Assembly (NCBI RefSeq): GCF_988242995.1 | Contig: NZ_OZ547043.1 | DNA: 64,000 nt | Direction: 5' to 3' (one strand) | Part shown: positions 1 to 64,000 of the stretch, one piece after another | How the letters are laid out: each line of letters opens with the position of its first letter | How positions within the stretch are numbered: the first letter of the stretch is position 1 | Program-made: the position numbers and the translations under genes | The notes under the pieces: model-generated | What the model was told of the DNA's origin: nothing | Database searches by the model: none | What the model saw: the letters and a program-made list of their open reading frames with translations, nothing else

Positions 1-790
<790 letters not shown>

Positions 791-1765
791 TTAATGGATG
801 CCGCCAATGCGACTTAAGCGCACACCTGTCGGCCATTCGCCTTCTTGCTTATCGAAGCTCATCCAGATAGCCGTTGCCCGACCGACCAGATTCGCTTCCG
901 GCACAAAGCCCCAGTAACGGCTGTCCGCGCTGTTGTCGCGGTTGTCACCCATCATGAAGTATTGTCCCGGCGGAACAATCCAGGTTGCCAGTTGTTGCCC
1001 TGGCTGCTGGTAATACATCCCCACCTGGTCCTGCGCAATCGGCACTGTCAGAATGCGGTGCGTCACATCACCCAGTGTCTCTTTACGCTCGGAAAGACGA
1101 ATTCCATTTTCTTTGGTTTCGTTTTTCGGCACTTCAAAGAATCCGCTGGTCGCTTCCCCACCATTACGGCGTGAGAAGGTCTGAACGAAATCACTCGGTT
1201 CCACGTTTGAGTAGGTGACCGGCAGCGCGTTTTCACATGCCTGGCCGGAACTGCATCCCGGTTGAATCGTCAGCTCTTTTGAGACCGGATCATAAGTGAC
1301 TTTATCGCCCGGTAAACCCACCGCGCGCTTGATGTAATCAAGCTTTGGATCTTCCGGATATTTAAAGACCACGATATCGCCGCGTTTCGGATGACCGGTT
1401 TCGATCAGCGTTTTCTGGTAGATAGGATCTTTAATGCCATAAGCAAACTTCTCTACCAGAATAAAATCACCGATTAACAGAGTCGGCATCATCGAACCTG
1501 ACGGGATCTGGAACGGTTCATAAATAAACGAACGCACAATCAATACGATAGCCAGCACCGGAAAAACAGAAGCACCAGTTTCCAGCCAGCCAGGCTTCGG
1601 CGCAACCTTTTTCAGTGTTGCTTTATCCAGTGAGTCACCGGCAGCCGCCTGCGCCGCTGCCTGATGTTCCCGCCGTTTAGGTGCGAAAAAGAATTTATCC
1701 ACGCACCATAAAATGCCCGTCACTAGTGTGGCAATCACCAGAATCAGGGCAAACATATTCGCCAT
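791..1765 (-). CDS. lepB: Signal peptidase I
   Basis: 324-aa ORF; length and synteny downstream of lepA match leader peptidase. Confidence 0.92.
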   Translation of the reverse strand: MANMFALILVIATLVTGILWCVDKFFFAPKRREHQAAAQAAAGDSLDKATLKKVAPKPGWLETGASVFPVLAIVLIVRSFIYEPFQIPSGSMMPTLLIGDFILVEKFAYGIKDPIYQKTLIETGHPKRGDIVVFKYPEDPKLDYIKRAVGLPGDKVTYDPVSKELTIQPGCSSGQACENALPVTYSNVEPSDFVQTFSRRNGGEATSGFFEVPKNETKENGIRLSERKETLGDVTHRILTVPIAQDQVGMYYQQPGQQLATWIVPPGQYFMMGDNRDNSADSRYWGFVPEANLVGRATAIWMSFDKQEGEWPTGVRLSRIGGIH

Positions 1766-1780
1766 GCCAACTCCTAAGGG

Positions 1781-3580
<1,800 letters not shown>

Positions 3581-3777
3581 AAAGTATGATTATTGTGCCT
3601 TAATGCCCGGTTAACCAGGCTTTTAGAAGTCGCTGTTCTGAGCTTAACGTCTGTATTAATAGAAACGCCGCATTCTACACTACAACATTGAGGCGAGGAA
3701 ATGTTCATACCGTATGGATTGTGGTATCTGGAAACGTCCTCGCATTTGTTATGCAAAATGCAACAAAGCCAGTGAAA

Positions 3778-4257
3778 TCACTGGCTCGCGTCTTCCGAAG
3801 ATGTTTCAAATCGCACAAGGCCAGGCGGCAATGCCACGCTTAAGATGATCGGTTGCCATTCAGACCGGGCAGCAAACTTTCGAGAGCAGCCACGTGCAAT
3901 CAGGAATCCACCAACGCCACCGAGAATCGCACCGCATAATGCTGCAATATCTGAAGCAAAGAGTAGCTGAAATAGTGAAGCGATGAGGAATAATCCCACC
4001 AGCGGCGACATATAAACCAGTAATGCGGAGCTAAGCAGGCTGCCTTCGGCGATTCCTAATTCTACTTTTTGCCCCGGCACTAACGGCTCATCACAGGGTA
4101 CGACAATGGTATGCGTGGTTTGCGGGCCAAGTTTATTCAACACGCGGCTACCGCAACCGGCACGTGAAGCGCAGCTGCTGCATGAGGCTTTAACATCACA
4201 ACTAACCAGCGCCTGCCCGTTTTCCCAGGAGACGACGGTAGCCCACTCTTTGATCAT
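3778..4257 (-). CDS. rseC: Sigma-E regulatory protein RseC
   Basis: 159-aa ORF at the end of the rpoE-rseABC operon; start overlaps rseB stop. Confidence 0.88.
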   Translation of the reverse strand: MIKEWATVVSWENGQALVSCDVKASCSSCASRAGCGSRVLNKLGPQTTHTIVVPCDEPLVPGQKVELGIAEGSLLSSALLVYMSPLVGLFLIASLFQLLFASDIAALCGAILGGVGGFLIARGCSRKFAARSEWQPIILSVALPPGLVRFETSSEDASQ

Positions 4258-5210
4258 TGCGCTGCCCCGAACTTAATATTCTCGGCAATGCGTTTCGCCG
4301 TTTGCGGCGGCAGTTCACCGACAATGGTGATTTCGGCGTTATCACGTACGCTTGTACTGACGGTTCTGCGCCCGGTGCGCAACATCTGATCGGTGCTCGA
4401 TGGCGTAGCGCGGTTAACGTTTACCGAGAAGCTGAATAATCCGTCGGAATAGAGACGTGATTCGATAGGCATGTTGTCCATCGTCGGTAGCGGACGTCGA
4501 CTACTGGAAACTTCGCTAAAACCCTGTGGCAACCAGGTTGGCGTCCAGCTGAATTTAGCTTTTTCACCTACAGGAACAGAAAGCAACGGCGGCAAATTTG
4601 CCTTCGCCAGCGTCTGCATACTGCTGCTGATATCCTGATTGACATTAAAAGCAATCACGCGAAATTGTTCCAGCGTTTCACCATCGCGATCAAGGAGATC
4701 AACCCGCATCGGTAATTTCGATTCGGTGTCCATCCACACGATGTAGCTGTAGCGTGTACCATCTCGGGCAACCACACGAATGACTTCGCAAAGACGATCA
4801 GCAATACGCGTGCGCCCGACGGAGATAAAGTCGTAGTAAGGAGAAAGGCGTTTGAAATCGGTATAGATGAGCGATGGTAGAGAATCAACAATGTAATCGC
4901 CATTAAGCGTGAACGGTTCAAGTCCCGGTTCAAAATAGCTGATTTCATTGCCGCGCTGTACCACTTCCCGGCGCGGGCCATCCATTTGCAACAATTGTGC
5001 AAGAGGACGGTTATCGAGGCGTGCATGTCGATAACGCAGAGACTCAACACCCTGTTTATTGATGCTGATGAATGACAGCTCGTAATTCAGTGACTGACTG
5101 GCCAGGTTCATCTGCTGTAATAACGCCCCGGACGCGGGAGTGGCCGAGGCGTTAGCAGAGAATAACAGGCTACCTGTCACTAATGACATGGCAAACCAAA
5201 GTTGCTTCAT
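4254..5210 (-). CDS. rseB: Sigma-E regulatory protein RseB (periplasmic)
   Basis: 318-aa ORF with signal peptide, located between rseA and rseC. Confidence 0.9.
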   Translation of the reverse strand: MKQLWFAMSLVTGSLLFSANASATPASGALLQQMNLASQSLNYELSFISINKQGVESLRYRHARLDNRPLAQLLQMDGPRREVVQRGNEISYFEPGLEPFTLNGDYIVDSLPSLIYTDFKRLSPYYDFISVGRTRIADRLCEVIRVVARDGTRYSYIVWMDTESKLPMRVDLLDRDGETLEQFRVIAFNVNQDISSSMQTLAKANLPPLLSVPVGEKAKFSWTPTWLPQGFSEVSSSRRPLPTMDNMPIESRLYSDGLFSFSVNVNRATPSSTDQMLRTGRRTVSTSVRDNAEITIVGELPPQTAKRIAENIKFGAAQ

Positions 5211-5860
5211 TACTGCGATTGCGTTCCTAAAGTTTGAATTCCTGGCACCTGTACAGCGGCTTGCTGAGTTTGCGCCTGCTCAAACTGAAGCTGTTCAGAG
5301 TGGAGTCGGCGTTGCAGTTCGTAATCCTGCAACATTGCATTAATGCGACGACGCTGCTCCTGTACCTGCTGCTGTTGACCATTATTTGCGGTCGCTTCAG
5401 AAGGTACTCCCAGGCTAACCGGGCTGGCTTTACCCATCATCGGCAGTGTATTAAATACCGGCGTTTCGGGCTGCTGGGACGTTTCAGATTGTCCATTATA
5501 GTGCTGGACCCCAACGATAACTGCAAGCGATACGCATGCTGCTACGCCCATTTGGGTAAGCTGTGCCGCCCACGGACGTACTTTCTGCCAGAATGGCATT
5601 TTCTGCCATTGATGCGGCGCAGGCTGGGCTTCCGGGATCAATGTCGCCGGTTGACGTACTGGCTCTTCTTCAATGACGGCCATCACGCGTGAAGAGATAT
5701 CGAAATGGAGCACCTCGGGAGTATCACCCCGCATTGAGTCACGGATTAAGTGATAGCTTTCCCAGGTTTTCTGCATTTCTGGGTTATGAGCCAGTTCGTT
5801 AAGCAGCTCACTATCCAGCGTTTCGCCATCCATTAAAGCGGAAAGTTGTTCTTTCTGCAT
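5210..5860 (-). CDS. rseA: Anti-sigma-E factor RseA
   Basis: ORF track gives 228 aa; start moved to the internal Met (MQKEQLSALMDGE) for a 216-aa product as recalled for RseA. Confidence 0.88.
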   Translation of the reverse strand: MQKEQLSALMDGETLDSELLNELAHNPEMQKTWESYHLIRDSMRGDTPEVLHFDISSRVMAVIEEEPVRQPATLIPEAQPAPHQWQKMPFWQKVRPWAAQLTQMGVAACVSLAVIVGVQHYNGQSETSQQPETPVFNTLPMMGKASPVSLGVPSEATANNGQQQQVQEQRRRINAMLQDYELQRRLHSEQLQFEQAQTQQAAVQVPGIQTLGTQSQ

Positions 5861-5892
5861 GCCTAATACCCTTATCCAGTATCCCGCTATCG

Positions 5893-6468
5893 TCAACGCC
5901 TGATAAGCGGTTGAACTTTGTTATCAATAGCTTCCCTCGCTCGGAAGATACGTGAACGCACCGTACCTACCGGACAATCCATGATAGCGGCTATCTCTTC
6001 ATAGCTCAGGCCATCCAGCTCCCGCAAGGTTATTGCCATGCGTAAATCTTCCGGGAGGGACTCAATAGTTCGGAAAACTATCTGTCTCAGTTCTTCTGAC
6101 AACATTAAGTTCTCAGGGTTCGAAATTTCTTTCAACGCGCCGCCACTTTCGAAGTTTTCAGCTTCAATGGCATCCACATCACTGGAAGGTGGACGACGCC
6201 CCTGAGCAACCAGGTAATTTTTCGCTGTATTTACAGCAATCCGATACAGCCATGTATAAAAAGCGCTATCTCCCCGGAACGAATCCAGCGCACGATAGGC
6301 TTTAATAAAAGCTTCTTGTACCACATCGGGAACATCACCCGACGGCACATAGCGGGAAACCAGACTCGCCACTTTATGCTGATAGCGCACTACCAGTAAG
6401 TTAAAGGCTTTCTGATCTCCCTTCTGGACCCGTTCAACCAGGACCTGGTCCGTTAACTGCTCGCTCAT
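5893..6468 (-). CDS. rpoE: RNA polymerase sigma-E (sigma-24)
   Basis: ORF track gives 202 aa; start trimmed to MSEQLTDQVLVERVQKGD for 191 aa; ECF sigma region 2/4 sequence. Confidence 0.92.
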   Translation of the reverse strand: MSEQLTDQVLVERVQKGDQKAFNLLVVRYQHKVASLVSRYVPSGDVPDVVQEAFIKAYRALDSFRGDSAFYTWLYRIAVNTAKNYLVAQGRRPPSSDVDAIEAENFESGGALKEISNPENLMLSEELRQIVFRTIESLPEDLRMAITLRELDGLSYEEIAAIMDCPVGTVRSRIFRAREAIDNKVQPLIRR

Positions 6469-6540
6469 CCGAGGTAAAGTCTCCCCAAACCAAATTTCCA
6501 CGCGCTATCGAAACGCCACTCCATTAGCTGCAATTTGAGC

Positions 6541-6568
6541 AAGCAAAGGGTTAGAGTGTCTCGTTTTT
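6541..6568 (-). promoter_or_regulatory. Sigma-E-dependent promoter upstream of rpoE
   Basis: Minus strand reads GGAACTT-N16-TCTAA (window 6562-6568 and 6541-6545), matching the sigma-E consensus about 70 nt upstream of the rpoE start. Confidence 0.7.
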
Positions 6569-6866
6569 GTAAAGTTCCGTAACGCATCTGTTTTTGTTTG
6601 TCATGCTGTAGACGGATCATTATCTATCATTATAAGTCTACAGAATCTGAACATCGCATTATCTGTGTAGAAATGCCCATTTAACTGCCTGAAGAGTAAC
6701 CCAACGGCCTTTTTATTTCACCACCTAATCCTCCACCAGCCAGTAACTTCTCTTTTTCTCGCCGCCCTGCGTCAACGTGTTTAGCAACTGTAACAAATAT
6801 TAAAATAGCAGGTGTTTATCCGCACAACATGATGCTATGCTGACCAAACCATGTTTAGTAAATTAA

Positions 6867-9220
<2,354 letters not shown>

Positions 9221-9351
9221 GAAAATAAAACCTTGCAGGAAAAACGGCGATAGCACCGGGTGAGAACAATACCCGAGAAGCGATATCCATACAAACAGAT
9301 GAAGATTGCAGCCGTAACGTCTATAATCAGCGCCCCACACAGAGGTAGAAC

Positions 9352-10686
9352 ATGACTGTAACGACTTTTTCCGAACTTGAACTCGACGAAAGCCTGCTGG
9401 AAGCCCTCCAGGATAAAGGTTTCACTCGCCCGACCGCCATTCAGGCTGCCGCCATTCCGCCTGCGCTCGATGGCCGTGATGTACTCGGTTCTGCGCCGAC
9501 AGGCACCGGTAAAACGGCGGCGTATCTGCTGCCAGCGTTGCAGCACCTGCTCGATTTCCCACGTAAGAAATCCGGTCCGCCGCGTATTTTGATCCTCACC
9601 CCAACTCGCGAGCTGGCGATGCAGGTGGCCGATCATGCCCGCGAACTGGCGAAACATACGCATCTGGATATCGCCACCATCACCGGCGGCGTAGCCTATA
9701 TGAACCACGCGGAAGTGTTCAGCGAAAATCAGGACATCGTGGTCGCCACGACCGGACGTTTGCTGCAATACATAAAAGAAGAGAACTTCGATTGCCGCGC
9801 GGTTGAAACGCTGATCCTCGACGAAGCAGACCGTATGCTGGATATGGGCTTCGCTCAGGATATCGAACATATTGCTGGCGAAACGCGCTGGCGTAAACAG
9901 ACCCTGCTCTTTTCCGCAACGCTGGAAGGCGATGCGATTCAGGACTTTGCCGAGCGTCTGCTGGAAGATCCGGTGGAAGTTTCTGCGAATCCCTCCACCC
10001 GTGAGCGCAAAAAAATTCATCAGTGGTATTACCGCGCCGATGACCTGGAACATAAAACCGCGTTGCTGGTGCACCTGTTAAAACAGCCGGAAGCGACTCG
10101 CTCAATCGTATTTGTGCGTAAGCGTGAGCGTGTACATGAGCTGGCAAACTGGCTGCGCGAAGCGGGCATCAACAACTGCTATCTCGAAGGTGAGATGGTA
10201 CAGGGCAAGCGTAACGAAGCGATCAAGCGTTTGACCGAAGGTCGCGTAAACGTACTGGTTGCCACCGATGTTGCCGCGCGCGGTATCGACATTCCTGACG
10301 TCAGCCACGTCTTTAACTTCGATATGCCGCGCAGTGGCGATACTTATTTGCACCGTATCGGACGTACCGCGCGCGCCGGTCGTAAAGGCACCGCAATTTC
10401 GCTGGTAGAAGCCCATGACCATCTGCTGCTGGGCAAAGTTGGTCGCTATATTGAAGAGCCAATTAAAGCTCGTGTAATTGATGAGTTACGCCCGAAAACG
10501 CGTGCGCCAAGCGAGAAGCAAACCGGCAAGCCATCGAAGAAAGTACTGGCAAAACGCGCCGAGAAGAAAAAAGCTAAAGAGAAAGAGAAGCCGCGGGTGA
10601 AAAAACGCCATCGCGACACCAAAAATATTGGTAAGCGCCGTAAACCGAGCGGAACGGGCGTGCCACCGCAAACGACAGAAGAGTAA
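9352..10686 (+). CDS. srmB: DEAD-box ATP-dependent RNA helicase SrmB
   Basis: 444-aa ORF with Walker A (APTGTGKT), DEAD box (LDEADRM), SAT and HRIGRTAR motifs. Confidence 0.93.
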
Positions 10687-10725
10687 TCTCAATGCCGGGT
10701 TTAAGCCCGGCATTATTTTTATCCC
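10687..10725. terminator. Rho-independent terminator between srmB and yfiE (bidirectional)
   Basis: GC hairpin tgccgggtttaagcccggca followed by a T-run. Confidence 0.6.
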
Positions 10726-11600
10726 GGCAAAAAACACTCTTCAACACACTGAATAAAAGTGTGCATCGCCGGGCTAACCGCTTTTCCAGCATGGTGTGCG
10801 CACATGGCCGTAATGGTCTGCGACTGTTCGCCAAAAGGCAATTCGATTAATTCGCCACTCGCAAGTTCATTTGCCACTGTAAAGCGCGGCAGGTAACTGA
10901 CCCCGATATTTGCCGCGACACAACGCTTGATGCTTTCGATACTTATAAGCTCAATGGTGTTTTCCACCGTGATCCGCCGCTGGCGCAGCGTACTTTCAAA
11001 TAGCTGGCGAAAGACACATTGCGGTTCATTGATAATAAAACTACAGGCGTTATGTATTCCCGGCTCAGTAAAATCGACATCTTTAATTTGCGGTGAAGCC
11101 ACCAGCACCAATGATTGTTCACCCAACTCTCGTCGGTTCAGAGCATCATCATTCCCTACGCGATAAAAGACGCCGACATCAGCCTCATCATTCAGTAGCG
11201 CATCACGGATCACGTAACAGTTCAGAGACTGCAACGATAAACGCACTTTTGGTGCGCGTTGCCGAAAACGCTGCAACACCTGCGGCATTCGGTAAGAAAG
11301 CAACGTTTCGCCTGAAACAACGCGTAGTTCCCCGTCCGGATCCGACTCTTTTTTGGCAGCCTCACGAAGGGTATCCATCACTCTGGTGAGTTCATAAATG
11401 TGCGGCAGCAGCTTTTTTCCTTCGCGGGTAAGGCACATTCGTCGACCAATTTTCTCAAATAACTGGACTGAGAACTCCTGCTCAAGCTGCTGAATATGAA
11501 AAGTCACCGTCGATTGTGTGCAGCACAATTTTTGCGAAGCTCGCAAAAAGGAACCCTCTTCCACCACGGTTTTAAGCGTAATAAAACGGCGCAGATCCAT
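10719..11600 (-). CDS. yfiE: LysR-family transcriptional regulator YfiE
   Basis: ORF track gives 308 aa; start trimmed to MDLRRFITLKTVVEEGSF (about 293 aa), a typical LysR HTH N-terminus. Confidence 0.8.
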   Translation of the reverse strand: MDLRRFITLKTVVEEGSFLRASQKLCCTQSTVTFHIQQLEQEFSVQLFEKIGRRMCLTREGKKLLPHIYELTRVMDTLREAAKKESDPDGELRVVSGETLLSYRMPQVLQRFRQRAPKVRLSLQSLNCYVIRDALLNDEADVGVFYRVGNDDALNRRELGEQSLVLVASPQIKDVDFTEPGIHNACSFIINEPQCVFRQLFESTLRQRRITVENTIELISIESIKRCVAANIGVSYLPRFTVANELASGELIELPFGEQSQTITAMCAHHAGKAVSPAMHTFIQCVEECFLPG

Positions 11601-11702
11601 AACCCCAAACCTATCGAAAATATCGAATTTAGAATGTAAAAACATTCATTTTTTTAAATGTTCTGTGTCGGGTACTGTCTACCAAAACAGAGGAGATAAC
11701 AA

Positions 11703-12290
11703 GTGACACCGACCCTTTTAAGTGCTTTTTGGACTTACACCCTGATTACCGCCATGACGCCAGGACCGAACAATATTCTCGCCCTTAGCTCAGCTACAAC
11801 GCACGGATTTCGTCAAAGTACTCGCGTGCTGGCAGGGATGAGTCTGGGATTTTTAATCGTCATGTTGCTATGCGCGGGAATTTCGTTTTCACTGGCTGTT
11901 ATCGACCCGGCAGCAGTGCATCTGTTGAGTTGGGCGGGGGCGGCATATATTGTCTGGCTGGCGTGGAAAATCGCTACCAGTCCAACAAAGGAAGATGGGC
12001 TTCAGACAAAACCAATCAGTTTTTGGGCCAGCTTTGCTTTGCAGTTTGTGAACGTCAAAATCATTTTGTATGGCATTACAGCACTGTCGACGTTTGTCCT
12101 GCCGCAAACGCAGGCGCTAAGCTGGATAATTGGCGTCAGCGTTTTGCTGGCGATGATTGGGACGTTTGGCAATGTGTGCTGGGCGCTGGCGGGGCACCTG
12201 TTTCAGCGATTGTTTCGCCAGTATGGTCGCCAGTTAAATATCGTGCTCGCGCTGCTGCTGGTCTATTGCGCGGTACGCATTTTCTATTAA
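11703..12290 (+). CDS. eamB: Cysteine/O-acetylserine exporter EamB (YfiK), LysE/RhtB family
   Basis: 195-aa hydrophobic ORF with a non-ATG start as given by the ORF track; divergent from yfiE. Confidence 0.8.
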   Translation: MTPTLLSAFWTYTLITAMTPGPNNILALSSATTHGFRQSTRVLAGMSLGFLIVMLLCAGISFSLAVIDPAAVHLLSWAGAAYIVWLAWKIATSPTKEDGLQTKPISFWASFALQFVNVKIILYGITALSTFVLPQTQALSWIIGVSVLLAMIGTFGNVCWALAGHLFQRLFRQYGRQLNIVLALLLVYCAVRIFY

Positions 12291-12293
12291 TGA

Positions 12294-12335
12294 AAAAAGC
12301 GGAAGAGGTCGCCCTCTTCCGCTTAGTAACTTGCT
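12294..12335. terminator. Bidirectional rho-independent terminator between eamB and grcA
   Basis: Hairpin gcggaagaggtcgccctcttccgc flanked by A/T runs. Confidence 0.6.
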
Positions 12336-12344
12336 ACTTAAGCC

Positions 12345-12728
12345 TTACAGGCTTTCAGTAAAGGTACGAGCGATAACGTCGCGCTGCTGTTCCGGAGTCA
12401 GAGAGTTAAAGCGAACTGCATAACCGGATACACGGATGGTCAGCTGCGGATATTTTTCCGGATGCTTAACTGCATCTTCCAGAGTTTCACGACGCAGAAC
12501 GTTTACGTTCAGGTGTTGACCACCTTCAACGCGAACTTCTGGTTTCACTTCTACTGGAACTTCACGGTACTCAATGTCACCCAGTTTGCTTACTGCAACC
12601 ACTTCGTCTTCTGCAAAACCTGCTTTCGCAACGATGCAACGCGCTTCGCCTTTTTCGCTGTCCAGCAGCCAGAAAGAGTTCAGCAGATCGTCGTTAGCGG
12701 CTTTAGTAATCTGGATACCTGTAATCAT
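12345..12728 (-). CDS. grcA: Glycyl-radical autonomous cofactor GrcA (YfiD)
   Basis: ORF track gives 133 aa; start trimmed to [13 protein letters not shown] (127 aa); C-terminal glycyl-radical motif RVSGYAV. Confidence 0.9.
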
Positions 12729-12835
12729 GTGATGCCTCCCCGGCAAAATTATTTGATTTGTTCAGCCTGTCGCGGCCAATTGGTAAAACCATTGTTGCTT
12801 GAGTGTATATATACTCCTCAAACACCCTTGAATCT

Positions 12836-12849
12836 TTGATTTAAATCAA
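12836..12849. promoter_or_regulatory. FNR/CRP-type binding site upstream of grcA
   Basis: Perfect palindrome TTGAT-TTAA-ATCAA read directly in the sequence, about 110 bp upstream of the grcA start; matches the FNR consensus TTGAT-N4-ATCAA. Confidence 0.65.
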
Positions 12850-13032
12850 TAAAAACCATACATCAAGTATGGTCGCAAATGGATTTTATTGTTTTACATC
12901 AACTTATACAGGTGTGAAATTTTACCAATTTACATTTTTTTGCACTCGTTTAAGTCTAAATAATGAGCATGATTTTGTTCTGTAGAAAGAAGCAGTTAAG
13001 CTAGGCGGATTGAAGATTCGCGGGAGAGCGAG

Positions 13033-13722
13033 ATGGCAAACGAATTAACCTGGCATGACGTGCTGGCTGAAGAGAAGCAACAACCCTATTTTCTTAATAC
13101 CCTACAGACCGTCGCCAGCGAGCGGCAGTCCGGCGTCACTATCTATCCGCCACAAAAGGATGTCTTTAACGCGTTCCGCTTTACAGAGTTGGGTGACGTT
13201 AAAGTGGTGATTCTCGGCCAGGATCCTTATCACGGACCGGGACAGGCGCATGGTCTGGCATTTTCCGTTCGCCCCGGCATTGCGACACCGCCGTCACTGC
13301 TGAATATGTATAAAGAGCTGGAAAATACTATTCCCGGTTTCACCCGCCCTAATCATGGTTATCTTGAAAGCTGGGCGCGTCAGGGCGTTCTGCTACTCAA
13401 TACTGTGTTGACGGTTCGCGCAGGTCAGGCGCATTCCCACGCCAGTCTCGGCTGGGAGACCTTCACCGATAAAGTCATCAGCCTGATTAACCAGCACCGC
13501 GAAGGCGTGGTGTTTTTGTTGTGGGGCTCACATGCGCAAAAGAAAGGGGCGATTATTGATAAGCAACGCCATCACGTACTGAAAGCGCCGCATCCATCAC
13601 CGCTTTCTGCGCATCGTGGGTTCTTTGGCTGCAACCATTTTGTGCTGGCAAATCAGTGGCTGGAACAACGTGGCGAGAAACCGATTGACTGGATGCCAGT
13701 ATTACCGGCAGAGAGTGAGTAA
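13033..13722 (+). CDS. ung: Uracil-DNA glycosylase
   Basis: 229-aa ORF with conserved UDG motifs ([19 protein letters not shown]). Confidence 0.95.
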
Positions 13723-13769
13723 ATTTGCAGGAAAACGCCGGATGGCAGCGTTGCCACCCGGCTGATTTA

Positions 13770-14807
13770 TCAGGCTTTATTCTGACGCCACCATTCACCA
13801 AGCAAAACGCCAGTTGCGACAGAGATATTTAGCCCGGCAACGTTGCCAGTACCGTCAATCTTCACGCGCAGATCGTTTGGATCGCGTGCGGCATCCGGTA
13901 ACCCTTCATATTCCTGACCCAGCACCAGTACCATTTTCGCTGGCAGACTGGTTTTGAACAGCGGTTTACCCTGCTCGCTGGAAGTGGTCACTACGGTGTA
14001 ACCCGCCTGACGGAAATCATCCAGCACGTTAACAATGTTGTCGCCAGTAATCGGCTGAACGTGCTCTGCGCCGCCTTCTGCGGTACGGATAGCCGCACCC
14101 GACTCCAGCAGTGCCGCATCCTGCACCACAACGCCTTTCACGCCGAAGTGCGCACAGCTGCGCATCATGCCACCCAGGTTATGCGGGTTAGATTCGTTTT
14201 CCAGTGCCAGTACACAATCCTGCACGCCTGCCTGGCTTACCCACTGCTGCACGGTTGTACCGTTACGCTTTTTGATCAGGAAGCAAACGCCGCCGTGATG
14301 TTCCGTGCCTGACGCTTTTGTCAGTTCCGCTTCATCCACAACATGGTACGCTTTGCGGTTTGCTGCCATCCAGCGCAAGGCTTCTTTAAAACGCGGCGTT
14401 ACACTCTGGATAAACCAGGCGCGAACAATCGCTTCAGGACGGCTCTGGAACAGTGCCTGACAGGCATTTTCGCCGTAGACGCGGGTTTCTTCCGCACGCT
14501 GACGACGCAAAACTTCCGGATCAATAAAACTTTTACCACTGATGCCACCGTGATCGGCCTTTTCCGGCGTCTCATCACCCGGCGCGCGGGAAACTGTGCG
14601 CCACGGCGACTCTTCCCACTTGCGGTCACGGGGCTGACTCTGTTTGTCATCGCGGGCGGGGCGACGGCCACCGTCAGCACGAGATTTTCCTGGACGCCCG
14701 CCCCCTTTCCCGGTACGCGGGTTGTGGGTACGTTTATCAGAATCATCATCACTGCGGACATACATCACTTTGACCTTGCCGCTTTTACCTTTCATTTCAT
14801 CGTTCAT
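13770..14807 (-). CDS. yfiF: SpoU/TrmH-family RNA 2'-O-methyltransferase YfiF
   Basis: ORF track gives 370 aa; start trimmed to [13 protein letters not shown] (345 aa); basic low-complexity N-terminus plus SPOUT domain. Confidence 0.8.
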
Positions 14808-15013
14808 GCTTTTCTCCACCAGCGCTGCGCGAAGCGCGCAGATTACCCGAAGTGCGCGCGGTTCGCCATGATTTCGTACCAAAGCCTGCGACTATCATAC
14901 CTATTGAATAAAACAGATTGTTGTCTGGAACAATGTCCCCGATAATATGTAACATATTAGAAACATACCGGCGTCATTGCCGATAAGTCTCCTTACTCAT
15001 CCCGAGGTTAGTT

Positions 15014-15433
15014 ATGAATACCGTTTGTACCCATTGTCAGGCCATCAATCGCATTCCCGACGATCGGATCGAAGATGCGGCAAAATGCGGACGCTGCGGT
15101 CACGACTTGTTTGACGGAGAGGTGATTAATGCGACCGGTGAAACGCTCGACAAATTGCTGAAAGATGATCTACCTGTGGTGATCGACTTCTGGGCACCGT
15201 GGTGCGGCCCCTGCCGTAATTTCGCACCAATTTTTGAAGATGTCGCGCAAGAGCGTAGCGGTAAAGTGCGCTTTGTGAAAGTGAATACCGAAGCTGAACG
15301 TGAATTGAGCAGCCGCTTTGGTATTCGCAGTATTCCGACGATCATGATTTTCAAAAATGGTCAGGTTGTCGACATGCTTAATGGCGCAGTGCCGAAAGCG
15401 CCGTTCGATAGCTGGCTGAATGAATCTCTTTAA
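15014..15433 (+). CDS. trxC: Thioredoxin 2
   Basis: 139-aa ORF with N-terminal zinc-finger cysteines (CTHCQ...CGRCGH) and WCGPC active site. Confidence 0.93.
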
Positions 15434-15501
15434 TCTTACCGGGGCGCATCTTGTGCCCCGTTTTCTCCTCTGCGACAATGGCGTTTTTTCGACGCTCCCT
15501 T

Positions 15502-16200
15502 ATGACCGAAAACGCTGTTCTCCAGTTACGCGCCGAGCGTATTGCGCGTGCAACACGTCCTTTTCTTGCCCGCGGTAATCGCGTTCGTCGCTGCCAACGC
15601 TGTCTTTTGCCAGAGAAATTATGTCTCTGTTCGACAATTACCCCAGCACAAGCAAAAAGTCGCTTCTGTTTGCTGATGTTCGACACCGAGCCAATGAAGC
15701 CCAGTAATACCGGGCGTCTGATTGCTGATATTTTGCCTGATACCGTTGCGTTTCAATGGTCGCGTACCGAACCCTCGCAAGATTTGCTGGATCTGGTGCA
15801 AAACCCGGACTATCAGCCAATGGTGGTCTTTCCCGCTTCGTATGCTGATGAGCAACGGGAAGTGATCTTCACACCACCTGCCGGTAAGCCTCCGCTATTT
15901 ATCATGCTCGATGGTACCTGGCCAGAAGCTCGCAAGATGTTTCGTAAAAGTCCGTATCTGGATAATCTTCCCGTCATTTCCGTCGATCTTTCTCGGCTTT
16001 CTGCCTATCGCCTGCGTGAAGCCCAGGCTGAAGGCCAATATTGTACTGCCGAGGTAGCCATCGCACTGTTAGATATGGCCGGCGATACCAGGGCGGCGAC
16101 AGGGTTAGGCGAGCATTTTACCCGCTTTAAAACACGCTATCTGGCAGGAAAAACGCAACATCTGGGTAGCATCACAGCAGAACAGTTAGAAAGCGTTTAA
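15502..16200 (+). CDS. tapT: DTW-domain tRNA acp3U47 aminocarboxypropyltransferase (YfiP/TapT)
   Basis: ORF track gives 249 aa; start trimmed to MTENAVLQLRAER (232 aa); DTW motif (LDGTWPEA). Confidence 0.78.
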   Translation: MTENAVLQLRAERIARATRPFLARGNRVRRCQRCLLPEKLCLCSTITPAQAKSRFCLLMFDTEPMKPSNTGRLIADILPDTVAFQWSRTEPSQDLLDLVQNPDYQPMVVFPASYADEQREVIFTPPAGKPPLFIMLDGTWPEARKMFRKSPYLDNLPVISVDLSRLSAYRLREAQAEGQYCTAEVAIALLDMAGDTRAATGLGEHFTRFKTRYLAGKTQHLGSITAEQLESV

Positions 16201-16231
16201 AATCATTCGGTCACTTCTGCGGGAGACCGGT

Positions 16232-18892
16232 ATGAGTCAGCGAGGACTGGAAGCACTACTGCGACCAAAATCGATTGCGGTAATTGGCGCATCGATGAAA
16301 CCCAATCGCGCAGGTTACCTGATGATGCGTAACCTGCTGGCGGGAGGCTTTAACGGACCGGTACTCCCGGTGACGCCAGCCTGGAAAGCGGTGTTGGGTG
16401 TGTTGGCCTGGCCGGATATTGCCAGCTTGCCCTTTACACCCGACCTTGCGGTTTTATGTACCAATGCCAGCCGTAATCTTGCTCTTCTGGAAGAGCTCGG
16501 CGAGAAAGGCTGTAAAACCTGCATTATTCTTTCCGCCCCGGCATCGCAACACGAAGATCTCCGCGCCTGCGCCCTGCGCCATAACATGCGCCTGCTAGGA
16601 CCAAACAGTCTGGGTTTACTGGCTCCCTGGCAAGGTCTAAATGCCAGCTTTTCACCTGTGCCGATTAAACGCGGCAAGCTGGCGTTTATTTCGCAATCGG
16701 CTGCCGTCTCCAATACCATCCTCGACTGGGCGCAACAGCGTGAGATGGGCTTTTCCTACTTTATTGCGCTCGGCGACAGCCTGGATATCGACGTTGATGA
16801 ATTGCTCGACTATCTGGCGCGCGACAGTAAAACCAGCGCCATCCTGCTCTATCTCGAACAGTTAAGCGACGCGCGACGCTTTGTTTCGGCGGCCCGTAGT
16901 GCCTCGCGCAATAAACCGATTCTGGTGATTAAAAGCGGACGTAGCCCGGCGGCTCAACGTCTGTTGAACACCACGGCAGGAATGGATCCAGCGTGGGATG
17001 CGGCTATTCAGCGTGCCGGTTTGTTGCGGGTACAGGACACCCACGAGCTGTTTTCGGCGGTGGAAACCCTTAGCCATATGCGCCCGCTGCGTGGCGACCG
17101 GTTGATGATTATCAGCAACGGTGCTGCGCCTGCCGCGCTGGCGCTGGATGCCTTATGGTCACGCAATGGCAAGCTGGCAACGCTAAGCGAAGAAACCTGC
17201 CAGAAACTGCGCGATGCACTGCCAGGACATGTGGCAATCTCTAACCCTCTCGATCTGCGCGATGACGCCAGCAGCGAGCATTATGTCAAAACGCTGGACA
17301 TTCTGCTCCACAGCCAGGATTTTGATGCGCTGATGGTTATTCATTCGCCCAGCGCCGCTGCTCCCGCAACAGAAAGCGCGCAAGTATTAATTGAAGCGGT
17401 AAAGCATCATCCCCGCAGCAAGTATGTTTCTCTGCTGACGAACTGGTGTGGCGAACATTCCTCGCAAGAGGCACGACGATTATTCAGCGAAGCCGGGCTG
17501 CCGACCTACCGTACCCCGGAAGGAACCATCACTGCTTTTATGCATATGGTGGAGTACCGGCGTAATCAGAAGCAACTACGCGAAACGCCGGCGTTGCCCA
17601 GCAATCTGACCTCCAATACTGCAGAAGCGCATCTTCTGTTGCAACAGGCGATTGCCGAAGGGGCTACGTCGCTCGATACCCATGAAGTTCAGCCCATCCT
17701 GCAAGCGTATGGCATGAACACGCTCCCCACCTGGATTGCCAGCGATAGCACCGAAGCGGTGCATATTGCCGAACAGATTGGTTATCCGGTGGCGCTGAAA
17801 TTGCGTTCGCCGGATATTCCACATAAATCGGAAGTTCAGGGCGTCATGCTCTACCTGCGTACAGCTAATGAAGTCCAGCAAGCGGCAAACGCTATTTTCG
17901 ATCGCGTAAAAATGGCCTGGCCGCAGGCGCGGATCCACGGCCTGTTGGTGCAAAGTATGGCTAACCGTGCTGGCGCTCAGGAGTTGCGGGTTGTGGTTGA
18001 GCACGATCCGGTTTTCGGGCCGTTGATCATGCTGGGCGAAGGCGGTGTGGAGTGGCGTCCTGAAGATCAAGCCGTCGTCGCACTACCGCCGCTAAACATG
18101 AACCTGGCCCGCTATCTGGTTATTCAGGGGATCAAAAGTAAAAAGATTCGTGCGCGCAGTGCGCTACGCCCATTGGATGTTGCAGGCTTGAGCCAGCTTC
18201 TGGTGCAGGTTTCCAACTTGATTGTCGATTGCCCGGAAATTCAACGTCTGGACATTCATCCTTTGCTGGCTTCTGGCAGTGAATTTACCGCGCTGGATGT
18301 CACGCTGGATATCGCGCCGTTTGAAGGCGATAACGAGAGCCGGCTGGCAGTGCGCCCTTATCCGCATCAGCTGGAAGAATGGGTAGAATTGAAAAACGGT
18401 GAACGCTGCTTGTTCCGCCCGATTTTGCCAGAAGATGAGCCACAACTTCAGCAGTTCATTTCGCGAGTCACCAAAGAAGATCTTTATTACCGCTACTTTA
18501 GCGAGATCAACGAATTTACCCATGAAGATTTAGCCAACATGACGCAGATCGACTACGATCGGGAAATGGCGTTTGTAGCAGTACGACGTATTGAACAAAC
18601 GGAAGAGATCCTCGGCGTCACGCGTGCGATCTCCGACCCTGATAACATCGATGCCGAATTTGCCGTGCTGGTTCGCTCGGATCTCAAAGGGTTAGGCTTA
18701 GGTCGACGCTTAATGGAAAAGTTGATTACCTATACGCGAGATCACGGACTGCAACGTCTGAATGGTATTACGATGCCAAACAATCGTGGCATGGTGGCGC
18801 TGGCCCGCAAGCTCGGGTTTAACGTTGATATCCAGCTCGAAGAGGGGATCGTTGGGCTTACGCTAAATCTTGCCCAGCGCGAGGAATCATGA
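16232..18892 (+). CDS. patZ: Protein lysine acetyltransferase PatZ (YfiQ/Pka)
   Basis: 886-aa ORF with CoA-binding/ATP-grasp N-terminal region and C-terminal GNAT domain. Confidence 0.88.
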   Translation: MSQRGLEALLRPKSIAVIGASMKPNRAGYLMMRNLLAGGFNGPVLPVTPAWKAVLGVLAWPDIASLPFTPDLAVLCTNASRNLALLEELGEKGCKTCIILSAPASQHEDLRACALRHNMRLLGPNSLGLLAPWQGLNASFSPVPIKRGKLAFISQSAAVSNTILDWAQQREMGFSYFIALGDSLDIDVDELLDYLARDSKTSAILLYLEQLSDARRFVSAARSASRNKPILVIKSGRSPAAQRLLNTTAGMDPAWDAAIQRAGLLRVQDTHELFSAVETLSHMRPLRGDRLMIISNGAAPAALALDALWSRNGKLATLSEETCQKLRDALPGHVAISNPLDLRDDASSEHYVKTLDILLHSQDFDALMVIHSPSAAAPATESAQVLIEAVKHHPRSKYVSLLTNWCGEHSSQEARRLFSEAGLPTYRTPEGTITAFMHMVEYRRNQKQLRETPALPSNLTSNTAEAHLLLQQAIAEGATSLDTHEVQPILQAYGMNTLPTWIASDSTEAVHIAEQIGYPVALKLRSPDIPHKSEVQGVMLYLRTANEVQQAANAIFDRVKMAWPQARIHGLLVQSMANRAGAQELRVVVEHDPVFGPLIMLGEGGVEWRPEDQAVVALPPLNMNLARYLVIQGIKSKKIRARSALRPLDVAGLSQLLVQVSNLIVDCPEIQRLDIHPLLASGSEFTALDVTLDIAPFEGDNESRLAVRPYPHQLEEWVELKNGERCLFRPILPEDEPQLQQFISRVTKEDLYYRYFSEINEFTHEDLANMTQIDYDREMAFVAVRRIEQTEEILGVTRAISDPDNIDAEFAVLVRSDLKGLGLGRRLMEKLITYTRDHGLQRLNGITMPNNRGMVALARKLGFNVDIQLEEGIVGLTLNLAQREES

Positions 18893-19005
18893 GTAAGGTA
18901 CTGGAAATGTTGACCACTTAATCGGGACTGGTGTTATTATTGCCCGCTTATGTCGTCTGCATTGCACAGAGGACCCTTCAATGAACAGAGAAGAAATGCA
19001 CTGTG

Positions 19006-20361
19006 ATGTTGTCAAAATTTAAGCGTAATAAACATCAACAACACCTTGCCCAACTACCCAAGATTTCTCAATCAGTTGATGATGTCGATTTCTTTTACGC
19101 TCCCGCCGACTTCCGGGAGACGCTGCTGGAAAAAATAGCCAGCGCGAAGCAGCGCATTTGCATTGTCGCCCTGTATCTCGAACAGGATGACGGTGGCAAA
19201 GGCATTCTGAACGCGTTGTATGAGGCTAAAAGGCAGCGTCCGGAACTGGATGTGCGGGTGCTGGTCGACTGGCATCGTGCACAACGTGGACGCATTGGCG
19301 CTGCGGCATCTAACACTAACGCTGACTGGTACTGCCGCATGGCGCAGGAAAATCCGGGCGTAGATGTTCCGGTTTATGGCGTGCCAATCAATACCCGTGA
19401 AGCCCTTGGTGTTCTGCACTTTAAAGGCTTTATCATCGACGATAGCGTACTTTATAGCGGTGCCAGCCTGAACGATGTTTACCTGCATCAGCACGATAAA
19501 TATCGCTACGACCGTTATCATCTGATCCGTAACCGTAAGATGTCAGACATTATGTTTGAATGGGTTACACAGAATATTATGAATGGCCGCGGCGTTAATC
19601 GTCTGGATGATGTTAATCGGCCAAAAAGCCCGGAAATCAAGAACGATATTCGTCTGTTCCGCCAGGAGCTGCGTGATGCCGCTTATCATTTCCAGGGCGA
19701 TGCCGACAACGATCAGCTTTCCGTAACGCCGCTAGTGGGGCTGGGGAAATCGAGTCTGTTGAACAAGACCATTTTCCATCTTATGCCTTGTGCCGAGCAG
19801 AAACTAACCATCTGTACGCCATACTTCAACCTGCCAGCAATCCTTGTGCGCAATATTATCCAGTTGCTGCGCGAAGGGAAAAAGGTCGAAATTATTGTTG
19901 GTGATAAAACCGCGAACGACTTCTACATTCCGGAAGATGAACCTTTCAAGATAATTGGCGCATTGCCTTATCTCTATGAGATCAATCTGCGTCGTTTCCT
20001 GAGCCGTTTGCAGTATTACGTCAATATTGACCAGCTAGTGGTTCGGTTATGGAAAGATGACGACAACACCTATCACCTGAAAGGGATGTGGGTTGATGAT
20101 AAGTGGATGTTGATCACCGGTAATAACCTGAACCCGCGCGCCTGGCGTCTGGATCTGGAAAACGCCATTTTGATCCACGATCCACAACTGGAGCTTGCGC
20201 CGCAGCGAGAGAAAGAACTGGAGCTGATCCGCGAGCATACCACCATCGTTAAGCACTATCGCGATCTGCAAAGTATTGCCGATTATCCGGTGAAGGTTCG
20301 TAAACTCATCCGCCGTTTGCGCCGTATCCGCATCGACCGATTAATTAGCCGCATCCTGTAA
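19006..20361 (+). CDS. pssA: Phosphatidylserine synthase
   Basis: 451-aa product starting MLSKFKRNKHQQ; two HxK-type PLD-like motifs (HFKGF, HLKGM). Confidence 0.9.
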   Translation: MLSKFKRNKHQQHLAQLPKISQSVDDVDFFYAPADFRETLLEKIASAKQRICIVALYLEQDDGGKGILNALYEAKRQRPELDVRVLVDWHRAQRGRIGAAASNTNADWYCRMAQENPGVDVPVYGVPINTREALGVLHFKGFIIDDSVLYSGASLNDVYLHQHDKYRYDRYHLIRNRKMSDIMFEWVTQNIMNGRGVNRLDDVNRPKSPEIKNDIRLFRQELRDAAYHFQGDADNDQLSVTPLVGLGKSSLLNKTIFHLMPCAEQKLTICTPYFNLPAILVRNIIQLLREGKKVEIIVGDKTANDFYIPEDEPFKIIGALPYLYEINLRRFLSRLQYYVNIDQLVVRLWKDDDNTYHLKGMWVDDKWMLITGNNLNPRAWRLDLENAILIHDPQLELAPQREKELELIREHTTIVKHYRDLQSIADYPVKVRKLIRRLRRIRIDRLISRIL

Positions 20362-20406
20362 TCACAACCCCGTCCTGTACGGGGTTTGTTTTTTGGAGGC
20401 CACGTT

Positions 20407-20730
20407 TTGCGTATTCTTTTTGTCTGCTCGCTATTGTTACTTTCTGGATGCAGCCATATGGCTAACGATAGCTGGAGCGGGCAGGATAAAGCTCAACACT
20501 TTATCGCCTCGGCGATGCTTTCCGCCGCCGGAAATGAATATGCACAGCATCAGGGGATGAGTCGCGATCGCAGTGCCACTTTCGGGCTGATGTTCTCTGT
20601 TGGGCTGGGCGCGTCAAAAGAACTTTGGGATAGCCGCCCCGAGGGGAGCGGCTGGAGCTGGAAAGATTTTACCTGGGATGTCGCCGGTGCAACTACTGGC
20701 TATACCGTCTGGCAGTTGGCGCATAATTAA
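20407..20730 (+). CDS. yfiM: Lipoprotein YfiM
   Basis: ORF track gives 114 aa; probable TTG start giving [15 protein letters not shown] with a lipobox, after a GGAGG RBS. Confidence 0.7.
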
Positions 20731-22025
20731 AGGCGCATCCCCTTCCCTTTGCGATGTAGCATCAAAGAAACCAGAAACGCCACCACGGCCATCAAGGTCA
20801 CATACCAGAAGAAGGCTGTTTCCATTCCTATTGATTTCAGCGACAACGCTACATACTCTGCTGAGCCACCAAATATAGCATTGGCGACCGCATATGACAG
20901 ACCAACGCCTAATGCGCGAACCTGTGCCGGGAACATCTCAGCCTTCAGTATTCCACTGATTGAAGTATAAAAACTCACTATCAGCAGGGCGCACATCACC
21001 AGACCAAAAGCGGCATAAGGCGAAGAAACGTTCTGCAATGCTGAGAGAATAGGAACGGTAAAAATGGTTGCCAGCGAACCGAAACATAACATTGAGGTAC
21101 GACGACCAATCTTATCCGACAGCGCGCCAATAAGTGGTTGAATAAGCATGAATACAAACAATGCGGCAGTCATAATGCCACTCGCCACGTTGGCATGCAT
21201 TCCCGCAGTATTTACCAGATACTTCTGCATATAAGTGGTGAAGGTATAGAAACAAAGGGAGCCCGCAGCGGTAAAACCGAGAACCATGATGAATGCACGG
21301 CGATTGCGCCATAATCCTTTCAGAGATCCAGCTTCTTTTAAAGCGCGTGTTTCTTGTTGTGAAGTTTCATCTAACTGACGACGTAACCACAACGCCACAA
21401 CAGCTAACACAGCTCCTAACGCGAAAGGAATACGCCATCCCCACTCTCTGAGTGCAGCGTCTTCCATGGTGTGTTGTAAAACCACGACAACCAGTAGAGC
21501 TAGCAATTGCCCGCCGATCAACGTCACATACTGAAATGATGCGTAAAAACCTTTGCGCCCTTCAACGGCAACTTCACTCATATAGGTGGCGCTGGTGCCA
21601 TATTCTCCGCCAACGGATAATCCCTGGAATAAACGAGCAAGAAGCAATAATGCCGGAGCCCAGGTACCGATTGTTTCGTAGCCTGGCAAACAGGCGATAA
21701 CCAGTGAGCCGAAACACATCATACACACCGATAATAGCATCGATTTTTTGCGACCATGTTTATCGGCTATGCGGCCAAATAGCCAACCGCCTATTGGGCG
21801 CATCAGAAATCCCGCAGCAAAAACACCTGCTGTTTGCAGTAGTTGAGTCGTCGTGTTCCCGGAAGGGAAGAAGATGTGGGCGAAGTAGAGTGAACAGAAC
21901 GAATAGACATAGAAATCGAACCACTCGACCAGATTACCTGAAGAGGCCCCCACAATTGCCCAAATGCGGCGACGAGTATCACTACTTGTCAGTTTGCTGT
22001 CTGCCGTTACAGTACTTTCAGCCAT
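20727..22025 (-). CDS. kgtP: Alpha-ketoglutarate:proton symporter (MFS)
   Basis: ORF track gives 466 aa; start trimmed to [15 protein letters not shown] (432 aa); 12-TM major facilitator. Confidence 0.9.
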
Positions 22026-22295
22026 GCCATTATGTCTCCTGCCGTAATCCGATGCTTTTGTCGGTCGCTGTTGTTTATTTTTTTTGGTAAAGAAAATGTT
22101 ATACATTTGTTGCGTATCATTATGCAACCTTAACCATGAATTTAGTTAGCAGGAAAATGGTTATTGAGGAGCTTAAGGATAAATTTCTGGTAAGGAGGAT
22201 GTATGGAAGTGGGCAATTTGGGGAAACCGTATCCGTTGCTGAATCTGGCGTATGTGGGGGGATAATGCGGATATCTACACTCGCCGCAACTCTTC

Positions 22296-22331
22296 GTAGG
22301 TCGGGTAAGACGCGCCAGCGTCGCATCCGGC
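22296..22331. repeat. REP (repetitive extragenic palindromic) element
   Basis: gtaggtcgggtaagacgcgccagcgtcgcatccggc resembles the E. coli REP consensus (GCCGGATGCGGCG...). Confidence 0.6.
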
Positions 22332-22350
22332 ATTTATTCCGCACCAGCGC

Positions 22351-22557
22351 AAAAAGGCCATCCGTCAGGATGGCCTTCTGCTTAATTTGATGCCTGGCAG
22401 TTTATGGCGGGCGTCCTGCCCGCCACCCTCCGGGCCGTTGCTTCGCAACGTTCAAATCCGCTCCCGGCGGATTTGTCCTGGTTGGGAGAGTGTTCACCGA
22501 CAAACAACAGATAAAACAAAAGGCCCAGTCTTCCGACTGAGCCTTTTGCTTTATTTG
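22351..22557 (-). terminator. rrn operon tandem terminators (T1/T2-like) 3' of the 5S gene
   Basis: Two GC hairpins with T-runs on the minus strand (about 22351-22380 and 22516-22548) and a short 5S-like remnant, matching the rrnB T1-T2 architecture as recalled. Confidence 0.75.
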
Positions 22558-22677
22558 ATGCCTGGCAGTTCCCTACTCTCGCATGGGGAGACCCCACACT
22601 ACCATCGGCGCTACGGCGTTTCACTTCTGAGTTCGGCATGGGGTCAGGTGGGACCACCGCGCTAAGGCCGCCAGGCA
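22558..22677 (-). rRNA. rrfG: 5S ribosomal RNA
   Basis: 120 nt; reverse complement matches the E. coli 5S sequence (TGCCTGGCGGCC...CTGCCAGGCAT). Confidence 0.97.
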
Positions 22678-22770
22678 AATTCTGTTTTATTAACCCGCTT
22701 GTCGCCGGTTAATTTAATCTGTATCAGGCTGAAAATCTTCTCTCATCCGCCAAAACATCTTCGGCGTTGT

Positions 22771-25675
<2,905 letters not shown>

Positions 25676-25868
25676 TCACAACCCGAAGATGTTTCTTTCG
25701 ATTCATCATCGTGTTGCGAAAATTTGAGAGACTCACGAACAACTTTCGTTGTTCAGTGTTTCAATTTTCAGCTTGATCCAGATTTTTAAAGAGCAAATAT
25801 CTCAAACATCACCCGAAGATGAGTTTTGAGATATTAAGGCAGGTGACTTTCACTCACAAACCAGCAAG

Positions 25869-25944
25869 TGGCGTCCCCTAGGGGATTCGAACCCCTGTTA
25901 CCGCCGTGAAAGGGCGGTGTCCTGGGCCTCTAGACGAAGGGGAC
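25869..25944 (-). tRNA. gltW: tRNA-Glu (UUC) in the 16S-23S spacer
   Basis: 76 nt; reverse complement is GTCCCCTTCGTCTAGAGGCCCAGGACACCGCCCTTTCACGGCGGTAACAGGGGTTCGAATCCCCTAGGGGACGCCA. Confidence 0.96.
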
Positions 25945-26038
25945 GTGTCAGTCTGCTTCGCAAGACGCCTTGCTTTTCACTTTCTATCAGACAATCTGTG
26001 TGAGCACTTCAAAGAACGCTTCTTTAAGGTAAGGAGGT

Positions 26039-27571
<1,533 letters not shown>

Positions 27572-27752
27572 AAAAGTTTGATGCTCAAAGAATTAAACTT
27601 CGTAATGAATTACGTGTTCACTCTTGAGACTTGGTATTCATTTTTCGTCTTGCGACGTTAAGAATCCGTATCTTCGAGTGCCCACACAGATTGTCTGATA
27701 AATTGTTAAAGAGCAGTGCCGCTTCGCTTTTTCTCAGCGGCGCGGGGTGTGC

Positions 27753-27899
27753 ATAATACGCTTTCCCGCTACAGAGTCAAGCATTTTTTTTGCTTTTCTC
27801 TGTTGAGATTCTCAGGAGAACCCCGCTGACCCGGCGGCGTGTTTGCCGTTGTTCCGTGTCAGTGGTGGCGCATTATAGGGAGTTATTCCGGCCTGACAA
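27753..27899 (-). promoter_or_regulatory. rrn P1 and P2 promoters
   Basis: Minus strand: P1 TTGTCA (27894-27899) with TATAAT (27873-27878); P2 TTGACT (27775-27780) with TATTAT (27753-27758). A/T-rich UP region lies upstream toward clpB. Confidence 0.85.
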
Positions 27900-28013
27900 G
27901 CAAAAAATATAAAAACTTTATCGTTCGCTCATTTTTCAGGCAAAACATCTTAAGCATAGTCTTTTCCGTCTAATTTATAGACAAAAACGAGCCCCGAAGG
28001 GCTCGTTTTATCA

Positions 28014-30587
28014 TTACTGGACGGCGACAATCCGGTCTTCATTAACTTCCAGGCGAATAACTTTACCCGGAACCAATTCACCAGACAGTATTTGCTGTGC
28101 CAGCGGGTTTTCGATCTGCTGCTGGATAGCACGTTTCAGAGGACGTGCACCATAGACCGGATCGTAACCGTTCTCGCTCAGCAGTTTCAGCGCCTCGTCA
28201 GAAATGTGGATTTCATAACCACGTTCTTCCAGACGTTTGTACAGACGTTTCAACTGAATCTGCGCAATCGACGCAATGTGCTGTTCACCCAGCGGATGGA
28301 AGACCACCACTTCATCGATACGGTTAATGAATTCCGGACGGAAGTTATGGCTTACCACACCGAGCACCAGCTCTTTCATGTGCGCATAATCCAGTTCACC
28401 GAAGCGTTCCTGAATCAAATCGGAACCGAGGTTAGAGGTCATAATGACAACCGTATTACGGAAGTCGACCGTTCTCCCCTGCCCGTCAGTCAGACGCCCA
28501 TCATCCAGTACCTGCAACAGAATGTTGAAGACATCCGGATGCGCTTTTTCCACTTCATCCAGCAGGATGACGGAATACGGACGACGACGCACCGCTTCGG
28601 TCAGGTAGCCACCTTCTTCATAACCGACATATCCCGGAGGCGCACCAACCAGACGAGACACCGAGTGTTTCTCCATAAACTCGGACATATCGATACGGAC
28701 CATCGCCTCGTCGCTATCAAACATAAAGTTCGCCAGCGCCTTACAAAGCTCAGTTTTCCCCACACCCGTTGGGCCGAGGAACAGGAATGAACCAATCGGG
28801 CGATTTGGATCCGCCAGCCCCGCACGGCTACGACGAATAGCGTTAGATACCGCATCAACCGCTTCGTTCTGACCAATAACGCGATGGTGCAGCTCTTGCT
28901 CCATACGCAGCAGTTTTTCGCGCTCGCTTTCCATCATGCGAGAAACCGGAATCCCCGTCCAACGCGCCAGCACTTCAGCAATTTCGGCATCGGTCACTTT
29001 ATTACGCAACAGACGCATAGTTTTGCCTTCGAGCTGCGTTGCGGCTTCCAGTTGCTTTTCCAGTTCCGGGATTTTGCCGTATTGCAGTTCAGACATCCGC
29101 GCCAGGTCACCCACACGGCGAGCCTGTTCAATAGCGATTTTCGCCTGTTCCAGTTCCGCTTTAATGGTCTGTGTACCAGAAAGCGATGCTTTCTCTGCTT
29201 TCCACTCTTCTTCTAACTCGGAGTACTGACGTTCTTTGTCGCTCAGTTCTTCGTTGAGCATATCCAGGCGTTTTTTACTGGCTTCATCAGACTCTTTCAT
29301 TAACGCCTGTTGTTCCAGTTTAAGCTGGATGATACGACGATCGAGTCGGTCGAGTTCTTCTGGTTTTGAGTCGATCTGCATACGAATGCTGGATGCTGCT
29401 TCATCGATCAGGTCGATGGCTTTATCCGGCAGCTGACGGTCAGCAATGTAGCGATGAGACAACGTCGCCGCTGCAACAATTGCCGGGTCAGTAATTTGCA
29501 CATGGTGGTGCAATTCGTAACGTTCTTTCAGGCCACGCAGAATCGCAATGGTATCTTCAACAGAAGGCTCGGCAACAAACACTTTCTGGAAACGACGTTC
29601 CAGCGCAGCATCTTTTTCGATGTACTGGCGATATTCGTCAAGCGTCGTGGCACCTACGCAGTGCAATTCACCACGCGCCAGCGCCGGTTTCAGCATGTTT
29701 CCGGCGTCCATTGCGCCATCGGCTTTACCCGCGCCGACCATGGTATGTAATTCGTCGATAAACAGGATGACGTTGCCTTCCTGTTTGGCAAGATCGTTAA
29801 GCACGCCTTTTAAACGTTCTTCAAACTCACCGCGATATTTCGCCCCAGCCACCAGCGCGCCCATATCCAGCGCCAGTACGCGGCGGCCTTTCAACCCTTC
29901 CGGCACTTCGCCGTTGATAATACGCTGCGCCAGACCTTCAACGATGGCAGTTTTACCGACGCCGGGTTCACCAATCAGTACTGGGTTATTTTTAGTACGA
30001 CGTTGCAGCACCTGAATGGTACGGCGAATTTCTTCATCACGACCAATCACCGGATCGAGTTTGCCCTGTTCGGCTCGTTCGGTAAGGTCGATGGTATATT
30101 TTTTCAAAGCCTGACGTTGGTCTTCAGCACCTTGATCGTTCACGCTTTCACCTCCACGCATTTGTTCAATCGCTTGAGTAATGTTGGCGGTGGTCGCCCC
30201 TGCTGCTTTCAGGATGTCGGCCAGCGTGCCGCGAGACTCAAGTGCCGCCAGAACGAACAGTTCTGACGAGATAAAGTTATCACCACGTTTTTGCGCCAGC
30301 TTGTCGCAAAGATTAAGAACGCGCACCAGATCCTGTGATGGCTGGACATCACCACCAGTACCTTCAACCTGCGGTAAACGATTTAATGCCTGATTGATAT
30401 CTGTGCGCAACTGGCCAGCATTTATGCCAGCGGATGTTAATAAAGGACTAACCGAACCCCCTTCCTGATTCAGCAGGGCGCTCATTAAATGAAGTGGTTC
30501 GATGAATTGGTTGTCGTGCCCGAGTGCAAGTGATTGGGCATCGGCAAGAGCAAGCTGGAATTTATTAGTAAGACGATCCAGACGCAT
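28014..30587 (-). CDS. clpB: Chaperone ClpB (Hsp100 disaggregase)
   Basis: ORF track gives 861 aa; start trimmed to [11 protein letters not shown] (857 aa); two AAA+ modules each with Walker A ([16 protein letters not shown]). Confidence 0.95.
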
Positions 30588-30625
30588 AACTCCTCCCATA
30601 ACGGATCAAAGTTGCTACTGGAGAT

Positions 30626-30654
30626 TAAATGAGGTCATCCCTCAATTATTCAAG
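30626..30654 (-). promoter_or_regulatory. Sigma-32 heat-shock promoter of clpB
   Basis: Minus strand reads CTTGAA-N14-CCTCATTTA, matching the sigma-32 consensus (CTTGAAA / CCCCATnT). Confidence 0.7.
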
Positions 30655-30716
30655 GTTATTGACCAGATTAATGTGAAAAGAAAATCACGCGTACCGGATC
30701 GTCTTGATTCTTTAGG

Positions 30717-31448
30717 TTATATCAGCCAAATGAAACTTGCCATACGACCGGTGGTCTTGTCGCGACGATAAGAGAAGAAAGTCTCATTTTCCGTATATGT
30801 ACAACGGTCGCCGCCGAAAATTTGTTCAACACCAACGCTCGCCAGACGCTGCCGGGCAAGCTGATAAATGTCCACCAGATACTTATCACCATGCTGAATG
30901 AAAGCTGTACTCGCTTCGGCGTCTACTGCCATAAACGCCTCGCGAACCTCCGCCCCCACTTCAAACGCGCGTGGACCAATTGCCGGCCCTAACCAGGCGA
31001 GAATATTTTCTGGATTATCAGCAAAACAGGAAACTGTCTCTTCCAACACGCCTGCGCACAGTCCACGCCAGCCAGCATGAGCGGCGGCGACTTCCGTTCC
31101 CGCTCGATTGCAAAACAGCACAGGGAGGCAGTCGGCAGTCATCACTGCGCAAACCGTGCCGGGCGTATTGCTATAAGAGGCATCTGCTCGTTTTGAGGCA
31201 TAAGGTTCGCCAGTAAGCTTAAGCACATCTTTGCCGTGTACCTGCTCAAGCCAGACCGGTTTAGAAGGCAAATTGCCCGCAGCAAAAAGTCGCTTGCGAT
31301 TCTCCTCAACGTGAACCGGGTTATCGCCACAATGAGCACCGAGGTTGAGCGAGTCATACGGGGGCAAGCTCACGCCGCCGATACGAGTAGAGCTACAGGC
31401 CGCAACACCTTTTGGCAGCGGCCACTGCGGGACAATCAGCTTACTCAT
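30717..31448 (-). CDS. pgeF: Purine nucleoside phosphorylase / peptidoglycan editing factor YfiH (PgeF)
   Basis: 243-aa ORF (DUF152 family); synteny downstream of rluD. Confidence 0.85.
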   Translation of the reverse strand: MSKLIVPQWPLPKGVAACSSTRIGGVSLPPYDSLNLGAHCGDNPVHVEENRKRLFAAGNLPSKPVWLEQVHGKDVLKLTGEPYASKRADASYSNTPGTVCAVMTADCLPVLFCNRAGTEVAAAHAGWRGLCAGVLEETVSCFADNPENILAWLGPAIGPRAFEVGAEVREAFMAVDAEASTAFIQHGDKYLVDIYQLARQRLASVGVEQIFGGDRCTYTENETFFSYRRDKTTGRMASFIWLI

Positions 31449-32425
31449 AACCAGTCCACTTCATCCTTATGCTCTTCGAAATCGGCGCGCATCACCTCAA
31501 TCAGCTCCACCATATCTTGTGGAATAGGCGCATGCCATTCCATTTCGATGCCGGAGATCGGGTGATAAAGACGCAGCATGGTTGCATGAAGCGCCTGGCG
31601 GTCAAACTTACGCAGCGTGGAGATAAACGCTTCCGAAGCACCTTTTGGAGGACGCGGACGGCCACCATAAATCGGATCGCCCACCAGCGGATGAGTGATA
31701 TGGGCCATATGCACGCGGATCTGGTGCGTACGTCCAGTTTCCAGACGCAACCGCAGACGCGTGTGCACACGGAAGTGTTCCATGATGCGATAGTGAGTCA
31801 CCGCTGGTTTGCCCATCGGATGCACCGCCATGTGAGTACGTTTGGTCGGGTGGCGACTGATTGGCTCATCCACCGTACCGCCAGCGGTCATATGACCAAT
31901 TGCGACAGCTTCATACTCACGAGTAATTTCACGCCGTTGCAAAGATTCGACTAAACGCGTCTGAGCCGGAACGGTTTTTGCCACAACCATCAGGCCAGTG
32001 GTGTCTTTATCCAGACGATGGACGATGCCCGCACGCGGTACATCGGCAATGGGCGGATAGTAATGAAGCAACGCATTCAGTACCGTGCCATCCGGGTTAC
32101 CCGCGCCAGGATGTACCACCAGGTCGCGTGGTTTATTAATGACGATGATATCTTCATCTTCATAGACGATATCCAGCGGGATATCCTGCGGTTCAAAACG
32201 CGCTTCTTCTTCAATCTCAGCGTTGATGGCCACCTGCTCGCCACCCAATACTTTTTCTTTCGGCTTATCACAAACTTTGCCGTTAACCAGCACGCGCTGG
32301 TCGAGGATCCATTCTTTTATCCGCGAACGTGAATAATCCGGGAACATTTCGGCCAAAGCCTGATCTAAGCGTTGACCGAGTTGGTTTTCGGACACCGTTG
32401 CAGTGAGCTGTACTCGTTGTGCCAT
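31445..32425 (-). CDS. rluD: 23S rRNA pseudouridine synthase RluD
   Basis: 326-aa ORF with S4 domain and RluA-family catalytic motif (HRLDKDTTG). Confidence 0.92.
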   Translation of the reverse strand: MAQRVQLTATVSENQLGQRLDQALAEMFPDYSRSRIKEWILDQRVLVNGKVCDKPKEKVLGGEQVAINAEIEEEARFEPQDIPLDIVYEDEDIIVINKPRDLVVHPGAGNPDGTVLNALLHYYPPIADVPRAGIVHRLDKDTTGLMVVAKTVPAQTRLVESLQRREITREYEAVAIGHMTAGGTVDEPISRHPTKRTHMAVHPMGKPAVTHYRIMEHFRVHTRLRLRLETGRTHQIRVHMAHITHPLVGDPIYGGRPRPPKGASEAFISTLRKFDRQALHATMLRLYHPISGIEMEWHAPIPQDMVELIEVMRADFEEHKDEVDWL

Positions 32426-32559
32426 ATATACTGCTTCTTCGTTTATCGTTGGGGTTTTACGGCTTTGCCGTTTAATATAGTGTGCTATTGTAGCTGGTCT
32501 TAACCGGGAGCAGGAACAGAGAATCTCCCGTATTACATTTTGAGGAAAGTCAAAACGTC

Positions 32560-33297
32560 ATGACGCGCATGAAATATCTGGTGGCAGCCGCCACACTAAG
32601 CCTGTTTTTGGCGGGTTGCTCGGGGTCAAAGGAAGAAGTACCTGATAACCCGCCAAATGAAATTTACGCGACTGCACAACAAAAGCTGCAGGACGGTAAC
32701 TGGAGACAGGCAATAACGCAACTGGAAGCGTTAGATAATCGCTATCCGTTTGGTCCGTATTCGCAGCAGGTGCAGCTGGATCTCATCTACGCCTACTATA
32801 AAAACGCCGATTTGCCGTTAGCACAGGCTGCCATCGATCGTTTTATTCGCCTTAACCCGACCCATCCGAATATCGATTATGTCATGTACATGCGTGGCCT
32901 GACCAATATGGCGCTCGATGACAGTGCACTGCAAGGGTTCTTTGGCGTCGATCGTAGCGATCGCGATCCTCAACATGCACGAGCTGCGTTTAGTGACTTT
33001 TCCAAACTGGTGCGCGGCTATCCGAACAGTCAGTACACCACCGATGCCACCAAACGTCTGGTATTCCTGAAAGATCGTCTGGCGAAATATGAATACTCCG
33101 TTGCCGAGTACTATACAGAACGTGGTGCATGGGTTGCCGTCGTTAACCGCGTAGAAGGCATGTTGCGCGACTACCCGGATACCCAGGCTACGCGTGATGC
33201 GCTGCCGCTGATGGAAAATGCATACCGTCAGATGCAGATGAATGCGCAAGCTGAAAAAGTAGCGAAAATCATCGCTGCAAACAGCAGCAATACATAA
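32560..33297 (+). CDS. bamD: Outer-membrane assembly lipoprotein BamD (YfiO)
   Basis: 245-aa ORF with lipobox (LAGCSG) and TPR-like repeats; divergent from rluD. Confidence 0.92.
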
Positions 33298-33513
33298 CAA
33301 AAACCTGAAACACAAAACGGCAGCCCTTGAGCTGCCGTTTTTTTATTCTGTTAGTTGTGAAACTGAAGCGATTTAGTCACTATCGATCTCATCAAATATG
33401 GCTCGCTTTGAGATATTCCTCAAGTAAAAAAACACCTCTTCCTGCGATTTCTCACAAAAAAGATTCGTTGACAAAAAGTGACAAAATTATGAGATTTCCA
33501 TCACACATTTTGA

Positions 33514-33909
<396 letters not shown>

Positions 33910-34012
33910 TCCTTTATATTGAGTGTATCGCCAACGCGCCTTCGGGCGCGTTTTTTGTTGACAGCGTGAAAACAGTACGGGTACTGTACTGAAGTCACTT
34001 AAGGAAACAAAC

Positions 34013-34060
34013 ATGAAACACACACCGTTTTTCTTCGCATTCTTTTTTACCTTCCCCTGA
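34013..34060 (+). CDS. pheL: pheA leader peptide
   Basis: 15-codon ORF MKHTPFFFAFFFTFP with 7 Phe codons, immediately upstream of the attenuator. Confidence 0.92.
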   Translation: MKHTPFFFAFFFTFP

Positions 34061-34106
34061 ATGGGAGGCGTTTCGTCGTGTGAAACAGAATGCGAAGACG
34101 AACAAT

Positions 34107-34138
34107 AAGGCCTCCCAAATCGGGGGGCCTTTTTTATT
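34107..34138 (+). terminator. pheA transcription attenuator (rho-independent terminator)
   Basis: Hairpin aaggcctcccaaatcggggggcctt followed by TTTTTATT between pheL and pheA. Confidence 0.85.
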
Positions 34139-34158
34139 GATAACAATAAGGCAACACT

Positions 34159-35319
34159 ATGACATCGGAAAATCCATTACTGGCGCTGCGAGAGAAAATC
34201 AGCGCGCTGGATGAAAAATTATTAGCATTACTGGCAGAGCGGCGCGAACTGGCCGTCGAGGTGGGAAAAGCCAAACTGCTCTCGCATCGCCAGGTACGTG
34301 ATATTGATCGTGAACGCGATTTACTGGAAAGATTAATTACGCTCGGTAAAGCGCACCATCTGGACGCCCATTACATTACTCGCCTGTTCCAGCTCATTAT
34401 TGAAGATTCCGTATTAACTCAGCAGGCGTTGCTCCAGCAACATCTCAATAAAATTAATCCGCACTCAGCACGCATCGCTTTTCTCGGCCCCAAAGGTTCT
34501 TATTCCCATCTTGCGGCGCGCCAGTATGCTGCCCGTCACTTTGAGCAATTCATTGAAAGTGGCTGCGCCAAATTTGCCGATATTTTTAATCAGGTGGAAA
34601 CCGGCCAGGCCGACTATGCCGTCGTACCGATTGAAAATACCAGCTCCGGTGCCATAAATGACGTTTATGATCTGCTGCAACATACCAGTTTGTCGATTGT
34701 TGGCGAGATGACGTTAACTATCGACCATTGTTTGTTGGTCTCCGGCACTACTGATTTATCCACAATCAATACGGTCTACAGCCATCCGCAGCCATTCCAG
34801 CAATGCAGCAAATTCCTTAATCGTTATCCGCACTGGAAGATTGAATATACCGAAAGTACGTCTGCGGCAATGGAAAAGGTTGCACAGGCAAAATCACCGC
34901 ATATTGCTGCGTTGGGAAGCGAAGCTGGCGGCACTTTGTACGGTTTGCAGGTACTGGAGCGTATTGAAGCGAATCAGCGACAAAACTTCACCCGATTTGT
35001 GGTGTTGGCACGTAAAGCCATTAACGTTTCTGACCAGGTTCCGGCGAAAACGACGTTGTTAATGGCGACCGGACAACAAGCTGGTGCGCTGGTTGAAGCA
35101 TTGCTGGTACTGCGCAACCACAATCTGATTATGACCCGTCTGGAATCACGCCCGATTCACGGTAATCCGTGGGAAGAGATGTTTTATCTGGATATTCAGG
35201 CCAATCTGGAATCCACAGAAATGCAAAAGGCGTTAAAAGAGTTAGGGGAAATCACCCGTTCAATGAAGGTATTGGGCTGTTACCCAAGCGAGAATGTAGT
35301 GCCTGTTGATCCAACCTGA
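34159..35319 (+). CDS. pheA: Chorismate mutase / prephenate dehydratase (P-protein)
   Basis: 386-aa ORF; N-terminal chorismate mutase, central PDT domain, C-terminal ACT domain. Confidence 0.95.
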
Positions 35320-35362
35320 ATGAAAAGGTGCCGGATGATGTGAATCACCCGGCACTGGATTA

Positions 35363-36484
35363 TTACTGGCGACTGTCATTCGCCTGACGCAATAACACGC
35401 GGCTTTCACTCTGAAAACGCTGTGCGTAATCGCCGAACCAGTGCTCCACCTTGCGGAAACTGTCAATAAACGCCTGCTTATCGCCCTGCTCCAGCAACTC
35501 AATCGCCTCGCCGAAACGCTTATAGTAACGTTTGATTAACGCCAGATTACGCTCTGACGACATAATAATGTCGGCATACAGTTGCGGATCTTGGGCAAAC
35601 AGTCGCCCAACCATCGCCAGCTCAAGGCGGTAAATCGGCGAAGAAAGTGCCAGAAGTTGCTCAAGCTGAACATTTTCTTCTGCCAGGTGCAGCCCATAAG
35701 CAAAAGTAGCAAAGTGGCGCAGAGCCTGAATAAACGCCATATTCTGATCGTGCTCGACGGCGCTAATACGATGCAGCCGAGCGCCCCAGACCTGAATTTG
35801 CTCCAGAAACCATTGGTATGCTTCCGGCTTACGTCCATCACACCAGACCACAACTTGCTTTGCCAGGCTACCGCTGTCCGGGCCGAACATCGGGTGTAAC
35901 CCCAGCACCGGACCATCATGCGCCGCCAGCATGGCCTGTAATGGTCCATTTTTCACCGATGCCAGATCGACCAGAATACAATCTTTCGGTAAAGGCGGTA
36001 ATTTGCCAATAACTTGTTCAGTAACGTGGATGGGCACACTAACAATCACCATTCCGGCATCGGCAACAATATCAGCCGCTCGATCCCAGTCATGTTGCTC
36101 CAGAATCCGCACCTGATAACCCGAGAGTGTCAGCATCTTCTCGAACAGACGTCCCATCTGACCGCCACCACCGACGATAACCACCGGGCGCAGTGACGGA
36201 CAAAGCGTTTTAAATCCTTTGTCGTTTTCACTGGAGTAAGATTCACGCATCACCCGACGCAAAACATCCTCAATCAGATCTGGCGGTACACCCAGAGCTT
36301 CCGCCTCTGCACGACGCGAGGCCAACATAGATGCCTCGCGCTCCGGAACATAAATAGGCAGTCCAAAGCGGCTTTTCACCTCGCCCACTTCAGCAACCAG
36401 TTCCAGACGCTTCGCTAATAAATTCAGCAGCGCTTTATCGACTTCATCAATTTGATCGCGTAATGCGGTCAACTCAGCAACCAT
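35363..36484 (-). CDS. tyrA: Chorismate mutase / prephenate dehydrogenase (T-protein)
   Basis: 373-aa ORF; convergent with pheA and downstream of aroF on the minus strand. Confidence 0.95.
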
Positions 36485-36494
36485 AATAAACCTC

Positions 36495-37565
36495 TTAAGC
36501 CACGCGCGCCGTCAGCTGCCCGTTGAGATCATGATGGATCTCACGCAGTAAGGCATCGGTCATTTCCCAGCTAATGCAGGCATCGGTTACAGACACGCCG
36601 TATTTCATTTCGCTACGCGGCTGTTCGGAAGACTGATTACCTTCGTGGATATTACTTTCAATCATCAGACCAATAATGGAGCGATTACCATCTTTGATCT
36701 GAGCAACCACGGACTCTGCCACCGCAGGCTGACGGCGATAATCTTTATTGGAATTACCGTGGCTGCAATCTACCATCAGAGACGGGCGCAGTCCCGCCTG
36801 TTCCATCTCTTTTTCACATTGCGCAACATCCGCAGGGCTATAGTTCGGCGCTTTACCACCGCGCAGGATCACATGCCCGTCCGGATTCCCCTGAGTTTGT
36901 AGCAACGCCACCTGCCCTGCCTGGTTAATGCCAACAAAACGGTGCGGCTGGGCGGCGGCGCGCATAGCGTTAATTGCTGTTGCCAGACTGCCGTCGGTGC
37001 CGTTTTTAAAACCAACCGGCATGGAAAGCCCGGAGGCCATTTCACGGTGAGTTTGCGATTCCGTTGTACGAGCACCAATTGCTGACCAGCTAAACAGATC
37101 GCCCAGGTATTGCGGGCTATTTGGATCTAACGCTTCCGTCGCCAGTGGCAGTCCCATATTCACCAGCTCAAGCAGCAATTTACGCGCGATCTGCAGCCCG
37201 GCTTCTACATCAAAAGAGCCATCCATATGGGGATCGTTAATCAACCCTTTCCAACCGACAGTGGTACGGGGTTTTTCAAAATAGACGCGCATTACCAGAT
37301 AGAGGCTATCGCTGACCTCTGCGGCAAGGGCTTTAAATCGACGAGCATATTCCAGAGCAGTTTCCGGATCATGAATGGAACAAGGACCACATACTACCAA
37401 CAGACGAGGATCGCGCCCGGCGATAATATCTGAAATGGTTTTACGCGAGTCAGCAATCTGGGCTTCTTGTTGCAGGCTTAATGGAAAAGCGGCCTTCAGT
37501 TGTTCCGGAGTCATTAAAACTTGTTCGTCGGTAATATGTACGTTATTCAGCGCGTCTTTTTGCAT
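36495..37565 (-). CDS. aroF: DAHP synthase, tyrosine-sensitive
   Basis: ORF track gives 379 aa; start trimmed to [15 protein letters not shown] (356 aa). Confidence 0.92.
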
Positions 37566-37646
37566 GATGGCGATCCTGTTTATGCTCGTTTGCGATAGTT
37601 GATCCTCAGCGAGGATGACGTAACGATAACACATAAAGTAAAGTTT

Positions 37647-37739
37647 TCAATCCATATTTCGTACATTTCTCTTTACACAAGCAATTTATTCGCGCTTTTA
37701 ACCCTTGTTTATGTATAAATAAATTTACACCGCCTTTGA
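37647..37739. promoter_or_regulatory. TyrR boxes in the aroF-tyrA promoter region
   Basis: TGTATA-N6-TTTACA (37722-37739) and GTACAT-N6-TTACAC (about 37647-37664) approximate the TyrR box TGTAAA-N6-TTTACA. Confidence 0.6.
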
Positions 37740-37774
37740 AAACAATCCGCTATGCTTTGAAAAAGGAGAAAGAA

Positions 37775-38140
37775 ATGATGAAAAAGTTTATCGCCCCCTT
37801 GTTGGCTTTACTGGTTAGCGGATGTCAGATTGATCCTTATACTCACGCGCCAACCTTGACCAGCACCGACTGGTATGATGTTGGTATGGAAGATGCGATA
37901 TCGGGCAACGCCATAAAAGATGACGATGCATTTAGCGATTCACAGGCGGATCGCGGTCTATACCTTAAAGGATATGCCGAAGGACAAAAGAAAACTTGCC
38001 AGACCGATTTTACTTATGCCCGAGGACTTTCCGGTAAAAGCTTTCCTGCCAGCTGCAACAATGTTGAAAATGCCAGCCAACTGCATGAAGTATGGCAAAA
38101 AGGGGCTGATGAAAATGCCAGCACAATACGATTAAATTAA
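37775..38140 (+). CDS. yfiL: Lipoprotein YfiL
   Basis: ORF track gives 134 aa; start trimmed to MMKKFIAPLLALLVSGCQ (121 aa) with lipobox. Confidence 0.75.
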   Translation: MMKKFIAPLLALLVSGCQIDPYTHAPTLTSTDWYDVGMEDAISGNAIKDDDAFSDSQADRGLYLKGYAEGQKKTCQTDFTYARGLSGKSFPASCNNVENASQLHEVWQKGADENASTIRLN

Positions 38141-38289
38141 TTAACCCCCCACAAATAAATTAAACATGAGATTCTACTCATTGTGTTTTATTTCTCACAT
38201 TGATGACGACCGCATGAAAGAATGATATTTTAATGAGCATTCTGAAAAAATATCGATGCATTTCGAGCGAAGATGGTGAGGATCCCTGA

Positions 38290-38808
38290 ATGCGTTTTTC
38301 TCACCGACTGTTCTTACTGCTGATTCTCCTGCTGACGGGAGCACCAATACTCGCTCAGGAACCTTCTGACGTTGCGAAAAACGTGCGTATGATGGTTTCC
38401 GGTATTGTCAGTTACACCCGCTGGCCTGCGCTATCAGGGCCACCAAAGTTATGTATCTTTTCATCTTCACATTTTAGTAACGCCCTACAAGAGAATGGTA
38501 CGACATCTTTGCCTTATCTGCCTGTCATCATTCACACTCAACAAGAGGCGATGATTTCAGGCTGCAATGGTTTTTATTTTGGCAACGAGTCACCGACATT
38601 CCAGATGGAATTAACCGAACAATATCCGTCAAAGGCGTTATTATTAATTGCCGAACAAAATACCGAGTGCATTATTGGTAGCGCCTTTTGTCTGATCATC
38701 CACAATAATGACGTCAGATTTGCCGTAAACCTGGATGCCTTATCGCGTAGCGGTGTAAAGGTCAACCCAGATGTCTTGATGCTCGCACGGAAGAAAAATG
38801 ATGGATAA
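38290..38808 (+). CDS. yfiR: Periplasmic repressor YfiR of diguanylate cyclase DgcN
   Basis: 172-aa ORF with signal peptide; first gene of the yfiR-dgcN-yfiB cluster. Confidence 0.85.
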
Positions 38809-40024
38809 CGATAATTCTCTTAATAAGCGCCCCACGTTTAAAAGAGCATTACGCAACATCAGTATGACCAGCATATTTATCACTATGATGCTGATCTGGT
38901 TGCTGCTTTCCGTGACCTCGGTGCTGACCCTGAAACAGTACGCGCAAAAAAACCTGGCACTGACAGCAGCAACAATGACTTACAGTCTGGAAGCAGCGGT
39001 CGTTTTTGCCGATGGCTCTGCAGCAACTGAAACACTGGCAGCGCTGGGGCAGCAAGGCCAATTTTCAACTGCAGAAGTGCGTGATAAGCAGCAAAATATT
39101 CTGGCATCCTGGCATTACACCCGTAAGGATCCAGGCGATACTTTCAGTAATTTCATAAGCCACTGGCTCTTCCCTGCCCCCATCGTTCAGCCGATTCGTC
39201 ACAATGGTGAAACCATTGGCGAAGTTCGCTTAACCGCTCGCGACAGTTCAATCAGCCATTTCATCTGGTTTTCGCTCGCTGTCCTGACCGCCTGCATTCT
39301 GCTGGCATCAGGCATCGCAATTACCCTCACCCGCCATTTGCACAATGGTCTGGTTGAAGCGTTAAAAAACATCACCGATGTCGTACATGATGTGCGTTCC
39401 AACCGCAATTTTTCCCGACGAGTTTCGGAAGAACGTATCGCAGAGTTTCACCGCTTCGCTCTCGACTTCAACAGTCTGCTGGATGAAATGGAAGAGTGGC
39501 AGCTTCGTTTACAGGCCAAAAATGCGCAGCTTCTGCGTACCGCGCTACATGACCCATTAACCGGGCTGGCTAACCGCGCAGCGTTTCGTAGCGGTATCAA
39601 TACGTTGATGAACAATTCCGATGCCCGAAAAACGTCGGCGTTACTATTTCTTGATGGCGATAATTTCAAATATATCAATGATACCTGGGGTCATGCGACG
39701 GGCGATCGTGTCTTGATTGAGGTAGCAAAACGGTTAGCTGAATTTGGCGGGCTGCGACATAAAGCATACCGCCTGGGCGGCGATGAATTCGCGATGGTGC
39801 TCTATGATGTACAGTCGGAATCTGAAGTGCAGCAGATATGCTCAGCACTGACACAAATCTTTAATCTCCCGTTTGATCTTCATAATGGCCATCAGACCAC
39901 CATGACATTAAGCATTGGTTACGCGATGACCATTGAGCACGCCTCTGCGGAAAAATTACAAGAGCTTGCCGATCACAATATGTATCAGGCCAAACACCAG
40001 CGTGCCGAAAAGCTGGTGAGATAA
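38798..40024 (+). CDS. dgcN: Diguanylate cyclase DgcN (YfiN)
   Basis: 408-aa ORF with two TM segments, HAMP region and GGDEF active site (RLGGDEF). Confidence 0.9.
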
Positions 40025-40039
40025 CAAGGATATATCGAT

Positions 40040-40522
40040 ATGATAAAGCACCTGGTAGCACCCCTGATTTTCACCTCACTAATACTGACTGGCTGCCAGT
40101 CCCCTCAGGGAAAGTTTACTCCTGAGCAAGTCGCCGCTATGCAATCTTATGGATTTACTGAATCCGCCGGCGACTGGTCGCTGGGCTTATCAGATGCCAT
40201 TCTGTTCGCAAAAAATGACTACAAATTGCTCCCGGAAAGCCAGCAACAGATCCAAACCATGGCAGCCAAATTGGCCTCGACAGGGCTAACACATGCCCGT
40301 ATGGATGGACACACCGATAACTATGGTGAAGACAGTTACAACGAAGGCTTATCATTGAAACGGGCGAATGTCGTGGCCGATGCATGGGCTATTGGTGGAC
40401 AAATTCCACGCAGCAATCTCACCACACAGGGTTTAGGAAAAAAATATCCCATAGCCAGTAACAAGACCGCCCAGGGCCGCGCCGAGAACCGCCGCGTCGC
40501 AGTGGTGATTACAACCCCTTAA
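40040..40522 (+). CDS. yfiB: OmpA-family outer-membrane lipoprotein YfiB
   Basis: 160-aa ORF with lipobox (LTGCQ) and OmpA-like peptidoglycan-binding C-terminus. Confidence 0.88.
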   Translation: MIKHLVAPLIFTSLILTGCQSPQGKFTPEQVAAMQSYGFTESAGDWSLGLSDAILFAKNDYKLLPESQQQIQTMAAKLASTGLTHARMDGHTDNYGEDSYNEGLSLKRANVVADAWAIGGQIPRSNLTTQGLGKKYPIASNKTAQGRAENRRVAVVITTP

Positions 40523-40540
40523 AACACGAGCAAACAGATA

Positions 40541-40575
40541 AAAAAGGGCCAGCCAATTGGCCAGCCCTTCTTAAC
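40541..40575. terminator. Bidirectional terminator between yfiB and rplS
   Basis: Hairpin aaaagggccagccaattggccagccctt with flanking A/T runs. Confidence 0.6.
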
Positions 40576-40597
40576 AGGATGTCGCTTAAGCGAAACC

Positions 40598-40948
<351 letters not shown>

Positions 40949-40986
40949 TTAATCTCTTATCCTGGGTAAACTGATATCTCGGGGGC

Positions 40987-41754
40987 TTACGCCATCCCAT
41001 CATGTTTATGTTGCTGTTGTGCGTGTTCCGTTTTGAACTCCGCCAGCAACCTTGCTTGCTCTTCAGTCAGAGCCAGGTTTTCCAGAAGTTCAGGTCTTCT
41101 AAGCCAGGTACGGCCCAGCGACTGTTTCAAACGCCAGCGACGTATCTCGGCATGGTTGCCCGACAGTAACACTGGCGGAACTTCCATCCCTTCTAACACC
41201 TCAGGCCGCGTATAGTGCGGGCAATCCAGCAATCCTTCAGCAAAGGAATCTTCCGTTGCTGAGGCTTCATGTCCCAGTACTCCCGGAATAAACCGGGAAA
41301 CGGAGTCAATCAGCGTCATTGCTGGTAACTCACCACCACTGAGAACGTAATCGCCGATTGACCATTCTTCGTCAATTTCGGTTTGGATCACGCGCTCATC
41401 TATACCTTCGTAGCGACCGCACACCAGAATCAATTTTTGATTCGTTGCCAGTTCGCTGACGCCCGCTTGATCAAGCTTGCGTCCCTGTGGTGACAGATAA
41501 ATCACCTTTGCGCCTTCACCCGCCGCGGCTTTTGCTGCATGAATGGCGTCCCGCAAGGGTTGCACCATCATTAACATCCCCGGTCCGCCGCCGTAAGGAC
41601 GATCGTCCACGGTACGGTGCCGGTCATGCGTGAAGTCGCGAGGACTCCAGCTCTGGATGCTCAGCAGGCCATTTTTAACTGCCCGGCCAGTTACCCCGTA
41701 ATCGGTAATTGCGCGGAACATTTCAGGAAACAGGCTAATTATGCCAATCCACAT
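40987..41754 (-). CDS. trmD: tRNA (guanine37-N1)-methyltransferase
   Basis: 255-aa ORF; SPOUT-fold TrmD. Confidence 0.95.
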
Positions 41755-41784
41755 AGCGCCGTCTTTTACCGTTTATCCGGTGGT

Positions 41785-42333
41785 TTAAAAACCAGGATCC
41801 CAATCTACTTCGATTGAACGAGTAGTGAGATCGACTTTCTTGATAACCTGCCCATCGAGGAACGGTACGAGACGTTCCTTGATACCAAACGCATCTTTCA
41901 GGTTTGCCTTAATGACGAGAACATCATTAGATCCGGTTTCCATCATATCGACGACTTTACCGAGATCGTAGCCTTCAGTGGTTACTACCTGGCAGCCCAT
42001 CAGGTCTTTCCAGTAGTAGTCACCCTCTTCAAGCTGAGGCAGCTGCGATGAATCCACGACAATTTCACAATTCGTCAGCAGGTTCGCCGCATCACGATCG
42101 TCAACGCCTTTCAGCTTGATGATCATGTCCTGATTGTGGTGCTTCCAGCTTTCCAGCTGGACTTGCTGCCACTGACCCGCCTTCTGGATAAACCAGGGCT
42201 GATAGTCAAAAATGCTTTCGGCGTCTTCGGTGGAAGAAAACACTCTGAGCCACCCACGAATACCGTAAGACGAACCCATTTTTCCCAAAACGATGGGATC
42301 AACAGGTGCTTGCGCGGTGAGTTGTTTGCTCAT
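41785..42333 (-). CDS. rimM: 16S rRNA processing protein RimM
   Basis: ORF track gives 185 aa; start trimmed to [20 protein letters not shown] (182 aa). Confidence 0.9.
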
Positions 42334-42351
42334 CATGACCACCGTGACAGA

Positions 42352-42678
<327 letters not shown>

Positions 42679-42848
42679 TTACTCATTTTTGCGGAAATTG
42701 CAATCAGCAGTTGCTAACTCTGCTGTAAAAGGCCGTCGGCGGTGCAGCCAGTTTGGTGCCGGAGTGCGCGCAGTCACCGGAGCGTACACGCAGTACGTGA
42801 GGATGACGAGCACACCCCGGTGCCAAAATGGCAAACAAGCCAGGCCGA

Positions 42849-44210
42849 TTAGCGACCAGGAAATCCCGGCGGCATCATACCCTTCATGCTTCTCATCATC
42901 TTCGCCATTCCGCCCTTCTTCATTTTCTTCATCATGCGCTGCATGTCGTCGAACTGTTTCAGAAGACGGTTAACGTCCTGTACCTGCATCCCGCAACCGG
43001 CGGCGATACGACGCTTACGTGAACCTTTGATGATTTCTGGCTTAGCGCGCTCTTTCATCGTCATTGAGTTGATGATGGCTTCCATACGCACCAGCACTTT
43101 ATCGTCCATCTGCGACTTGACGTTATCCGGGATCTGCCCCATGCCCGGCAGCTTGCCCATCAGGCTAGCCATGCCGCCCATATTTTTCATCTGGCGCAGC
43201 TGCTCAAGAAAGTCGTTGAGATCGAAGCCGTCGCCTTTTTTCAGCTTGCTGGCTAATTTCTCTGCCTGCGCGCGGTCAACTTTGCTTTCGATATCTTCGA
43301 TCAGTGACAGTACGTCGCCCATGCCGAGAATACGCGACGCGATGCGGTCAGGATGGAACGGCTCCAGCGCCTCAGTTTTCTCGCCAACACCGAGGAACTT
43401 GATCGGTTTGCCAGTGATGTGACGAATAGAGAGCGCCGCACCGCCGCGGGCATCGCCGTCCACTTTGGTCAACACTACGCCGGTAAGCGGTAACGCTTCA
43501 TTGAATGCTTTTGCCGTATTGGCCGCATCCTGACCGGTCATGGCGTCAACCACAAACAGGGTTTCAACCGGATTAATCGACGCATGGACTTGTTTGATCT
43601 CATCCATCATCGCTTCGTCAACGTGCAGACGACCAGCGGTATCCACCAGCAGCACGTCGTAGAATTTCAGTTTGGCTTCTTTCAGCGCCGCGTTAACGAT
43701 ATCTACCGGCTTCTGACCAACATCAGAAGGGAAGAAATCAACGCCCACCTGCTCTGCCAGCGTCTCAAGCTGTTTGATTGCCGCCGGGCGATAAACGTCG
43801 GCGGAAACCACCAGCACTTTCTTCTTGTGCTTCTCGCGCAGGAACTTACCGAGTTTACCAACGCTGGTTGTTTTACCGGCACCTTGCAGGCCCGCCATCA
43901 GCACGACCGCAGGCGGTTGCGCAGCCAGGTTCAGGGTCTGGTTCTCTTCGCCCATCGCCGCAACCAGTTCGTTACGGACGATTTTGACGAACTCCTGCCC
44001 CGGCGTCAGGCTCTTATTAACTTCATGACCAACCGCTTTCTCTTTTACGCGATTGATAAACTCACGCACTACCGGCAGAGCGACATCCGCCTCCAGCAGC
44101 GCCATGCGCACTTCGCGCAGCGTATCTTTTACGTTGTCTTCAGTGAGGCGTCCACGGCCACTGATATTGCGCAGCGTGCGCGACAAACGATCGGTTAAAT
44201 TATCAAACAT
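42849..44210 (-). CDS. ffh: Signal recognition particle protein Ffh
   Basis: 453-aa ORF with NG-domain GTPase motifs (GLQGAGKTT, DTAGR) and Met-rich C-terminal M domain. Confidence 0.95.
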   Translation of the reverse strand: MFDNLTDRLSRTLRNISGRGRLTEDNVKDTLREVRMALLEADVALPVVREFINRVKEKAVGHEVNKSLTPGQEFVKIVRNELVAAMGEENQTLNLAAQPPAVVLMAGLQGAGKTTSVGKLGKFLREKHKKKVLVVSADVYRPAAIKQLETLAEQVGVDFFPSDVGQKPVDIVNAALKEAKLKFYDVLLVDTAGRLHVDEAMMDEIKQVHASINPVETLFVVDAMTGQDAANTAKAFNEALPLTGVVLTKVDGDARGGAALSIRHITGKPIKFLGVGEKTEALEPFHPDRIASRILGMGDVLSLIEDIESKVDRAQAEKLASKLKKGDGFDLNDFLEQLRQMKNMGGMASLMGKLPGMGQIPDNVKSQMDDKVLVRMEAIINSMTMKERAKPEIIKGSRKRRIAAGCGMQVQDVNRLLKQFDDMQRMMKKMKKGGMAKMMRSMKGMMPPGFPGR

Positions 44211-44376
44211 TGTCTCTCGCCTGGGGTGGAAACGGTTGGCCGCAATCGCGACACATCATCAGTATTTTGCCGCAGTATAACATGAAGGCGTCTTTGTTGT
44301 TATGCAACGGTTGGAGCAGCGTTCACCTGACGCTATACTGCTTCTCTTTCTTATTGCTCAAACTGTCGACATCACT

Positions 44377-45168
44377 ATGCCCGTTTTTGCTCTGCTCGCG
44401 CTTGTCGCCTACTCCGTCAGTCTTGCGCTGATTGTTCCCGGTCTGCTGCAAAAAAACGGCGGCTGGCGGCGCATGGCTATTATTTCTGCGGTCATTGCGC
44501 TGGTCTGCCACGCAATCGCTCTGGAAGCCCGCATCCTGCCCGACGGTGATAGCGGACAAAACCTCAGCCTGCTGAACGTTGGTTCATTGGTCAGTTTGAT
44601 GATCTGTACGGTAATGACCATTGTGGCTTCTCGCAATCGTGGCTGGTTGCTGCTACCCATTGTCTATGCCTTTGCGCTTATCAACCTGGCGCTGGCGACC
44701 TTCATGCCCAATGAATACATCACTCATCTGGAAGCAACGCCTGGGATGCTGGTGCACATTGGCTTATCGCTCTTTTCCTATGCCACGCTGATTATCGCCG
44801 CCCTGTACGCGCTGCAACTGGCGTGGATTGATTACCAACTGAAGAACAAGAAGCTGGCGTTTAACCAGGAAATGCCGCCATTAATGAGTATCGAGCGTAA
44901 AATGTTCCACATCACGCAGATTGGCGTGGTGCTGCTAACGCTCACGCTTTGCACTGGCCTGTTCTACATGCACAACTTATTTAGCATGGAAAATATCGAC
45001 AAGGCCGTGCTCTCTATCGTGGCGTGGTTTGTCTATATTGTGCTGCTGTGGGGACATTATCATGAAGGATGGCGTGGACGTCGCGTCGTCTGGTTTAACG
45101 TTGCGGGTGCAGTCATTCTGACACTGGCCTACTTCGGCAGCCGAATTGTCCAGCAGTTAATCAGCTAA
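44377..45168 (+). CDS. ypjD: Inner-membrane protein YpjD (cytochrome c assembly protein family)
   Basis: ORF track gives 288 aa; probable start at MPVFALLALVAYS (about 263 aa); polytopic membrane protein divergent from ffh. Confidence 0.75.
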   Translation: MPVFALLALVAYSVSLALIVPGLLQKNGGWRRMAIISAVIALVCHAIALEARILPDGDSGQNLSLLNVGSLVSLMICTVMTIVASRNRGWLLLPIVYAFALINLALATFMPNEYITHLEATPGMLVHIGLSLFSYATLIIAALYALQLAWIDYQLKNKKLAFNQEMPPLMSIERKMFHITQIGVVLLTLTLCTGLFYMHNLFSMENIDKAVLSIVAWFVYIVLLWGHYHEGWRGRRVVWFNVAGAVILTLAYFGSRIVQQLIS

Positions 45169-45212
45169 ACCCAGAAAAGGAGTTTCCCCTGGAACACATT
45201 TCTACTACTACG

Positions 45213-46475
45213 TTGATCATTATTCTGATCATCATGGTGGTCATTTCAGCCTATTTTTCCGGGTCCGAAACCGGAATGATGACCCTCAACCGCTATCGTC
45301 TGCGACATATGGCGAAACAGGGTAATCGCTCGGCCAAGCGCGTCGAAAAATTGCTGCGTAAGCCAGACCGCCTGATAAGCCTGGTATTAATCGGCAATAA
45401 CCTGGTCAATATTCTTGCCTCCGCGCTCGGCACTATTGTTGGGATGCGTTTGTACGGCGATGCGGGCGTGGCAATTGCGACTGGTGTGCTGACTTTTGTC
45501 GTACTGGTTTTTGCTGAGGTATTGCCGAAAACCATTGCCGCGCTGTACCCGGAAAAAGTCGCTTATCCGAGTAGTTTTCTGCTGGCTCCGCTGCAAATTT
45601 TGATGATGCCGCTGGTCTGGTTGCTGAATGCTATCACCCGTATGCTGATGCGCATGATGGGTATCAAAACCGATATCGTGGTTAGCGGCTCTTTGAGCAA
45701 AGAAGAGTTGCGCACTATCGTGCATGAGTCGCGCTCACAAATTTCCCGTCGCAATCAGGATATGCTGCTGTCTGTGCTCGATCTGGAAAAGATGACCGTT
45801 GATGACATCATGGTGCCGCGCAGTGAAATTATCGGTATTGATATCAACGATGACTGGAAATCGATTCTGCGCCAACTATCCCACTCACCTCACGGGCGCA
45901 TCGTGCTCTACCGTGATTCGCTGGACGACGCCATCAGTATGCTGCGAGTACGTGAAGCCTGGCGGTTGATGTCGGAGAAAAAAGAGTTCACCAAAGAAAC
46001 CATGCTGCGCGCCGCGGACGAGATCTATTTTGTCCCGGAAGGTACGCCCCTCAGCACGCAGTTGGTGAAGTTTCAGCGCAACAAAAAGAAAGTCGGCCTG
46101 GTCGTCAACGAATATGGAGACATTCAGGGGCTGGTGACGGTTGAAGATATTCTGGAAGAGATAGTTGGTGATTTCACCACGTCGATGTCGCCAACACTTG
46201 CCGAAGAAGTCACTCCGCAAAACGACGGTTCGGTGATTATTGATGGCACTGCCAACGTGCGGGAAATCAACAAAGCCTTTAACTGGCATCTACCGGAAGA
46301 TGATGCCCGCACGGTTAATGGCGTCATTCTTGAGGCACTGGAAGAGATCCCTGTCGCAGGCACCCGCGTGCGTATTGGCGAGTACGATATTGATATTCTC
46401 GACGTACAGGACAATATGATTAAGCAGGTAAAAGTTTTTCCTGTGAAACCGCTGCGCGAGAGTGTGGCGGAGTAA
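45213..46475 (+). CDS. yfjD: CNNM/CorB-type membrane protein YfjD (DUF21, CBS pair, CorC-HlyC domain)
   Basis: 420-aa ORF with N-terminal TM domain then CBS-pair region; exact start uncertain. Confidence 0.8.
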   Translation: MIIILIIMVVISAYFSGSETGMMTLNRYRLRHMAKQGNRSAKRVEKLLRKPDRLISLVLIGNNLVNILASALGTIVGMRLYGDAGVAIATGVLTFVVLVFAEVLPKTIAALYPEKVAYPSSFLLAPLQILMMPLVWLLNAITRMLMRMMGIKTDIVVSGSLSKEELRTIVHESRSQISRRNQDMLLSVLDLEKMTVDDIMVPRSEIIGIDINDDWKSILRQLSHSPHGRIVLYRDSLDDAISMLRVREAWRLMSEKKEFTKETMLRAADEIYFVPEGTPLSTQLVKFQRNKKKVGLVVNEYGDIQGLVTVEDILEEIVGDFTTSMSPTLAEEVTPQNDGSVIIDGTANVREINKAFNWHLPEDDARTVNGVILEALEEIPVAGTRVRIGEYDIDILDVQDNMIKQVKVFPVKPLRESVAE

Positions 46476-46529
46476 CGAAAACGGCCCTGCATTCGCATGC
46501 AGGGCCGTGAATTATTACGAAAACAGAAA

Positions 46530-47156
<627 letters not shown>

Positions 47157-47168
47157 CTAACTTCGCTT

Positions 47169-47196
47169 ATTATGGGGATCAGTTTCAGGGTTTCAA
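47169..47196 (-). promoter_or_regulatory. Sigma-32 heat-shock promoter of grpE
   Basis: Minus strand reads CCCTTGAAA-N13-CCCCATAAT, a near-perfect sigma-32 consensus. Confidence 0.8.
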
Positions 47197-47245
47197 GGGA
47201 AGCACTCACATTGTCATCAATCTTCGCAACAAGGACCTCGGAAAA

Positions 47246-48124
47246 ATGAATAATCATTTCAAGTGTATTGGCATTGTGGGACACCCACGGCACCCCACTG
47301 CACTGACAACACATGAAATGCTCTACCGCTGGCTGTGCACAAAAGGTTACGAGGTCATCGTTGAGCAACAAATCGCTCACGAACTGCAACTGAAGAATGT
47401 GAAAACTGGCACGCTCGCGGAGATTGGGCAACAGGCTGATCTCGCGGTTGTCGTTGGCGGCGACGGTAATATGCTGGGCGCGGCGCGCACGCTCGCCCGT
47501 TACGATATTAAAGTTATTGGAATCAACCGTGGCAACCTGGGTTTCCTGACCGACCTTGATCCCGATAACGCCCAGCAACAGTTAGCCGATGTGCTGGAAG
47601 GCCACTACATCAGCGAAAAACGTTTTTTGCTGGAAGCGCAAGTCTGTCAGCAAGATTGCCAGAAACGCATCAGCACGGCGATTAACGAAGTGGTACTTCA
47701 CCCTGGCAAAGTGGCGCATATGATTGAGTTCGAAGTGTATATCGACGAGATCTTTGCGTTTTCTCAGCGTTCTGATGGCCTGATTATTTCGACGCCAACA
47801 GGTTCCACCGCTTATTCCCTCTCAGCGGGAGGTCCGATTCTGACACCGTCTCTGGATGCGATTACCCTGGTGCCCATGTTCCCGCATACGTTGTCAGCAC
47901 GACCACTGGTTATAAACAGCAGCAGCACGATCCGTCTGCGTTTTTCGCATCGCCGTAACGACCTGGAAATCAGTTGCGACAGCCAGATAGCACTACCTAT
48001 TCAGGAAGGTGAAGATGTCTTGATTCGTCGCTGTGATTACCATCTGAATCTAATTCATCCGAAAGATTACAGTTATTTCAATACATTAAGCACCAAACTC
48101 GGCTGGTCAAAAAAATTATTCTAA
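47246..48124 (+). CDS. nadK: NAD kinase
   Basis: 292-aa ORF with GGDGN motif ([14 protein letters not shown]). Confidence 0.93.
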
Positions 48125-48143
48125 TTTTACGCCAGCCTCTTTA

Positions 48144-48199
48144 CTGTATATAAAACCAGTTTATACTGTACACAATAACAGTAATGGTTTTTCATACAG
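48144..48199. promoter_or_regulatory. Tandem LexA (SOS) boxes in the recN promoter
   Basis: CTGTATATAAAACCAG (48144-48159), CTGTACACAATAACAG (48166-48181) and a weaker third site ending ACAG at 48199; consensus CTGT-N8-ACAG. Confidence 0.85.
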
Positions 48200-48209
48200 G
48201 AAAACAACT

Positions 48210-49871
48210 ATGTTGGCACAACTGACCATCAGCAACTTTGCTATCGTTCGTGAGCTTGAGATTGATTTTCATAGCGGCATGACCGTAATAACTGGCGAGA
48301 CCGGCGCGGGTAAATCTATTGCAATAGATGCCCTCGGCCTTTGTCTCGGTGGTCGCGCTGAAGCCGACATGGTGCGTACCGGCGCTGCTCGTGCCGACCT
48401 GTGCGCCCGTTTTTCACTGAAAGATACGCCAGCGGCTCTGCGCTGGCTGGAAGAAAACCAACTGGAAGATGGCCGTGAATGTCTGCTTCGTCGCGTAATC
48501 AGCAGCGATGGTCGCTCACGAGGTTTTATCAACGGTACAGCTGTTCCTCTGTCACAACTGCGCGAACTAGGTCAGTTGCTGATTCAGATCCATGGTCAGC
48601 ATGCTCATCAGTTACTTACCAAACCCGAGCACCAAAAATTCCTTCTTGATGGCTATGCCAATGAAACCTCTCTGCTCCAGGAAATGACCGCACGTTATCA
48701 GTTGTGGCATCAAAGCTGCCGTGACCTCGCGCATCATCAACAGTTAAGTCAGGAACGTGCTGCCCGTGCGGAATTGCTGCAATACCAATTAAAAGAACTT
48801 AACGAATTTAATCCGCAGCCCGGAGAGTTTGAGCAAATCGACGAAGAGTACAAACGTCTGGCGAATAGCGGCCAATTACTGACCACCAGCCAGAATGCAT
48901 TGGCATTAATGGCCGATGGTGAAGACGCAAACCTGCAAAGTCAGCTTTACACGGCTAAACAACTGGTGAGCGAATTGATTGGCATGGACAGCAAACTGTC
49001 CGGCGTACTTGATATGCTGGAAGAAGCTACCATCCAGATTGCTGAAGCCAGCGATGAACTGCGCCACTACTGCGATCGTCTGGATCTCGATCCCAACCGA
49101 CTGTTTGAACTTGAACAGCGCATCTCAAAACAGATTTCGCTGGCACGTAAACATCACGTCAGCCCTGAGGCATTGCCACAGTATTACCAGTCGCTACTGG
49201 AAGAACAGCAGCAACTGGACGATCAGGCCGACTCACAAGAAACGCTCGCGCTGGCGGTAACGAAACATCATCAGCAGGCACTGGAAACCGCGCACGCATT
49301 ACACCAGCAACGCCAGCACTATGCAGAAGAACTTGCACAGCTGATCACCGACAGTATGCATGCACTCTCTATGCCGCATGGGCAGTTTACGATTGATGTT
49401 AAATTTGACGAGCATCACCTGGGCGCTGACGGCGCTGATCGTATTGAGTTTCGGGTAACCACCAACCCAGGTCAGCCAATGCAGCCTATTGCCAAAGTTG
49501 CATCCGGTGGTGAATTGTCCCGCATCGCATTGGCAATTCAGGTCATCACGGCGCGTAAAATGGAAACCCCGGCACTGATTTTTGATGAAGTGGATGTAGG
49601 GATTAGCGGTCCAACAGCGGCAGTTGTCGGCAAACTGCTGCGTCAACTTGGCGAATCAACTCAGGTGATGTGTGTTACCCACCTGCCACAAGTCGCGGGA
49701 TGTGGTCATCAACACTATTTTGTCAGCAAAGAAACCGATGGTGCGATGACAGAAACGCATATGCAATCCCTGGATAAAAAAGCGCGGTTACAAGAGCTGG
49801 CGCGCCTGCTTGGTGGCAGTGAAGTCACACGTAACACACTGGCGAATGCGAAAGAACTACTTGCGGCGTAA
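48210..49871 (+). CDS. recN: DNA repair protein RecN (SMC-like ATPase)
   Basis: 553-aa ORF with Walker A (GETGAGKS), long coiled coil, C-terminal Walker B/signature region. Confidence 0.95.
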
Positions 49872-50019
49872 ACTTTTTTCCTGCTTCACGGTCAGAGTAA
49901 ACAGCAAAACGCCGTAAGACCGGAAAGCAAAAGGTTTTAAAGTGATGAAAGGTCTATTATCATCGGCATATTACAGATGAGCCACGTACTGCTCGGGCCC
50001 GAAAAGGAATCAAATCACT

Positions 50020-50361
50020 ATGCGCTGTAAAACGCTGACTGCTGCAGCAGCAGTACTATTGATGTTGACCGCAGGCTGTTCCACTCTGGAGCGAGTGGTT
50101 TACCGTCCTGACATCAACCAGGGGAACTATCTGACCGCTAACGACGTATCCAAAATACGTGTTGGCATGACGCAACAACAAGTTGCGTACGCATTGGGTA
50201 CACCGCTGATGTCCGATCCATTTGGTACGAATACCTGGTTCTATGTCTTCCGCCAGCAACCAGGTCATGAAGGTGTAACGCAGCAAACGCTGACGCTGAC
50301 CTTTAACAGTAGCGGAGTGTTGACCAACATTGATAATAAACCTGCGCTGAGTGGTAACTAA
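50020..50361 (+). CDS. bamE: Outer-membrane assembly lipoprotein BamE (SmpA)
   Basis: 113-aa ORF with lipobox (LTAGCS). Confidence 0.92.
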
Positions 50362-50421
50362 TCATAAAGTTGCCCTCAAAGACGTTAAAAAGGTGCTCAA
50401 TGAGCACCTTTTTTCTGTCTG

Positions 50422-50712
50422 TTATTTATTCGCTGATTTTTCTGCTCGTTGCCTGCGCAGCTCTTTCGGATCGGCAATGAGAGGACGATAAATCTCCACC
50501 CGATCGCCATCATGCACAATATCGCTGAGTTTTGCCGGACGGCTGTAAATGCCGACTTTGTTTTTAGTTAAATCGATATCGGTACGCAATTCCAGCAAGC
50601 CACTGGCACGAATAGCTTCTTCAACCGTCGCACCCTCCTGCAGCGTCACGCGCTGCAGGTACTGCTTCTCAGGTAGCGCATAAGCCACCTCAACGGCAAT
50701 TTTACCTGGCAC
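50422..50712 (-). CDS. ratB: UPF0125 protein RatB (YfjF), antitoxin-like partner of RatA
   Basis: ORF track gives 124 aa; probable GTG start giving (M)[16 protein letters not shown] (96 aa); 5' end overlaps ratA 3' end by 11 nt. Confidence 0.7.
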
Positions 50713-51178
50713 TGTAAACCTCTTTCGCACGAACCGTAAAAGCCTGGACCATATTAGCCGCCAGCTCTTTAAACACGCGACCAAAGGCGAGTTCAATCAA
50801 CTTATTGGTAAACTCAAAGTCGAGATGAAACTCGATACGACACGCCTCCTGGCTCAGCGGCGTAAACTTCCATCCACCGATCAATTTCTTGAACGGCCCA
50901 TCCACCAGATTCATAAGAATACTTTGGTTACTGGTCAACTGGTTGCGGGTAGTAAACGTTTTGCTGATCCCAGCCTTAGAGACATCTACCGCTGCAGTCA
51001 TCTGCCCAGGAGTGGACTCCAGAATCCGACTTCCGGTACAACCCGGCAAAAACTGAGGATAAGACTGAACGTCATTCACTAACTGATACATTTGCTCCGC
51101 GCTGTAGGGTACCAGTGCGGTCCGGCTAATCTGAGGCATAACAATTTCCATCAACAAAAATCCAACAAATAATATCAT
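50702..51178 (-). CDS. ratA: Ribosome association toxin RatA (YfjG), SRPBCC family
   Basis: 158-aa ORF; divergent from smpB. Confidence 0.85.
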
Positions 51179-51309
51179 TTATCCTGCTGTAAAAAAAACG
51201 CTATCCCGGCGCTGGGTAACATCGGGTTCATGCTAAGATAGAGCCTTGTCCCCCGCAGGATTGATATGGGGTGTTTTCGATTTCAGATTACCGATGATTC
51301 ACGACGCTT

Positions 51310-51792
51310 ATGACGAAGAAAAAAGCACATAAACCTGGTTCAGCGACCATCGCGCTTAACAAGCGCGCCCGGCACGAATACTTTATCGAAGAAGAGTTCG
51401 AAGCGGGACTTGCCCTGCAAGGCTGGGAGGTTAAATCCCTGCGCGCAGGAAAAGCCAATATCAGCGACAGCTACGTCCTTCTACGTGATGGAGAAGCATT
51501 TCTGTTTGGCGCTAACATCACGCCAATGGCTGTGGCCTCCACGCATGTGGTGTGCGATCCTACCCGTACCCGCAAGTTACTTCTCAACCAGCGCGAACTG
51601 GACTCATTGTACGGTCGCGTCAATCGAGAAGGCTATACCGTAGTGGCGCTCTCCCTGTACTGGAAAAATGCCTGGTGCAAAGTGAAAATCGGCGTCGCCA
51701 AAGGTAAGAAACAGCACGATAAACGTTCAGATATCAAAGAACGCGAATGGCAGGTGGATAAAGCGCGTATCATGAAAAACGCCCACCGTTAA
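51310..51792 (+). CDS. smpB: SsrA-binding protein SmpB
   Basis: 160-aa ORF directly upstream of the tmRNA gene. Confidence 0.95.
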
Positions 51793-52006
51793 ACCTGCAC
51801 TGCAATTATTGACCCGCTCCTCACCGCGCCTCCCTCTCCGGCGGCGCGAATGCACATCTTATTGGCTATCACATCCGACACAAATGTTGCCATCCCATTG
51901 CTTAATCGAATAAAAATCAGGCTACATGGGTGCTAAATCTTTAACGATAACGCCATTGAGGCTGGTCATGGCACTCATGAATCTGGTATACTTACCGTTA
52001 CACATT

Positions 52007-52369
52007 GGGGCTGATTCTGGATTCGACGGGATTTGCGAAACCCAAGGTGCATGCCGAGGGGCGGTTGGCCTCGTAAAAAGCCGCAAAAAATAGTCGCAAA
52101 CGACGAAAACTACGCTTTAGCAGCTTAATAACCTGCTTAGAGCCCTCTCTCCCTAGCCTCCGCTCTTAGGACGGGGATCAAGAGAGGTCAAACCCAAAAG
52201 AGATCGCGTGGAAGCCCTGCCTGGGGTTGAAGCGTTAAAACTTAATCAGGCTAGTTTGTTAGTGGCGTGTCCGTCCGCAGCTGGCAAGCGAATGTAAAGA
52301 CTGACTAAGCATGTAGTACCGAGGATGTAGGAATTTCGGACGCGGGTTCAACTCCCGCCAGCTCCACCA
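52007..52369 (+). ncRNA. ssrA: tmRNA (SsrA / 10Sa RNA)
   Basis: 363 nt from GGGGCTGATTCTGGATTCGACGGG to ...CCCGCCAGCTCCACCA; contains the tag reading frame region; tRNA-like 3' end. Confidence 0.96.
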
Positions 52370-52483
52370 CTTGCTCTTCCGGATACGTCCGGAGAAATCC
52401 TGAAAGCCCGCATGGCGCAAGCCCTGTGGGCTTTTTTGTGTCTACCGTTGTCCGAGGATATCCAGCTGAGTCCAGTGATTATT

Positions 52484-52531
52484 GGTATACGTTTAGGTAT
52501 ACGGTAAGATGTATACCTAAATGCGTATACC
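52484..52531. promoter_or_regulatory. Repeat cluster at the int 5' end (GTATAC-containing repeats with an 11-bp inverted repeat); candidate Int arm-type sites or int operator
   Basis: TTTAGGTATAC-N8-GTATACCTAAA perfect inverted repeat (about 52492-52521) abutting the ATG at 52521, plus two more GGTATAC/CGTATACC copies. Confidence 0.45.
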
Positions 52532-53753
52532 AATTCATGAAGGAACGGCCAAAGTGGCAAGAACGACACGTCCCCTGACCAACACTGAAGTTCTGCGCGC
52601 TAAAGCGTTAGAAAAGGATCTAACGTTGCATGATGGCGATGGCCTTTTTCTGCTCGTTAAAACGAACGGTAAGAAATTATGGCGTTTCCGCTACCAAAAG
52701 CCAGTAACAAAACAGCGGACCATGATTAGTTTAGGAACCTTCCCTGCACTATCCTTGGCTGAAATCAGAAATGTGCGAGCTAAGTATCTTTCCTTGTTAG
52801 CCAAGGGGATCGATCCACAAACACACAATGAACAAGTCACACAACAACAACAAATTGCAGTAGAAAGTATTTTTTCAAACGTTGCTAAAAATTGGTTTGC
52901 CATTAAACGCAATAGCGTTACACCTGATTATGCAAAGGATATATGGCGATCCTTAGAGAAGGACATTTTCCCTGCTATCGGAGAGATTCCTGTTCAGGAA
53001 ATAAAAGCACGTATATTAATTGAAGCCCTAGAACCAATTAAGGCCCGCGGTGCACTCGAGACTGTTCGTCGTTTGGTGCAACGTATTAACGAAATTATGA
53101 TCTACGCTGTCAATACCGGATTAATTGAGGCTAATCCTGCGTCAGGTATTGGCATGGCTTTTGATAAACCCAAAAAGCAAAATTTGCCAACGCTGCGGCC
53201 AGAAGAATTACCTAAACTGATGCATTCTCTAGTAATGTCAAACCTGTCTATTCCTACTCGTTGTCTGATCGAATGGCAACTACTGACACTCGTTCGCCCT
53301 TCAGAAGCCTCTGGCGCCCGCTGGGATGAGATCGATTTAGAATCCAAACTTTGGAGAATTCCTGCTGAAAGGATGAAAGCAAAGCGCGAACATATAGTTC
53401 CTTTATCATCTCAAGCTTTAATTATTCTTGAAGTAATGAAACCCATAAGTGCTCATCGTGAACATATATTTCCTAGCAGGAATAACCCTCAAGAACCGAT
53501 GAATAGCCAAACAGCAAATGCAGCATTAAAACGCATAGGGTACGGAGGAAAGTTAGTTGCACATGGACTCCGTTCTATTGCCAGCACTGCATTAAATGAA
53601 GCCGAATTTAATTCTGACATTATTGAATCAGCTCTTGCACATGTTGATAAAAATGAGGTGAGAAGAGCATATAACCGCTCCACTTATCTTGATAAACGTA
53701 AAGAGATGATGGCTTGGTGGGGAAATTTTATATATAAAAATAATTCATTATAA
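52521..53753 (+). CDS. int: Tyrosine recombinase (phage integrase, P4/CP4-57 family)
   Basis: 410-aa ORF with C-terminal catalytic region (HGLRSIAST...LAHVD...RRAYNRSTYLDKR); real start may be the downstream GTG (about 52551, reading VARTTRPLT). Confidence 0.88.
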   Translation: MRIPIHEGTAKVARTTRPLTNTEVLRAKALEKDLTLHDGDGLFLLVKTNGKKLWRFRYQKPVTKQRTMISLGTFPALSLAEIRNVRAKYLSLLAKGIDPQTHNEQVTQQQQIAVESIFSNVAKNWFAIKRNSVTPDYAKDIWRSLEKDIFPAIGEIPVQEIKARILIEALEPIKARGALETVRRLVQRINEIMIYAVNTGLIEANPASGIGMAFDKPKKQNLPTLRPEELPKLMHSLVMSNLSIPTRCLIEWQLLTLVRPSEASGARWDEIDLESKLWRIPAERMKAKREHIVPLSSQALIILEVMKPISAHREHIFPSRNNPQEPMNSQTANAALKRIGYGGKLVAHGLRSIASTALNEAEFNSDIIESALAHVDKNEVRRAYNRSTYLDKRKEMMAWWGNFIYKNNSL

Positions 53754-53764
53754 AAGGTATTACA

Positions 53765-54799
53765 ATGAATATTGATTCTATAAAACTTCATTTACAAAAT
53801 TTTTTCACAAATAATCCAACTGTTCTTATCGGTTCTGGCCTCTCTCTCGGTGAGGGGATTCCAGGTATGAAAACATTGGGAGAACATCTTAATACAACTA
53901 TCCCCAAATTAGTAAGCGGGGATCTTATAAGAGAATGGGGTATCATAAGTTCCAAACTAAATAATGGTATGGGACTTGAAGATGCCATGGCATTTCTTAA
54001 AGATGAAAGTGAACTTATCCCATTAATTATTCAGCACACCGCAGATCTTATTTTAAAGCATGAAAATACTGTAATATGCTCTGTAATCAATGGAGAAAAA
54101 AATCTAGCATTTACATCTTTATTGAATCACTTAACTTTTAATCAAAATGAATTGATAATTATAACTCCAAACTATGATAGACTAATTGAAATAGCATGTG
54201 AAATTGCTGGTCTAGAAATTTCAACAGGATTTATCAATAGTTATCATTGTATAAATAATCCTGAAGTTGAGTTAGATAAATTCAAAATCACCCACTCTAT
54301 CAAAACCACACGAGGTAAATCTACAGTTCAAATTAGAACTAAAAAACACGTTAAAATATTTAAACCTCATGGTAGTCTTGATTGGTTCAAGGCTGACGAT
54401 AAAATTATCAGGACCAGCTTTCAAAATAAACATAAAAGATTAATTATTACACCAGGTACAAGTAAATTCAGAGCTGGATATCAGCAGCCTTTTGATTGGC
54501 ATAGAGAAAAAGCAAACCATTATATCAAAAGAGCAAAATCACTATTAATTATTGGCTATGGGTTTAATGATGAGCAGTTAGAAGTACATTTGAAATCAAA
54601 AATACGTGAAAAAATACCTGTTTTATTAATGACATATGAATTGACATCAAACGCTCAAAAAATATGTGATGATAATCCTTCTATAACATATGTTATTGCA
54701 GAAGGAAACAATTCCATCGTTTGTATCGATGGCATTAAATATAAAATCGAAAAGAATATTTGGTCTTTAAATGAGTTTGTTAAAGAGGTACTTAAATAA
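53765..54799 (+). CDS. SIR2-like NAD+-binding protein (predicted NADase effector); cargo gene 1
   Basis: 344-aa ORF. Gly-rich NAD-binding loop VLIGSGLSLGEG, TPNYD motif (catalytic Asn codon 54170-54172), KPHGS motif (His codon 54367-54369) and second Rossmann motif IIGYGFND. Low GC; stop overlaps next gene's start (TAATG). Confidence 0.8.
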   Translation: MNIDSIKLHLQNFFTNNPTVLIGSGLSLGEGIPGMKTLGEHLNTTIPKLVSGDLIREWGIISSKLNNGMGLEDAMAFLKDESELIPLIIQHTADLILKHENTVICSVINGEKNLAFTSLLNHLTFNQNELIIITPNYDRLIEIACEIAGLEISTGFINSYHCINNPEVELDKFKITHSIKTTRGKSTVQIRTKKHVKIFKPHGSLDWFKADDKIIRTSFQNKHKRLIITPGTSKFRAGYQQPFDWHREKANHYIKRAKSLLIIGYGFNDEQLEVHLKSKIREKIPVLLMTYELTSNAQKICDDNPSITYVIAEGNNSIVCIDGIKYKIEKNIWSLNEFVKEVLK

Positions 54800-56583
54800 T
54801 GGAATATTACGTCATTAACACTGATGAAACATGCTTTATCGGACGAATCGCAAATGTTGATACCGATCGTGCTATTATCATTTCAGAGTCTCCAGAGATC
54901 ATACAAGAACTAACCGTTTTTGACTTGGTTGCTATTGAAGGCAATACCCCCACAGAGTTTCTTGTTGGTATCATTGAAAAAGTAAAACGCTCTATTGGAG
55001 AAATACAAACTATTGATACTGAAGAAAATATTGAAGATGACAGTGAAAAAGATTTCGATAATATCTTCCAAACTTATTCTATCGATCATGATATTCTTCA
55101 AGTAGCTCTTATCGGCACTTTCTGGGAGGTTTACGGGGATAGAAGGAAAATTTTTAAAAGAGGAGCACAATATTTTCCAAAAGTTGAAAAACAAGCATTT
55201 CTTATAAAAAAAGACAGTCTTGAGAAATTAATGTCGGCAGTCGACAATGATACTCCTGATGAGCTAAAACTCATACTAGGCAACTATGGAAATACCAATT
55301 CACGAGCAGTTGCAAATGGGGATAAATTATTTCAGAGACATGCTGCCCTATTGGGGAGTACTGGTTCAGGTAAAAGTTGGACAGTTGCGTCATTACTAGA
55401 ACAAGCCTCAAAATTAAAATACAACAATATTGTACTTTATGATCTTCATGGTGAATACAAAACTTTATCTGATACACATAATAAATCGAACCGCCCGAGC
55501 ATAGCCGATTATTTTAAAATTGCAAGCCCAGGAAATATCGACGATGTAAATAGTATTTATGTACCTCATTGGTTATTAAACAAAGAAGAAATGCTATCAC
55601 TGTTGTTAGATAGAAGCGATAGCAATGCACCTAATCAGGCAGCAAGATTTAGCTACCACGTGAGAGAGCTAAAAAAAGAATACATCACACACAACAGATT
55701 AATACACTTAGAAGATTGTTTGACTGTTGATGCTCCAATACCCTACTCTATCGAGGATCTTATTAGCAGACTGCACGATGATGATCAAGGTATGAAAAAA
55801 GGTACTAATAATAAAGAAATAAAAGGTGATTGGAATGGAAAACTAACAAGATTCATAAGCAGGTTAAGAACAAAAGTAGACGACAAGAGGAACTGTTTTC
55901 TATTCTCAAATAAACCAGAACACAACCAATATGATTGGTTGGAGAAATACGCTTGTAAAATTTTAAAATCAGATAGCACAGATCATGGCATTAAAATAAT
56001 TGATTTTTCTGAAGTTCCTTCAGATATTATGCCTATTGTTATTGGTGTATTGACCAGATTTTTATACAACGTCCAATTTTGGAGATGTGAGACCGAACGA
56101 ACCCCTATAGCATTCGTTTGTGACGAAGCTCATATTTATTTACCCGCTAAGGATACCACTGAGGCTGAAACAAAAATATCCTTATCAATATTCGAGAAAA
56201 TTGCTAAAGAAGGCAGAAAGTACGGAGTATCTTTATTAGTCGTCAGCCAAAGACCTTCTGATGTTAGCAGAACAATACTAAGTCAATGTAATAACATAAT
56301 TTCTCTCAGACTAAGTAATTATAGAGATCAACAGGTAGTTAGTCGGTTAATGCCTGATTCATTGAGTTCATTAACATCCATACTACCAATTCTTGATACT
56401 GGGGAAGCAATAGTTCTTGGCGACTCTGTTCTATTACCAGCTAGAATAAAATTGAATCCACCAACACTCAAGCCCGATAGCGCAACCAGAGCTTTTTGGA
56501 ATGAGTGGGGGGCAATTGAAGCAAAAGAAATCTCTATAGCAAATGCTGTTGAATCACTCAGGAGACAATCTCGTAATCGCTAA
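54799..56583 (+). CDS. HerA/FtsK-type ATPase; cargo gene 2
   Basis: 594-aa ORF. Walker A GSTGSGKS (Lys codon 55372-55374), Walker B FVCDEAH (56122-56133), and KEGRKYGVSLLVVSQRP arginine-finger region typical of HerA. Translationally coupled to the SIR2-like gene. Confidence 0.8.
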   Translation: MEYYVINTDETCFIGRIANVDTDRAIIISESPEIIQELTVFDLVAIEGNTPTEFLVGIIEKVKRSIGEIQTIDTEENIEDDSEKDFDNIFQTYSIDHDILQVALIGTFWEVYGDRRKIFKRGAQYFPKVEKQAFLIKKDSLEKLMSAVDNDTPDELKLILGNYGNTNSRAVANGDKLFQRHAALLGSTGSGKSWTVASLLEQASKLKYNNIVLYDLHGEYKTLSDTHNKSNRPSIADYFKIASPGNIDDVNSIYVPHWLLNKEEMLSLLLDRSDSNAPNQAARFSYHVRELKKEYITHNRLIHLEDCLTVDAPIPYSIEDLISRLHDDDQGMKKGTNNKEIKGDWNGKLTRFISRLRTKVDDKRNCFLFSNKPEHNQYDWLEKYACKILKSDSTDHGIKIIDFSEVPSDIMPIVIGVLTRFLYNVQFWRCETERTPIAFVCDEAHIYLPAKDTTEAETKISLSIFEKIAKEGRKYGVSLLVVSQRPSDVSRTILSQCNNIISLRLSNYRDQQVVSRLMPDSLSSLTSILPILDTGEAIVLGDSVLLPARIKLNPPTLKPDSATRAFWNEWGAIEAKEISIANAVESLRRQSRNR

Positions 56584-56608
56584 TAAAAATATTATCTAGC
56601 AACGCGCA

Positions 56609-56627
56609 GTGCTTTCCCCGCCTCGCC
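56609..56627 (-). other. P2/P4-type cos site (19-nt cohesive end sequence)
   Basis: Window reads GTGCTTTCCCCGCCTCGCC, the exact reverse complement of the P2/P4 cohesive end GGCGAGGCGGGGAAAGCAC as recalled; flanked by GC-rich dyads. Confidence 0.8.
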
Positions 56628-56791
56628 CGCCCGCTTTGCGGGGCGGTTTCAGTGCAGTTGCACTGACACGCTCAGGCCGCGCCGGGAATGGCGCGGTCTG
56701 CAGAAAATGAGGCAGGAAAACGCATGCAAAGCCATGCACCTTATCGATGCATGGCTTTTTTCAGTAAAAACGGGCGGATTTTCGGGGAATT

Positions 56792-57364
56792 TTACACAGA
56801 CTGATGTGATGCCAGTTGCGCACTTTTACGCGAAAAAATCATGTTCTGCGCAGGAGTGAATTTTTCACGGCTGTCATCCACCGAAGCCGCGTCAGGCCTG
56901 AATCCGATGGTCGTTAAAATGTCGCTATCCTGTGCGGAATAATTAATTTTTTCACCCTTCGCAAGCCAGGACTGGAGGGCTTCACGCAGGGCATCTGTGG
57001 CACGCTGTATGGCACAGTTTCGGGCAATGGCCGTCAGCTCACTGTAGCCCATCAGCTCCGGTGCCAGTGCCGCCGCCAGTGCTGTGCCGTGCTGCTGCAT
57101 AAAATCATTCAGCCGGTCGCGGATGCTGATGTGCTGAACGGCTTCATGCGAACGAATATAACGACCGGCGGCCTGATTCACCTGCCATTTTCTGACTTCG
57201 ATAATATTGCGTAATTCGTCCAGGCGACTGACGTTTCTGCCTTCTCCTGACAGAAGCCGCAGGTATTCCTGTTCGGCCGCTGCCAGCTCATTTTTGCGTT
57301 GCAGCCATGCTGCTTTGTTATTCTGACAGGTGTCAAAGGCCTGCTGTAAGGCTGTGCTTTCCAT
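56792..57364 (-). CDS. psu: P4 Psu-like protein (polarity suppression / capsid decoration)
   Basis: 190-aa ORF, the same length as P4 Psu, in the conserved psu-delta-sid order next to cos. Confidence 0.75.
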   Translation of the reverse strand: MESTALQQAFDTCQNNKAAWLQRKNELAAAEQEYLRLLSGEGRNVSRLDELRNIIEVRKWQVNQAAGRYIRSHEAVQHISIRDRLNDFMQQHGTALAAALAPELMGYSELTAIARNCAIQRATDALREALQSWLAKGEKINYSAQDSDILTTIGFRPDAASVDDSREKFTPAQNMIFSRKSAQLASHQSV

Positions 57365-57437
57365 CGTTATCTCTTTCTCATCATGCTGAAGAATAAAAAT
57401 ACGGTGTGCGGCGACGGCCGGTGTTAACCGGCAGCCC

Positions 57438-57938
57438 TCATTCCAGACGCAGCGAATATGATTGTGTTTTTAACCGTACTGGCGGCAGTTCCTGTTTTTC
57501 ATGCAGGCGTTCTGCCAGTTCGTCCGGCGTGACCGGGCGGACAATGAAACGGTTGATGGTCTGAAGCGTTTTAAACACCAGACCACAGCCCGGATCCGTG
57601 CACACATAAAAACGCTCGGTGACTTCCTGAGACAGACGCCGCGATGTTCTTGACAGTGCAAGGCCTTTACATCTCCGACAACAATATCCGGTAACAAGCA
57701 TTCTTTTCGGCCGTTTCATACTGCCGGAGGCTGACGTCAGTGAATCGCGGTATCTCTGTTTGCCTGAAATGTATTCCATTCCTGAATCTTTACAGTCAGA
57801 GAAAAAGCTTTCACTCGCTTCAAATGTCGCAGAGCAATAAATATTCCGGCACTGTGCAATCATTATCTTGGTGCCATCGTCCATGAAATGTGCGCGACGG
57901 GTGTGAGCAACATGTCCACACGACGGGCAGTAAATCAT
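57438..57938 (-). CDS. delta: P4 Delta-like late-gene activator (tandem Ogr-type zinc fingers)
   Basis: 166-aa ORF with two C-x2-C...C-x4-C zinc-finger units (MIYCPSCGHVAH...CRNIYC and YCCRRCKG...CTDPGC). Confidence 0.85.
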   Translation of the reverse strand: MIYCPSCGHVAHTRRAHFMDDGTKIMIAQCRNIYCSATFEASESFFSDCKDSGMEYISGKQRYRDSLTSASGSMKRPKRMLVTGYCCRRCKGLALSRTSRRLSQEVTERFYVCTDPGCGLVFKTLQTINRFIVRPVTPDELAERLHEKQELPPVRLKTQSYSLRLE

Positions 57939-58669
57939 GACAGCAGCCCTCTGGCCTTAAGCTCTGCTCCCTGCTGGTCTATTTTGTCCTGCCACACCTT
58001 GCGCTGTGCCGGTGTGCCTGCCACCTCATAATCCATGTGCGGGAGTGTTGCCGCTGACAGTCCGGCCAGCCGGAGAACCGGCTCGCCGGTGAGGCTGATT
58101 TGCATCTGTTTTATTTTCTGTTCCAGCGATGATTTCACCTGCTGCATGACAGCCTTTTCCGGCGCGACGTAGCCCTGATGGCCGGTGGTGTTGGCGAGCG
58201 GATTTTCCTGTACCAGGATGCTCAGATGCATTGCCCGGACAAGCGCCTCACAGGTTTCATTCAGGGCGTGTTCCAGCTCATGCTCTGCATACAGACTCAG
58301 CAGGTGATGATGTGCCTTCCGGTAGGCGGTGGCCGTGCTGTCACACGCCCCTTTCAGGCGTTCACATTCAAAATTCAGCACCACGGCCAGATTGTCATAT
58401 TCCTGTACCAGCTCCCGGCGTGCCACGCGCTCAATGTGGCGCTGTTTCAGCTCATCGCTCAGGACACCACCGGCTGCACGAAAGGCCGTGCGCCAGTCGT
58501 CAGCGTCGTTTCCGTCGGCCTGCGTCAGCGCATTTTTTTCCTGCTCTGCCCGTTCAATGGCCGTGATGGTCTCATCCATCAGGCGGGCGTTCTCAAGATG
58601 AGCGGCTCTGGCCTTTTCCAGTTGTGCCAGCGCGGGTTGCAGATATTCAGGGATGGTGTTGTCAGACAT
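57935..58669 (-). CDS. sid: P4 Sid-like external scaffold (capsid size determination) protein
   Basis: ORF track gives 266 aa; start trimmed to MSDNTIPEYLQPALAQLEK (244 aa, the P4 Sid length) with RBS; coiled-coil-rich. Confidence 0.75.
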   Translation of the reverse strand: MSDNTIPEYLQPALAQLEKARAAHLENARLMDETITAIERAEQEKNALTQADGNDADDWRTAFRAAGGVLSDELKQRHIERVARRELVQEYDNLAVVLNFECERLKGACDSTATAYRKAHHHLLSLYAEHELEHALNETCEALVRAMHLSILVQENPLANTTGHQGYVAPEKAVMQQVKSSLEQKIKQMQISLTGEPVLRLAGLSAATLPHMDYEVAGTPAQRKVWQDKIDQQGAELKARGLLS

Positions 58670-58703
58670 TTTCCGGCTCCTCGTCACTTCAGGTTGAGAA
58701 AAT

Positions 58704-58759
58704 TGTGACGTACACCGGACAACAACACGACGCATTGCAGATGTGCCAGCCCTGACACA
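58704..58759. promoter_or_regulatory. Two TGT-N12-ACA dyads; candidate Delta/Ogr activator sites for the divergent late promoters (Psid / PLL)
   Basis: TGTgacgtacaccggACA (58704-58721) and TGTgccagccctgacACA (58742-58759) match the P2/P4 late-promoter activator element TGT-N12-ACA. Confidence 0.55.
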
Positions 58760-58838
58760 GGAGACTCATCCTCAGACCGGCAAGCCAGGAAAAGGTCGCA
58801 GGAAAAACCGGCTTACTGTTTGTTTTTTTATATTTTAC

Positions 58839-58942
58839 TGTTCACCTCTGTTCACCTTAAGAAAAAAGATAAGTAATACAGTAAGTTAAAGGATGAACAA
58901 TCGCAGTAATGACTGTTCACCGTCTGTTCACCACTGTTCACC
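58839..58942. repeat. Candidate P4-type replication origin (ori) iteron cluster
   Basis: Five direct copies of TGTTCACC (58839, 58849, 58914, 58925, 58935) plus a degenerate inverted copy; about 4.8 kb from the crr repeats, as in P4. Confidence 0.7.
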
Positions 58943-59221
58943 CGCTCATGGACTTTTTGTGCTGTTTACTACTGTTTGTTTTTATTAATTCGCCGGGAAT
59001 GAATAAGAAGAAACGATTTGTATTTCACTATAAAAATTACGAATTGCTTTAAGTGGCTTTAAATGACTTTAAGTGGAGATGAACAAAAAATACACAAGCA
59101 TTGTAAGGCTGCCGGAACAAATCCCCCCTGTTGCGTCTGCCGAAAATATTCACAAAATAAAGCGCTACCCGAAGCCGGACGGACTTATCCGGTGCTGTAT
59201 GGACATTAACGAGGTAGCCCG

Positions 59222-59488
59222 ATGCAATCTGTTTTTTCTTCCCCGTCTCCCGCCCCAGTGACGCCACTGATGCCGCTGCCGGACATCACGCAGGAGCGTT
59301 TTTTACGTCTGCCGGAAGTGATGCACCTGTGCGGCCTGTCACGCTCGACCATCTATGAACTTATCCGTAAGGGGGAATTTCCGCCGCAGGTGAGTCTTGG
59401 CGGTAAAAATGTGGCCTGGCTGCACTCTGAAGTCACCGCATGGATGGCCGGGCGCATTGCCGGACGCAAACGGGGGTACGACGCATGA
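59222..59488 (+). CDS. vis: AlpA/Vis-family helix-turn-helix regulator
   Basis: 88-aa ORF with AlpA-type HTH ([27 protein letters not shown]), the length of P4 Vis. Confidence 0.75.
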
Positions 59489-60084
59489 TGATGCCCGCTC
59501 TGCAAAAAGTCCCTTTTTCTGGCTTGCCTTTTTCCGGCATTTGCGGATATAGTTTTTCCGCTGCCGCAAAATCGGCAGCCGGGCGTGGAAACCCGAGTAT
59601 GTTATCGGCGACATATGACGCGCCATGCGTCTTTTTTTGTGTCGCAATCAACGCCACAGAGCGCCAGATTATGGTGTGGTGTGTGGTCAGTCGAGCAAAT
59701 GGCACTCCGTGCATTCTGCCCGCGTCCGCTCATTATACCGCAGAGTCAATGGTAGCTCAGGCGGGGCAGCCTCCGCGCTGGCCGGTTTCCGATAACGCCG
59801 GTATTTCCACCCCCGTCTGGGCTATCGCCATCGAGCGTGGAAACTCCGGCGATAGCGTCATTTACGCTGTTATCGGAGGTTGCCTTATGGCTACGACCCT
59901 TATCCCCTCACACCCTGAATTTGTCTTTGTGTTTGCGGCTGTCCGTCGCGCAGACCGTCATCCCCGTATCTGTATGCTTCGCACCGTCGCCGGTGATGAA
60001 CGCAGCGCCCGCCGTTCCCTTGTCCGTGACTATGTGCTCTCCCTTGCTGCCCGTCTGCCGGTGGTGGAGGTGTCCCGTGCGTAA
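59485..60084 (+). CDS. Hypothetical protein, P4 orf199-like (coding status uncertain)
   Basis: 214-aa ORF trimmed to an internal Met to give 199 aa; Ala/Pro-rich and GC-rich, so it could instead overlie the RNA-based immunity locus. Confidence 0.35.
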
Positions 60085-60364
60085 TAAAAAAGCCCCTCAG
60101 ACCGTCTCAGCACGTCATGACGCCCGTGAACACCTCAGCATTGAGGCTTACCATAAGCTCAACCGCGCCAGCGCCGTATCCCAGTTTGTTGGGGGTGATT
60201 TGATTCACCGTGAACTCTCCGGCCTGCATCAGCTCTACATTCCGCATATTTTCAGCTACCTGAATGAAGATATTGATTTTGTGCTGAATGAGCTGAAAGC
60301 CAAAGGCCTGTGCCGCGATTTTCTCGCCCAGCAGAAAGACCGGGGAGACAGGACGCATGTTTGA
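60077..60364 (+). CDS. Hypothetical protein, P4 epsilon-like (possible helper-prophage derepressor)
   Basis: About 95 codons from a putative GTG start within ORF 59837-60364 ([25 protein letters not shown]...); size and position match P4 epsilon. Assignment is by analogy only. Confidence 0.4.
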
Positions 60365-60812
60365 TTTTCCCCAGCCCGGTGAGATTTACCGTTCTGCCGG
60401 TTTTCCCGATGTGGCCGTGGTCGGCATTCTGGAAGACGGTATTCCGTGGGAAATGCCGTACCGCTGCCCGGACATTGTCTGGAACCCGTACCGCCGTAAA
60501 TTCAGTATCCTTGTGCGTATCCTCGCTGACGGGCGCACCACAGACATCCCGCTGGGGCGTTTTCTGCGGGAATTTACCTGTGACCGTCCTGACCTGTTTA
60601 AACGCAGCCCCGTAAACCGGCATGCGGTACTGAAAGAAATGGCCGGAGACCCGGAATTACAGAAATGGCGGGAGAAATATCTGGATATTTACCCGCAGGA
60701 CCCTGTTCCGGTCAGCCGGGCGGCACCGGTGGCGCGGGAATGGCGGGAAATTCCCCGCACGGAGCCTGACCCGGAAACCACCCCGGATAACAGTTACCGC
60801 AATTATCTGTAA
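60357..60812 (+). CDS. Hypothetical protein, P4 orf151-like
   Basis: 151-aa ORF whose start overlaps the previous ORF's stop; position upstream of alpha as in P4. Confidence 0.6.
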   Translation: MFDFPQPGEIYRSAGFPDVAVVGILEDGIPWEMPYRCPDIVWNPYRRKFSILVRILADGRTTDIPLGRFLREFTCDRPDLFKRSPVNRHAVLKEMAGDPELQKWREKYLDIYPQDPVPVSRAAPVAREWREIPRTEPDPETTPDNSYRNYL

Positions 60813-60947
60813 TTAAAAAACGACACCCGAAAAATTAAATGTGCGTATTCGCGCAGGGATACGCACGTCTTCAGGAGACGCAGATATGCCTTATCAGTTA
60901 ATGCAACCGGCACGGAATGCAGTCATCTGTCACAGGGAGGAAAACAA

Positions 60948-61268
60948 ATGAAAACACCCTTACCGCCCGTCTTACGCGCTGCCCTTTACCGTCGCGCTGT
61001 CGCCTGTGCCTGGCTGACCGTGTGCGAACGTCAGCACCGCTACCCGCATCTCACCCTTGAGTCACTGGAGGCGGCCATCGCCGCTGAGCTGGAAGGCTTT
61101 TATCTGCGCCAGCACGGTGAGGAAAAAGGGCGTCAGATAGCCTGTGCCCTGCTGGAAGATTTAATGGAATCCGGCCCCCTGAAGGCCGCGCCGTCGCTGT
61201 CCTTTCTCGGGCTGGTTGTGATGGATGAACTCTGTGCCCGTCACATAAAAGCGCCGGTACTGCACTGA
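60948..61268 (+). CDS. Hypothetical protein, P4 orf106-like
   Basis: 106-aa ORF directly upstream of the alpha gene. Confidence 0.55.
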
Positions 61269-61282
61269 AGGAGAACAACACC

Positions 61283-63616
61283 ATGAAAATGAACGTAACC
61301 GCCACCGTCAGCCATGCGCTCGGCCACTGGCCGCGTATTCTCCCGGCGCTGGGGATTCAGGTGCTGAAGAACCATCATCAGCCCTGTCCGGTCTGTGGCG
61401 GGAGTGACCGCTTCCGTTTTGATGACAGGGAGGGGCGCGGCACCTGGTACTGCAATCAGTGTGGTGCCGGTGACGGCCTGAAACTGGTTGAAAAGGTGTT
61501 TGGTGTCTCCCCGTCCGACGCGGCCGCAAAGGTGGCTGCCGTGACCGGCAGTCTGCCCCCGGCTGACCCGGCAGTGACGGCTGCCGCCGTTGCTGAAACA
61601 GACGCTGCCCGGAAGAACGCCGCCGCACTGGTACAAACCCTGATGGCAAAAACCCGTCCCGGAACCGGTAACGCCTACCTGACCCGCAAGGGCTTTCCCG
61701 GCCGGGAATGCCGGATGCTGACCGGCACACACAGAGCCGGTGGCGTGAGCTGGCGCGCCGGTGACCTTGTGGTGCCACTGTATGACGACAGCGGCGAACT
61801 GGTTAACCTTCAGTTAATCAGTGCTGACGGCCGTAAGCGCACCCTGAAAGGCGGACAGGTCAGGGGCACCTGTCACACCCTTGAAGGACAGAATCAGGCC
61901 GGAAAACGTCTGTGGATAGCGGAGGGATACGCGACCGCACTTACCGTGCATCACCTGACCGGTGAAACGGTGATGGTGGCGCTTTCTTCCGTGAATCTCC
62001 TTTCTCTGGCCAGCCTTGCCCGGCAGAAGCATCCGGCCTGTCAGATTGTCCTTGCTGCTGACCGTGACCTCAGCGGTGACGGCCAGAAAAAAGCCGCCGC
62101 AGCCGCAGATGCGTGTGAAGGTGTTGTTGCCCTGCCGCCGGTCTTCGGTGACTGGAATGATGCCTTCACGCAGTACGGCGGGGAAGCCACCCGTAAGGCC
62201 ATTTATGATGCCATCCGGCCACCGGCTGAAAGCCCGTTCGACACCATGAGCGAAGCGGAGTTTTCCGCCATGAGTACCAGCGAAAAGGCCATGCGTATCT
62301 ATGAGCATTACGGCGAGGCGCTCGCGGTCGATGCCAACGGCCAGCTTCTGTCCCGCTATGAAAATGGTGTCTGGAAGGTGCTGCCGCCACAGGACTTTGC
62401 CCGGGATGTGGCCGGGCTGTTTCAGCGTCTGCGAGCGCCGTTCTCCTCCGGGAAGGTGGCCTCCGTGGTGGACACCCTGAAGCTGATTATTCCGCAGCAG
62501 GAAGCCCCCTCCCGCCGCCTGATTGGCTTTCGTAACGGCGTGCTCGACACGCAGAACGGCACGTTCCACCCGCACAGTCCGTCACACTGGATGCGCACCC
62601 TGTGCGATGTGGATTTCACCCCGCCGGTGGACGGTGAAACGCTGGAAACCCACGCCCCCGCCTTCTGGCGCTGGCTTGACCGTGCCGCCGGTGGCCGTGC
62701 GGAAAAACGCGACGTGATTCTGGCTGCACTGTTTATGGTGCTGGCAAACCGCTACGACTGGCAGCTCTTTCTGGAGGTGACCGGTCCCGGCGGCAGCGGC
62801 AAAAGTATCATGGCCGAAATCGCCACCCTGCTGGCCGGGGAGGATAACGCCACGTCGGCCACCATCGAGACGCTGGAATCCCCGCGTGAACGTGCCGCGT
62901 TAACTGGCTTCTCACTGATACGCCTGCCGGATCAGGAAAAATGGAGCGGCGACGGTGCCGGACTCAAGGCCATCACCGGCGGCGATGCGGTGTCCGTTGA
63001 CCCGAAATACCGGGATGCGTACTCCACGCACATCCCGGCGGTGATTCTGGCCGTGAACAATAACCCGATGCGCTTCACCGACCGCAGCGGCGGCGTGTCA
63101 CGCCGGCGGGTGATTATTCACTTCCCGGAACAGATAGCCCCGCAGGAGCGCGACCCGCAGCTTAAGGACAAAATCACCCGCGAGCTGGCGGTCATCGTGC
63201 GTCACCTGATGCAGAAGTTCAGCGACCCGATGCTCGCCCGGTCACTGCTTCAGTCCCAGCAGAACTCAGACGAGGCACTGAACATCAAACGGGATGCCGA
63301 CCCGACGTTTGATTTTATCGGCTATCTGGAAACCCTGCCGCAGACCAGCGGCATGTATATGGGGAACGCCAGTATCATCCCGCGTAATTACCGTAAATAC
63401 CTCTATCACGCCTATCTGGCCTACATGGAGGCAAACGGCTACCGGAATGTACTCAGTCTGAAAATGTTCGGACTGGGGCTGCCGGTGATGCTGAAAGAAT
63501 ACGGGCTGAATTACGAGAAGCGCCATACCAAACAGGGGATACAGACCAACCTGACGCTGAAAGAAGAAAGCTACGGCGACTGGCTGCCAAAATGTGACGA
63601 CCCTGCAACAGCCTGA
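61283..63616 (+). CDS. alpha: P4 alpha-type replication protein (zinc-finger primase - TOPRIM - helicase - ori-binding)
   Basis: 777-aa ORF (P4 alpha length). N-terminal zinc finger CPVCGGSDRFRF...WYCNQCG, TOPRIM-like acidic patch (AADRD), helicase Walker A (TGPGGSGKS). Confidence 0.88.
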   Translation: MKMNVTATVSHALGHWPRILPALGIQVLKNHHQPCPVCGGSDRFRFDDREGRGTWYCNQCGAGDGLKLVEKVFGVSPSDAAAKVAAVTGSLPPADPAVTAAAVAETDAARKNAAALVQTLMAKTRPGTGNAYLTRKGFPGRECRMLTGTHRAGGVSWRAGDLVVPLYDDSGELVNLQLISADGRKRTLKGGQVRGTCHTLEGQNQAGKRLWIAEGYATALTVHHLTGETVMVALSSVNLLSLASLARQKHPACQIVLAADRDLSGDGQKKAAAAADACEGVVALPPVFGDWNDAFTQYGGEATRKAIYDAIRPPAESPFDTMSEAEFSAMSTSEKAMRIYEHYGEALAVDANGQLLSRYENGVWKVLPPQDFARDVAGLFQRLRAPFSSGKVASVVDTLKLIIPQQEAPSRRLIGFRNGVLDTQNGTFHPHSPSHWMRTLCDVDFTPPVDGETLETHAPAFWRWLDRAAGGRAEKRDVILAALFMVLANRYDWQLFLEVTGPGGSGKSIMAEIATLLAGEDNATSATIETLESPRERAALTGFSLIRLPDQEKWSGDGAGLKAITGGDAVSVDPKYRDAYSTHIPAVILAVNNNPMRFTDRSGGVSRRRVIIHFPEQIAPQERDPQLKDKITRELAVIVRHLMQKFSDPMLARSLLQSQQNSDEALNIKRDADPTFDFIGYLETLPQTSGMYMGNASIIPRNYRKYLYHAYLAYMEANGYRNVLSLKMFGLGLPVMLKEYGLNYEKRHTKQGIQTNLTLKEESYGDWLPKCDDPATA

Positions 63617-63649
63617 CCCACCTGACCGGCATCTGCCGGTCTTTTTTTA

Positions 63650-63975
63650 TCCCTGAATCCCCCGAAGGTGAACAATCCAGTGTTCACCCTTCACCGTATA
63701 TTCACCCGTTATCACACTGAAATTAAAAGAGAAAAACGAAAGGTGAACAGTGTGAACAATCAAATCAAAAAAAACTTTTTTTCTTCCTGTGTGATTTTCA
63801 GCACGGGAAATTAATCCCCTGCACAAGTCACACCGGCAGAATGCCGGAGGTGAAGAATCGAATGTTCACCCTTCACCCATTATTCACCACCTATCACTCT
63901 GAAATAAAAGGAGAAAACAGAAAGGTGAACAGTGTGAACAGTTCTTTCGAAAAAAAATTTTTTTCCTGTACGATA
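63650..63975. repeat. crr-like cis replication region: two direct repeats of about 130 bp, period about 185 bp, each carrying TGTTCACC/GGTGAACA iterons
   Basis: Repeat 1 (about 63660-63790) and repeat 2 (about 63845-63970) align nearly base for base (ggtgaacaatccagtgttcaccc... versus ggtgaagaatcgaatgttcaccc...); located just 3' of alpha. Confidence 0.75.
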
Positions 63976-64000
63976 TAGCATCAATCCAAGTAAAAATGCG

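What the first reader, a model, noticed from the sequence alone, without database searches (positions are those of the whole stretch)
53765..56583. Sharp compositional break: AT-rich cargo inside a GC-balanced satellite backbone
By eye the SIR2/HerA interval is dominated by A/T-rich codons with long AT runs and no GC-rich stretches, whereas the adjacent integrase, psu-delta-sid and alpha regions and the E. coli core are near 50% or higher GC. This suggests the operon was acquired recently from a lower-GC donor and inserted as a cassette.
Basis: seen in the sequence. Interest (0 to 1): 0.5.

Follow-up and report, generated by a model that had tools for sequence, protein, structure and literature searches.

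The report
AT-rich defence cargo in P4-like satellite
The AT-rich stretch is real, but it is the already-catalogued swappable anti-phage slot (here a SIR2-HerA gene pair) of a P4-like phage satellite, and its low GC is a standing property of such cargo, not evidence of recent arrival from a low-GC donor.

Summary
Window 53765-56583 has 33.8% GC, against 50.4% for the window (z = -7). Its third-codon-position GC is 0.21-0.27 and its codon usage is atypical for the host. The right edge is sharp at 56600, next to the satellite's cos site.

The interval holds a translationally coupled SIR2-HerA anti-phage pair. It sits in the int-psu hotspot of a P4-like satellite integrated at ssrA. Rousset et al. 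2022 list this system, and this exact HerA accession, in that hotspot.

"Inserted as a cassette" is supported. Ten other E. coli satellites with 95-99% identical backbones carry unrelated cargo in the same slot.

"Recent, from a lower-GC donor" is not supported by composition:
- All eleven cargos have 32-38% GC.
- Orthologous SIR2-HerA pairs occupy the same ssrA-int slot in Pantoea, Rahnella and Dickeya.
- Relatives in Halomonas-like, Vibrio, Pseudoalteromonas and Neisseria hosts also keep 34-40% GC, although flanks range from 40% to 60% and synonymous sites are saturated.

The immediate source was most likely another enterobacterial satellite. The finding is ordinary and already known, and of modest interest.

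The parts
52007..52369 (+). ssrA (tmRNA) gene; integration target of the satellite (attL side)
   Evidence: ARAGORN finds a tmRNA with tag ANDENYALAA. RefSeq annotates ssrA at the same place in L001 and L002.
52481..52535 (.). GGTATACG-type direct and inverted repeats upstream of int; candidate Int arm or regulatory sites
   Evidence: A 23-bp repeat ATTGGTATACGTTTAGGTATACG recurs (22/23) beyond alpha/crr in L001, and inverted copies lie next to it. The function is inferred.
52521..53753 (+). Tyrosine integrase of the ssrA-targeting family (RefSeq start corresponds to 52554); GC 0.414; mosaic
   Evidence: NF007246 matches at 596 bits, above its cutoff of 434. Only 1 of 5426 complete E. coli genomes has this allele at >=95% identity; the next best is 81%. 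Sliding identity shows the 5' end at 91-100% to E. coli ssrA elements and the body at 62-85%.
53544..53753 (+). Last ~200 bp of int, which co-varies with the SIR2-HerA cargo; probable left recombination junction
   Evidence: Identity is 0.69-0.83 to the Pantoea and Rahnella SIR2-HerA elements, against 0.58-0.74 to E. coli ssrA elements with other cargo. The GC change point is at 53605. Homology to L002 ends at 53722 and to L099 at 53687.
53765..54799 (+). SIR2-family NADase effector gene (344 aa), GC 0.304
   Evidence: PADLOC SIR2 model PDLC04082 matches full length at 1e-124. Pfam SIR2_2 matches at 9.6e-11. H202 aligns with the catalytic H287 of SaSir2 (8YHX), and the TPNYD motif is present (PMC11514289).
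54799..56583 (+). HerA-family ATPase gene (594 aa), GC 0.357; its start overlaps the SIR2 stop (TAATG)
   Evidence: PADLOC HerA model PDLC04105 matches full length at 9e-210. Walker A GSTGSGKS and Walker B CDE are invariant in 14 homologues. The overlap is read from the sequence.
56600..56791 (.). Conserved cos region; the 19-nt cohesive-end sequence lies at 56609-56627 (minus strand). This is the right boundary of the variable slot.
   Evidence: GGCGAGGCGGGGAAAGCAC matches exactly, with 0.03 matches expected by chance. Backbone homology starts at 56600-56603 in more than 1000 genomes. The GC change point is at 56600. That this 19-mer is the P2/P4 cohesive end is from my own knowledge.
56792..57364 (-). 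psu (polarity suppression / capsid decoration), backbone
   Evidence: RefSeq annotates 'phage polarity suppression protein'. GC 0.529, codon index z = -0.1.
57438..57938 (-). delta (Ogr/Delta-like zinc-finger activator), backbone
   Evidence: RefSeq annotation. NF007241 gives a partial match.
57935..58735 (-). sid (capsid size determination), backbone
   Evidence: The orthologue in L087 is annotated 'capsid size-determining scaffold Sid'. It is 90% aa identical to the L002 copy.
58839..58942 (+). Cluster of five TGTTCACC octamers in an AT-rich dip (GC 0.41); P4-type ori
   Evidence: One search finds 13 octamers in the window against 1.8 expected, and 10 of them are in the satellite. Calling this the P4 ori iterons is from my own knowledge.
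61283..63616 (+). alpha primase-helicase, backbone (GC 0.608)
   Evidence: TIGR01613 (P4-family primase C-terminal domain) matches at 108.7 bits, equal to its cutoff. RefSeq annotation.
63662..63965 (.). Two 122-nt direct repeats (82% identical, 182 nt apart) carrying five TGTTCACC octamers; P4-type crr
   Evidence: The interpretation as the crr is from my own knowledge.

Best explanation
The interval is the variable cargo slot (the 'defence hotspot') of a P4-like phage satellite integrated at ssrA. In this element the slot holds a two-gene SIR2-HerA anti-phage system.

Shown here:
- The element has the order attL(ssrA)-int-SIR2-HerA-cos-psu-delta-sid-ori-...-alpha-crr.
- The slot is bounded on the right by the cos site (56600) and on the left by a junction within the last ~200 bp of int.
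- Satellites with near-identical backbones carry unrelated cargo in the same slot.
- Every cargo sampled is 32-38% GC.
- This SIR2-HerA clade stays at 30-40% GC in hosts of 40-60% GC, despite saturated synonymous divergence.

Inferred:
- Cargo is exchanged between satellites by recombination in the conserved flanks (int on one side, cos-psu on the other).
- The immediate source of this cargo was another enterobacterial P4-like satellite, not a low-GC organism.
- The low GC is a steady state of the mobile defence-gene pool. AT-biased mutation with weak selection or biased gene conversion for GC is one likely cause, and tolerance through H-NS/Rho silencing may contribute. It is not a clock for recency.

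Function, inferred from characterised family members: a HerA hexamer assembles with SIR2 oligomers, and phage infection switches on SIR2 NAD+ hydrolysis. The infected cell is depleted of NAD+ and phage replication aborts. This protects the lysogen population and the satellite from competing phages.
For: - Composition.
- Identity of the genes: PADLOC full-length hits for SIR2 (1e-124) and HerA (9e-210); Pfam SIR2_2; catalytic His aligned; Walker A and B motifs.
- Satellite context: tmRNA, integrase and primase families, RefSeq annotation of the near-identical locus L001, exact cos 19-mer, iterons and crr repeats.
- Hotspot behaviour: backbone homology starts at 56600-56603 in more than 1000 genomes. 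Ten alternative cargos (REase, DEAD helicase, Kiwa-like, DUF4435+AAA, RT, Fic/Doc, ParA, NACHT and hypotheticals) occupy the slot at ssrA, tRNA-Sec, tRNA-Leu and tRNA-Thr sites.
- GC across eleven elements: cargo 0.32-0.38, int 0.40-0.48, backbone 0.53-0.57, host 0.49-0.54.
- Dinucleotide signature: the cassette lies close to the pooled other cargos (distance 44) and far from the host (138) and the backbone (149).
- Orthologous int-SIR2-HerA at smpB-ssrA in Pantoea and Rahnella, SIR2-HerA at the same site in a Dickeya remnant without an integrase, and int-SIR2-HerA-cos-psu on a short contig of an unidentified host that lacks the ssrA flank. SIR2 GC is 0.335-0.355 and HerA GC 0.369-0.386.
- More distant clade members keep 0.34-0.40 in flanks of 0.40-0.605.
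- Four-fold sites are 40% identical between E. coli and Pantoea, with GC at those sites 0.22-0.27 in HerA and 0.14-0.28 in SIR2.
- The 3' end of int co-varies with the cargo.
- The window and L001 are 99.5-99.8% identical from ssrA to delta, but only 96.6% in the host flank and 92-98.5% from sid to alpha.
- Literature: SIR2+HerA and WP_021516369 are listed in the P4 hotspot (PMC9122126). P4 integrases are often exchanged (PMC8628076).
Against: - No experiment was done on this cassette. Its SIR2 is only weakly similar to solved Sir2-HerA effectors (E 1e-10 and 1e-5). Both proteins score far below the NCBIfam equivalog cutoffs (38 vs 500; 289 vs 850). The mechanism is therefore transferred from relatives.
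- Across 48 more distant SIR2-HerA loci, gene GC tracks host GC (r = 0.85, mean deficit only -0.04 to -0.06). An ancestral reservoir of about 38-40% GC for this particular clade cannot be excluded. The Pseudoalteromonas copy fits that pattern.
- The cargo sample is small (11 elements).
- The int 3' junction rests on identity differences of about 10-20 points over 200 bp in six comparisons.
- No mechanism that maintains AT-richness was tested.
Confidence: 0.75

Rival explanations
1. One reading: the SIR2-HerA operon was imported recently and directly from a lower-GC organism into this satellite, and its low GC and odd codon usage are the not-yet-ameliorated signature of that donor.
For: - GC, GC3 and codon index are strongly atypical.
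- The cassette is in only 1 of 5426 complete E. coli genomes.
- Family-wide, SIR2-HerA GC usually sits only 4-6 points below the host. By that rule a 34% GC pair would fit a host of about 38-40% GC, such as Pseudoalteromonas, where a 69%-identical copy exists.
Against: - Ten unrelated cargos in the same slot have the same GC.
- The closest relatives (79-86% aa) are in the same int-linked slot of satellites in Enterobacterales with 50-56% GC flanks.
- Synonymous sites are saturated between these copies, with no rise in GC at four-fold sites.
- The E. coli copy is the most AT-rich of all, not the most ameliorated.
- No relative above 48% aa identity was found on plasmids, and none above 34% in phage records.
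Confidence: 0.12
2. AT-richness of hotspot cargo is actively selected. One version: H-NS and Rho keep the toxic defence genes quiet in the lysogen. The neighbouring Psu, a Rho inhibitor, or infection stress then relieves the silencing.
For: - Unrelated cargos have a uniform GC of 0.32-0.38, and their GC-normalised dinucleotide signatures are similar.
- Low GC persists through saturating divergence.
- psu lies immediately next to the slot, and Psu inhibits Rho (PMC11718236, abstract).
- That H-NS and Rho silence AT-rich foreign DNA is established knowledge (my own knowledge; reviews listed).
Against: - Nothing was tested here.
- The promoter and terminator scan was uninformative: 18 promoter-like sites against 15.5 expected.
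- Hotspot systems cloned from P4-like elements showed anti-phage activity in tests (PMC9122126), so I see no sign that they need Psu. That paper's text, as searched, does not address this point directly.
- Neutral AT-biased mutation in weakly selected mobile genes explains the same pattern more simply.
Confidence: 0.12
3. The low GC is dictated by the amino-acid composition or function of these proteins and says nothing about their history.
For: GC1 and GC2 are also below host values: 0.39-0.45 and 0.31-0.36, against about 0.57 and about 0.38-0.40.
Against: - The largest deviation is at third and four-fold positions (GC3 0.21-0.27; GC at four-fold sites 0.14-0.23).
- Homologous SIR2-HerA pairs range from 0.29 to 0.61 GC depending on the host.
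- Functionally unrelated cargos share the same GC.
Confidence: 0.02

Closest known systems
The int-psu anti-phage hotspot of E. coli P4-like satellites (Rousset et al. 2022, PMC9122126)
   Same: Same element type, same slot between int and psu next to cos. SIR2+HerA is named among the known systems found there. The paper's Table S1A lists 'SIR2_2 + DUF87 ... WP_021516369', which is the HerA accession annotated in the near-identical locus L001.
   Different: Nothing substantive differs about the locus. In the main text as searched, that paper, the 2026 follow-up preprint (10.64898/2026.02.27.708500) and de Sousa & Rocha (PMC8628076) do not use the phrase 'GC content'. The uniform ~34% GC of cargos and its persistence are small additions made here.
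Structurally characterised Sir2-HerA systems: E. coli EcSir2-HerA (8SU9/8SXX/8J4U), S. aureus SaSir2-HerA (8YHX), Paenibacillus PsSir2-HerA (PMC11472057, PMC11514289)
   Same: A two-gene SIR2 + HerA operon. The catalytic His is conserved (H202 aligns with SaSir2 H287). The HerA Walker motifs are present, and PADLOC SIR2-HerA models match full length.
   Different: SIR2 is shorter (344 aa against 415-428) and only weakly similar (E 1e-10 and 1e-5). HerA is closer in sequence to the HerA of HerA-DUF4297 systems (9C1M 1e-67, 8XAU 3e-58) than to EcHerA (2e-33). It scores below the NCBIfam equivalog cutoffs. This is a distinct, structurally uncharacterised subtype.
Canonical satellite phage P4
   Same: Gene order int-cargo-cos-psu-delta-sid-...-alpha, an exact cos 19-mer, and TGTTCACC iterons at ori and crr (the P4 map is from my own knowledge).
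   Different: It integrates at ssrA rather than at a tRNA-Leu gene, and it carries SIR2-HerA instead of P4's own cargo. P4's attachment site and cargo are from my own knowledge and were not checked here.
Classical compositionally atypical genomic islands (un-ameliorated horizontal transfer)
   Same: Low GC and atypical codon usage, next to a tRNA-like gene and an integrase.
   Different: Here the atypical composition persists at equilibrium through saturating divergence in high-GC hosts. The usual inference that low GC means a recent low-GC donor therefore does not hold.

Membership tests
P4-like phage satellite | Core gene set int, psu, delta, sid, alpA-type regulator and alpha primase in the conserved order | tested here: met
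   ORFs and family hits. RefSeq annotation of the 98.6%-identical locus L001. A sid orthologue is annotated in L087.
P4-like phage satellite | P2/P4-type cos site, and alpha-binding iterons at ori and crr | tested here: met
   The cos 19-mer matches exactly at 56609-56627. Ten TGTTCACC octamers lie at 58839-58942 and 63667-63931, and two 122-nt repeats are present. The motif identities are recalled from my own knowledge.
P4-like phage satellite | Intact element bounded by attL and attR | tested here: inconclusive
   attR lies beyond the window. In L001 no exact repeat of 12 nt or more of the ssrA 3' end was found after alpha. Only a 23-bp arm-type repeat was found.
int-psu defence hotspot of P4-like satellites | Unrelated gene sets at one position between conserved int and cos-psu flanks | tested here: met
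   Ten alternative cargos occupy the slot, and backbone homology starts at 56600-56603.
SIR2-HerA anti-phage system | Adjacent, co-oriented SIR2-domain gene and HerA-family ATPase gene | tested here: met
   PADLOC SIR2 1e-124 and HerA 9e-210. The genes overlap at TAATG. The pairing is conserved in 9 close and about 55 distant loci.
SIR2-HerA anti-phage system | SIR2 catalytic His, and intact HerA Walker A and B motifs | tested here: met
   H202 aligns with SaSir2 H287. GSTGSGKS and CDE are invariant.
SIR2-HerA anti-phage system | NCBIfam equivalog membership (SIR2_antiphage NF042942; HerA_antiphage NF042943 and NF042944) | tested here: not met
   Scores are 38 against a cutoff of 500, and 289 and 185 against cutoffs of 850 and 800. 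The pair is a different subtype from those equivalogs.
SIR2-HerA anti-phage system | Phage-triggered NAD+ depletion and protection from phage | not testable with these tools
   This needs phage challenge and NAD+ assays.
Recently acquired, un-ameliorated foreign island | Composition atypical for the host | tested here: met
Recently acquired, un-ameliorated foreign island | Composition matches an identifiable donor and drifts toward the host in older copies | tested here: not met
   The closest relatives are in Enterobacterales of 50-56% GC and have the same low GC. GC at four-fold sites is flat across saturated divergence.

The most novel reading that the evidence does not exclude
Cargo in satellite defence hotspots is held at a common ~34% GC and a shared dinucleotide signature by selection, whatever the gene family or host. 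The purpose would be to place toxic defence genes under H-NS/Rho silencing, which the adjacent Rho inhibitor Psu or infection can lift. On this reading the compositional break is a regulatory design feature, not a historical scar.
Probability: 0.1. Interest if true: 0.6.

Novelty: already known. Interest (0 to 1): 0.25.

Why it matters
The locus is a textbook example of a satellite-borne defence hotspot and is already catalogued, so the finding adds no new kind of system. Its main use is as a caution. A sharp GC drop next to an integrase is usually read as recent import from a low-GC donor. Here the same low GC is shared by eleven unrelated cargos and persists through saturating divergence in high-GC hosts. 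Composition therefore cannot be used to date or source such cassettes. If the uniform ~34% GC of hotspot cargo holds across thousands of loci, it would point to a common compositional regime for the mobile defence-gene pool. That regime could reflect mutational bias or silencing-based selection.

Tried and rejected
- attR search. I looked for a repeat of the ssrA 3' end after alpha in L001. No exact repeat of 12 nt or more was found, only a 23-bp arm-type repeat. The element's right end remains undefined and lies outside the window.
- Promoter and terminator scan of 52300-56900. It found 18 promoter-like sites against 15.5 expected and no convincing + strand promoter in the 11-bp int-SIR2 gap. 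How the cassette is transcribed is unresolved.
- Polarised four-fold substitution counts (E. coli and Pantoea with Rahnella and a Halomonas-like copy as outgroups). Too few sites could be polarised because of saturation, so only the saturation and the flat GC at those sites are used.
It returned only 31-57% identical relatives, not the closest ones. I used it for the family-wide comparison of gene GC with host GC.
- TETRA correlations on 2.8 kb are noisy: cassette to host 0.39, against 0.55 +/- 0.10 for host pieces. I give them little weight.
- Plasmid and phage collections hold no close relative (at most 48% and 33% aa).
- The idea that protein function forces low GC is rejected.
- Chance or artefact is rejected (z = -7).
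Full report
**Observation**

A 500-bp sliding profile drops from about 0.50 GC at 52250 to 0.40-0.43 over 52500-53700. It then falls to 0.30-0.37 over 53750-56500 and jumps back to 0.50-0.53 by 56500-57000.

The stated interval, 53765-56583, has GC 0.338. The whole window is 0.504. Other 2819-bp windows average 0.513 +/- 0.025 with a minimum of 0.458, which gives z = -7.1.

The deviation is strongest at third codon positions. GC3 is 0.209 for SIR2 and 0.269 for HerA, against 0.49-0.57 for host genes and 0.48-0.71 for backbone genes.

- A codon index referenced to 19 host ORFs of 300 aa or more (leave-one-out mean 0.704 +/- 0.045) gives SIR2 z = -3.5 and HerA z = -4.2.
- psu, delta, sid, the icd-like gene, orf151 and alpha fall between -1.3 and +0.2.
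- E. coli-rare codons make up 10-11% of the cassette against 2.2% in the host.
- Karlin's GC-normalised dinucleotide distance is 138 for cassette to host. Host pieces of equal size give 56 +/- 29, and backbone to host gives 53.

One detail is wrong. The integrase (52521-53753) is 0.414 GC, has GC3 of 0.331 and a codon index of z = -3.4. It belongs compositionally with the cargo, not with a "GC-balanced backbone". Likelihood segmentation puts the change points at 52475, 53605 and 56600. The left side is therefore a two-step ramp, and only the right side is a sharp edge.

**What is there**

ARAGORN finds the tmRNA gene ssrA at 52007-52369, directly after smpB.

Downstream lie, in order:
- a tyrosine integrase (NF007246, 596 bits against a cutoff of 434);
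- two + strand ORFs;
- on the minus strand, psu, delta and sid;
- a regulator/icd-like block;
- a P4-family primase (TIGR01613, at its cutoff).

The 98.6%-identical locus in E. coli EC21GDE043 (L001) carries RefSeq annotations that agree with this layout.

Several P4-type sequence features are present:
- The P2/P4 cohesive-end 19-mer GGCGAGGCGGGGAAAGCAC occurs once, exactly, at 56609-56627. That is 26 bp after the HerA stop codon.
- Five TGTTCACC octamers lie at 58839-58942, inside a local GC dip.
- Five more octamers sit on two 122-nt direct repeats at 63662-63965. This matches P4's ori and crr (the motif identities are from my own knowledge).

The element is a P4-like satellite integrated at ssrA. 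Its far end lies beyond the window.

The two AT-rich ORFs are a SIR2-HerA defence pair:
- PADLOC models match full length: SIR2 PDLC04082 at 1e-124 and HerA PDLC04105 at 9e-210.
- Pfam finds SIR2_2.
- SIR2 H202 aligns with H287 of S. aureus Sir2, which PMC11514289 reports as the key catalytic residue. The TPNYD motif is also present.
- HerA has Walker A GSTGSGKS and Walker B CDE, both invariant in 14 homologues.
- The genes overlap at TAATG.

The pair is a distinct subtype. SIR2 is 344 aa and only weakly similar to solved Sir2-HerA effectors (1e-10 and 1e-5). HerA is closer to the HerA of HerA-DUF4297 systems (9C1M, 1e-67) than to E. coli EcHerA (2e-33). Both proteins score far below the NCBIfam equivalog cutoffs.

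**Is it a cassette?**

Yes. Homology to the common E. coli satellite backbone begins at window 56600-56603 in more than 1000 complete genomes. That position coincides with the GC change point and with cos.

I sampled hits without regard to their content and retrieved ten satellites with psu-side backbones 95-99% identical to this one. They sit at ssrA, tRNA-Sec, tRNA-Leu and tRNA-Thr. Their cargos are a 913-aa restriction endonuclease, a DEAD helicase, a Kiwa-like set, DUF4435+AAA, a reverse transcriptase, Fic/Doc, ParA, a NACHT protein and hypotheticals.

This is the int-psu hotspot described by Rousset et al. 2022. That paper names SIR2+HerA among its known systems, and its Table S1A lists WP_021516369, the HerA accession annotated in L001.

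On the left, the integrase is a mosaic:
- Positions 52369-52640 are 91-100% identical to other E. coli ssrA elements.
- The body of the gene is 62-85% identical to everything in hand.
- The last ~200 bp are closer to the Pantoea and Rahnella elements that also carry SIR2-HerA (0.69-0.83) than to E. coli elements with other cargo (0.58-0.74).

The exchanged unit therefore probably runs from about 53.5 kb to 56.6 kb. Recombination in the conserved int and cos-psu flanks is the likely mechanism. This is an inference, but it agrees with the frequent integrase exchange reported in PMC8628076.

**Does low GC mean a recent, low-GC donor?**

The composition does not support that, for four reasons.

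1. The eleven different cargos all have GC 0.32-0.38, with a mean of 0.344 for the ten tabulated together. Integrases are at 0.40-0.48, backbones at 0.53-0.57 and host flanks at 0.49-0.54. The SIR2-HerA cassette's dinucleotide signature is close to the pooled other cargos (distance 44) and far from the host (138) and the backbone (149). The break is a general feature of these satellites.

2. The nearest relatives of HerA are not in low-GC organisms.
   - They are 86% identical in an unidentified host (L100), 84% in Pantoea cypripedii, 83% (truncated) in Dickeya oryzae and 79% in Rahnella perminowiae.
   - In Pantoea and Rahnella the pair sits in the same smpB-ssrA-int-SIR2-HerA arrangement. 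In Pantoea and L100 it is followed by satellite backbone genes.
   - The Dickeya copy lies at the same smpB-ssrA site, but no integrase is called there and the locus looks like a remnant. The short L100 contig shows int-SIR2-HerA-cos-psu without the host flank.
   - SIR2 GC is 0.335-0.355 and HerA GC 0.369-0.386, against recN GC of 0.51-0.56.

3. More distant members of the clade keep the same composition. Copies 51-69% identical have 0.34-0.40 GC in a Halomonas-like MAG (flank 0.605), Vibrio (0.45), Pseudoalteromonas (0.40) and Neisseria (0.48).

4. Divergence is saturated but composition is unchanged. Four-fold degenerate sites are only 40% identical between the E. coli and Pantoea HerA genes, which is essentially saturated. 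GC at those sites is still 0.22-0.27 in all four HerA lineages compared, and 0.14-0.28 in SIR2. The E. coli copy is the most AT-rich of the enterobacterial copies, not the most ameliorated.

The low GC is a long-standing, stable state of this lineage inside high-GC hosts.

There is one caveat. Across 48 more distant SIR2-HerA loci, gene GC tracks host GC (r = 0.85, slope 0.77, mean deficit -0.044 for HerA and -0.061 for the SIR2 slot). The family is therefore not intrinsically AT-rich. An ancient reservoir of about 40% GC for this clade cannot be excluded.

**What is recent?**

Only 1 of 5426 complete E. coli genomes carries the cassette or this integrase allele.

The window and that genome compare as follows:
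- 99.5-99.8% identical from ssrA through delta;
- 96.6% in the 9 kb of host flank;
- 92-98.5% from sid to alpha.

The closest host relative is ST2747, 99.5% identical in the flank. It carries a different integrase allele and a NACHT cargo at the same site.

A block attL-int-SIR2-HerA-cos-psu-delta has therefore moved recently between divergent E. coli hosts and recombined with different right arms. That is recent satellite traffic, not recent capture of the operon from a low-GC species. No close relative exists on plasmids (at most 48% aa) or in phage records.

**Mechanism**

Function is inferred from characterised Sir2-HerA systems (PMC11514289, PMC11472057; the abstract of 10.1101/2021.12.14.472415):
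- HerA forms a hexamer that assembles with SIR2 oligomers.
- Infection activates SIR2 NADase, NAD+ is depleted and phage replication aborts.

The conserved catalytic His and Walker motifs are shown here. The activity itself is not.

Why hotspot cargo stays AT-rich was not tested. The simplest explanation is AT-biased mutation acting on weakly selected, fast-moving genes. A silencing-based selective explanation (H-NS/Rho, possibly relieved by the adjacent Rho inhibitor Psu) is possible, and I give it about 10%.

**Verdict**

- The cassette reading is right.
- The "recent import from a low-GC donor" reading is not supported.
- The locus and its cargo are already catalogued.
- The uniform ~34% GC of unrelated cargos, and its persistence through saturating divergence, is a modest and checkable addition.

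Noticed in passing
window 56609-56627 (region 56600-56791): An exact P2/P4 cohesive-end 19-mer lies 26 bp after the HerA stop, so the cargo slot abuts cos. In many E. coli genomes a ~60-bp stretch (about 56600-56663) matches at 85-93% where nothing is annotated. These are presumably cos sites of P2-like prophages.
   Followed up: partly
window 58839-58942 and 63662-63965: There are two clusters of TGTTCACC octamers: five in an AT-rich dip after sid, and five on two 122-nt direct repeats 182 nt apart after alpha. The layout matches P4's ori and crr. The GC dip at 58750-59249 (0.41) is therefore an origin, not cargo.
   Followed up: partly
window 52481-52535; L001 21033-21055: GGTATACG-type direct and inverted repeats lie just upstream of int. 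A 22/23 copy lies beyond crr at the other end of the element. These are candidate Int arm-binding sites. No attR core repeat of the ssrA 3' end was found.
   Followed up: partly
window 54799-56583: Among solved structures, this HerA is closer to the HerA of HerA-DUF4297 systems (9C1M 1e-67, 8XAU 3e-58) than to the HerA of solved Sir2-HerA systems (8J4U 2e-33). The SIR2 partner is about 70-80 aa shorter than solved Sir2 effectors. This suggests effector swapping on one HerA lineage and a structurally uncharacterised subtype.
   Followed up: partly
L098 8962-11749 (Neisseria-like contig); L096 7102-11596 (Vibrio cyclitrophicus): In the Neisseria-like contig the homologous SIR2-HerA pair is wedged inside a type I-C CRISPR-Cas locus, between a cas3-like helicase and cas5/csd1/cas7. 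In Vibrio it lies next to a Tn7-like tnsA/B/C-tniQ module and HerA is cut by an IS66. The same AT-rich pair rides on several kinds of mobile or defence loci.
   Followed up: no
L004 7770-11791 (Rahnella); L006 7568-11461 (Dickeya): These look like remnant elements. Rahnella keeps int-SIR2-HerA at ssrA, but no satellite backbone follows. Dickeya keeps SIR2 and a truncated HerA, has no integrase, and has an AbiEi gene nearby. The defence cargo seems to outlive the satellite.
   Followed up: no
L099 (E. coli ST2747) 2681-16563; L087 and L090 ~15690: The ssrA site can hold tandem elements. ST2747 has a satellite with a duplicated, partly frameshifted alpA-to-alpha block. L087 and L090 have a second integrase immediately after alpha.
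   Followed up: no
window 43000-52006 vs L001: The host flank is only 96.6% identical to the one complete genome that shares the cassette, and 99.5% identical to ST2747, which has other cargo. The window's source strain is not among the 5426 complete E. coli genomes.
   Followed up: partly
L094 15296-16750: A retron St85-type effector and reverse transcriptase lie after alpha in one satellite. This is consistent with the second, alpha-to-att hotspot mentioned in the 2026 preprint.
   Followed up: no

What the first reader, a model, noticed from the sequence alone, without database searches (positions are those of the whole stretch)
56584..56791. Exact 19-nt P2/P4 cohesive-end sequence between the cargo operon and psu
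GTGCTTTCCCCGCCTCGCC at 56609-56627 is the reverse complement of the P2/P4 cos cohesive end as I recall it. It marks the packaging site, shows the element depends on a P2-type terminase, and fixes the cargo operon at the cos-proximal end of the packaged genome.
Basis: partly seen in the sequence, partly recalled or inferred. Interest (0 to 1): 0.55.

Follow-up and report, generated by a model that had tools for sequence, protein, structure and literature searches.

The report
P4 satellite packaging (cos) site
The 19-base sequence is exactly the known cohesive-end (cos) packaging site of phage P2 and its satellite P4, in its usual place in a P4-type satellite prophage that carries a SIR2-HerA anti-phage operon, so the reading is correct but the biology is already described.

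Summary
Observation confirmed. Window 56609-56627 (minus strand) reads GGCGAGGCGGGGAAAGCAC. This is identical to nt 1-19 of P4 (X51522) and of P2 (NC_001895, annotated "cosL; left cohesive end"). It is the only match in the window.

The surrounding 55-bp core is 51/55 identical to P4 and 50/55 to P2. Window 56628-63963 aligns to P4 4291-11624 at 97.9% in one piece. All P4 genes from psu to alpha are intact.

On the other side of cos, homology stops 6 nt past the 19-mer. P4's gop/beta/cII and int are replaced there by:
- a SIR2-HerA defence pair, at 33.8% GC against 55.4% for the P4 arm;
- a different integrase (35.6% identity to P4 Int) that targets ssrA.

A near-identical element in E. coli EC21GDE043 is 11,756 bp, against 11,624 bp for P4. 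That size fits the small P4 capsid.

The cos-adjacent defence hotspot between psu and int, with SIR2+HerA among its cargoes, was described by Rousset et al. 2022. The shared 55-bp P2/P4 cos was described by Ziermann and Calendar 1990.

Cleavage by a P2-type terminase is inferred, not shown. No helper prophage lies in the window, and attR lies about 110 nt beyond its end.

Verdict: a real and correctly interpreted feature that is already known, so interest is low.

The parts
56609..56627 (-). 19-nt cohesive-end sequence GGCGAGGCGGGGAAAGCAC, the nicking region of cos. Inferred nicks lie between 56628 and 56627 on the minus strand and between 56608 and 56609 on the plus strand, giving 5' 19-nt overhangs.
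   Evidence: Identical to P4 nt 1-19 and to P2 nt 1-19, annotated cosL. Invariant in all 9 P2-like and P4-like cos sites aligned. Nick positions are inferred from where the linear P4 and P2 records begin and end.
56602..56656 (-). [quoted passage not shown]
   Evidence: 51/55 identical to P4 and 50/55 to P2; P4 against P2 is 52/55. Short matches in P2-like prophages cover window 56603-56662 (loci). [quoted passage not shown]
56628..56791 (-). P4 right-end non-coding region between psu and cos. It holds a GC-rich hairpin next to the nick (56629-56648), inverted repeats at 56646-56669 and 56673-56700, and a terminator-like hairpin at 56728-56758 followed by T6 on the + strand.
   Evidence: 97.6% identical to P4 11461-11624. 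Inverted repeats; folds of both strands. The terminator scan found none because the loop is 9 nt.
56584..56601 (.). Element-specific junction between the HerA stop codon and the conserved cos core; the start of the variable hotspot.
   Evidence: No similarity to P4 or P2 beyond TGCGCG. Matches across E. coli genomes begin at window 56603 or 56600.
54799..56583 (+). HerA-type ATPase, the second gene of the SIR2-HerA defence cargo.
   Evidence: PADLOC HerA PDLC04105, E = 9e-210, full length. Annotated 'ATP-binding protein' in the sibling genome.
53765..54799 (+). SIR2-family protein, the first gene of the SIR2-HerA defence cargo. Its stop codon ends on the same base (54799) where the HerA ORF starts.
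   Evidence: PADLOC SIR2 PDLC04082, E = 1e-124, full length.
52521..53753 (+). Tyrosine integrase of the element. It is not the P4 integrase and its target is ssrA.
   Evidence: PHROG 1 integrase, E = 2e-67. 35.6% identity to P4 Int. It lies directly downstream of the tmRNA gene.
52007..52369 (+). ssrA (tmRNA) gene. Its 3' end is the attL junction, and element DNA starts at 52370.
   Evidence: ARAGORN and Rfam RF00023 at 295.8 bits. Comparison of the empty site with attL and attR.
52481..52503 (+). Candidate integrase arm-type site ATTGGTATACGTTTAGGTATACG. A second copy lies next to attR in the sibling element.
   Evidence: Their role as arm sites is inferred from their position on both sides of the att core.
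56792..57364 (-). psu (polarity suppression and capsid decoration protein).
   Evidence: 98.4% identical to P4 Psu over 190 aa. PHROG 6366, E = 2e-100.
57438..57938 (-). delta (activator of helper late genes).
   Evidence: 98.2% identical to P4 Delta over 166 aa.
57935..58669 (-). sid (capsid size determination).
   Evidence: 98.0% identical to P4 Sid over 244 aa.
59222..59488 (+). orf88, the vis/alpA-type excisionase or regulator.
   Evidence: 97.7% identical to P4 ORF88. PHROG excisionase families.
59547..59832 (+). P4 immunity region: targets of the CI RNA (c4-a1b1), isrK, and the C4-family CI RNA.
   Evidence: Rfam RF03163, RF01394 and RF01695, all above their gathering scores.
60077..63616 (+). 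epsilon, orf151, orf106 and alpha (primase-helicase).
   Evidence: 98.9-100% identical to the P4 proteins over their full lengths.
63662..63963 (-). crr repeats (cis replication region). This is where homology to P4 ends.
   Evidence: The blastn alignment to P4 stops at P4 4291, which is window 63963. The internal 120-bp repeat is detected (P4 annotation).

Best explanation
This is the cos packaging site of an integrated P4-type phage satellite of about 11.76 kb, inserted at the 3' end of ssrA in Escherichia coli. The inferred cycle follows P4.

1. When a P2-like helper is present and active, the element excises (int plus the orf88/vis function) and replicates as a circle (alpha, ori, crr).
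2. The helper's terminase (gpM/gpP in P2) recognises the ~55-bp core at 56602-56656.
3. It makes staggered nicks 19 nt apart, between 56628/56627 on the minus strand and between 56608/56609 on the plus strand.
4. The linear genome is packaged into small capsids built from helper proteins under the direction of Sid and Psu.

In that linear genome, psu is at the right end. The SIR2-HerA operon is at the left end, with its stop codon 25 bp from the duplex end, followed by int and att.

The site also marks the boundary between the conserved P4 arm and the variable anti-phage hotspot.

Shown here: sequence identity, genomic context, gene intactness and unit length. Inferred: cleavage, the helper's identity and the mobility of this copy.
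For: - The 19-mer is exact and is the only match in the window. It equals P4 nt 1-19 and the annotated P2 cosL.
- The circular-junction alignment shows the flank on the psu side is 98/100, 49/50 and 47/50 identical to P4. The core block is conserved in P2 as well.
- Window 56628-63963 is 97.9% identical to P4 4291-11624 in a single 7,338-bp alignment.
- Psu, Delta, Sid, ORF88, Epsilon, ORF151, ORF106 and Alpha are all full length at 97.7-100% identity. The cI-region ORF is full length at 87.7%.
- The P4 immunity RNAs are detected.
- The element encodes no terminase, portal or capsid gene, and the window holds no homologue of the P2 portal protein.
- A sibling element is 99.8% identical over int-cargo-cos. 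It is bounded by ssrA and glaH, and 709 genomes have the empty site. Its length is 11,756 bp against 11,624 bp for P4.
- The same cos block occurs in 2,249 of 5,426 complete E. coli genomes, always next to psu or next to the P2-type portal gene.
- Literature: P4 uses the P2 terminase and shares the core cos with P2, and the defence hotspot is directly adjacent to cos and includes SIR2+HerA (PMC9122126; PMC8628076; PMC9594776).
Against: - No experiment here shows cleavage or packaging.
- No helper prophage lies in the window.
- attR lies beyond the window end. In the sibling element its core is an imperfect copy of the ssrA 3' end: TTCAAACTCCGCCAGCCA against TTCAACTCCCGCCAGCTCCACCA. Excision efficiency is therefore unknown.
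- Two positions, 56650 and 56652, differ from all 8 other cos sites aligned. Both lie inside the conserved flank.
Confidence: 0.9

Rival explanations
1. The cos sequence is intact, but this copy is a fixed, no longer mobilisable island. It would be a domesticated defence island, and the site a relic with no present packaging function.
For: The attR core in the sibling element matches ssrA imperfectly and is 4 nt shorter. Two substitutions lie in the otherwise invariant flank. No helper is seen in the window. The exact int-cargo-cos arrangement occurs in only 1 of 5,426 complete genomes.
Against: Every P4 gene is full length at 88-100% identity, and the P4-derived arm from cos to crr is 97.9% identical to a laboratory-active satellite. 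That leaves little time for decay. The unit length of 11,756 bp is still capsid-compatible. The exact 73-nt cos variant recurs in at least 6 other genomes, so it is a circulating allele rather than a private lesion.
Confidence: 0.09
2. The site is the cos of a P2-like helper prophage rather than of a satellite.
For: The 19-mer and the 55-bp core are shared with P2-like phages.
Against: In P2-like prophages cos lies between the portal gene and the old-type hotspot. Here it lies between psu and the integrase-proximal cargo, inside a nearly complete P4 genome. The window has no portal homologue.
Confidence: 0.005
3. The 19-mer is a chance match in a GC-rich intergenic hairpin region whose role is only transcription termination between converging genes.
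For: The region holds several hairpins, and two operons converge on it.
Against: An exact 19-mer is expected about 5e-7 times per window. Only 0.03 matches are expected even at up to 3 mismatches. The homology extends over 7.3 kb of P4.
Confidence: 0.005

Closest known systems
cos site of satellite phage P4 (X51522 / NC_001609)
   Same: - Identical 19-nt cohesive end.
- 164 bp on the psu side are 97.6% identical.
- Same position between psu and the integrase-proximal accessory genes.
- The 7.3-kb arm from cos to crr (psu to alpha) is 97.9% identical.
   Different: - Homology on the left-end side stops after TGCGCG. The first base is T as in P2, where P4 has C.
- gop, beta and cII are replaced by SIR2-HerA.
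- Int is only 35.6% identical, and the element sits at ssrA (P4's own site is a tRNA-Leu gene, from general knowledge).
- Two substitutions, at 56650 and 56652, lie in the conserved flank.
cos site of phage P2 and P2-like (Peduovirus) prophages
   Same: Identical 19-mer and a ~55-bp core, 50/55 identical. It is presumably recognised by the same terminase.
   Different: Outside the core there is no similarity. In P2 the conserved portal/terminase genes lie on the left-end side of cos and the variable old/tin hotspot on the right-end side. That is the mirror image of the P4 arrangement.
P4 psu-int defence hotspot (Rousset et al. 2022, PMC9122126)
   Same: A variable anti-phage cargo lies directly next to cos, between psu and int. 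SIR2+HerA is explicitly listed among the known systems found there.
   Different: Nothing of substance. This is one instance, combined with an ssrA-type integrase, and it is rare among complete genomes (1 of 5,426).
Lambda-type cos sites (cosN, cosB, cosQ)
   Same: Staggered nicking by terminase that gives 5' cohesive ends, with recognition sequences concentrated on one side of the nick.
   Different: - 19-nt rather than 12-nt ends, and an unrelated sequence.
- From general knowledge of P2 (not tested here), the preferred P2/P4 substrate is a monomeric circle rather than a concatemer.

Membership tests
P2/P4-type cos site | 19-nt cohesive-end sequence GGCGAGGCGGGGAAAGCAC | tested here: met
   Exact match at 56609-56627 on the minus strand. 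Identical to P4 nt 1-19 and to the annotated P2 cosL.
P2/P4-type cos site | Conserved ~55-bp core around the cohesive end, shared by P2 and P4 | tested here: met
   51/55 identical to P4 and 50/55 to P2. The 9-sequence alignment shows the same conserved block. The 55-bp figure comes from PMC9594776, which cites Ziermann and Calendar 1990.
P2/P4-type cos site | Cleavage by P2-type terminase (gpM/gpP) into 5' 19-nt overhangs, and packaging of the DNA | not testable with these tools
   Needs sequencing of virion DNA ends or an in vitro terminase assay.
P4-like satellite (core set of Moura de Sousa and Rocha 2022: int, psu, delta, sid, alpA, epsilon, alpha) | All seven core components present, in P4 order | tested here: met
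   The order is int 52521, psu 56792, delta 57438, sid 57935, orf88/alpA 59222, epsilon 60077, alpha 61283. Criteria taken from PMC8628076.
P4-like satellite | No structural or terminase genes of its own, and a unit length near 11.6 kb | tested here: met
   Only P4 homologues plus int, SIR2 and HerA. The sibling element is 11,756 bp from attL to attR. The HerA hit to a PHROG 'terminase large subunit' family (E = 2e-17) covers only residues 433-519. I read it as ATPase-domain similarity, not as a terminase.
P4-like satellite | Intact attL and attR that allow excision | tested here: inconclusive
   attL is at the ssrA 3' end (52369/52370). attR lies about 110 nt beyond the window end. In the sibling locus L004 its core is imperfect.
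SIR2-HerA anti-phage system | Adjacent SIR2-domain and HerA-ATPase genes in one operon | tested here: met
   PADLOC SIR2 E = 1e-124 and HerA E = 9e-210, both full length. The SIR2 ORF ends on the base where the HerA ORF starts, 54799.
SIR2-HerA anti-phage system | Protection against phage infection | not testable with these tools
   Needs a plaque assay.

The most novel reading that the evidence does not exclude
The clean mosaic could record a single exchange of the whole left arm of the linear genome (cargo, int and att), with the cos cut as one breakpoint. The element is 97.9% identical to P4 from crr to the cos nick and unrelated from 6 nt past the cohesive end onward. That pattern would support the speculation of Rousset et al. 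that terminase-generated or freshly injected cohesive ends seed recombination and drive turnover of defence cargo.

A smaller variant concerns the two flank substitutions at 56650 and 56652. They lengthen a palindrome beside the nick and might tune cos to a particular helper terminase.
Probability: 0.25. Interest if true: 0.35.

Novelty: already known. Interest (0 to 1): 0.1.

Why it matters
This matters mainly for annotation.

- It fixes the ends and orientation of the packaged genome.
- It identifies the island at ssrA as a P4-type satellite that a P2-like helper could mobilise.
- It explains why a low-GC SIR2-HerA defence operon sits where it does: the known cos-adjacent hotspot.

It does not open a new question. 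The cos sequence, its sharing between P2 and P4, and the hotspot next to it are all published.

Tried and rejected
- **Second cos or helper prophage in the window.** I found none: the 19-mer search at up to 3 mismatches gave one hit, and tblastn with the P2 portal protein found nothing.
- **attR inside the window.** I looked for exact repeats of the ssrA 3' end and found none. The sibling genome shows that attR lies just past the window end, with an imperfect core.
- **Consensus terminator scan of the intergenic region.** It found nothing. The obvious hairpin at 56728-56758 has a 9-nt loop, outside the tool's 3-8 nt limit, and RNA folding does recover it.
- **The original cos paper** (Ziermann and Calendar 1990, PMID 2265763). 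It is not held in the library, so exact deletion-mapping limits of cos could only be quoted second-hand.
- **PMC4856287** holds nothing on the P2 packaging substrate.
- **HerA as a satellite-encoded terminase**, prompted by a PHROG 'terminase large subunit' hit. I rejected this. The match covers only about 90 residues, the full-length match is to defence HerA models, and the gene sits in the variable hotspot.

Full report
**1. The observation**

The + strand at 56609-56627 reads GTGCTTTCCCCGCCTCGCC. Its reverse complement is GGCGAGGCGGGGAAAGCAC. That is the only match in the window even with three mismatches allowed, where shuffled sequence gives 0.03 expected matches.

The first 19 bases of the P4 record X51522 are the same sequence. 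So are the first 19 bases of P2 NC_001895, which that record annotates as "cosL; left cohesive end" and repeats at 33575-33593 as cosR.

The interval 56584-56791 is precisely the gap between a 594-aa ORF ending at 56583 (+ strand) and a 190-aa ORF at 56792-57364 (minus strand).

**2. The cos region in detail**

I joined the ends of the linear P4 and P2 records into circular junctions and aligned them with the reverse complement of the window.

- On the psu side of the 19-mer, the window matches P4 at 98/100, 49/50 and 47/50 positions in successive blocks.
- On that same side, P2 matches only in the last ~30 bp.
- On the other side, only (T/C)GCGCG is shared. After it the three sequences are unrelated.
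- A 55-bp block (29 bp + 19 bp + 7 bp; window 56602-56656) is 51/55 identical to P4 and 50/55 to P2. P4 against P2 is 52/55. [quoted passage not shown]

I then aligned nine cos sites: the window, P4, P2, three P4-like and three P2-like E. coli prophages. The 19-mer is invariant across all nine, and the same core is conserved (loci).

The record of P2-like Yersinia phage P37 starts exactly at the base that corresponds to window 56609.

From where the linear records begin and end, I infer two nicks. One lies between 56628 and 56627 on the minus strand, the other between 56608 and 56609 on the plus strand. They would leave 5' 19-nt overhangs.

**3. The element around it**

Window 56628-63963 aligns to P4 4291-11624 in one 7,338-bp piece at 97.9% identity.

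| P4 product | Status in the window |
|---|---|
| Psu, Delta, Sid, ORF88, Epsilon, ORF151, ORF106, Alpha | full length, 97.7-100% identical |
| cI-region ORF | full length, 87.7% identical |
| Int | only 35.6% identical |
| gop, beta, cII | absent |

Rfam finds the P4 immunity RNAs (C4 family, c4-a1b1 and isrK) at 59547-59832.

Left of cos the genes are as follows.

- SIR2-family gene at 53765-54799: PADLOC E = 1e-124.
- HerA gene at 54799-56583: PADLOC E = 9e-210.
- Tyrosine integrase at 52521-53753.
- The tmRNA gene ssrA at 52007-52369.

The cargo is 33.8% GC. The P4 arm is 55.4% and the chromosome 50.8%. The rest of the window is ordinary E. coli chromosome, from the rpoE region through rrnG to smpB. 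That reading rests on a related genome that I aligned to the window only from position 42871 onward.

**4. Boundaries and size**

One complete genome, E. coli EC21GDE043, carries the same int-SIR2-HerA-cos-psu stretch at 99.8% identity. The element there lies between ssrA and glaH.

A composite of ssrA plus the sequence after the element matches as one uninterrupted piece in 709 genomes. These are empty sites.

| Site | Sequence at the junction |
|---|---|
| attB (empty site) | ...CAACTCCCGCCAGCTCCACCA\|ATCATGATTGG |
| attL | the intact ssrA 3' end, then element DNA from window 52370 |
| attR (element-side core, then host flank) | TTCAAACTCCGCCAGCCA, then ATCATGATTGG |

The attR core is an imperfect copy of the ssrA 3' end. 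The element is 11,756 bp, against 11,624 bp for P4. About 11,630 bp of it lie in the window, and attR falls about 110 nt beyond the window end.

A 23-nt repeat, ATTGGTATACG(N)TTAGGTATACG, lies near both ends: at window 52481-52503 and next to attR in the sibling. It is a candidate integrase arm site.

**5. How it most likely works**

The mechanism follows established P4 biology, as summarised in PMC9122126 and PMC6893505. P4 has no structural or packaging genes. It uses the P2 terminase and P2 capsid proteins, and it shares only the core cos with P2.

The element here is P4 in all of those functions. It encodes no terminase, portal or capsid protein, and the window holds no P2 portal homologue. 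The likely sequence has four steps.

1. The element excises.
2. It replicates through alpha.
3. A helper terminase recognises and nicks cos.
4. The ~11.8-kb genome is packaged into Sid-directed small capsids.

In the linear genome, psu is at the right end. HerA is at the left end, 25 bp from the duplex terminus, followed by SIR2, int and att.

Identity, context, gene intactness and size are shown here. Cleavage, the helper's identity and excision competence are inferred.

**6. Comparison with what is known**

Rousset et al. 2022 (PMC9122126) described this situation.

- They found it in 26% of E. coli genomes.
- SIR2+HerA is listed among the known systems present there.
- P2-like phages have a second hotspot next to their own cos.

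Moura de Sousa and Rocha 2022 (PMC8628076) define the P4-like family by seven core genes. All seven are present here in P4 order.

My survey agrees with both papers. The cos block occurs in 2,249 of 5,426 complete E. coli genomes. In nearly every listed match, similarity begins at window 56603 or 56600. The neighbouring cargo differs from element to element: AIPR, gop/beta and HEPN in the three P4-like loci I inspected.

One detail is visible in the loci. Relative to the polarity of cos, the P2 hotspot (old-type genes) and the P4 hotspot lie on opposite sides.

**7. Rivals**

- **Relic cos in an immobilised island.** This cannot be excluded. The attR core is imperfect, no helper is in view, and there are two substitutions in the conserved flank. 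It is unlikely given the near-identity to active P4 and the intact gene set. The exact 73-nt variant also recurs in at least six other genomes.
- **cos of a P2-like helper, or a chance match.** The gene content and the alignments refute both.

**8. Verdict**

The feature is already known. What is specific to this window is a P4 backbone joined to an ssrA-type integrase and a SIR2-HerA cargo, an arrangement seen in only 1 of 5,426 complete genomes. That makes it one more member of a well-described pattern. Interest is low.

Noticed in passing
window 56650 and 56652: Two substitutions (T>C and A>G on the + strand) lie inside the conserved flank of cos. The other 8 aligned P2/P4-type sites all read TTTTAATGCA there. 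The changes turn TAATGCA-GT-TGCACTG into a perfect 7-nt palindrome, CAGTGCA-GT-TGCACTG. The exact 73-nt variant is present in at least 6 other complete E. coli genomes, so it is a circulating allele. Its effect on terminase recognition is unknown.
   Followed up: partly
window 56603 (boundary); 53765-56583 against 56628-63963: Composition breaks sharply at cos. The SIR2-HerA cargo is 33.8% GC and int is 41.4%, while the P4-derived arm is 55.4%. Homology to P4 ends at two points: 6 nt past the cohesive end and at the start of crr (P4 4291). The whole left arm therefore looks swapped as a block.
   Followed up: partly
window 52370 (attL); L004 21240-21265 (attR), about 110 nt beyond the window end: The element sits at the 3' end of ssrA and uses an integrase only 35.6% identical to P4 Int. 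The attR core in the sibling element is an imperfect and shorter copy of the ssrA end: TTCAAACTCCGCCAGCCA against TTCAACTCCCGCCAGCTCCACCA. This may bear on excision. 709 complete genomes have the empty site.
   Followed up: partly
window 52481-52503; L004 21163-21185: A 23-nt repeat, ATTGGTATACG(N)TTAGGTATACG, is present near both ends of the element. Partial inverted copies lie nearby. These are candidate arm-type integrase binding sites.
   Followed up: partly
L010, L011, L012 (P2-like prophages) compared with window 56584-56791: Relative to the polarity of the cohesive end, the variable hotspot of P2-like phages (old-type ATPase/nuclease genes) lies on the right-end side of cos. The P4 hotspot lies on the left-end side. 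The two cos-adjacent hotspots are therefore mirror images.
   Followed up: partly
window 54799-56583: Besides its full-length match to defence HerA models, the HerA protein hits a PHROG family labelled 'terminase large subunit' (E = 2e-17, residues 433-519) and an FtsK/SpoIIIE-like family. I read this as similarity between ATPase domains. An automatic annotator could mislabel the gene as a terminase sitting next to cos.
   Followed up: partly
window 56728-56763: An 11-bp perfect hairpin, AAAGCCATGCA...TGCATGGCTTT, is followed by T6 on the + strand and preceded by A-rich sequence. It is conserved in P4 and looks like a bidirectional terminator between psu and the operon reading in from the cargo side. 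The consensus scan missed it because its loop is 9 nt.
   Followed up: partly
window 57935-58735: The mechanical ORF for sid is 266 aa, from an upstream ATG. P4 Sid and the RefSeq annotation of the sibling element give 244 aa, starting at 58669.
   Followed up: yes
window 59547-59832: Rfam detects isrK, c4-a1b1 and a C4-family antisense RNA in the P4 immunity region, all above their gathering scores. The overlapping cI-region ORF is the least conserved part of the P4 arm, at 87.7% amino-acid identity.
   Followed up: no

What the first reader, a model, noticed from the sequence alone, without database searches (positions are those of the whole stretch)
58670..58830. Paired TGT-N12-ACA dyads in the divergent sid / vis control region
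Two exact TGT-N12-ACA elements (58704-58721 and 58742-58759) lie in the intergenic region between the leftward sid operon and the rightward vis-alpha operon. This is the element bound by Ogr/Delta-type activators at P2/P4 late promoters, and the satellite encodes its own Delta. The arrangement suggests helper- and self-activated divergent late promoters.
Basis: partly seen in the sequence, partly recalled or inferred. Interest (0 to 1): 0.4.

Follow-up and report, generated by a model that had tools for sequence, protein, structure and literature searches.

The report
Known P4 sid late-promoter activator sites
The two TGT-N12-ACA dyads are real, but they lie in a stretch that matches the classic satellite phage P4 at all but one base, and both belong to its long-studied sid late promoter rather than to a pair of divergent promoters, so this is textbook biology.

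Summary
Observation confirmed. Exact TGT-N12-ACA elements lie at 58704-58721 and 58742-58759.

**What the region is.** Window 56628-63963 is a P4 prophage core, 97.9% identical to NC_001609. Both dyads are base-for-base identical to P4 9531-9548 and 9493-9510.

**Why they are not chance.** The bare pattern is weak: 20 hits in the window against about 15 expected. The local cluster is not: 3 exact sites in the 552-bp sid-vis spacer (Poisson P about 0.0003-0.002).

**Distal dyad.** It is conserved in P4-like elements of five other genera. The half-sites TGTG.CA/TG.CACA are invariant, the centre varies, and the spacing is fixed.

**Geometry.** It assigns both dyads to the leftward sid promoter:
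- the conserved -10 hexamer CA(C/G)AAT is at 58707-58702;
- the predicted start is about 58695;
- the distal dyad centre is at -55.5, the same register as the annotated P2 PO activator site;
- the proximal dyad centre is at -17.5 and overlaps the -10.

**The rightward promoter.** The vis promoter (PLL) is about 470 bp away, beyond the replication origin and the Cox boxes.

The motif and the activator family are right. The "one dyad per divergent promoter" reading is not.

**One small extra.** The exact proximal dyad occurs only in the P4 lineage, which has the two-finger 166-aa Delta. Relatives with an 81-aa Delta have TGT-N12-AGA at that position.

Already known; low interest.

The parts
58742..58759 (-). 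Distal Delta/Ogr dyad of the sid late promoter (sid-sense TGTGTCAGGGCTGGCACA). Its centre is about -55.5 from the predicted start, and it is inferred to be the activating site.
   Evidence: Exact match. Identical to P4 9493-9510. Same register as the annotated P2 PO activator site, and the same left half TGTGTCAG. 12 of 14 outer positions are invariant and 0 of 4 centre positions are, in 15 distinct loci from 6 genera.
58704..58721 (-). Proximal dyad (sid-sense TGTCCGGTGTACGTCACA). Its centre is about -17.5 and it overlaps the -10 hexamer. It is a secondary site, and its role is inferred to be modulatory.
   Evidence: Exact match. Identical to P4 9531-9548 and invariant in 6 close P4-lineage variants. 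In all 12 distinct relatives with an 81-aa Delta the same position reads TGT-N12-AGA.
58702..58707 (-). Candidate -10 hexamer of Psid: CACAAT, or CAGAAT in relatives.
   Evidence: 5 of 6 positions are invariant across 15 loci, and there are no indels between it and the sid ATG. No consensus -35/-10 promoter is found in the region.
58695..58695 (-). Predicted Psid transcription start, 7 nt after the -10, giving a 25-nt untranslated leader before the sid ATG.
   Evidence: Inference from the -10 position and from the -55 rule taken from the P2 annotation. Not measured here.
58719..58730 (-). Nearly invariant block TCGTGTTGTTGT at about -35 to -24 of Psid. Its last TGT is the upstream arm of the proximal dyad. 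Function unassigned.
   Evidence: 11 of 12 positions are invariant in 15 loci. A related invariant CTTGTTGC sits at the -35 region of PLL.
57935..58669 (-). sid, the capsid size-determination gene and first gene of the late operon.
57438..57938 (-). delta: a 166-aa activator with two Ogr_Delta zinc-finger stretches.
   Evidence: Pfam PF04606, 2 stretches, E 6.8e-22. P4 annotation.
56792..57364 (-). psu, the last gene of the sid-delta-psu operon.
   Evidence: Pfam PF07455, E 7e-89.
58839..58942 (.). P4 ori type-1 iterons (TGTTCACC, six copies). They separate Psid from PLL.
   Evidence: X51522 annotation transferred through a gap-free 98% alignment.
59047..59076 (-). Three 10-bp ori type-2 repeats. 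On the - strand they read TTAAAGTCA / TTAAAGCCA, which matches the P2 Cox-box consensus. They lie upstream of PLL.
   Evidence: Annotation, sequence, and the Cox-box consensus and its location upstream of PLL from PMC3936717.
59102..59119 (+). Third exact dyad (TGTAAGGCTGCCGGAACA), the candidate -55 site of the rightward late promoter PLL.
   Evidence: Exact in P4 too (9133-9150), with 3 substitutions, all inside the N12. In distant relatives only the TGT half is conserved.
59153..59158 (+). Candidate PLL -10 hexamer (CAAAAT) inside an AAAATATTCACAAAATA block that is nearly invariant across the loci. The predicted start is about 59165.
   Evidence: Inference only.
59222..59488 (+). vis (ORF88; AlpA-family helix-turn-helix protein, excisionase and regulator), the first gene after PLL.
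   Evidence: Pfam PF05930. P4 annotation.

Best explanation
The two dyads are the two Delta/Ogr recognition elements of the sid late promoter (Psid) of a P4 prophage.

- **Distal dyad (58742-58759).** It sits about 55 bp upstream of a start near 58695 on the - strand. It is the activating site. A zinc-finger activator binds it as a symmetric unit and recruits RNA polymerase through the alpha subunit to a promoter that has a usable -10 but no -35. The activator is either the helper's Ogr or the satellite's own Delta. The result is transcription of sid-delta-psu.
- **Positive feedback.** Because delta lies in that operon, helper Ogr can start the loop and Delta then reinforces it.
- **Proximal dyad (58704-58721).** It is centred at about -18 and overlaps the -10. 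It is a second, P4-lineage-specific match to the same recognition pattern. It most likely modulates the promoter, dampening or fine-tuning it at high Delta, rather than driving any other promoter.
- **Rightward late promoter (PLL, vis operon).** It is a separate unit about 470 bp away with its own dyad (59102-59119) and upstream Cox boxes.

Shown here: sequence identity to P4, the geometry, and the conservation. Inferred: the start sites, binding, and the role of the proximal site.
For: **Identity.** Window 56628-63963 equals P4 11624-4291 at 97.9% identity. The stretch 58670-58840 differs from P4 at one base, 58696, which is outside both dyads.

**Activator.** A two-finger Ogr_Delta protein is encoded in the operon.

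**Geometry.**
- The -10 hexamer CACAAT is at 58707-58702.
- The distal TGT and ACA arms fall at -64..-62 and -49..-47.
- This is the same register as the P2 PO site relative to its annotated start, and the left half TGTGTCAG is identical.

**Weak core promoter.** The scan finds no consensus sigma-70 promoter, as expected for an activator-dependent promoter.

**Conservation in 15 distinct loci** (E. coli, Citrobacter, Cedecea, Mangrovibacter, Enterobacter, Raoultella), which are about 70% identical to the window across the region:
- distal half-sites invariant at 12 of 14 positions, centre at 0 of 4, against a background of 125 of 220;
- no indels from the dyad to the ATG.

**Close variants.** Both dyads are intact in six P4-lineage variants. 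The only change is in the distal centre.

**Literature held.**
- Ogr binds conserved inverted repeats centred at about -55 and needs the RNA polymerase alpha subunit (PMC3152322).
- The consensus is TGT-N12-ACA, cited there to Christie & Calendar 1985 and Julien & Calendar 1995 (PMC3931495).
- The Cox site lies upstream of PLL (PMC3936717).

**From my own memory, not verifiable here.** Julien & Calendar 1995 footprinted Delta at about -55 in all six P2/P4 late promoters, plus a second site near -18 in P4 promoters.
Against: - No transcription start or binding data could be obtained here. The start at 58695 rests on a 4-of-6 -10 hexamer and on analogy with P2.
- The primary P4 papers are not in the library, so the '-18 second site' is recollection.
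- The proximal exact match is absent from all relatives with a single-finger Delta (ACA becomes AGA). An exact proximal site is therefore not needed for a working sid promoter.
- Part of the proximal dyad's conservation can be explained by the overlapping -10 and by the invariant TGTTGTTGT block.
- P2's own sites are imperfect: the PO site reads TGT-N12-CCA in the O direction and TGG-N12-ACA on the opposite (P) strand, and PV shows an N11 or N14 spacing. The six specified bases are thus neither necessary nor sufficient.
Confidence: 0.8

Rival explanations
1. Only the distal dyad is a functional activator site. The proximal exact TGT-N12-ACA is a by-product of two overlapping conserved elements (the TGTTGTTGT block and the -10 hexamer CACAAT) and has no regulatory role of its own.
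For: In the relatives only the outer bases that belong to the TGTTGTTGT block and to the -10 are conserved. The ACA arm is AGA in all 12 distinct loci with an 81-aa Delta, and the interior is free to vary. The half-sites match the distal consensus TGTG.CA/TG.CACA only at about 4-5 of 7 positions.
Against: It is an exact match 38 bp from a true site, and such a neighbour pair is expected 0.14 times per 64 kb. It is invariant in six P4-lineage variants, although that is weak evidence at 97-99% identity. I recall that Delta footprints a second site near -18, which I could not verify here.
Confidence: 0.15
2. One reading: the two dyads serve two divergent promoters, one driving sid leftward and the other driving the vis-alpha operon rightward, as a shared control region.
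For: P2 does use one activator site for the divergent PP and PO promoters. sid and vis are divergent.
Against: - sid and vis are 552 bp apart, with the replication origin between them.
- Starts 55 bp to the right of the dyads (58767 and 58805) have no -10-like hexamer and no gene.
- vis has its own exact dyad, conserved -10 block and upstream Cox boxes at 59047-59165.
- The predicted register puts both dyads in one promoter.
Confidence: 0.03
3. The dyads are chance matches, or operators of an unrelated host regulator such as a CRP-like or NadR-like protein, and have nothing to do with Ogr/Delta.
For: The six-base pattern is low in information: 20 window hits against about 15 expected. One hit, 6852-6869, fits the NadR box TGTTTA-N6-TAAACA next to nadB (the NadR consensus is from my own knowledge). 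The proximal dyad begins with a CRP-like half-site, TGTGA.
Against: Three sites in 552 bp has P of about 0.0003-0.002. The distal half-sites are invariant across six genera, always at a fixed distance from sid. The left half is identical to the annotated P2 PO activator site. The sequence is identical to P4, where Psid activation by Delta/Ogr is established.
Confidence: 0.02

Closest known systems
Bacteriophage P4 Psid late promoter (NC_001609 / X51522, dyads at 9493-9510 and 9531-9548, sid ATG at 9583)
   Same: This is essentially the same DNA. There is one substitution in 58670-58840, outside the dyads. The gene order (sid-delta-psu), the distance to sid, and the neighbouring ori, Cox boxes, PLL and vis are all the same.
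   Different: Nothing in the promoter differs. The element differs elsewhere. It sits at ssrA with a different integrase, and it carries a SIR2 + HerA pair where P4 has gop/beta/cII.
P2 late promoters PO/PP, PV and PF (Ogr-dependent; annotated activator sites and starts in NC_001895)
   Same: There is a dyad centred 55-58 bp upstream of the start, a weak core promoter, and activation by an Ogr/Delta zinc-finger protein. The PO site shares TGTGTCAG and the same register with the distal dyad.
   Different: P2 sites are single and imperfect (TGT-N12-CCA and similar). PP and PO share one site between divergent starts 111 bp apart. Psid has a second exact dyad at about -18 and does not share its sites with the divergent promoter.
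sid promoters of P4-like satellites with a single-finger (81-aa) Delta, in Citrobacter, Cedecea, Mangrovibacter, Enterobacter, Raoultella and some E. coli
   Same: They have the same layout and spacing, and the same distal dyad half-sites. They also share the -10 CA(C/G)AAT, the TGTTGTTGT block, the ori iterons and the vis leader.
   Different: The proximal position reads TGT-N12-AGA. Delta is 81 aa rather than 166 aa. The Cox-box array upstream of PLL is replaced by TTGCCA/GGCCA repeats. The PLL dyad keeps only its TGT half.

Membership tests
P2/P4 late promoter (Ogr/Delta-dependent) | Dyad-symmetric element of the TGT-N12-ACA type centred about 55 bp upstream of the transcription start | tested here: met
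   There is an exact dyad at 58742-58759. Relative to the start predicted from the conserved -10 (58695), its centre is at -55.5, the same register as the annotated P2 PO site and start. The start itself is inferred, not measured.
P2/P4 late promoter (Ogr/Delta-dependent) | Recognisable -10 but poor or absent -35, so the promoter depends on an activator | tested here: met
   The -10 is CACAAT. The -35 position reads TCGTGT, which matches TTGACA at 2 of 6. The scan found no consensus sigma-70 promoter in 58500-59400.
P2/P4 late promoter (Ogr/Delta-dependent) | A cognate Ogr/Delta zinc-finger activator is available, from the helper or from the element itself | tested here: met
   delta at 57438-57938 matches PF04606 in two stretches, E 6.8e-22. 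No helper prophage lies in the window.
P2/P4 late promoter (Ogr/Delta-dependent) | The promoter drives late (morphogenetic or helper-exploitation) genes | tested here: met
   sid-delta-psu lie immediately downstream on the - strand.
P2/P4 late promoter (Ogr/Delta-dependent) | Binding of Delta/Ogr to the dyad, and activator-dependent transcription in vivo | not testable with these tools
   This is established for P4 and P2 in the literature (primary papers not held). The window sequence is identical to P4 over the sites.
P2/P4 late promoter (Ogr/Delta-dependent) | The site is conserved in related elements at a fixed position | tested here: met
   For the distal dyad, 12 of 14 half-site positions are invariant across 15 loci from 6 genera, with no indels to the ATG. 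The proximal dyad is not conserved as an exact match.
Shared activator site for divergent late promoters (P2 PP/PO type) | One dyad lying about 55 bp from two opposite transcription starts, which are about 110 bp apart | tested here: not met
   In P2, the site at 3057-3087 serves starts at 3016 (-) and 3127 (+). Here sid and vis are 552 bp apart, the ori lies between them, and vis has its own dyad at 59102-59119.

The most novel reading that the evidence does not exclude
The exact proximal dyad at about -18 may be a P4-lineage innovation that arose together with the duplication that made Delta a covalent two-finger protein. Under this reading, one Delta unit could occupy both the -55 and -18 sites (38 bp centre to centre) and give P4 a self-limiting or differently tuned sid-delta-psu feedback loop that single-finger relatives lack. 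In this sample the exact ACA arm co-occurs perfectly with the 166-aa Delta (P4, the window, L007, and four close E. coli variants in which Delta length was not checked). AGA co-occurs with the 81-aa Delta in 12 distinct loci. However, the two-finger form is a single tight lineage, so this amounts to one evolutionary event.
Probability: 0.15. Interest if true: 0.3.

Novelty: already known. Interest (0 to 1): 0.08.

Why it matters
For genome annotation, it shows that this E. coli window carries an apparently intact P4-type satellite. Its late-gene switch (Psid, PLL, Delta, Vis, Cox boxes, ori) is unchanged from the laboratory P4, so it should respond to P2-like helpers in the same way. It adds nothing new about how late promoters work. 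The only modest extra is comparative. The -55 dyad is a deeply conserved feature of sid promoters across Enterobacterales satellites, whereas the second exact dyad is confined to the P4 lineage with the duplicated Delta.

Tried and rejected
**Literature.** I tried to obtain the primary P4 promoter papers, and none is held:
- Julien & Calendar 1995, by PMID and as PMC177091;
- Van Bokkelen 1991, PMC207153;
- Lindqvist 1993, PMC372931;
- two reviews, under PMC ids that I guessed.

Several full-text searches gave mostly noise. Mapped starts and footprints therefore could not be quoted.

**Simulation.** A Markov simulation of the whole window timed out. I replaced it with an analytic first-order Markov rate plus Poisson.

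**Promoter scan.** The sigma-70 consensus scan found nothing in 58500-59400. This fits activator dependence but does not locate the start.

**Rfam.** No family matches the sid-vis spacer. The only hits are isrK, c4-a1b1 and C4, downstream of vis. I therefore dropped an RNA-element reading of the dyads.

**Second PLL site.** I looked for one in the manner of Psid. The only candidate is a one-mismatch match at 59129-59146 (centre about -27), and about 3.7 such matches are expected in 700 bp. I make no claim for it.

**Independent two-finger Delta lineages.** I looked for these to test the link between Delta length and the proximal dyad. Only a tight cluster at 84% identity or more was found at the tool's sensitivity, so the test is not possible.

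**Hairpin or terminator reading of the distal dyad.** Rejected. There is no T-run, and the dyad lies upstream of the predicted start.

Full report

Yes. The pattern search finds exact TGT-N12-ACA at 58704-58721 (TGTGACGTACACCGGACA) and at 58742-58759 (TGTGCCAGCCCTGACACA). They lie between the sid start codon (58669, - strand) and vis (59222, + strand).

Taken alone the six-base pattern is weak. The window has 20 matches against 14.7 +/- 3.4 in dinucleotide shuffles, and 11 of 100 shuffles reach 20. One of the other hits, 6852-6869 next to nadB, fits the NadR box (my own knowledge) and has nothing to do with phages.

What is unusual is the clustering. The 552-bp sid-vis spacer holds three exact sites, the third at 59102-59119. 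Only 0.13-0.22 are expected, giving Poisson P(>=3) of 0.0003-0.0016. A neighbour pair no more than 40 bp apart is expected only 0.14 times per 64 kb.

**2. What is the region?**

Window 56628-63963 aligns in a single block to the complete P4 genome, coordinates 11624-4291 in reverse complement, at 97.9% identity. The P4 records give the features:

| Feature | Window coordinates | Strand |
|---|---|---|
| psu | 56792-57364 | - |
| delta | 57438-57938 | - |
| sid | 57935-58669 | - |
| ori type-1 iterons (TGTTCACC), six copies | 58839-58942 | |
| ori type-2 repeats, three copies | 59047-59076 | |
| vis/ORF88 | 59222-59488 | + |
| alpha | 61283-63616 | + |
| crr | from 63662 | |

Pfam confirms the following:
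- a two-finger Ogr_Delta protein;
- Psu;
- an AlpA-family Vis.

Rfam places the P4 immunity RNA (C4) and its targets downstream of vis. It finds nothing in the sid-vis spacer.

From the sid ATG to 58840 the window differs from P4 at one base, 58696. Both dyads are identical to P4 9531-9548 and 9493-9510.

The element is integrated at ssrA, with the tmRNA gene at 52007-52369. It carries its own integrase and a SIR2 + HerA pair where P4 has gop/beta/cII.

**3. Which promoter do the dyads belong to?**

Read in the sid sense, the sequence is ...TGTGTCAGGGCTGGCACA-TCTGCAATGCGTCGTGTTGT-TGTCCGGTGTACGTCACA-ATTTTCTCAACC...AGGAG...ATG.

- The only -10-like hexamer at a sensible distance from the ATG is CACAAT (58707-58702).
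- A start 7 nt after it is A at 58695, which leaves a 25-nt untranslated leader with a GAGGAG ribosome-binding site.
- With that start the distal dyad occupies -64 to -47 (centre -55.5).
- The proximal dyad occupies -26 to -9 (centre -17.5), overlapping the -10.

The P2 RefSeq record carries annotated starts and activator-binding sites:
- The PO/PP site, 3057-3087, lies 55 and 56 bp from the two divergent starts.
- The PV and PF sites lie 55-58 bp from theirs.

Laid out on the same scale, the PO element TGTGTCAGTGATAAGCCA occupies exactly -64 to -47. It shares its left half, TGTGTCAG, with the distal dyad of the window.

The consensus-promoter scan finds no sigma-70 promoter anywhere in 58500-59400. 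This is as expected for promoters that lack a -35 and depend on an activator.

A start 55 bp from the proximal dyad would fall either 12 nt inside sid or at 58767. A rightward start 55 bp from the distal dyad would be at 58805. Neither rightward position has a -10-like hexamer or a downstream gene.

Both dyads therefore belong to the leftward sid promoter.

**4. Where is the divergent promoter?**

The rightward late promoter, PLL, must lie between the Cox-binding region and vis. PMC3936717 states that P2 Cox binds upstream of P4 PLL and gives the cox-box consensus TTAAAG/CNCA. The three type-2 repeats at 59047-59076 read TTAAAGTCA and TTAAAGCCA on the - strand.

Just downstream is the third exact dyad, 59102-59119. 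After it comes a block, AAAATATTCACAAAATA, that is conserved in nearly all relatives. It contains a -10 candidate, CAAAAT (59153-59158), and the predicted start of about 59165 puts the dyad centre at -54.5.

Between the window and P4 this dyad has three substitutions, all inside the N12 and none in TGT or ACA.

Psid and PLL are thus two separate units about 470 bp apart with the replication origin between them. This is unlike the P2 PP/PO pair, which shares one site.

**5. Comparative test.**

The sample came from three sources:
- A scan of species-representative genomes with a Sid alignment. It returned 14 loci: Citrobacter, Cedecea, Mangrovibacter, Enterobacter, Raoultella, and one near-identical P4 copy.
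- Two diverged E. coli elements, from a search of complete E. coli genomes. That search found the region in 1031 of 5426 genomes.
- Four close E. coli variants.

Over the 220 nt upstream of sid, the diverged loci are about 70% identical to the window and 125 of 220 columns are invariant.

*Distal dyad.* All sequences keep TGTG(C/T)CA-N4-TG(C/G)CACA. Twelve of 14 half-site positions are invariant. None of the four centre positions is (GGGC, GAAC, GCAC, TTTT). There is not a single indel between the dyad and the ATG. This is the signature of a symmetric protein-binding site at a fixed promoter position.

*The -10.* It is CA(C/G)AAT everywhere.

*Proximal dyad.* It behaves differently.
- Its upstream TGT is part of a nearly invariant block, TCGTGTTGTTGT, at -35 to -24.
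- Its interior varies freely.
- Its downstream arm is ACA only in P4, the window, L007 and the four close variants.
- It is AGA in all 12 distinct loci whose Delta is the 81-aa single-finger form.

The two-finger 166-aa Delta was found only as one tight cluster, at 84% identity or more. The co-occurrence of the exact proximal dyad with the two-finger Delta is therefore a single evolutionary event, not a tested correlation.

*PLL dyad.* In the distant relatives it keeps only its TGT half, and the Cox-box array is replaced by TTGCCA/GGCCA repeats.

**6. How it most likely works.**

Established knowledge, from papers held here:
- Ogr-family zinc-finger activators bind conserved inverted repeats centred at about -55 of late promoters. 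[quoted passage not shown]
- The consensus is quoted as TGT-N12-ACA (PMC3931495).
- Delta is an Ogr homologue, and Delta and Ogr both promote expression of P2's and P4's late genes (PMC8628076).
- P2 Ogr trans-activates a resident P4, which leads to expression of delta, psu and sid (PMC7552001).

Applied here, the distal dyad is the activating site of Psid. Helper Ogr or the satellite's Delta switches on sid-delta-psu. Because delta is in the operon, the circuit is self-reinforcing.

The proximal dyad overlaps the core promoter. I infer that it is a secondary, modulatory site. I also recall, but could not verify because the paper is not held, that Julien & Calendar 1995 footprinted Delta at a second site near -18 in P4 late promoters. 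The relatives manage with AGA at that position, so an exact second site is not required for a functional sid promoter.

**7. Comparison with the known, and verdict.**

This is not merely like the P4 Psid promoter. It is that promoter, base for base.

- Novelty: already known.
- Interest: low.

The most novel reading still open is that the exact -18 site co-evolved with the duplicated Delta. It rests on one lineage and would need reporter and footprint experiments.

Noticed in passing
window 59102-59119: A third exact TGT-N12-ACA lies just upstream of vis, at about -55 from a conserved -10 block. Against P4 it has three substitutions, all inside the N12.
   Followed up: yes
window 58719-58730 (- strand) and 59128-59134 (+ strand): Nearly invariant blocks TCGTGTTGTTGT and CTTGTTGC sit at the -35 regions of Psid and PLL respectively, in 15 loci from 6 genera. 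They share TGTTG, which P2 late promoters lack. They may be an operator for a satellite regulator such as Vis, but this is unassigned.
   Followed up: partly
window 59047-59076; relatives L005, L006, L008-L020 at the equivalent position: The three ori type-2 repeats match the P2 Cox-box consensus on the - strand. In satellites with an 81-aa Delta this array is replaced by TTGCCA/GGCCA-type repeats. That would fit a different helper-encoded Cox-like derepressor.
   Followed up: partly
window 53765-56583: A SIR2-like protein (344 aa, PF13289) and a HerA-like ATPase (594 aa, PF01935/PF05872) lie between the integrase and cos, where P4 has gop/beta/cII. This looks like an anti-phage cargo pair in the satellite's variable hotspot. 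A sister element in strain FORC_042 carries IS1 and a KwaB-like gene there instead.
   Followed up: partly
window 52007-53753: The satellite is integrated next to the tmRNA gene ssrA (52007-52369) and has a 410-aa tyrosine integrase (52521-53753). P4 itself and the FORC_042 copy sit at a tRNA-Leu gene. The P4 core is thus combined with a different integration module.
   Followed up: partly
window 6778-7197, especially 6852-6869: Four TGT-N12-ACA hits fall within 420 bp at the rpoE-nadB spacer and the start of nadB. TGTTTAGTAAATTAAACA fits the NadR operator form TGTTTA-N6-TAAACA. This illustrates that the six-base pattern is not specific to Ogr/Delta.
   Followed up: partly
window 60808-60825 and 63593-63610: Two further exact pattern matches lie inside the satellite. 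One sits between ORF151 and ORF106 and is absent from P4. The other is in the 3' end of alpha and is present in P4 at 4642-4659. No promoter context is evident, so they are probably chance.
   Followed up: no
window 59547-59832: Rfam finds isrK (59560-59637), c4-a1b1 (59547-59599) and C4 antisense RNA (59745-59832). This is the P4 RNA-based immunity system, and it appears intact downstream of vis.
   Followed up: no
window 57438-57938; loci L008-L019: Delta is 166 aa with two zinc fingers only in the narrow P4 lineage. All diverged relatives sampled have an 81-aa single-finger Delta, and this co-occurs with AGA instead of ACA in the proximal dyad.
   Followed up: partly

What the first reader, a model, noticed from the sequence alone, without database searches (positions are those of the whole stretch)
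58830..58950. TGTTCACC iteron cluster between sid and vis: candidate alpha-binding origin
Five direct copies of the octamer TGTTCACC within about 105 bp (58839-58942) plus a degenerate inverted copy. The same octamer recurs in the crr repeats about 4.8 kb away, matching the P4 arrangement in which alpha binds type I iterons at ori and crr.
Basis: partly seen in the sequence, partly recalled or inferred. Interest (0 to 1): 0.5.

Follow-up and report, generated by a model that had tools for sequence, protein, structure and literature searches.

The report
Known phage P4 replication origin (ori1)
The repeated octamer cluster is the long-known replication origin of satellite phage P4, sitting in a nearly identical P4-type prophage in an E. 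coli chromosome, so the finding is correct but ordinary.

Summary
TGTTCACC occurs five times in direct orientation at 58839, 58849, 58914, 58925 and 58935. One inverted, one-mismatch copy lies at 58892-58899. The window holds 13 exact copies against 1.84 expected.

Window 56628-63963 is 98% identical to bacteriophage P4 (X51522). The P4 record annotates six "ori type 1 repeats" at exactly these six positions, inside its "origin of DNA replication" feature.

The rest of the replicon is present:
- alpha is 771/777 identical to P4 alpha, and its origin-binding domain is unchanged.
- cnr is 100% identical.
- Both 120-bp crr repeats carry ten iterons, 4.8 kb away.

The six-iteron geometry, with about 10.6-bp phasing and an 80% A+T spacer, recurs in 58 of 80 diverged satellites fetched from other Enterobacterales (59 of 81 counting P4). 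Iteron columns are far better conserved than their flanks.

The only difference from P4 inside an iteron is G to A at 58893, a minor natural allele (3 of 35 close relatives). Its effect is untested.

The element sits at ssrA, has a different integrase, and carries a SIR2-HerA defence pair. Verdict: already known, low interest.

The parts
58839..58846 (+). type I iteron 1 (TGTTCACC)
   Evidence: Exact match. Corresponds to P4 'ori type 1 repeat' 9406-9413.
58849..58856 (+). type I iteron 2 (TGTTCACC)
   Evidence: Exact match. Corresponds to P4 repeat 9396-9403.
58857..58891 (.). 35-bp A+T-rich spacer (80% A+T), presumed DNA-unwinding region of ori1
   Evidence: Composition. Strongly conserved across the 59-sequence ori alignment (window, P4 and diverged satellites). 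The unwinding role is inferred from my recollection of the P4 literature.
58892..58899 (-). type I iteron 3, inverted, with one mismatch (TGTTCATC; P4 has the perfect TGTTCACC)
   Evidence: Corresponds to P4 repeat 9353-9360. The A allele at 58893 is shared by 3 of 35 close IMG/VR relatives.
58914..58921 (+). type I iteron 4
   Evidence: Exact match. Corresponds to P4 repeat 9331-9338.
58925..58932 (+). type I iteron 5
   Evidence: Exact match. Corresponds to P4 repeat 9320-9327.
58935..58942 (+). type I iteron 6
   Evidence: Exact match. Corresponds to P4 repeat 9310-9317. Conservation among relatives collapses just to its right.
59047..59076 (-). three 10-bp 'ori type 2 repeats' (GCTTTAAGTG-like)
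   Evidence: the repeat finder family D3. Corresponds to P4 features 9176-9205. Identical to P4.
58443..59166 (.). equivalent of the 'origin of DNA replication' feature of the P4 record (X51522 9086-9809)
   Evidence: Coordinate transfer; 97.5% identity.
60948..61268 (+). cnr (ORF106), copy-number regulator of the ori1 replicon
   Evidence: 106/106 identical to P4 ORF106.
61283..63616 (+). alpha: initiator with primase, SF3 helicase and a C-terminal winged-helix origin-binding domain
   Evidence: 771/777 identical to P4 alpha, with no change in residues 127-774. Residues 671-770 match PDB 1KA8 at E=1e-63.
63662..63963 (.). crr, the second cis-acting replication site: two 120-bp direct repeats, each with five type I iterons
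   Evidence: Alignment to P4 crr. Iteron positions. P4 annotation. Homology to P4 ends at 63963.
57935..58669 (-). sid (left neighbour, transcribed away from ori)
   Evidence: P4 sid CDS mapped onto the window.
59222..59488 (+). vis / ORF88 (right neighbour, transcribed away from ori)
   Evidence: 88-aa ORF. Corresponds to P4 ORF88.

Best explanation
This is ori1, the primary replication origin of a P4-type satellite prophage integrated at ssrA in an E. coli chromosome.

Mechanism, known for P4 and inferred for this copy. When immunity is lifted, the element's alpha protein is made. Its C-terminal winged-helix domain binds the type I iterons (TGTTCACC) at ori1 and at crr, 4.8 kb away. The six ori1 iterons lie on one face of the helix and flank a 35-bp, 80% A+T segment. 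Alpha bound at the two sites brings them together, the A+T segment opens, alpha's SF3 helicase loads and its primase domain primes. Host DNA polymerase III then carries out bidirectional theta replication without DnaA, DnaB/C or DnaG. Cnr tunes copy number by modulating alpha's DNA binding.

Shown here: sequence identity to the annotated P4 origin, integrity of alpha, cnr and crr, and purifying selection on the iterons, their spacing and the A+T spacer. Inferred: binding, looping, melting and firing in this copy.
For: - Window 58302-59400 is 97.5% identical to P4 X51522; the match covers the features 'origin of DNA replication', 'ori type 1 repeat' x6 and 'ori type 2 repeat' x3.
- The base-by-base alignment of 58780-59100 shows all five direct iterons, their spacing and the type 2 repeats identical to P4.
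- Alpha is 771/777 identical, and the region matching the solved P4 origin-binding domain (1KA8, residues 671-770) is unchanged.
- cnr is 100% identical.
- crr has both 120-bp repeats and 10 iterons.
- In 80 loci encoding alpha homologues of 56-87% identity, 65 have at least 4 octamers (one mismatch allowed) within 126 bp, against about 0.1 expected. 58 of them (59 of 81 counting P4) keep the ori1 geometry 0/+10/+53(inverted)/+75/+86/+96.
- Majority-base conservation is 0.923 in iteron columns against 0.666 elsewhere, Mann-Whitney p=1e-12.
- Phasing resultant is R=0.94-0.98 at a 10.6-10.7 bp period.
- No Rfam family overlaps the cluster and there is no sigma-70-like promoter in it.
- The literature held here confirms alpha's primase, SF3 helicase and winged-helix architecture and its origin recognition (PMC2777425; PMC8628076, citing Ziegelin et al. 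1993).
Against: - Nothing contradicts the identification.
- The inverted iteron carries a C-to-T change at iteron position 7 (58893 G to A on the + strand), inside the conserved TTCAC core. From memory, Tocchetti et al. 1999 found that deleting any one iteron inactivated ori1, so reduced activity of this copy cannot be excluded.
- The same allele occurs in 3 of 35 close relatives and in L019 and L033, which argues that it is tolerated.
- The far att site lies beyond the window end, so completeness of the prophage on that side is unseen.
- No binding or replication data exist for this copy.
Confidence: 0.96

Rival explanations
1. It is homologous to P4 ori1 but functionally dead or attenuated. 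The C-to-T change in the inverted iteron weakens alpha binding at one of six required sites. The element would then replicate poorly from ori1, or rely on the alpha-internal ori2 together with crr.
For: The only iteron difference from P4 is in the conserved core. It is the minor allele, 3 of 35. From memory, loss of any single iteron, or a 6-10 bp insertion, abolished ori1 function (Tocchetti et al. 1999; paper not held).
Against: A point change is not a deletion. The same allele recurs in independent relatives, including diverged ones (L019, L033). C7-to-T variants also occur at other iterons in relatives (L032, L038, L041). All other parts of the replicon are intact and almost identical to P4.
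Confidence: 0.1
2. The repeats are primarily transcription-regulator sites for the divergent late promoters Psid and PLL (delta/Ogr or Vis operators), not origin elements.
For: The cluster lies in the sid-vis intergenic region, which also holds the late promoters. The older record X02534 annotated only 'imperfect direct repeats' and dyad symmetries there.
Against: The same octamer is clustered at crr, downstream of alpha and far from any late promoter. The P4 record annotates the repeats as ori repeats. The octamers do not fit the TGT-N12-ACA delta/Ogr site I recall (reading). Alpha, not delta or Vis, is the reported binder (own knowledge; Ziegelin et al. 1993, cited).
Confidence: 0.03
3. Chance clustering or a low-complexity artefact.
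For: None.
Against: 13 copies against 1.84 expected, with 0 of 100 shuffles reaching 13. Identical positions in P4. Conserved geometry in 58 of the 80 diverged loci.
Confidence: 0

Closest known systems
Bacteriophage P4 ori (ori1), X51522 positions about 9310-9413 within rep_origin 9086-9809
   Same: Same locus by descent. It lies between sid and vis and has six type I iterons at identical positions and spacing. The A+T spacer is identical but for one base and the type 2 repeats are identical. Identity is 97.5-99%.
   Different: One substitution in the inverted iteron (58893 G to A) and a few spacer or flank changes. The host element sits at ssrA with a different integrase and carries SIR2-HerA in place of gop/beta/cII.
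P4 crr (cis replication region)
   Same: It carries the same alpha-binding octamer and is the partner site of ori1. It is present in the window at 63662-63963 with both 120-bp repeats.
   Different: crr has mixed-orientation iterons, some degenerate, within two long direct repeats, and lies just downstream of alpha. The cluster under study is ori1, not crr.
Iteron-controlled plasmid origins (pSC101, R6K gamma, P1, F oriS)
   Same: Directly repeated, helically phased initiator-binding sites next to an A+T-rich unwinding region, bound by a winged-helix initiator domain (own knowledge).
   Different: P4 iterons are 8 bp rather than about 17-22 bp. The initiator is itself the helicase and primase. 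Replication is independent of DnaA, DnaB and DnaG, and a distant second site (crr) is required in cis (own knowledge).
Self-loading primase-helicase initiators of other small elements (SaPI Rep/ori, pRN1 ORF904)
   Same: A single polypeptide combines origin recognition, an SF3-type helicase and a primase. PDB 7OLA (labelled only 'DNA primase') is a distant hit to alpha at E=1e-7. pRN1 ORF904 is compared with alpha in PMC2777425.
   Different: Unrelated origin sequences and a different primase fold in pRN1 (prim/pol). They are analogues, not homologues, of this ori.

Membership tests
P4 ori1 (alpha-dependent origin of P4-like satellites) | Sequence homology to the experimentally defined P4 ori region | tested here: met
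   97.5% over 1.1 kb; 58780-59100 differs from P4 at only a handful of positions.
P4 ori1 (alpha-dependent origin of P4-like satellites) | Six type I iterons (TGTTCACC), five direct and one inverted, spaced close to the helical repeat | tested here: met
   Five exact copies plus one inverted copy with one mismatch, at the positions annotated in P4. Phasing R=0.94-0.98 at 10.6-10.7 bp.
P4 ori1 (alpha-dependent origin of P4-like satellites) | A+T-rich segment of about 35 bp within the iteron array | tested here: met
   58857-58891 is 80% A+T and conserved across relatives.
P4 ori1 (alpha-dependent origin of P4-like satellites) | Location between the divergently transcribed sid and vis (ORF88) genes | tested here: met
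   sid at 57935-58669 (-) and vis at 59222-59488 (+).
P4 ori1 (alpha-dependent origin of P4-like satellites) | Cognate alpha initiator with an intact C-terminal origin-binding domain encoded in cis | tested here: met
   771/777 identical, with no change in residues 127-774. 1KA8 matches residues 671-770.
P4 ori1 (alpha-dependent origin of P4-like satellites) | Partner site crr with type I iterons about 4.5-4.8 kb away, and the cnr gene | tested here: met
   crr at 63662-63963 with 10 iterons. cnr 106/106 identical.
P4 ori1 (alpha-dependent origin of P4-like satellites) | Alpha binds the iterons, and the fragment supports alpha-dependent replication | not testable with these tools
   This needs a gel shift or footprint and a plasmid replication assay. 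It is established for P4 itself (own knowledge; Ziegelin et al. 1993, cited in PMC8628076).

The most novel reading that the evidence does not exclude
The G-to-A change in the inverted iteron (58893) could be a naturally segregating origin-strength allele. It might lower ori1 firing or plasmid-state copy number in the roughly 9% of close relatives that carry it. More broadly, the exact six-iteron geometry plus the A+T spacer is conserved across Enterobacterales satellites whose alpha proteins are only about 57-60% identical. In the one satellite survey I read (PMC8628076), crr is not mentioned and the word search turned up no discussion of a replication origin. Variant iteron cores seen in Pantoea-type loci (CCTTCACC / TTCTTCACC) could mark co-evolving alpha and iteron specificities.
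Probability: 0.15. Interest if true: 0.2.

Novelty: already known. Interest (0 to 1): 0.07.

Why it matters
It matters little as a discovery. P4 ori and crr and their recognition by alpha have been textbook material for phage-plasmid replication since the late 1980s. The practical points are modest. RefSeq annotates nothing under this origin in any of the 40 listed hits among the 1004 complete E. coli genomes that carry it, so a reader of raw sequence will keep rediscovering it. The intact replicon (ori1, crr, alpha, cnr) suggests that this SIR2-HerA-carrying satellite can still replicate and be mobilised, which bears on the spread of defence systems.

Tried and rejected
- Primary papers: I tried to read Tocchetti et al. 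1999 (by PMID 10438819 and a guessed PMC id) and Ziegelin et al. 1993 (PMC413647). None is held. Statements about the 123-bp minimal ori1, ori2, alpha binding and looping, DnaA/DnaG independence and Cnr therefore rest on my own knowledge and are marked as such.
- Literature searches: full-text searches for P4 iteron papers returned mostly Vibrio chromosome-2 work. PMC9942202 only notes that crr and ori were included in a P4 cosmid but not active.
- Terminator reading: the scan flagged a hairpin on the - strand at 58921-58892. I rejected it as a terminator. It is the dyad formed by inverted iteron 3 and direct iteron 4, it lies between divergent genes, and one such hit is what shuffles give (0.9 expected).
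- Promoter reading: no sigma-70-like site in 58600-59300. The scan does not cover the activator-dependent late promoters.
- RNA reading: no Rfam family overlaps the cluster.
- Internal GGTGAACA at about nt 1766 of alpha in many distant homologues: I considered an internal alpha site but judged it a coding coincidence (Val-Asn codons). It is absent from this window's alpha.
- My first difference map of IMG/VR relatives was off by one base. I redid it; the allele counts did not change.

Full report
**Observation.** TGTTCACC occurs exactly on the + strand at 58839, 58849, 58914, 58925 and 58935. The repeat finder extends each copy to a 10-nt unit, (A/T)CTGTTCACC, with start-to-start spacings of 10, 65, 11 and 10. 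An inverted copy with one mismatch, GATGAACA (TGTTCATC on the - strand), lies at 58892-58899. The whole 64-kb window holds 13 exact copies against 1.84 +/- 1.40 expected, and none of 100 dinucleotide-preserving shuffles reached 13. Ten of the 13 fall in two clusters, this one and 63667-63931. The three others are scattered singletons at about the chance rate.

**What it is.** A blastn search of 58300-59400 against the phage collection found bacteriophage P4 (X51522 / NC_001609) at 97.5% identity over the full query. The features under the match are 'origin of DNA replication', 'ori type 1 repeat' x6 and 'ori type 2 repeat' x3. After coordinate transfer (window = L001 + 56627), the six type 1 repeats of the P4 record fall on 58839, 58849, 58892 (inverted), 58914, 58925 and 58935. 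The three type 2 repeats fall on 59047-59076, which repeat finder had found independently as GCTTTAAGTG x3.

The pairwise alignment of 58780-59100 shows only a few differences from P4. One lies inside an iteron: P4 has a perfect inverted copy (GGTGAACA), while the window has GATGAACA (58893 G to A).

**The rest of the replicon.**
- Window 56628-63963 matches P4 4291-11624 (cos to crr) at 98%.
- Alpha (61283-63616) is 771/777 identical to P4 alpha. All six differences lie at residues 31, 100, 104, 117, 126 and 775.
- The stretch that matches the solved P4 origin-binding domain (PDB 1KA8, residues 671-770, E=1e-63) is therefore unchanged.
- cnr (60948-61268) is 106/106 identical.
- crr (63662-63963) keeps both 120-bp repeats. 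Five iterons per repeat sit at the positions annotated in P4.
- Rfam finds the P4 immunity RNAs just downstream of vis: isrK, the c4-a1b1 targets and the C4/CI RNA. Nothing overlaps the iterons.
- The P4 cohesive-end core at the 56627/56628 junction is conserved.

**Host element.** The tmRNA gene ssrA lies at 52007-52369. It is followed by an integrase ORF (52521-53753) that does not match P4 int at megablast level. Two cargo genes follow and score as SIR2 (E=1e-124) and HerA (E=9e-210) in PADLOC. They occupy the integrase-to-cos region described as the P4 defence hotspot (PMC8628076). So this is a P4-type satellite prophage with the P4 core, a different integration module and a SIR2-HerA cargo. 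The ori segment occurs in 1004 of 5426 complete E. coli genomes, always chromosomal. No annotated feature lies under it in any of the 40 listed hits.

**Comparative test of function.** I fetched 80 loci encoding alpha homologues of 56-87% identity from Citrobacter, Enterobacter, Edwardsiella, Pantoea, Serratia, Erwinia, Yersinia, Dickeya and others. Exact octamers cluster 1.6-2.6 kb upstream of alpha and, in many loci, just downstream of it, where crr would be. Allowing one mismatch, 65 of 80 loci have at least 4 octamers within 126 bp, where about 0.1 is expected. 58 of the 80 loci (59 of 81 counting P4) show the ori1 geometry.

In the alignment of those regions, the majority-base fraction is 0.923 in the 48 iteron columns and 0.666 in the other 112 (Mann-Whitney p=1e-12). 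The spacer AAAAAGATAAGTAATACAGTAAGTTAAAG is also strongly conserved, and conservation collapses immediately right of the sixth iteron. The six sites are phased at about 10.6-10.7 bp (R=0.94-0.98), and the 35-bp spacer is 80% A+T. This is the pattern expected of a protein-bound, face-aligned iteron array flanking an unwinding element.

**The one deviation.** Among 35 IMG/VR contigs with a near-identical origin, 32 carry G and 3 carry A at the site equivalent to 58893. The A allele also appears in two diverged loci, L019 and L033. It is a minor but recurrent natural variant. Whether it lowers alpha binding is untested.

**Mechanism.** The following comes from established knowledge of P4 and is not shown here. 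Alpha binds type I iterons at ori1 and crr through its C-terminal winged-helix domain and can bridge the two sites. The A+T segment opens, and alpha's SF3 helicase and DnaG-type primase domains start bidirectional theta replication, which host polymerase III completes without DnaA, DnaB/C or DnaG. Cnr modulates alpha's DNA binding to limit copy number. A second, alpha-internal site (ori2) can substitute for ori1 together with crr.

The sources I recall are Flensburg and Calendar 1987, Ziegelin et al. 1993, 1995 and 1997, Tocchetti et al. 1999 and Yeo et al. 2002. The library did not hold Tocchetti et al. 1999 or Ziegelin et al. 1993; I did not request the others. Alpha's domain architecture and origin recognition are confirmed by papers that are held (PMC2777425; PMC8628076).

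**Rivals.**
- An attenuated or dead copy, because of the iteron substitution, is possible but unlikely (about 0.1).
- A purely transcriptional role for the repeats is contradicted by their recurrence at crr and by the P4 annotation.
- Chance is excluded.

**Verdict.** Novelty: already known. Interest: low.

Noticed in passing
window 53765-56583: Two cargo genes between the integrase and cos score as SIR2 (53765-54799, PADLOC E=1e-124) and HerA (54799-56583, E=9e-210). This SIR2-HerA anti-phage pair replaces P4's gop/beta/cII in the known P4 defence hotspot.
   Followed up: partly
window 52007-53753: The satellite is inserted next to ssrA (tmRNA, 52007-52369), not at leuX as I recall for P4. 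Its integrase ORF (52521-53753) does not match P4 int at megablast level. The second att site lies beyond the window end.
   Followed up: partly
window 58893: G-to-A substitution in the inverted type I iteron relative to P4 (iteron position 7, C to T). It is the minor allele, found in 3 of 35 close IMG/VR relatives and also in the diverged loci L019 and L033.
   Followed up: yes
window 59078-59085: A second GATGAACA (a one-mismatch inverted iteron) abuts the three type 2 repeats (59047-59076). It is also present in P4 but is not annotated there as a type 1 repeat.
   Followed up: no
window 58892-58921: Inverted iteron 3 and direct iteron 4 form an imperfect dyad with a 14-bp gap. The scan flagged it as terminator-like on the - strand. 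It corresponds to a 'region of imperfect dyad symmetry' in X02534 and may be a site for an alpha dimer.
   Followed up: partly
window 59547-59832: Rfam hits isrK (59560-59637), c4-a1b1 (59547-59599) and C4 antisense RNA (59745-59832) mark the P4 CI-RNA immunity region downstream of vis.
   Followed up: no
IMG/VR relatives L083-L117: One close relative carries what looks like an extra, seventh direct iteron immediately right of the position equivalent to 58942. Another has TGTTCACA in iteron 2.
   Followed up: no
L038-L041, L045, L078 (Pantoea and Enterobacter cancerogenus loci), ori-equivalent regions: In these loci several iterons read CCTTCACC or TTCTTCACC rather than CTGTTCACC, while the TTCAC core and the spacing are kept. 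This may reflect a shifted alpha specificity.
   Followed up: no
L021, L029-L032, L038 and many others, about nt 1766 of the alpha homologue: A GGTGAACA octamer recurs at the same position inside the alpha coding sequence of many distant homologues but not in this window. It is probably a codon coincidence (Val-Asn).
   Followed up: no
window 63964-64000: Homology to P4 stops right after crr (about 63963). The segment between crr and the att site differs from P4, consistent with a swapped integration module.
   Followed up: no

Follow-up and report, generated by a model that had tools for sequence, protein, structure and literature searches.

Does the interval between the vis and orf151 genes of a P4-like satellite prophage encode proteins, or does it hide an immunity locus made of RNA? 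An earlier note, made from the sequence alone, raised this question for positions 59440-60364 of the window (i.e. the whole 64,000-nt stretch of DNA analysed here) and suspected that a non-coding immunity locus of the P4 type might be concealed there. Our results make it highly probable that this interval constitutes the immunity module of such a prophage, with a mechanism that we take over from P4 by homology. The RNA-based P4 system itself is already known and curated in Rfam; the window copy is a natural specificity variant of it.

Setting of the interval in a P4-like satellite prophage

The region from 56.6 to 64 kb of the window is a P4-like satellite prophage adjoining the tmRNA gene ssrA (52007-52369). 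When 59000-60900 was compared with phage genomes by blastn, along the lines of the alignment to the P4 immunity region that the earlier note had proposed, phage-plasmid P4 proved 96.7% identical along the entire query, with the whole module present. The gene order is identical to that of the P4 records, from which annotation was transferred by alignment. The satellite carries an integrase of its own (52521-53753) as well as a low-GC cargo of SIR2 and HerA (53765-56583). The P4 annotation maps psu (56792-57364), delta (57438-57938) and sid (57935-58735) to the minus strand, the ori repeats to a site 5' of vis, and vis itself (i.e. orf88, encoding an AlpA-type excisionase/regulator; Pfam Phage_AlpA, 74.2 bits) to 59222-59488 on the plus strand. 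It further places an old 'cI/ash' ORF of 137 aa at 59668-60084, orf151 at 60357-60812 on the plus strand as the gene that follows in the left operon (no match in Pfam or NCBIfam), orf106 at 60948-61268 and alpha (777 aa) at 61283-63616. Some match to 59480-59920 occurs in 1038 of 5426 E. coli genomes, with up to 4 copies per genome, and 28 E. coli genomes contain a match of at least 99% identity; in E. coli GPEC1446 the identity over this segment is 99.8%.

Both long ORFs listed in the earlier note, 59440-60084 (214 aa) and 59837-60364 (175 aa), are present exactly as described, and several overlapping frames are indeed open, with further ORFs of 40-120 aa on both strands. The compositional peculiarities ascribed to them fared less well. 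The supposedly GC-rich interval has a GC content of 56.2%, equal to the satellite average (56.2% for 56600-63650) and only modestly above the E. coli host part (49.9%). Richness in Ala and Pro is barely supported (21.0% in the 214-aa ORF and 16.6% in the 175-aa ORF versus 16-18% in vis, orf151, alpha and sid), and low complexity is not apparent, with Shannon entropies of 4.03-4.07 bits versus 4.13 in alpha and lowest 20-aa windows of 2.7-2.8 bits versus 2.46 in alpha.

RNA elements and their covariation among relatives

Three Rfam families (i.e. isrK, c4-a1b1 and C4) match above their gathering thresholds, all confined to the flagged interval, which is the only locus of this kind in the window. 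A mir-4520 match at 63777-63844 was rejected as noise (20 bits against a gathering threshold of 90, E = 0.84).

The sole sigma-70-like site on the plus strand within 58700-60500 is the promoter PLE (59524-59553; TTGCCT, 18-nt spacer, TATAGT), whose -10 hexamer falls on the '-10 consensus' annotated in the P4 record X02534 (2367-2372). By analogy with P4, PLE would drive the immunity transcript constitutively.

The seqA or IsrK-like leader RNA (59560-59637, plus strand) is matched end to end by isrK, terminator included (74.7 bits against a gathering threshold of 50), and c4-a1b1 covers 59547-59599 (51.5 bits against 46.7). It contains two hairpins (59560-59579 and 59580-59595), the second of which exposes the b-box GTGGAAA (59585-59591) in its loop, then the a-box GTTATCGG (59601-59608) and, according to a terminator scan, a terminator-like hairpin (59617-59631) followed by seven T's (59632-59638).

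The CI RNA gene, a member of the C4 antisense RNA family that contains seqB, lies at 59745-59832 on the plus strand and matches C4 (RF01695) over its full length (1-87) with 70.4 bits against a gathering threshold of 45. Its minimum free energy (MFE) fold equals the C4 family consensus (-42.3 kcal/mol, z = -3.45) and comprises (i) a closing stem of 17 bp (59750-59766 with 59811-59827) followed by CCA (59828-59830); (ii) hairpin 1 (59767-59780); (iii) hairpin 2 (59781-59802), whose loop (59786-59797) carries the a' sequence (CCGATAAC, 59789-59796); and (iv) the single-stranded b' sequence TTTCCAC (59804-59810). A G-to-C change at 59776, private to the window (1 of 62 distinct sequences), breaks the innermost pair of hairpin 1, which still folds with 4 bp. 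The architecture as a whole (17-bp stem, CCA, two small hairpins and a single strand) matches that of the hairpin-type RNase P substrates to which the P4 CI RNA and the P1 C4 RNA belong (PMC5499578). In P4-like prophages, the IsrK-like RNA corresponds to seqA and C4 to the CI RNA (Barquist et al., PMC3632133).

The seqC target (59832-59880, plus strand) was delimited by repeats and covariation. It holds a second b-box GTGGAAA (59837-59843) in the loop of a hairpin (59821-59829 with 59848-59856) and a second a-box GTTATCGG (59869-59876), and the 12 nt at its positions 59868-59879 form consecutive standard pairs with the entire CI loop 59786-59797. The a-box region covers the Shine-Dalgarno sequence GGAGG (59875-59879) of the kil gene, 7 nt ahead of the kil ATG at 59887. 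The a-box pairs with the CI loop and the b-box with TTTCCAC, so that both boxes match perfectly at all three sites in the window. A repeat search recovered these short complementary pairs independently, as the earlier note had anticipated: seqA and seqC have in common the direct repeats CG(G/A)GCGTGGAAAC and TGTTATCGG (D1/D2), each complementary to the CI RNA, and inverted repeats were found at seqC (I1/I3/I4) and for seqB against seqA/seqC (I1-I3 and I5).

The complementary pairs also covary. An IMG/VR scan with Vis returned 80 loci, all of which carry the immunity module 3' of vis; together with the window and P4 they make 82 sequences, 69 of them distinct. Pairs were counted in 62 distinct relatives (alignment A1) for specified structures, and these counts were used in place of a strict three-site exact-match count, which was set aside as inflated (one gap column, G-U pairs). 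Overall, 97-98% of the cells are paired versus 35-45% after a shift of the partners by 1-3 columns; none of 500 shuffles reached the covariation score or the paired percentage, and 29 pairs are changed on both sides. The pairing of CI with the b-boxes is nearly invariant (99.8% of cells for seqA and 100% for seqC, with six of seven pairs changed on both sides in each). Its pairing with the seqA a-box reaches 97-100% in eight core pairs and 90.7% over nine, seven of which are changed on both sides with up to four pair types, and its pairing with the seqC a-box reaches 87.3% (7 of 12 pairs changed on both sides). The CI long stem (99.9% paired, 8/17 changed on both sides) and the seqC hairpin (98.6%, 4/9) behave likewise. 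The b-box agrees at seqA, seqB and seqC in 68 of the 69 distinct sequences. In the core of the a-box, standard pairing reaches 97-100%, and the exceptions are a few recombinant or decayed copies. The suspicion of a hidden P4-type RNA immunity locus is thus borne out by the three Rfam families and by boxes that are both complementary and covarying.

Covariation of the boxes is equally compatible with trans action and with cis pairing. With seqA, seqB and seqC on one transcript, the three could pair with one another while the PLE transcript is being made and so govern termination, a separate trans RNA being irrelevant; the full leader (59560-59900) indeed has an MFE fold far more stable than those of shuffles (z = -4.74). 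The CI segment, however, is self-contained and very stable, with a stem and CCA like those of RNase P substrates (PMC5499578), and the box alleles reassort as units, as expected of specificity determinants. In P4, moreover, the processed CI RNA confers immunity in trans. PMC4825925, for its part, speaks only of an antisense action on seqA/seqC. We therefore regard a purely cis-acting attenuator as decidedly improbable and prefer a module with a trans-acting CI RNA. The long-range pairing predicted in the full-leader fold is uninformative on cis versus trans action.

Reading frames overlapping the RNA elements

The RNA elements are embedded in an open frame. The eta ORF (59485-60084, plus strand) comprises 197-199 codons from an ATG triple at 59485-59493, the first ATG of which overlaps the vis TGA stop (59486-59488) as ATGA, and it spans seqA, the CI RNA gene and seqC. 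The 214-aa ORF of the earlier note is eta plus 15 non-conserved upstream codons. Its ATG at 59440 was rejected as the eta start, as the frame is closed 4-8 codons 5' of 59493 in 37 of 78 distinct relatives. Forti et al. in 1999 are said to have described the same arrangement for eta, i.e. a start at the ATG triple overlapping the vis stop and a last 65 codons that are kil. From the ATG triple to the kil ATG, no stop interrupts the eta frame in 68 of the 69 distinct sequences, and 67 have it in phase with kil; neither alternative frame is open over this stretch in any of the 69, the mean numbers of stops being 4.5 and 6.1. Indels of eta in alignment A1 are either multiples of three or mutually compensating.

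In eta, this open frame goes together with little sign of amino-acid constraint. GC content is flat over the codon positions of its N-terminal 134 codons (0.54/0.57/0.56), and the excess of variation at third positions is absent from the eta-only part in 78 distinct relatives. Codon-position entropies in four of its five segments are 0.45/0.47/0.33, 0.40/0.39/0.35, 0.65/0.65/0.61 and 0.46/0.49/0.43; the 54-nt seqC segment alone rises towards position 3 (0.47/0.62/0.77). Nested in the same frame, kil (59887-60084, plus strand, 65 codons) is an Icd-like gene with a match to NCBIfam phage_ICD_like (NF033153; 72.1 bits on eta residues 146-193) and a clear coding signature in the distinct relatives (n = 78; 0.18/0.16/0.66), as has vis (0.26/0.19/0.75, n = 78). 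The codon-periodicity check suggested in the earlier note therefore gives a divided answer, with periodicity absent from the eta-only part but clear in kil. By analogy with P4, translation of the PLE transcript would begin with kil. These entropies come from a 1.7-kb alignment of the relatives (MAFFT, fast setting) in which distant loci are poorly aligned beyond epsilon and the epsilon and orf151 values are rough.

The second long ORF is resolved by its protein domain. Pfam PF25738 (Derepression; 170 bits) covers residues 82-175 only of the 175-aa ORF (59837-60364), and codons 1-80 (59837-60076) are out of phase with kil, the real coding frame there; the real gene is therefore epsilon from the GTG at 60077. 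These first 80 codons are not coding, and reading the whole ORF as a longer epsilon was rejected on the grounds of the partial domain match, the out-of-phase extension and the Shine-Dalgarno sequence and GTG at 60066-60079. The epsilon gene, encoding the helper-derepression protein (60077-60364, plus strand, 95 codons, GTG start, Shine-Dalgarno GGAGG at 60066-60070), thus forms the C-terminal 95 codons of that ORF, in the position annotated in P4, and does not lie downstream of orf151. Eta's flat codon-position GC and the out-of-phase N-terminus of the 175-aa ORF underlie the impression of low complexity mentioned above.

What does not hold is the opposition of RNA-coding to protein-coding in this interval. 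The RNA elements are present, but they lie inside eta, a frame kept open in 68/69 sequences, and kil (NF033153) and epsilon (PF25738) are bona fide genes with family matches. An interval that encodes nothing but an Ash/Icd-like 199-aa protein and a derepression protein, with the protein once called cI as its immunity factor, would agree with current annotation. RefSeq/PGAP gives CDSs only in the interval, including a 199-aa CDS at eta, and no ncRNA, and in the P4 records the 137-aa ORF that overlies the RNA gene still goes by 'cI gene product / transcriptional repressor'; annotation therefore misses the locus. Protein homology of the long ORFs, which the earlier note had counted as evidence against an RNA locus, also exists in part: Pfam Phage_ASH scores 80.9 bits on eta residues 22-146. 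This match refutes nothing, as it spans the very stretch that encodes seqA and the CI RNA, and the Pfam Ash family largely mirrors conservation at the RNA level. Against a protein-only locus stand the missing codon-position signature of the eta-only part, the conservation of RNA helices with boxes that covary three ways in up to four pair types, the three Rfam families and the identification of the processed CI RNA as the immunity factor (PMC4825925, PMC5499578). Its probability appears negligible, and we continue with the RNA-based immunity module.

Why would a frame with little amino-acid constraint stay open? According to a published idea, eta upstream of kil matters for the transit of ribosomes, which prevents termination, and not for its amino-acid sequence. 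An open and amino-acid-unconstrained eta upstream of kil fits this idea. The locus is a clean natural case of compensatory evolution at three sites and of DNA put to two uses, with the frame held open for ribosome transit and the nucleotides constrained as RNA. Within kil and eta, the stretch 59840-60060 of the plus strand is rich in C and poor in G (C/G of 1.3-1.6 in 78-nt windows). Its composition makes it a candidate for the region where Rho loads to act at an immunity-controlled terminator (timm in P4); P4 timm is overlapped by kil/eta, in agreement with this position.

The module might also be a relic, with recognizable RNA elements in a cryptic prophage copy and a defunct immunity circuit. 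The private change at 59776 in CI hairpin 1 points in this direction, and some relatives are clearly damaged: seqA is mismatched to its own CI RNA in L008, and the eta frame is lost in L021 and L064. The window copy nevertheless has both boxes perfect at all three sites, and neither damage nor a departure from the P4 lengths is seen in PLE, the kil Shine-Dalgarno sequence and ATG, eta, epsilon, orf151, orf106 or alpha (777 aa). Furthermore, 59480-59920 is matched at 99% identity or more in 28 E. coli genomes, and the mutated hairpin retains its 4 bp. Decay thus seems unlikely, and we consider the module as an intact one below.

Specificity, proposed mechanism and closest known systems

Differences from P4 are concentrated in the immunity module, with 34 events in 59585-59886 (∼11%) versus ∼2% over the whole 7.4 kb. 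They accumulate in seqA, seqB and seqC, where they offset one another. Six base pairs of the two boxes differ from P4, each compensated at all three sites: in both targets the b-box GTGAGAA of P4 is replaced by GTGGAAA and the a-box TTCACAGG by GTTATCGG, while in CI TTCTCAC is replaced by TTTCCAC and the loop sequence CCTGTGAA by CCGATAAC. Three small indels near seqC cancel out and leave eta in frame. Cognate duplexes have predicted energies of -20 to -25 kcal/mol; the window CI reaches -8.4 and -5.4 kcal/mol with the P4 targets, and the P4 CI -11.2 and -6.9 kcal/mol with the window targets, i.e. the cross-duplexes are ∼12-15 kcal/mol weaker. The specificity boxes of the window copy are therefore not those of P4. 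Because the differences from P4 are compensating and the two boxes covary at all three sites, the window copy is probably heteroimmune to P4, i.e. of a different immunity specificity, as far as sequence comparison can tell.

Among the 82 sequences (69 distinct), there are 5 b-box alleles and ∼13 a-box alleles in 26 combinations, and the combination of the window (GTTATCGG + GTGGAAA) recurs in three relatives (L004, L005 and L049). We see about an even chance that P4-like satellites carry a combinatorial RNA immunity code of two boxes. If so, the combination in the window would mean heteroimmunity to P4 and to most relatives, and free reassortment of the boxes would suggest frequency-dependent selection for new immunity types, which would let several satellites share one cell. 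A catalogue of the alleles could then serve to predict mutually exclusive P4-like satellites. The main survey of P4-like diversity (PMC8628076) makes no mention of the immunity RNA, and a catalogue of immunity types is therefore a new angle, if a modest one: a systematic map of immunity groups may be unpublished, and the underlying principle (P4 versus phiR73) is known.

In P4, processing of an untranslated transcript yields the CI RNA, which is antisense to seqA and seqC and whose pairing with them causes premature termination that keeps the replication genes off (Hershko-Shalev et al., PMC4825925). On this precedent we infer PLE transcription, processing by RNase P and PNPase, trans action, Rho termination within kil and read-through along eta for the window copy. 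PLE would constitutively make a leader with the seqA/IsrK-like RNA at its 5' end and the CI precursor (59745-59832) further along. The precursor, a putative RNase P substrate with its stem and CCA, would be processed by RNase P and PNPase into a small stable RNA, whose mature length we take to be roughly 70 nt. Its a' loop (59786-59797) would pair with seqA at 59601-59608 and seqC at 59868-59879, and its b' sequence (59804-59810) with seqA at 59585-59591 and seqC at 59837-59843. Pairing at seqC would hide the kil Shine-Dalgarno sequence and leave kil untranslated and its C-rich RNA naked, so that Rho could halt transcription ahead of epsilon, orf151, orf106 and the alpha primase gene and the satellite would stay quiescent. 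An incoming satellite of the same specificity would be shut off in trans. Transcripts from an upstream regulated promoter (PLL) would be read through because ribosomes would translate eta along them without a break, with ATGA as the coupling to vis.

Of the known systems, P4 is the closest, with 96.7% nucleotide identity and the same order vis-PLE-seqA-cI-seqC-kil/eta-epsilon-orf151-orf106-alpha. The promoter hexamers, RNA folds, overlap of seqC with the kil ribosome-binding site and ATG triple of eta over the vis stop are also the same. In contrast, both boxes differ as given above, and the window element sits at ssrA with another integrase and the SIR2-HerA cargo. Similarity to more distant systems is restricted to parts of the module. 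The seqA leader matches isrK as in the IsrK-STnc1160-orf45-anrP locus of Salmonella Gifsy-1; there, however, the prophage is lambdoid, IsrK serves as an sRNA/mRNA that activates the gene of an antiterminator inhibitor, and the downstream genes are others. In linear plasmid prophages of the N15/phiKO2 type, a small processed RNA controls an antirepressor operon. N15 is listed among phages with structurally similar systems (PMC3632133), and phiKO2 and several Klebsiella phages contain isrK-like and C4-like segments ∼75% identical to those of the window, but the RNA segments alone are shared, and the surrounding genes and the controlled function (an antirepressor) differ.

The immI locus of P1/P7 (c4, a1b1, a2b2, icd and ant) resembles the window locus in logic. 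Both belong to the Rfam families C4 and c4-a1b1, and both use two boxes (a' and b'), with an upstream target and a second one that overlaps the ribosome-binding site of a gene of the Icd type (here kil, by its match to NCBIfam phage_ICD_like). The P4 CI RNA and the P1 C4 RNA are both RNase P substrates (PMC5499578). By contrast, P1 controls icd and the antirepressor gene ant, whereas the window locus would control kil and then epsilon and the alpha primase gene. No nucleotide similarity to P1 was detectable in the phage-genome search with 59000-60900, and in place of ant the genes downstream of kil are epsilon (PF25738), orf151, a DUF5375 gene and the alpha primase gene. The window locus thus works like immI, yet is not a member of it. 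A parallel for its probable change of specificity is the P4-like retronphage phiR73 (GenBank M64113), which Sabbattini et al. in 1996 reportedly found to be heteroimmune to P4 through differences in the CI RNA/seqB. The principle is the same in both, i.e. a P4-type module whose specificity is set by complementary boxes.

Coding frame and RNA conservation in the PF10554 region

The Pfam match to the 'Ash protein family' (PF10554) covers 59548-59925 of the window and corresponds to residues 22-146 of eta, the plus-strand ORF (59485-60084) that spans the IsrK-like leader RNA seqA, the gene for the antisense CI RNA (59745-59832) and seqC, the downstream target at the kil RBS. The matched part of eta has no codon-position signature and encodes both seqA and the CI RNA. 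What unites this 'protein family' seems to be mostly conservation at the RNA level. A 137-aa ORF overlapping the PF10554 region is still labelled 'transcriptional repressor' in the P4 RefSeq record.

Within the conserved reading frame of eta, a canonical intrinsic-terminator-like hairpin and the seven T's after it occupy 59617-59638; the eta peptide encoded there reads ...DAPCVFFCV... Any transcript that starts at the upstream promoter has to extend past this hairpin. In place of the spacer that separates the seqA terminator from the CI RNA (59646-59726; columns 92-172 in our alignment of distinct relatives, including the window and P4), distant relatives carry an unrelated sequence that is 39-45 nt shorter. 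The length difference is a multiple of three every time, so the eta frame is kept without amino-acid conservation.

Variation and sharing of the immunity RNAs

Hairpin 1 of the CI RNA carries a private G-to-C substitution at 59776 that removes its innermost base pair; the hairpin still folds, as a 4-bp stem with a loop of 6 nt. The window alone (1/62 distinct sequences) is unpaired at this position. Among the relatives' loci from IMG/VR, the specificity boxes of seqA in L008 (IMGVR_UViG_2698536560_000011, 2334-2679; GTGAGAA and TCTAACGG) are mismatched to the CI RNA of the same locus (GTGGAAA and TTCACAGG); its seqC boxes do match that CI RNA. This locus is apparently a recombinant, with an exchange between seqA and cI. 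Two further loci (L021 and L029) have degenerate a-boxes, and the eta frame is lost in L021 and L064.

Segments about 73-78% identical to 59537-59642 and 59749-59856 are present in phiKO2 and other Klebsiella/Enterobacter phages. In N15-like linear plasmid prophages, the likeness is limited to the seqA/IsrK-like and C4-like parts, which suggests that the RNA module transfers among unrelated mobile elements.

Surrounding genes and comparison with P4

The host part of the window contains a complete rRNA operon (16S, tRNA-Glu, 23S and 5S; 22560-27571), together with rncO, the Phe leader and RyfD as further E. coli chromosomal RNA elements; all are ordinary. Within the satellite, the mechanical sid ORF (57935-58735, minus strand) has 266 aa, whereas P4 sid is annotated at 244 aa; the additional 22 codons start at an in-frame upstream ATG and probably do not belong to the gene.

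A two-gene cargo of low GC content (about 30-36%; 53765-56583), placed between the satellite integrase and psu, encodes a SIR2 protein (344 aa; PADLOC SIR2, 414 bits) and a HerA ATPase (594 aa; 696 bits). It is a SIR2-HerA anti-phage system and occupies the already known P4 defence hotspot. The tmRNA gene ssrA (52007-52369) is followed directly downstream by the satellite, which has its own tyrosine integrase (52521-53753). By contrast, P4 integrates at leuX; the satellite combines a P4-like core with an integration module different from that of P4.

What the first reader, a model, noticed from the sequence alone, without database searches (positions are those of the whole stretch)
63650..63975. 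Two near-identical direct repeats (about 130 bp, period about 185 bp) downstream of alpha
Repeat 1 (about 63660-63790) and repeat 2 (about 63845-63970) share the same order of sub-motifs: GGTGAACA, TGTTCACCCTTCACC, TATTCACC, ATCACACTGAAATTAAAAGAGAAAAAC, GGTGAACAGTGTGAACA, then an A/T run. This fits the P4 crr element, which is required in cis for replication. The window ends inside or just after it, so the satellite's right end is not visible.
Basis: partly seen in the sequence, partly recalled or inferred. Interest (0 to 1): 0.45.

Follow-up and report, generated by a model that had tools for sequence, protein, structure and literature searches.

The report
P4 satellite replication site crr
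The two repeats are the already-known crr replication site of a P4-type phage satellite lying in an Escherichia chromosome, almost base-for-base the same as in phage P4, so the finding is correct but ordinary.

Summary
Window 63662-63783 and 63844-63965 are direct repeats: 122 nt, 100/122 identical, no gaps, 182 nt apart, far beyond chance.

The interpretation also holds. The region is the crr ("cis required region for replication") of a P4-like satellite.
- It aligns to the annotated P4 crr at 95.7% identity.
- All ten annotated 'type 1' octamers (TGTTCACC family) and the alpha terminator are identical to P4.
- It starts 46 nt after a 777-aa alpha primase-helicase that is 99% identical to P4 alpha, whose C-terminus matches the solved P4 origin-binding domain.
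- The same octamers cluster 4.7 kb away at ori1.

The window ends 35-37 nt after crr, not inside it. attR lies about 103-124 nt beyond the window end.

Across 80 related loci the crr signature is always downstream of alpha and in one orientation. Octamers are the best-conserved columns. The two-unit form is a minority; single units are commoner.

In relatives, anti-phage defence genes sit between alpha and crr, or between separated crr units. A 2026 preprint already reports that cargo hotspot, without mentioning crr.

Verdict: already known, low interest.

The parts
61283..63616 (+). alpha gene (777 aa primase-helicase and origin-binding initiator)
   Evidence: ORF listed. It is 771/777 identical to P4 alpha. 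Residues 671-770 match PDB 1ka8, the P4 origin-binding domain, at E 1e-63.
63624..63648 (+). t-alpha, the intrinsic terminator of alpha (hairpin GACCGGCATCTGCCGGTC plus a T-run)
   Evidence: Terminator scan hit at 63624-63641 followed by a T-run. Identical to the annotated P4 'talpha' feature.
63662..63963 (.). crr, the complete cis replication region as delimited in the P4 record
   Evidence: Maps to P4 4291-4590 at 95.7% identity. blastn hits H1-H3. P4 feature tables.
63662..63783 (+). crr direct repeat 1 (alpha-proximal unit)
   Evidence: Equals P4 4471-4590 with one substitution (G63680, C in P4) and one extra T in the T-run.
63844..63965 (+). crr direct repeat 2 (att-proximal unit)
   Evidence: 120/120 identical to P4 4291-4410.
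63784..63843 (.). Spacer between the two units. It contains the hairpin CCGGCAGAATGCCGG (63833-63847), which resembles the t-alpha hairpin.
   Evidence: 13 of 61 positions differ from P4, against 0/80 in the octamers. It is the least conserved part of crr across 13 tandem-type elements. Sequence read.
63667..63674 (-). type 1 octamer (GGTGAACA on the + strand; TGTTCACC on the - strand), DR1 site 1
   Evidence: Exact match. Identical to the P4 feature at 4578-4585.
63681..63688 (+). type 1 octamer TGTTCACC, DR1 site 2. It is followed by a conserved degenerate core, CTTCACC, at 63689-63695.
   Evidence: The CTTCACC columns are conserved across genera and are not annotated in X51522.
63699..63706 (+). 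type 1 octamer variant TATTCACC, DR1 site 3
63742..63758 (-). Tandem pair of type 1 octamers, GGTGAACA-G-TGTGAACA (DR1 sites 4 and 5). This is the most conserved block of the unit.
   Evidence: With up to 2 mismatches this 16-mer occurs 90 times in the forward orientation, always downstream of alpha, in the related loci.
63767..63782 (.). A8-C-T7 tract closing DR1
   Evidence: Sequence. The A-run and T-run columns are conserved across genera.
63849..63856 (-). type 1 octamer variant (GGTGAAGA on the + strand), DR2 site 1
63863..63870 (+). type 1 octamer TGTTCACC, DR2 site 2 (plus CTTCACC at 63871-63877)
63881..63888 (+). type 1 octamer variant TATTCACC, DR2 site 3
63924..63940 (-). Tandem pair of type 1 octamers, GGTGAACA-G-TGTGAACA (DR2 sites 4 and 5)
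63950..63964 (.). A8-T7 tract closing DR2. Homology with P4 stops at about 63963.
63964..64000 (.). Start of the att-proximal segment belonging to the ssrA-type integrase module. It is unrelated to P4 at this point. Arm repeats and attR lie beyond the window end.
   Evidence: No similarity to P4 after 63963. Window 63961-64000 matches EC67 (L003 13660-13699) exactly, and MS20657 carries the same post-crr flank. In EC67 the arm repeats follow at +27 to +49 and attR at +103 to +124.
58839..58942 (+). ori1 octamer cluster, the partner site of crr: six type 1 repeats, five exact and one (58892-58899) with a substitution
59047..59076 (.). ori 'type 2' repeats (3 x 10 nt)
   Evidence: Identical to P4 9176-9205.
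60948..61268 (+). ORF106 (cnr, the copy-number regulator that acts with alpha)
   Evidence: 100% nucleotide identity to P4 6984-7304. The name cnr comes from PMC8628076 and my own knowledge.

Best explanation
The region is crr, the second cis-acting half of the bipartite replication origin of a P4-type satellite prophage. The prophage is about 11.75 kb and is integrated at ssrA in an Escherichia chromosome.

Each of the two ~120-nt units carries five annotated (plus one degenerate) copies of the octamer TGTTCACC. That is the same word that is clustered at ori1, 4.7 kb upstream.

Proposed mechanism:
1. After excision, the satellite's alpha protein binds these octamers at both ori1 and crr through its C-terminal winged-helix domain.
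2. Occupancy of crr in cis helps alpha assemble and become active at ori1, most likely by bridging the two sites through a DNA loop.
3. Alpha then unwinds and primes DNA there itself.
4. Cnr modulates this binding to set copy number.

What is shown here:
- Identity of sequence, position and octamers with P4 crr.
- Presence of intact alpha, cnr and ori1.
- Family-wide conservation of the octamers downstream of alpha.

What is taken from the P4 record and literature:
- The cis requirement for replication.
- Alpha binding to the octamers.

What is inferred: the looping and activation step.
For: - 95% identity to the annotated P4 crr, with matches only to P4 among 50,697 phage records.
- The feature tables of X51522, X05623 and NC_001609 label the region crr, with two 120-bp direct repeats carrying 'ori type 1 repeats'.
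- All 10 octamers and t-alpha are identical to P4.
- Exact TGTTCACC occurs 13 times in the window against 1.8 expected, and 10 of the 13 lie in ori1 or crr.
- Alpha is 771/777 identical to P4 alpha, and its C-terminus matches the solved P4 origin-binding domain 1ka8.
- A secondary source states that alpha binds the origin repeats through a winged-helix domain and then unwinds and primes (PMC4234260).
- In related loci, the octamer enriched de novo downstream of alpha is the same word that clusters at the ori position.
- The crr signature gives 90 forward hits, all downstream of alpha, and 6 reverse hits, all at ori, against about 0.07 expected by chance.
- Column conservation is ordered octamers (94%) > rest of the repeat (82%) > spacer (75%) > flank (54%); octamers versus the rest of the repeat give p 6e-8.
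- The eighth octamer base (C or T) varies in step at ori and crr: Spearman 0.62, n=33, not corrected for phylogeny.
Against: - Nothing in the sequence contradicts the explanation.
- Function was not tested.
- One of the six ori1 octamers is mutated (GATGAACA at 58892-58899), so it is not certain that this particular copy can replicate.
- 19 of 81 related loci (80 fetched loci plus the window) show no recognisable crr signature, so crr in this form is not universal among alpha homologues.
- The co-variation statistics are not corrected for phylogeny.
Confidence: 0.93

Rival explanations
1. crr is mainly a negative copy-number control locus. In this reading it is a spare iteron cluster that titrates alpha or pairs with ori1 ('handcuffing'), as the secondary iteron clusters of iteron plasmids do, rather than an activator of initiation.
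For: The architecture fits: an initiator-binding iteron cluster distant from the origin. cnr, the copy-number regulator, lies next to alpha and is 100% conserved. Unit number varies naturally among relatives, with one, two or three units, as would be expected of a dosage-tuning site.
Against: The P4 records label the region as required for replication, which is a positive role. A purely inhibitory site would be lost easily, yet the signature is retained in 62 of 81 loci in a fixed orientation. The two roles are not mutually exclusive.
Confidence: 0.1
2. The repeats belong to the integration apparatus, as integrase or excisionase arm-type binding sites of attP, not to replication.
For: crr lies between alpha and the att site. 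In relatives the att-proximal unit sits a constant 100-170 nt from att.
Against: - The integrase arm repeats are a different word (ATTGGTATACG / TTAGGTATACG). They lie outside crr, next to int at 52481-52503 and, in EC67, after crr.
- crr is conserved between P4 and this element although their int/att modules are unrelated: P4's int/att-side DNA (P4 1-4290) has no match in the window, and here the neighbouring gene is ssrA.
- The crr word is the one found at ori1.
Confidence: 0.02
3. The region encodes something: a small protein (RefSeq annotates a GeneMark ORF, P4p05, starting inside P4 crr) or a structured RNA.
For: NC_001609 carries 'hypothetical protein, predicted by GeneMark' at 4096-4431, overlapping crr. 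A 59-aa ORF is listed on the minus strand at 63647-63826.
Against: - The P4p05 start codon is AAG in the window, and the frame stops just after DR2.
- There is no promoter-like site.
- No Rfam match comes near any family's threshold.
- Single-strand folds are unremarkable, z -1.1 to -2.3.
- Conservation follows the octamers, not a reading frame.
Confidence: 0.01
4. In this prophage the repeat is an inert relic: a true crr homologue that is no longer used because the satellite cannot replicate.
For: One ori1 octamer carries a substitution. From memory, P4 deletion studies found ori1 sensitive to loss of iterons.
Against: - alpha, cnr, epsilon, sid, delta, psu, the 19-nt cohesive-end sequence of cos, int and all crr octamers are intact.
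- The crr units are under stronger conservation than the neighbouring DNA.
- A single base change is not a deletion.
Confidence: 0.05

Closest known systems
Bacteriophage P4 crr (X51522 / NC_001609 positions 4291-4590; X05623 2733-3032)
   Same: - Position directly after the alpha terminator and before att.
- Two ~120-nt direct repeats.
- Five annotated type 1 octamers per repeat, in the same order and orientation, all identical.
- 95.7% overall identity.
- Cognate alpha 99% identical.
   Different: - Period 182 instead of 180 nt, from one extra T in DR1's T-run and a 61-nt spacer.
- The spacer is 21% diverged.
- DNA beyond DR2 is unrelated because the int/att module is of the ssrA type instead of P4's own.
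P4 ori1 (type 1 octamer cluster, P4 9310-9413; window 58839-58942)
   Same: It uses the same octamer, TGTTCACC, presumably bound by the same alpha domain. It also has tandem octamers at helical-turn spacing (9-11 nt).
   Different: - ori1 has six octamers, mostly in one orientation, plus type 2 repeats.
- crr units have a mixed-orientation layout (- + + ... - -) around an A/T-rich centre, followed by an A-run/T-run.
- Replication is reported to start at ori1, not at crr (own knowledge).
Single-unit crr variants of other P4-like satellites (for example loci L012, L081, L057; E. coli MS20657)
   Same: The same unit anatomy and the same position after alpha.
   Different: One unit instead of two. 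About 19-22 of the 81 loci examined have a single adjacent unit, against 8 with the tandem pair. MS20657 carries a DR1/DR2 hybrid unit at the same chromosomal site.
Distant initiator-binding sites of iteron replicons (for example R6K pi-mediated gamma-alpha/beta looping, P1 incA, F incC). This is a functional analogy only.
   Same: A second cluster of initiator-binding repeats, kilobases from the site of initiation and acting in cis (own knowledge).
   Different: The proteins are unrelated. In P4 the initiator is itself the helicase and primase. In the plasmids the extra clusters are mostly inhibitory or define alternative origins.

Membership tests
P4 crr (cis replication region of P4-like satellites) | DNA homology to the crr annotated in the P4 reference records | tested here: met
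   95.7% identity over 63662-63963. DR2 is 120/120 identical and DR1 differs by one substitution plus one extra T.
P4 crr (cis replication region of P4-like satellites) | Two ~120-bp direct repeats separated by ~60 bp | tested here: met
   Units of 122 nt (120-121 nt on the P4 delimitation), 60-61 nt spacer, period 182.
P4 crr (cis replication region of P4-like satellites) | Each repeat carries the type 1 octamer (TGTTCACC) shared with ori1 | tested here: met
   Ten sites, all identical to the P4 features. The same octamer occurs five times exactly, plus one variant, at ori1 58839-58942.
P4 crr (cis replication region of P4-like satellites) | Location between the alpha terminator and the attachment site | tested here: met
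   crr starts 46 nt after the alpha stop codon and 14 nt after t-alpha. The att side lies beyond the window but is seen in EC67, which matches the last 40 nt of the window (63961-64000) exactly; MS20657 carries the same post-crr flank.
P4 crr (cis replication region of P4-like satellites) | Cognate alpha initiator with the octamer-binding C-terminal domain encoded in cis | tested here: met
   Alpha is 771/777 identical to P4 alpha. Residues 671-770 match 1ka8 at E 1e-63.
P4 crr (cis replication region of P4-like satellites) | Specific binding by alpha protein | not testable with these tools
   Reported for P4 (Ziegelin et al.; cited through PMC4234260, and my own knowledge). Here it is supported only indirectly, by octamer conservation and ori/crr co-variation.
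P4 crr (cis replication region of P4-like satellites) | Required in cis for replication from ori1 | not testable with these tools
   Stated in the feature tables of X51522 and X05623. The primary papers are not held in the library.
P4-like satellite prophage (context) | Core genes psu, delta, sid, epsilon, cnr and alpha, plus cos and an integrase, in P4 order | tested here: met
   Window 56628-63963 is collinear with P4 11624-4291 at 97.9% identity. Every core feature maps. The 19-nt cohesive-end sequence of cos is identical to P4's. The integrase domains are present.

The most novel reading that the evidence does not exclude
The tandem crr of P4 and of this window may be the 'closed' state of an accessory-gene slot.

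In relatives the crr unit next to att stays 100-170 nt from att, while diverse cargo of 0.6-2.5 kb sits between alpha and that unit, or between an alpha-proximal and an att-proximal unit. The cargo includes known defence genes such as BovA, PDC-S25 and an AriA/OLD-like ATPase. Distances between neighbouring units range from 166 to about 2600 nt.

On this reading the 61-nt spacer at 63784-63843, which is 21% diverged from P4 against about 2% for the whole P4-homologous block, marks where cargo is gained and lost. The repeated crr units would then act both as alpha-binding sites and as the homologous boundaries that allow cassette exchange.

A 2026 preprint reports the primase-att defence hotspot but does not mention crr.
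Probability: 0.3. Interest if true: 0.3.

Novelty: already known. Interest (0 to 1): 0.1.

Why it matters
For this window it matters little. It confirms that the P4-like satellite carries a complete replication module (ori1, cnr, alpha, crr), and it fixes the right edge of the conserved P4 core at 63963.

There are two practical points.
- crr is present in about a fifth of complete E. coli genomes (1126 of 5426) but is essentially never annotated. The P4-like survey read here (PMC8628076) delimits elements at the alpha gene and never mentions crr. So crr, and any cargo between alpha and crr, falls outside an element delimited that way.
- The crr signature (GTGAACAGTGTGAACA, downstream of alpha, about 100-170 nt before att) is a cheap marker for the true right end of such satellites and for the minor defence-gene slot next to it.

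Tried and rejected
- Primary literature: I tried to read Tocchetti 1999, Ziegelin 1993 and the Christie & Dokland review by PubMed or PMC id. None is held. Full-text searches for crr returned mostly crRNA papers. The experimental role of crr therefore rests on GenBank feature tables, one secondary statement and my memory.
- Coding reading: rejected. The RefSeq GeneMark ORF is not conserved.
- RNA reading: rejected. No credible Rfam match, and folds are not unusual.
- Promoter reading: no promoter-like sites; the only terminator-like site is t-alpha.
- Integrase arm-site reading: rejected. The arm repeats are a different word located elsewhere.
- Exact-octamer counting missed crr in distant relatives. 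Mismatch-tolerant counting and the tandem-pair signature recovered many of them.
- Co-variation between alpha's C-terminal residues and the eighth base of the octamer gave strong p-values, but it is a single two-clade split, so I do not count it as evidence.
- The ori/crr eighth-base correlation is likewise uncorrected for phylogeny and is offered only as weak support.

Full report
**1. The observation**

The repeat finder reports 63662-63783 and 63844-63965: 122 nt, 82% identity, 182 nt start-to-start. A gapped local alignment returns the same limits with 100/122 matches and no gaps. The best direct-repeat score of the region is 67, against 8.4 +/- 1.1 (maximum 12) in 200 shuffles.

The listed sub-motifs occur in both copies in the stated order. 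'Near-identical' overstates the similarity between the two copies, which is 82%. Each copy is, however, nearly identical to its own counterpart in P4.

**2. What it is**

Against 50,697 phage records the region matches only P4, at 95% identity. The match lies on the features annotated 'crr (cis required region for replication)', 'crr 120bp direct repeat' and 'ori type 1 repeat'.

Mapping every P4 feature through an alignment gives the following:
- crr = 63662-63963 (95.7% identity).
- The att-proximal unit is 120/120 identical to P4.
- The alpha-proximal unit differs by one substitution and one extra T.
- All ten annotated octamers are identical.
- The alpha terminator (63624-63648) is identical, and the terminator scan also finds it.

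The upstream ORF 61283-63616 encodes a 777-aa protein that is 771/777 identical to P4 alpha. Its residues 671-770 match the solved P4 origin-binding domain 1ka8 at E 1e-63.

Exact TGTTCACC occurs 13 times in the window against 1.8 expected. Five of these are at 58839-58942 (ori1) and five are in crr. With one mismatch allowed, all ten annotated crr sites are recovered.

**3. Context**

The element sits directly after a tmRNA gene (ssrA, 52007-52369), in a chromosomal flank 95-99% identical to E. coli (recN-bamE-ratA-smpB-ssrA).

Window 56628-63963 is collinear with P4 11624-4291 at 97.9% identity. The block starts at cos, whose 19-nt cohesive-end sequence is identical to P4's (56609-56627), and ends exactly at the outer edge of crr.

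The rest of the element is not P4-like at the DNA level:
- A tyrosine integrase with an arm-binding domain (52521-53753).
- A SIR2-HerA defence pair (53765-56583).

Beyond 63963 the sequence is unrelated to P4. It continues exactly as in E. coli EC67, and MS20657 carries the same post-crr flank.

Comparing an unoccupied site (BH100) with the window's left junction and EC67's right junction defines the attachment sites:
- attB: ...GCCAGCTCCACCA|ATCATGATTGG
- attR: TTCAAACTCCGCCAGCCCACCA|ATCATGATTGG

attR would lie about 103-124 nt past the window end. The integrase arm repeats (ATTGGTATACG / TTAGGTATACG, also at 52481-52503) would lie at about +27 to +49.

**4. Evidence bearing on function**

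The cis requirement is stated in the P4 records. That alpha binds the origin repeats through a winged-helix domain and then unwinds and primes is stated in PMC4234260, citing Ziegelin & Lanka 1995 and Yeo et al. 2002. I could not read the primary papers. The sufficiency of one repeat, alpha binding to crr specifically, and ori-crr looping are my recollection of Flensburg & Calendar 1987, Ziegelin et al. 1993 and Tocchetti et al. 1999.

Comparative tests were possible. I fetched 80 loci encoding alpha relatives (56-87% identity, many Enterobacterales genera). Counts out of 81 include the window itself.
- The octamers most enriched de novo in the 400 nt after alpha are TGTTCAC-type words. The same words cluster 1.6-2.6 kb upstream of alpha, at the ori position.
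- The 16-nt tandem-octamer signature (up to 2 mismatches) gives 90 forward hits, all downstream of alpha, in 62 of 81 loci. It gives 6 reverse hits, all at ori. About 0.07 hits are expected by chance.
- Among 13 tandem-type crr regions, octamer columns are 94% conserved, the rest of the unit 82%, the spacer 75% and the flank 54%. Octamers versus the rest of the unit give p 6e-8.
- Between the window and P4 there are 0/80 differences in octamers, 2/161 in the rest of the units and 13/61 in the spacer.
- The eighth octamer base (C or T) varies in step at ori and crr: Spearman 0.62, n=33. This is not corrected for phylogeny.
- A matching split in alpha's C-terminal domain is a single two-clade contrast, so I discount it.

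**5. Rivals**

- A coding reading fails. The RefSeq GeneMark ORF that overlaps P4 crr has no start codon here and stops just after DR2.
- An RNA reading fails.
- There is no promoter-like site.
- An integrase arm-site reading fails, because the arm repeats are a different word located elsewhere, and crr is shared between elements with unrelated int/att modules.
- A copy-number-control ('handcuffing') role is compatible with the anatomy and is not exclusive of the positive role. It cannot be separated from that role here.

**6. Variation in the family**

The two-unit form is not the rule. Among the 81 loci:
- 8 have the tandem pair next to alpha.
- 19-22 have a single adjacent unit, depending on whether three borderline loci (units 142-145 nt from the alpha stop) are counted.
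- 12 have an adjacent unit plus one or two units 0.3-2.6 kb further on.
- 19-22 have crr displaced by 0.3-3.9 kb.
- 19 show no signature.

In E. coli the two-unit form dominates: 1036 of the 1126 genomes with a match cover at least 80% of the query. E. coli MS20657, at the same ssrA-glaH site, has one hybrid unit with a DR1-like left half and a DR2-like right half. That is the product expected of recombination between the repeats.

**7. Side observation**

The intervals between alpha and a displaced crr, or between separated units, contain 39 ORFs in 36 unrelated groups. They include:
- BovA (E 2e-227).
- An AriA/OLD-like ATPase.
- PDC-S25 (E 7e-156).
- PDC-M04A.
- An HNH/type IV restriction-like protein.
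- A KAP NTPase.

Where att repeats could be found (L032, L033, L064, L071, L077), the last crr unit lies 100-170 nt before them. The cargo is therefore inside the element.

[quoted passage not shown] Two earlier papers, one surveying P4-like elements and one describing their psu-int defence hotspot, do not mention crr either.

**8. Verdict**

The finding is a correct identification of a well-known element in a near-identical copy. Novelty is 'already known' and interest is low.

The only mildly new angle is the relation between crr units and the primase-att cargo slot. It concerns relatives rather than this window, and it remains an inference.

Noticed in passing
window 53765-56583: The satellite carries a SIR2 (344 aa) plus HerA (594 aa) defence pair between the integrase and cos, in the known P4 int-psu hotspot. 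PADLOC gives SIR2 at E 1e-124 and HerA at E 9e-210.
   Followed up: partly
window 52007-52520 and 63964-64000: The P4 core is joined to a non-P4 integrase/att module that targets ssrA (tmRNA). Homology with P4 breaks exactly at cos on one side and at the outer edge of crr DR2 on the other. attB, attL and attR were resolved with strains BH100 and EC67, and attR lies about 103-124 nt past the window end.
   Followed up: yes
window 58892-58899: One of the six ori1 type 1 octamers reads GATGAACA instead of P4's GGTGAACA. The other five, and the three type 2 repeats, are identical to P4. The effect on origin activity is unknown.
   Followed up: no
window 63833-63847 versus 63627-63640: The crr spacer contains the hairpin CCGGCAGAATGCCGG. 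It resembles the alpha terminator hairpin CCGGCATCTGCCGG but lacks a T-run. This suggests the ancestral duplicated unit (~182 nt) included the terminator hairpin.
   Followed up: no
window 63689-63695 and 63871-63877: A degenerate sixth octamer core, CTTCACC, abuts site 2 in both units. It is conserved across genera and is not annotated in the P4 records.
   Followed up: partly
L086 (E. coli MS20657) 1159-1420: At the same ssrA-glaH site with the same right flank, this strain has a single crr unit that is DR1-like on the left and DR2-like on the right. It is an apparent deletion by recombination between the two repeats.
   Followed up: partly
L021, L024, L063, L064, L069, L077 and 19 other loci, downstream of alpha: Highly diverse ORFs (39 in 36 unrelated groups) lie between alpha and crr or between separated crr units, inside the element. 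They include BovA, an AriA/OLD-like ATPase, PDC-S25, PDC-M04A, an HNH enzyme and a KAP NTPase. This corresponds to the primase-att hotspot of a 2026 preprint, here shown to be bounded by crr units.
   Followed up: partly
E. coli complete genomes (search of window 63650-63975): crr-like DNA is present in 1126 of 5426 complete E. coli genomes, always on chromosomes. In nearly all rows shown it has no annotated feature; the few with a feature carry a hypothetical protein or an integrase call.
   Followed up: partly
NC_001609 4096-4431 (P4p05): The RefSeq GeneMark 'hypothetical protein' runs from inside crr across the attP core. Its start codon and frame are not conserved in the window, so it is very likely a spurious gene call.
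   Followed up: yes
alpha residues 687-750 in 33 related loci: A linked set of substitutions in the origin-binding domain (K727T, L731K, N718H, Q687E, V723T, H748R, K750N) accompanies use of TGTTCACT rather than TGTTCACC octamers. It is a single clade split, so co-evolution is not demonstrated.
   Followed up: partly
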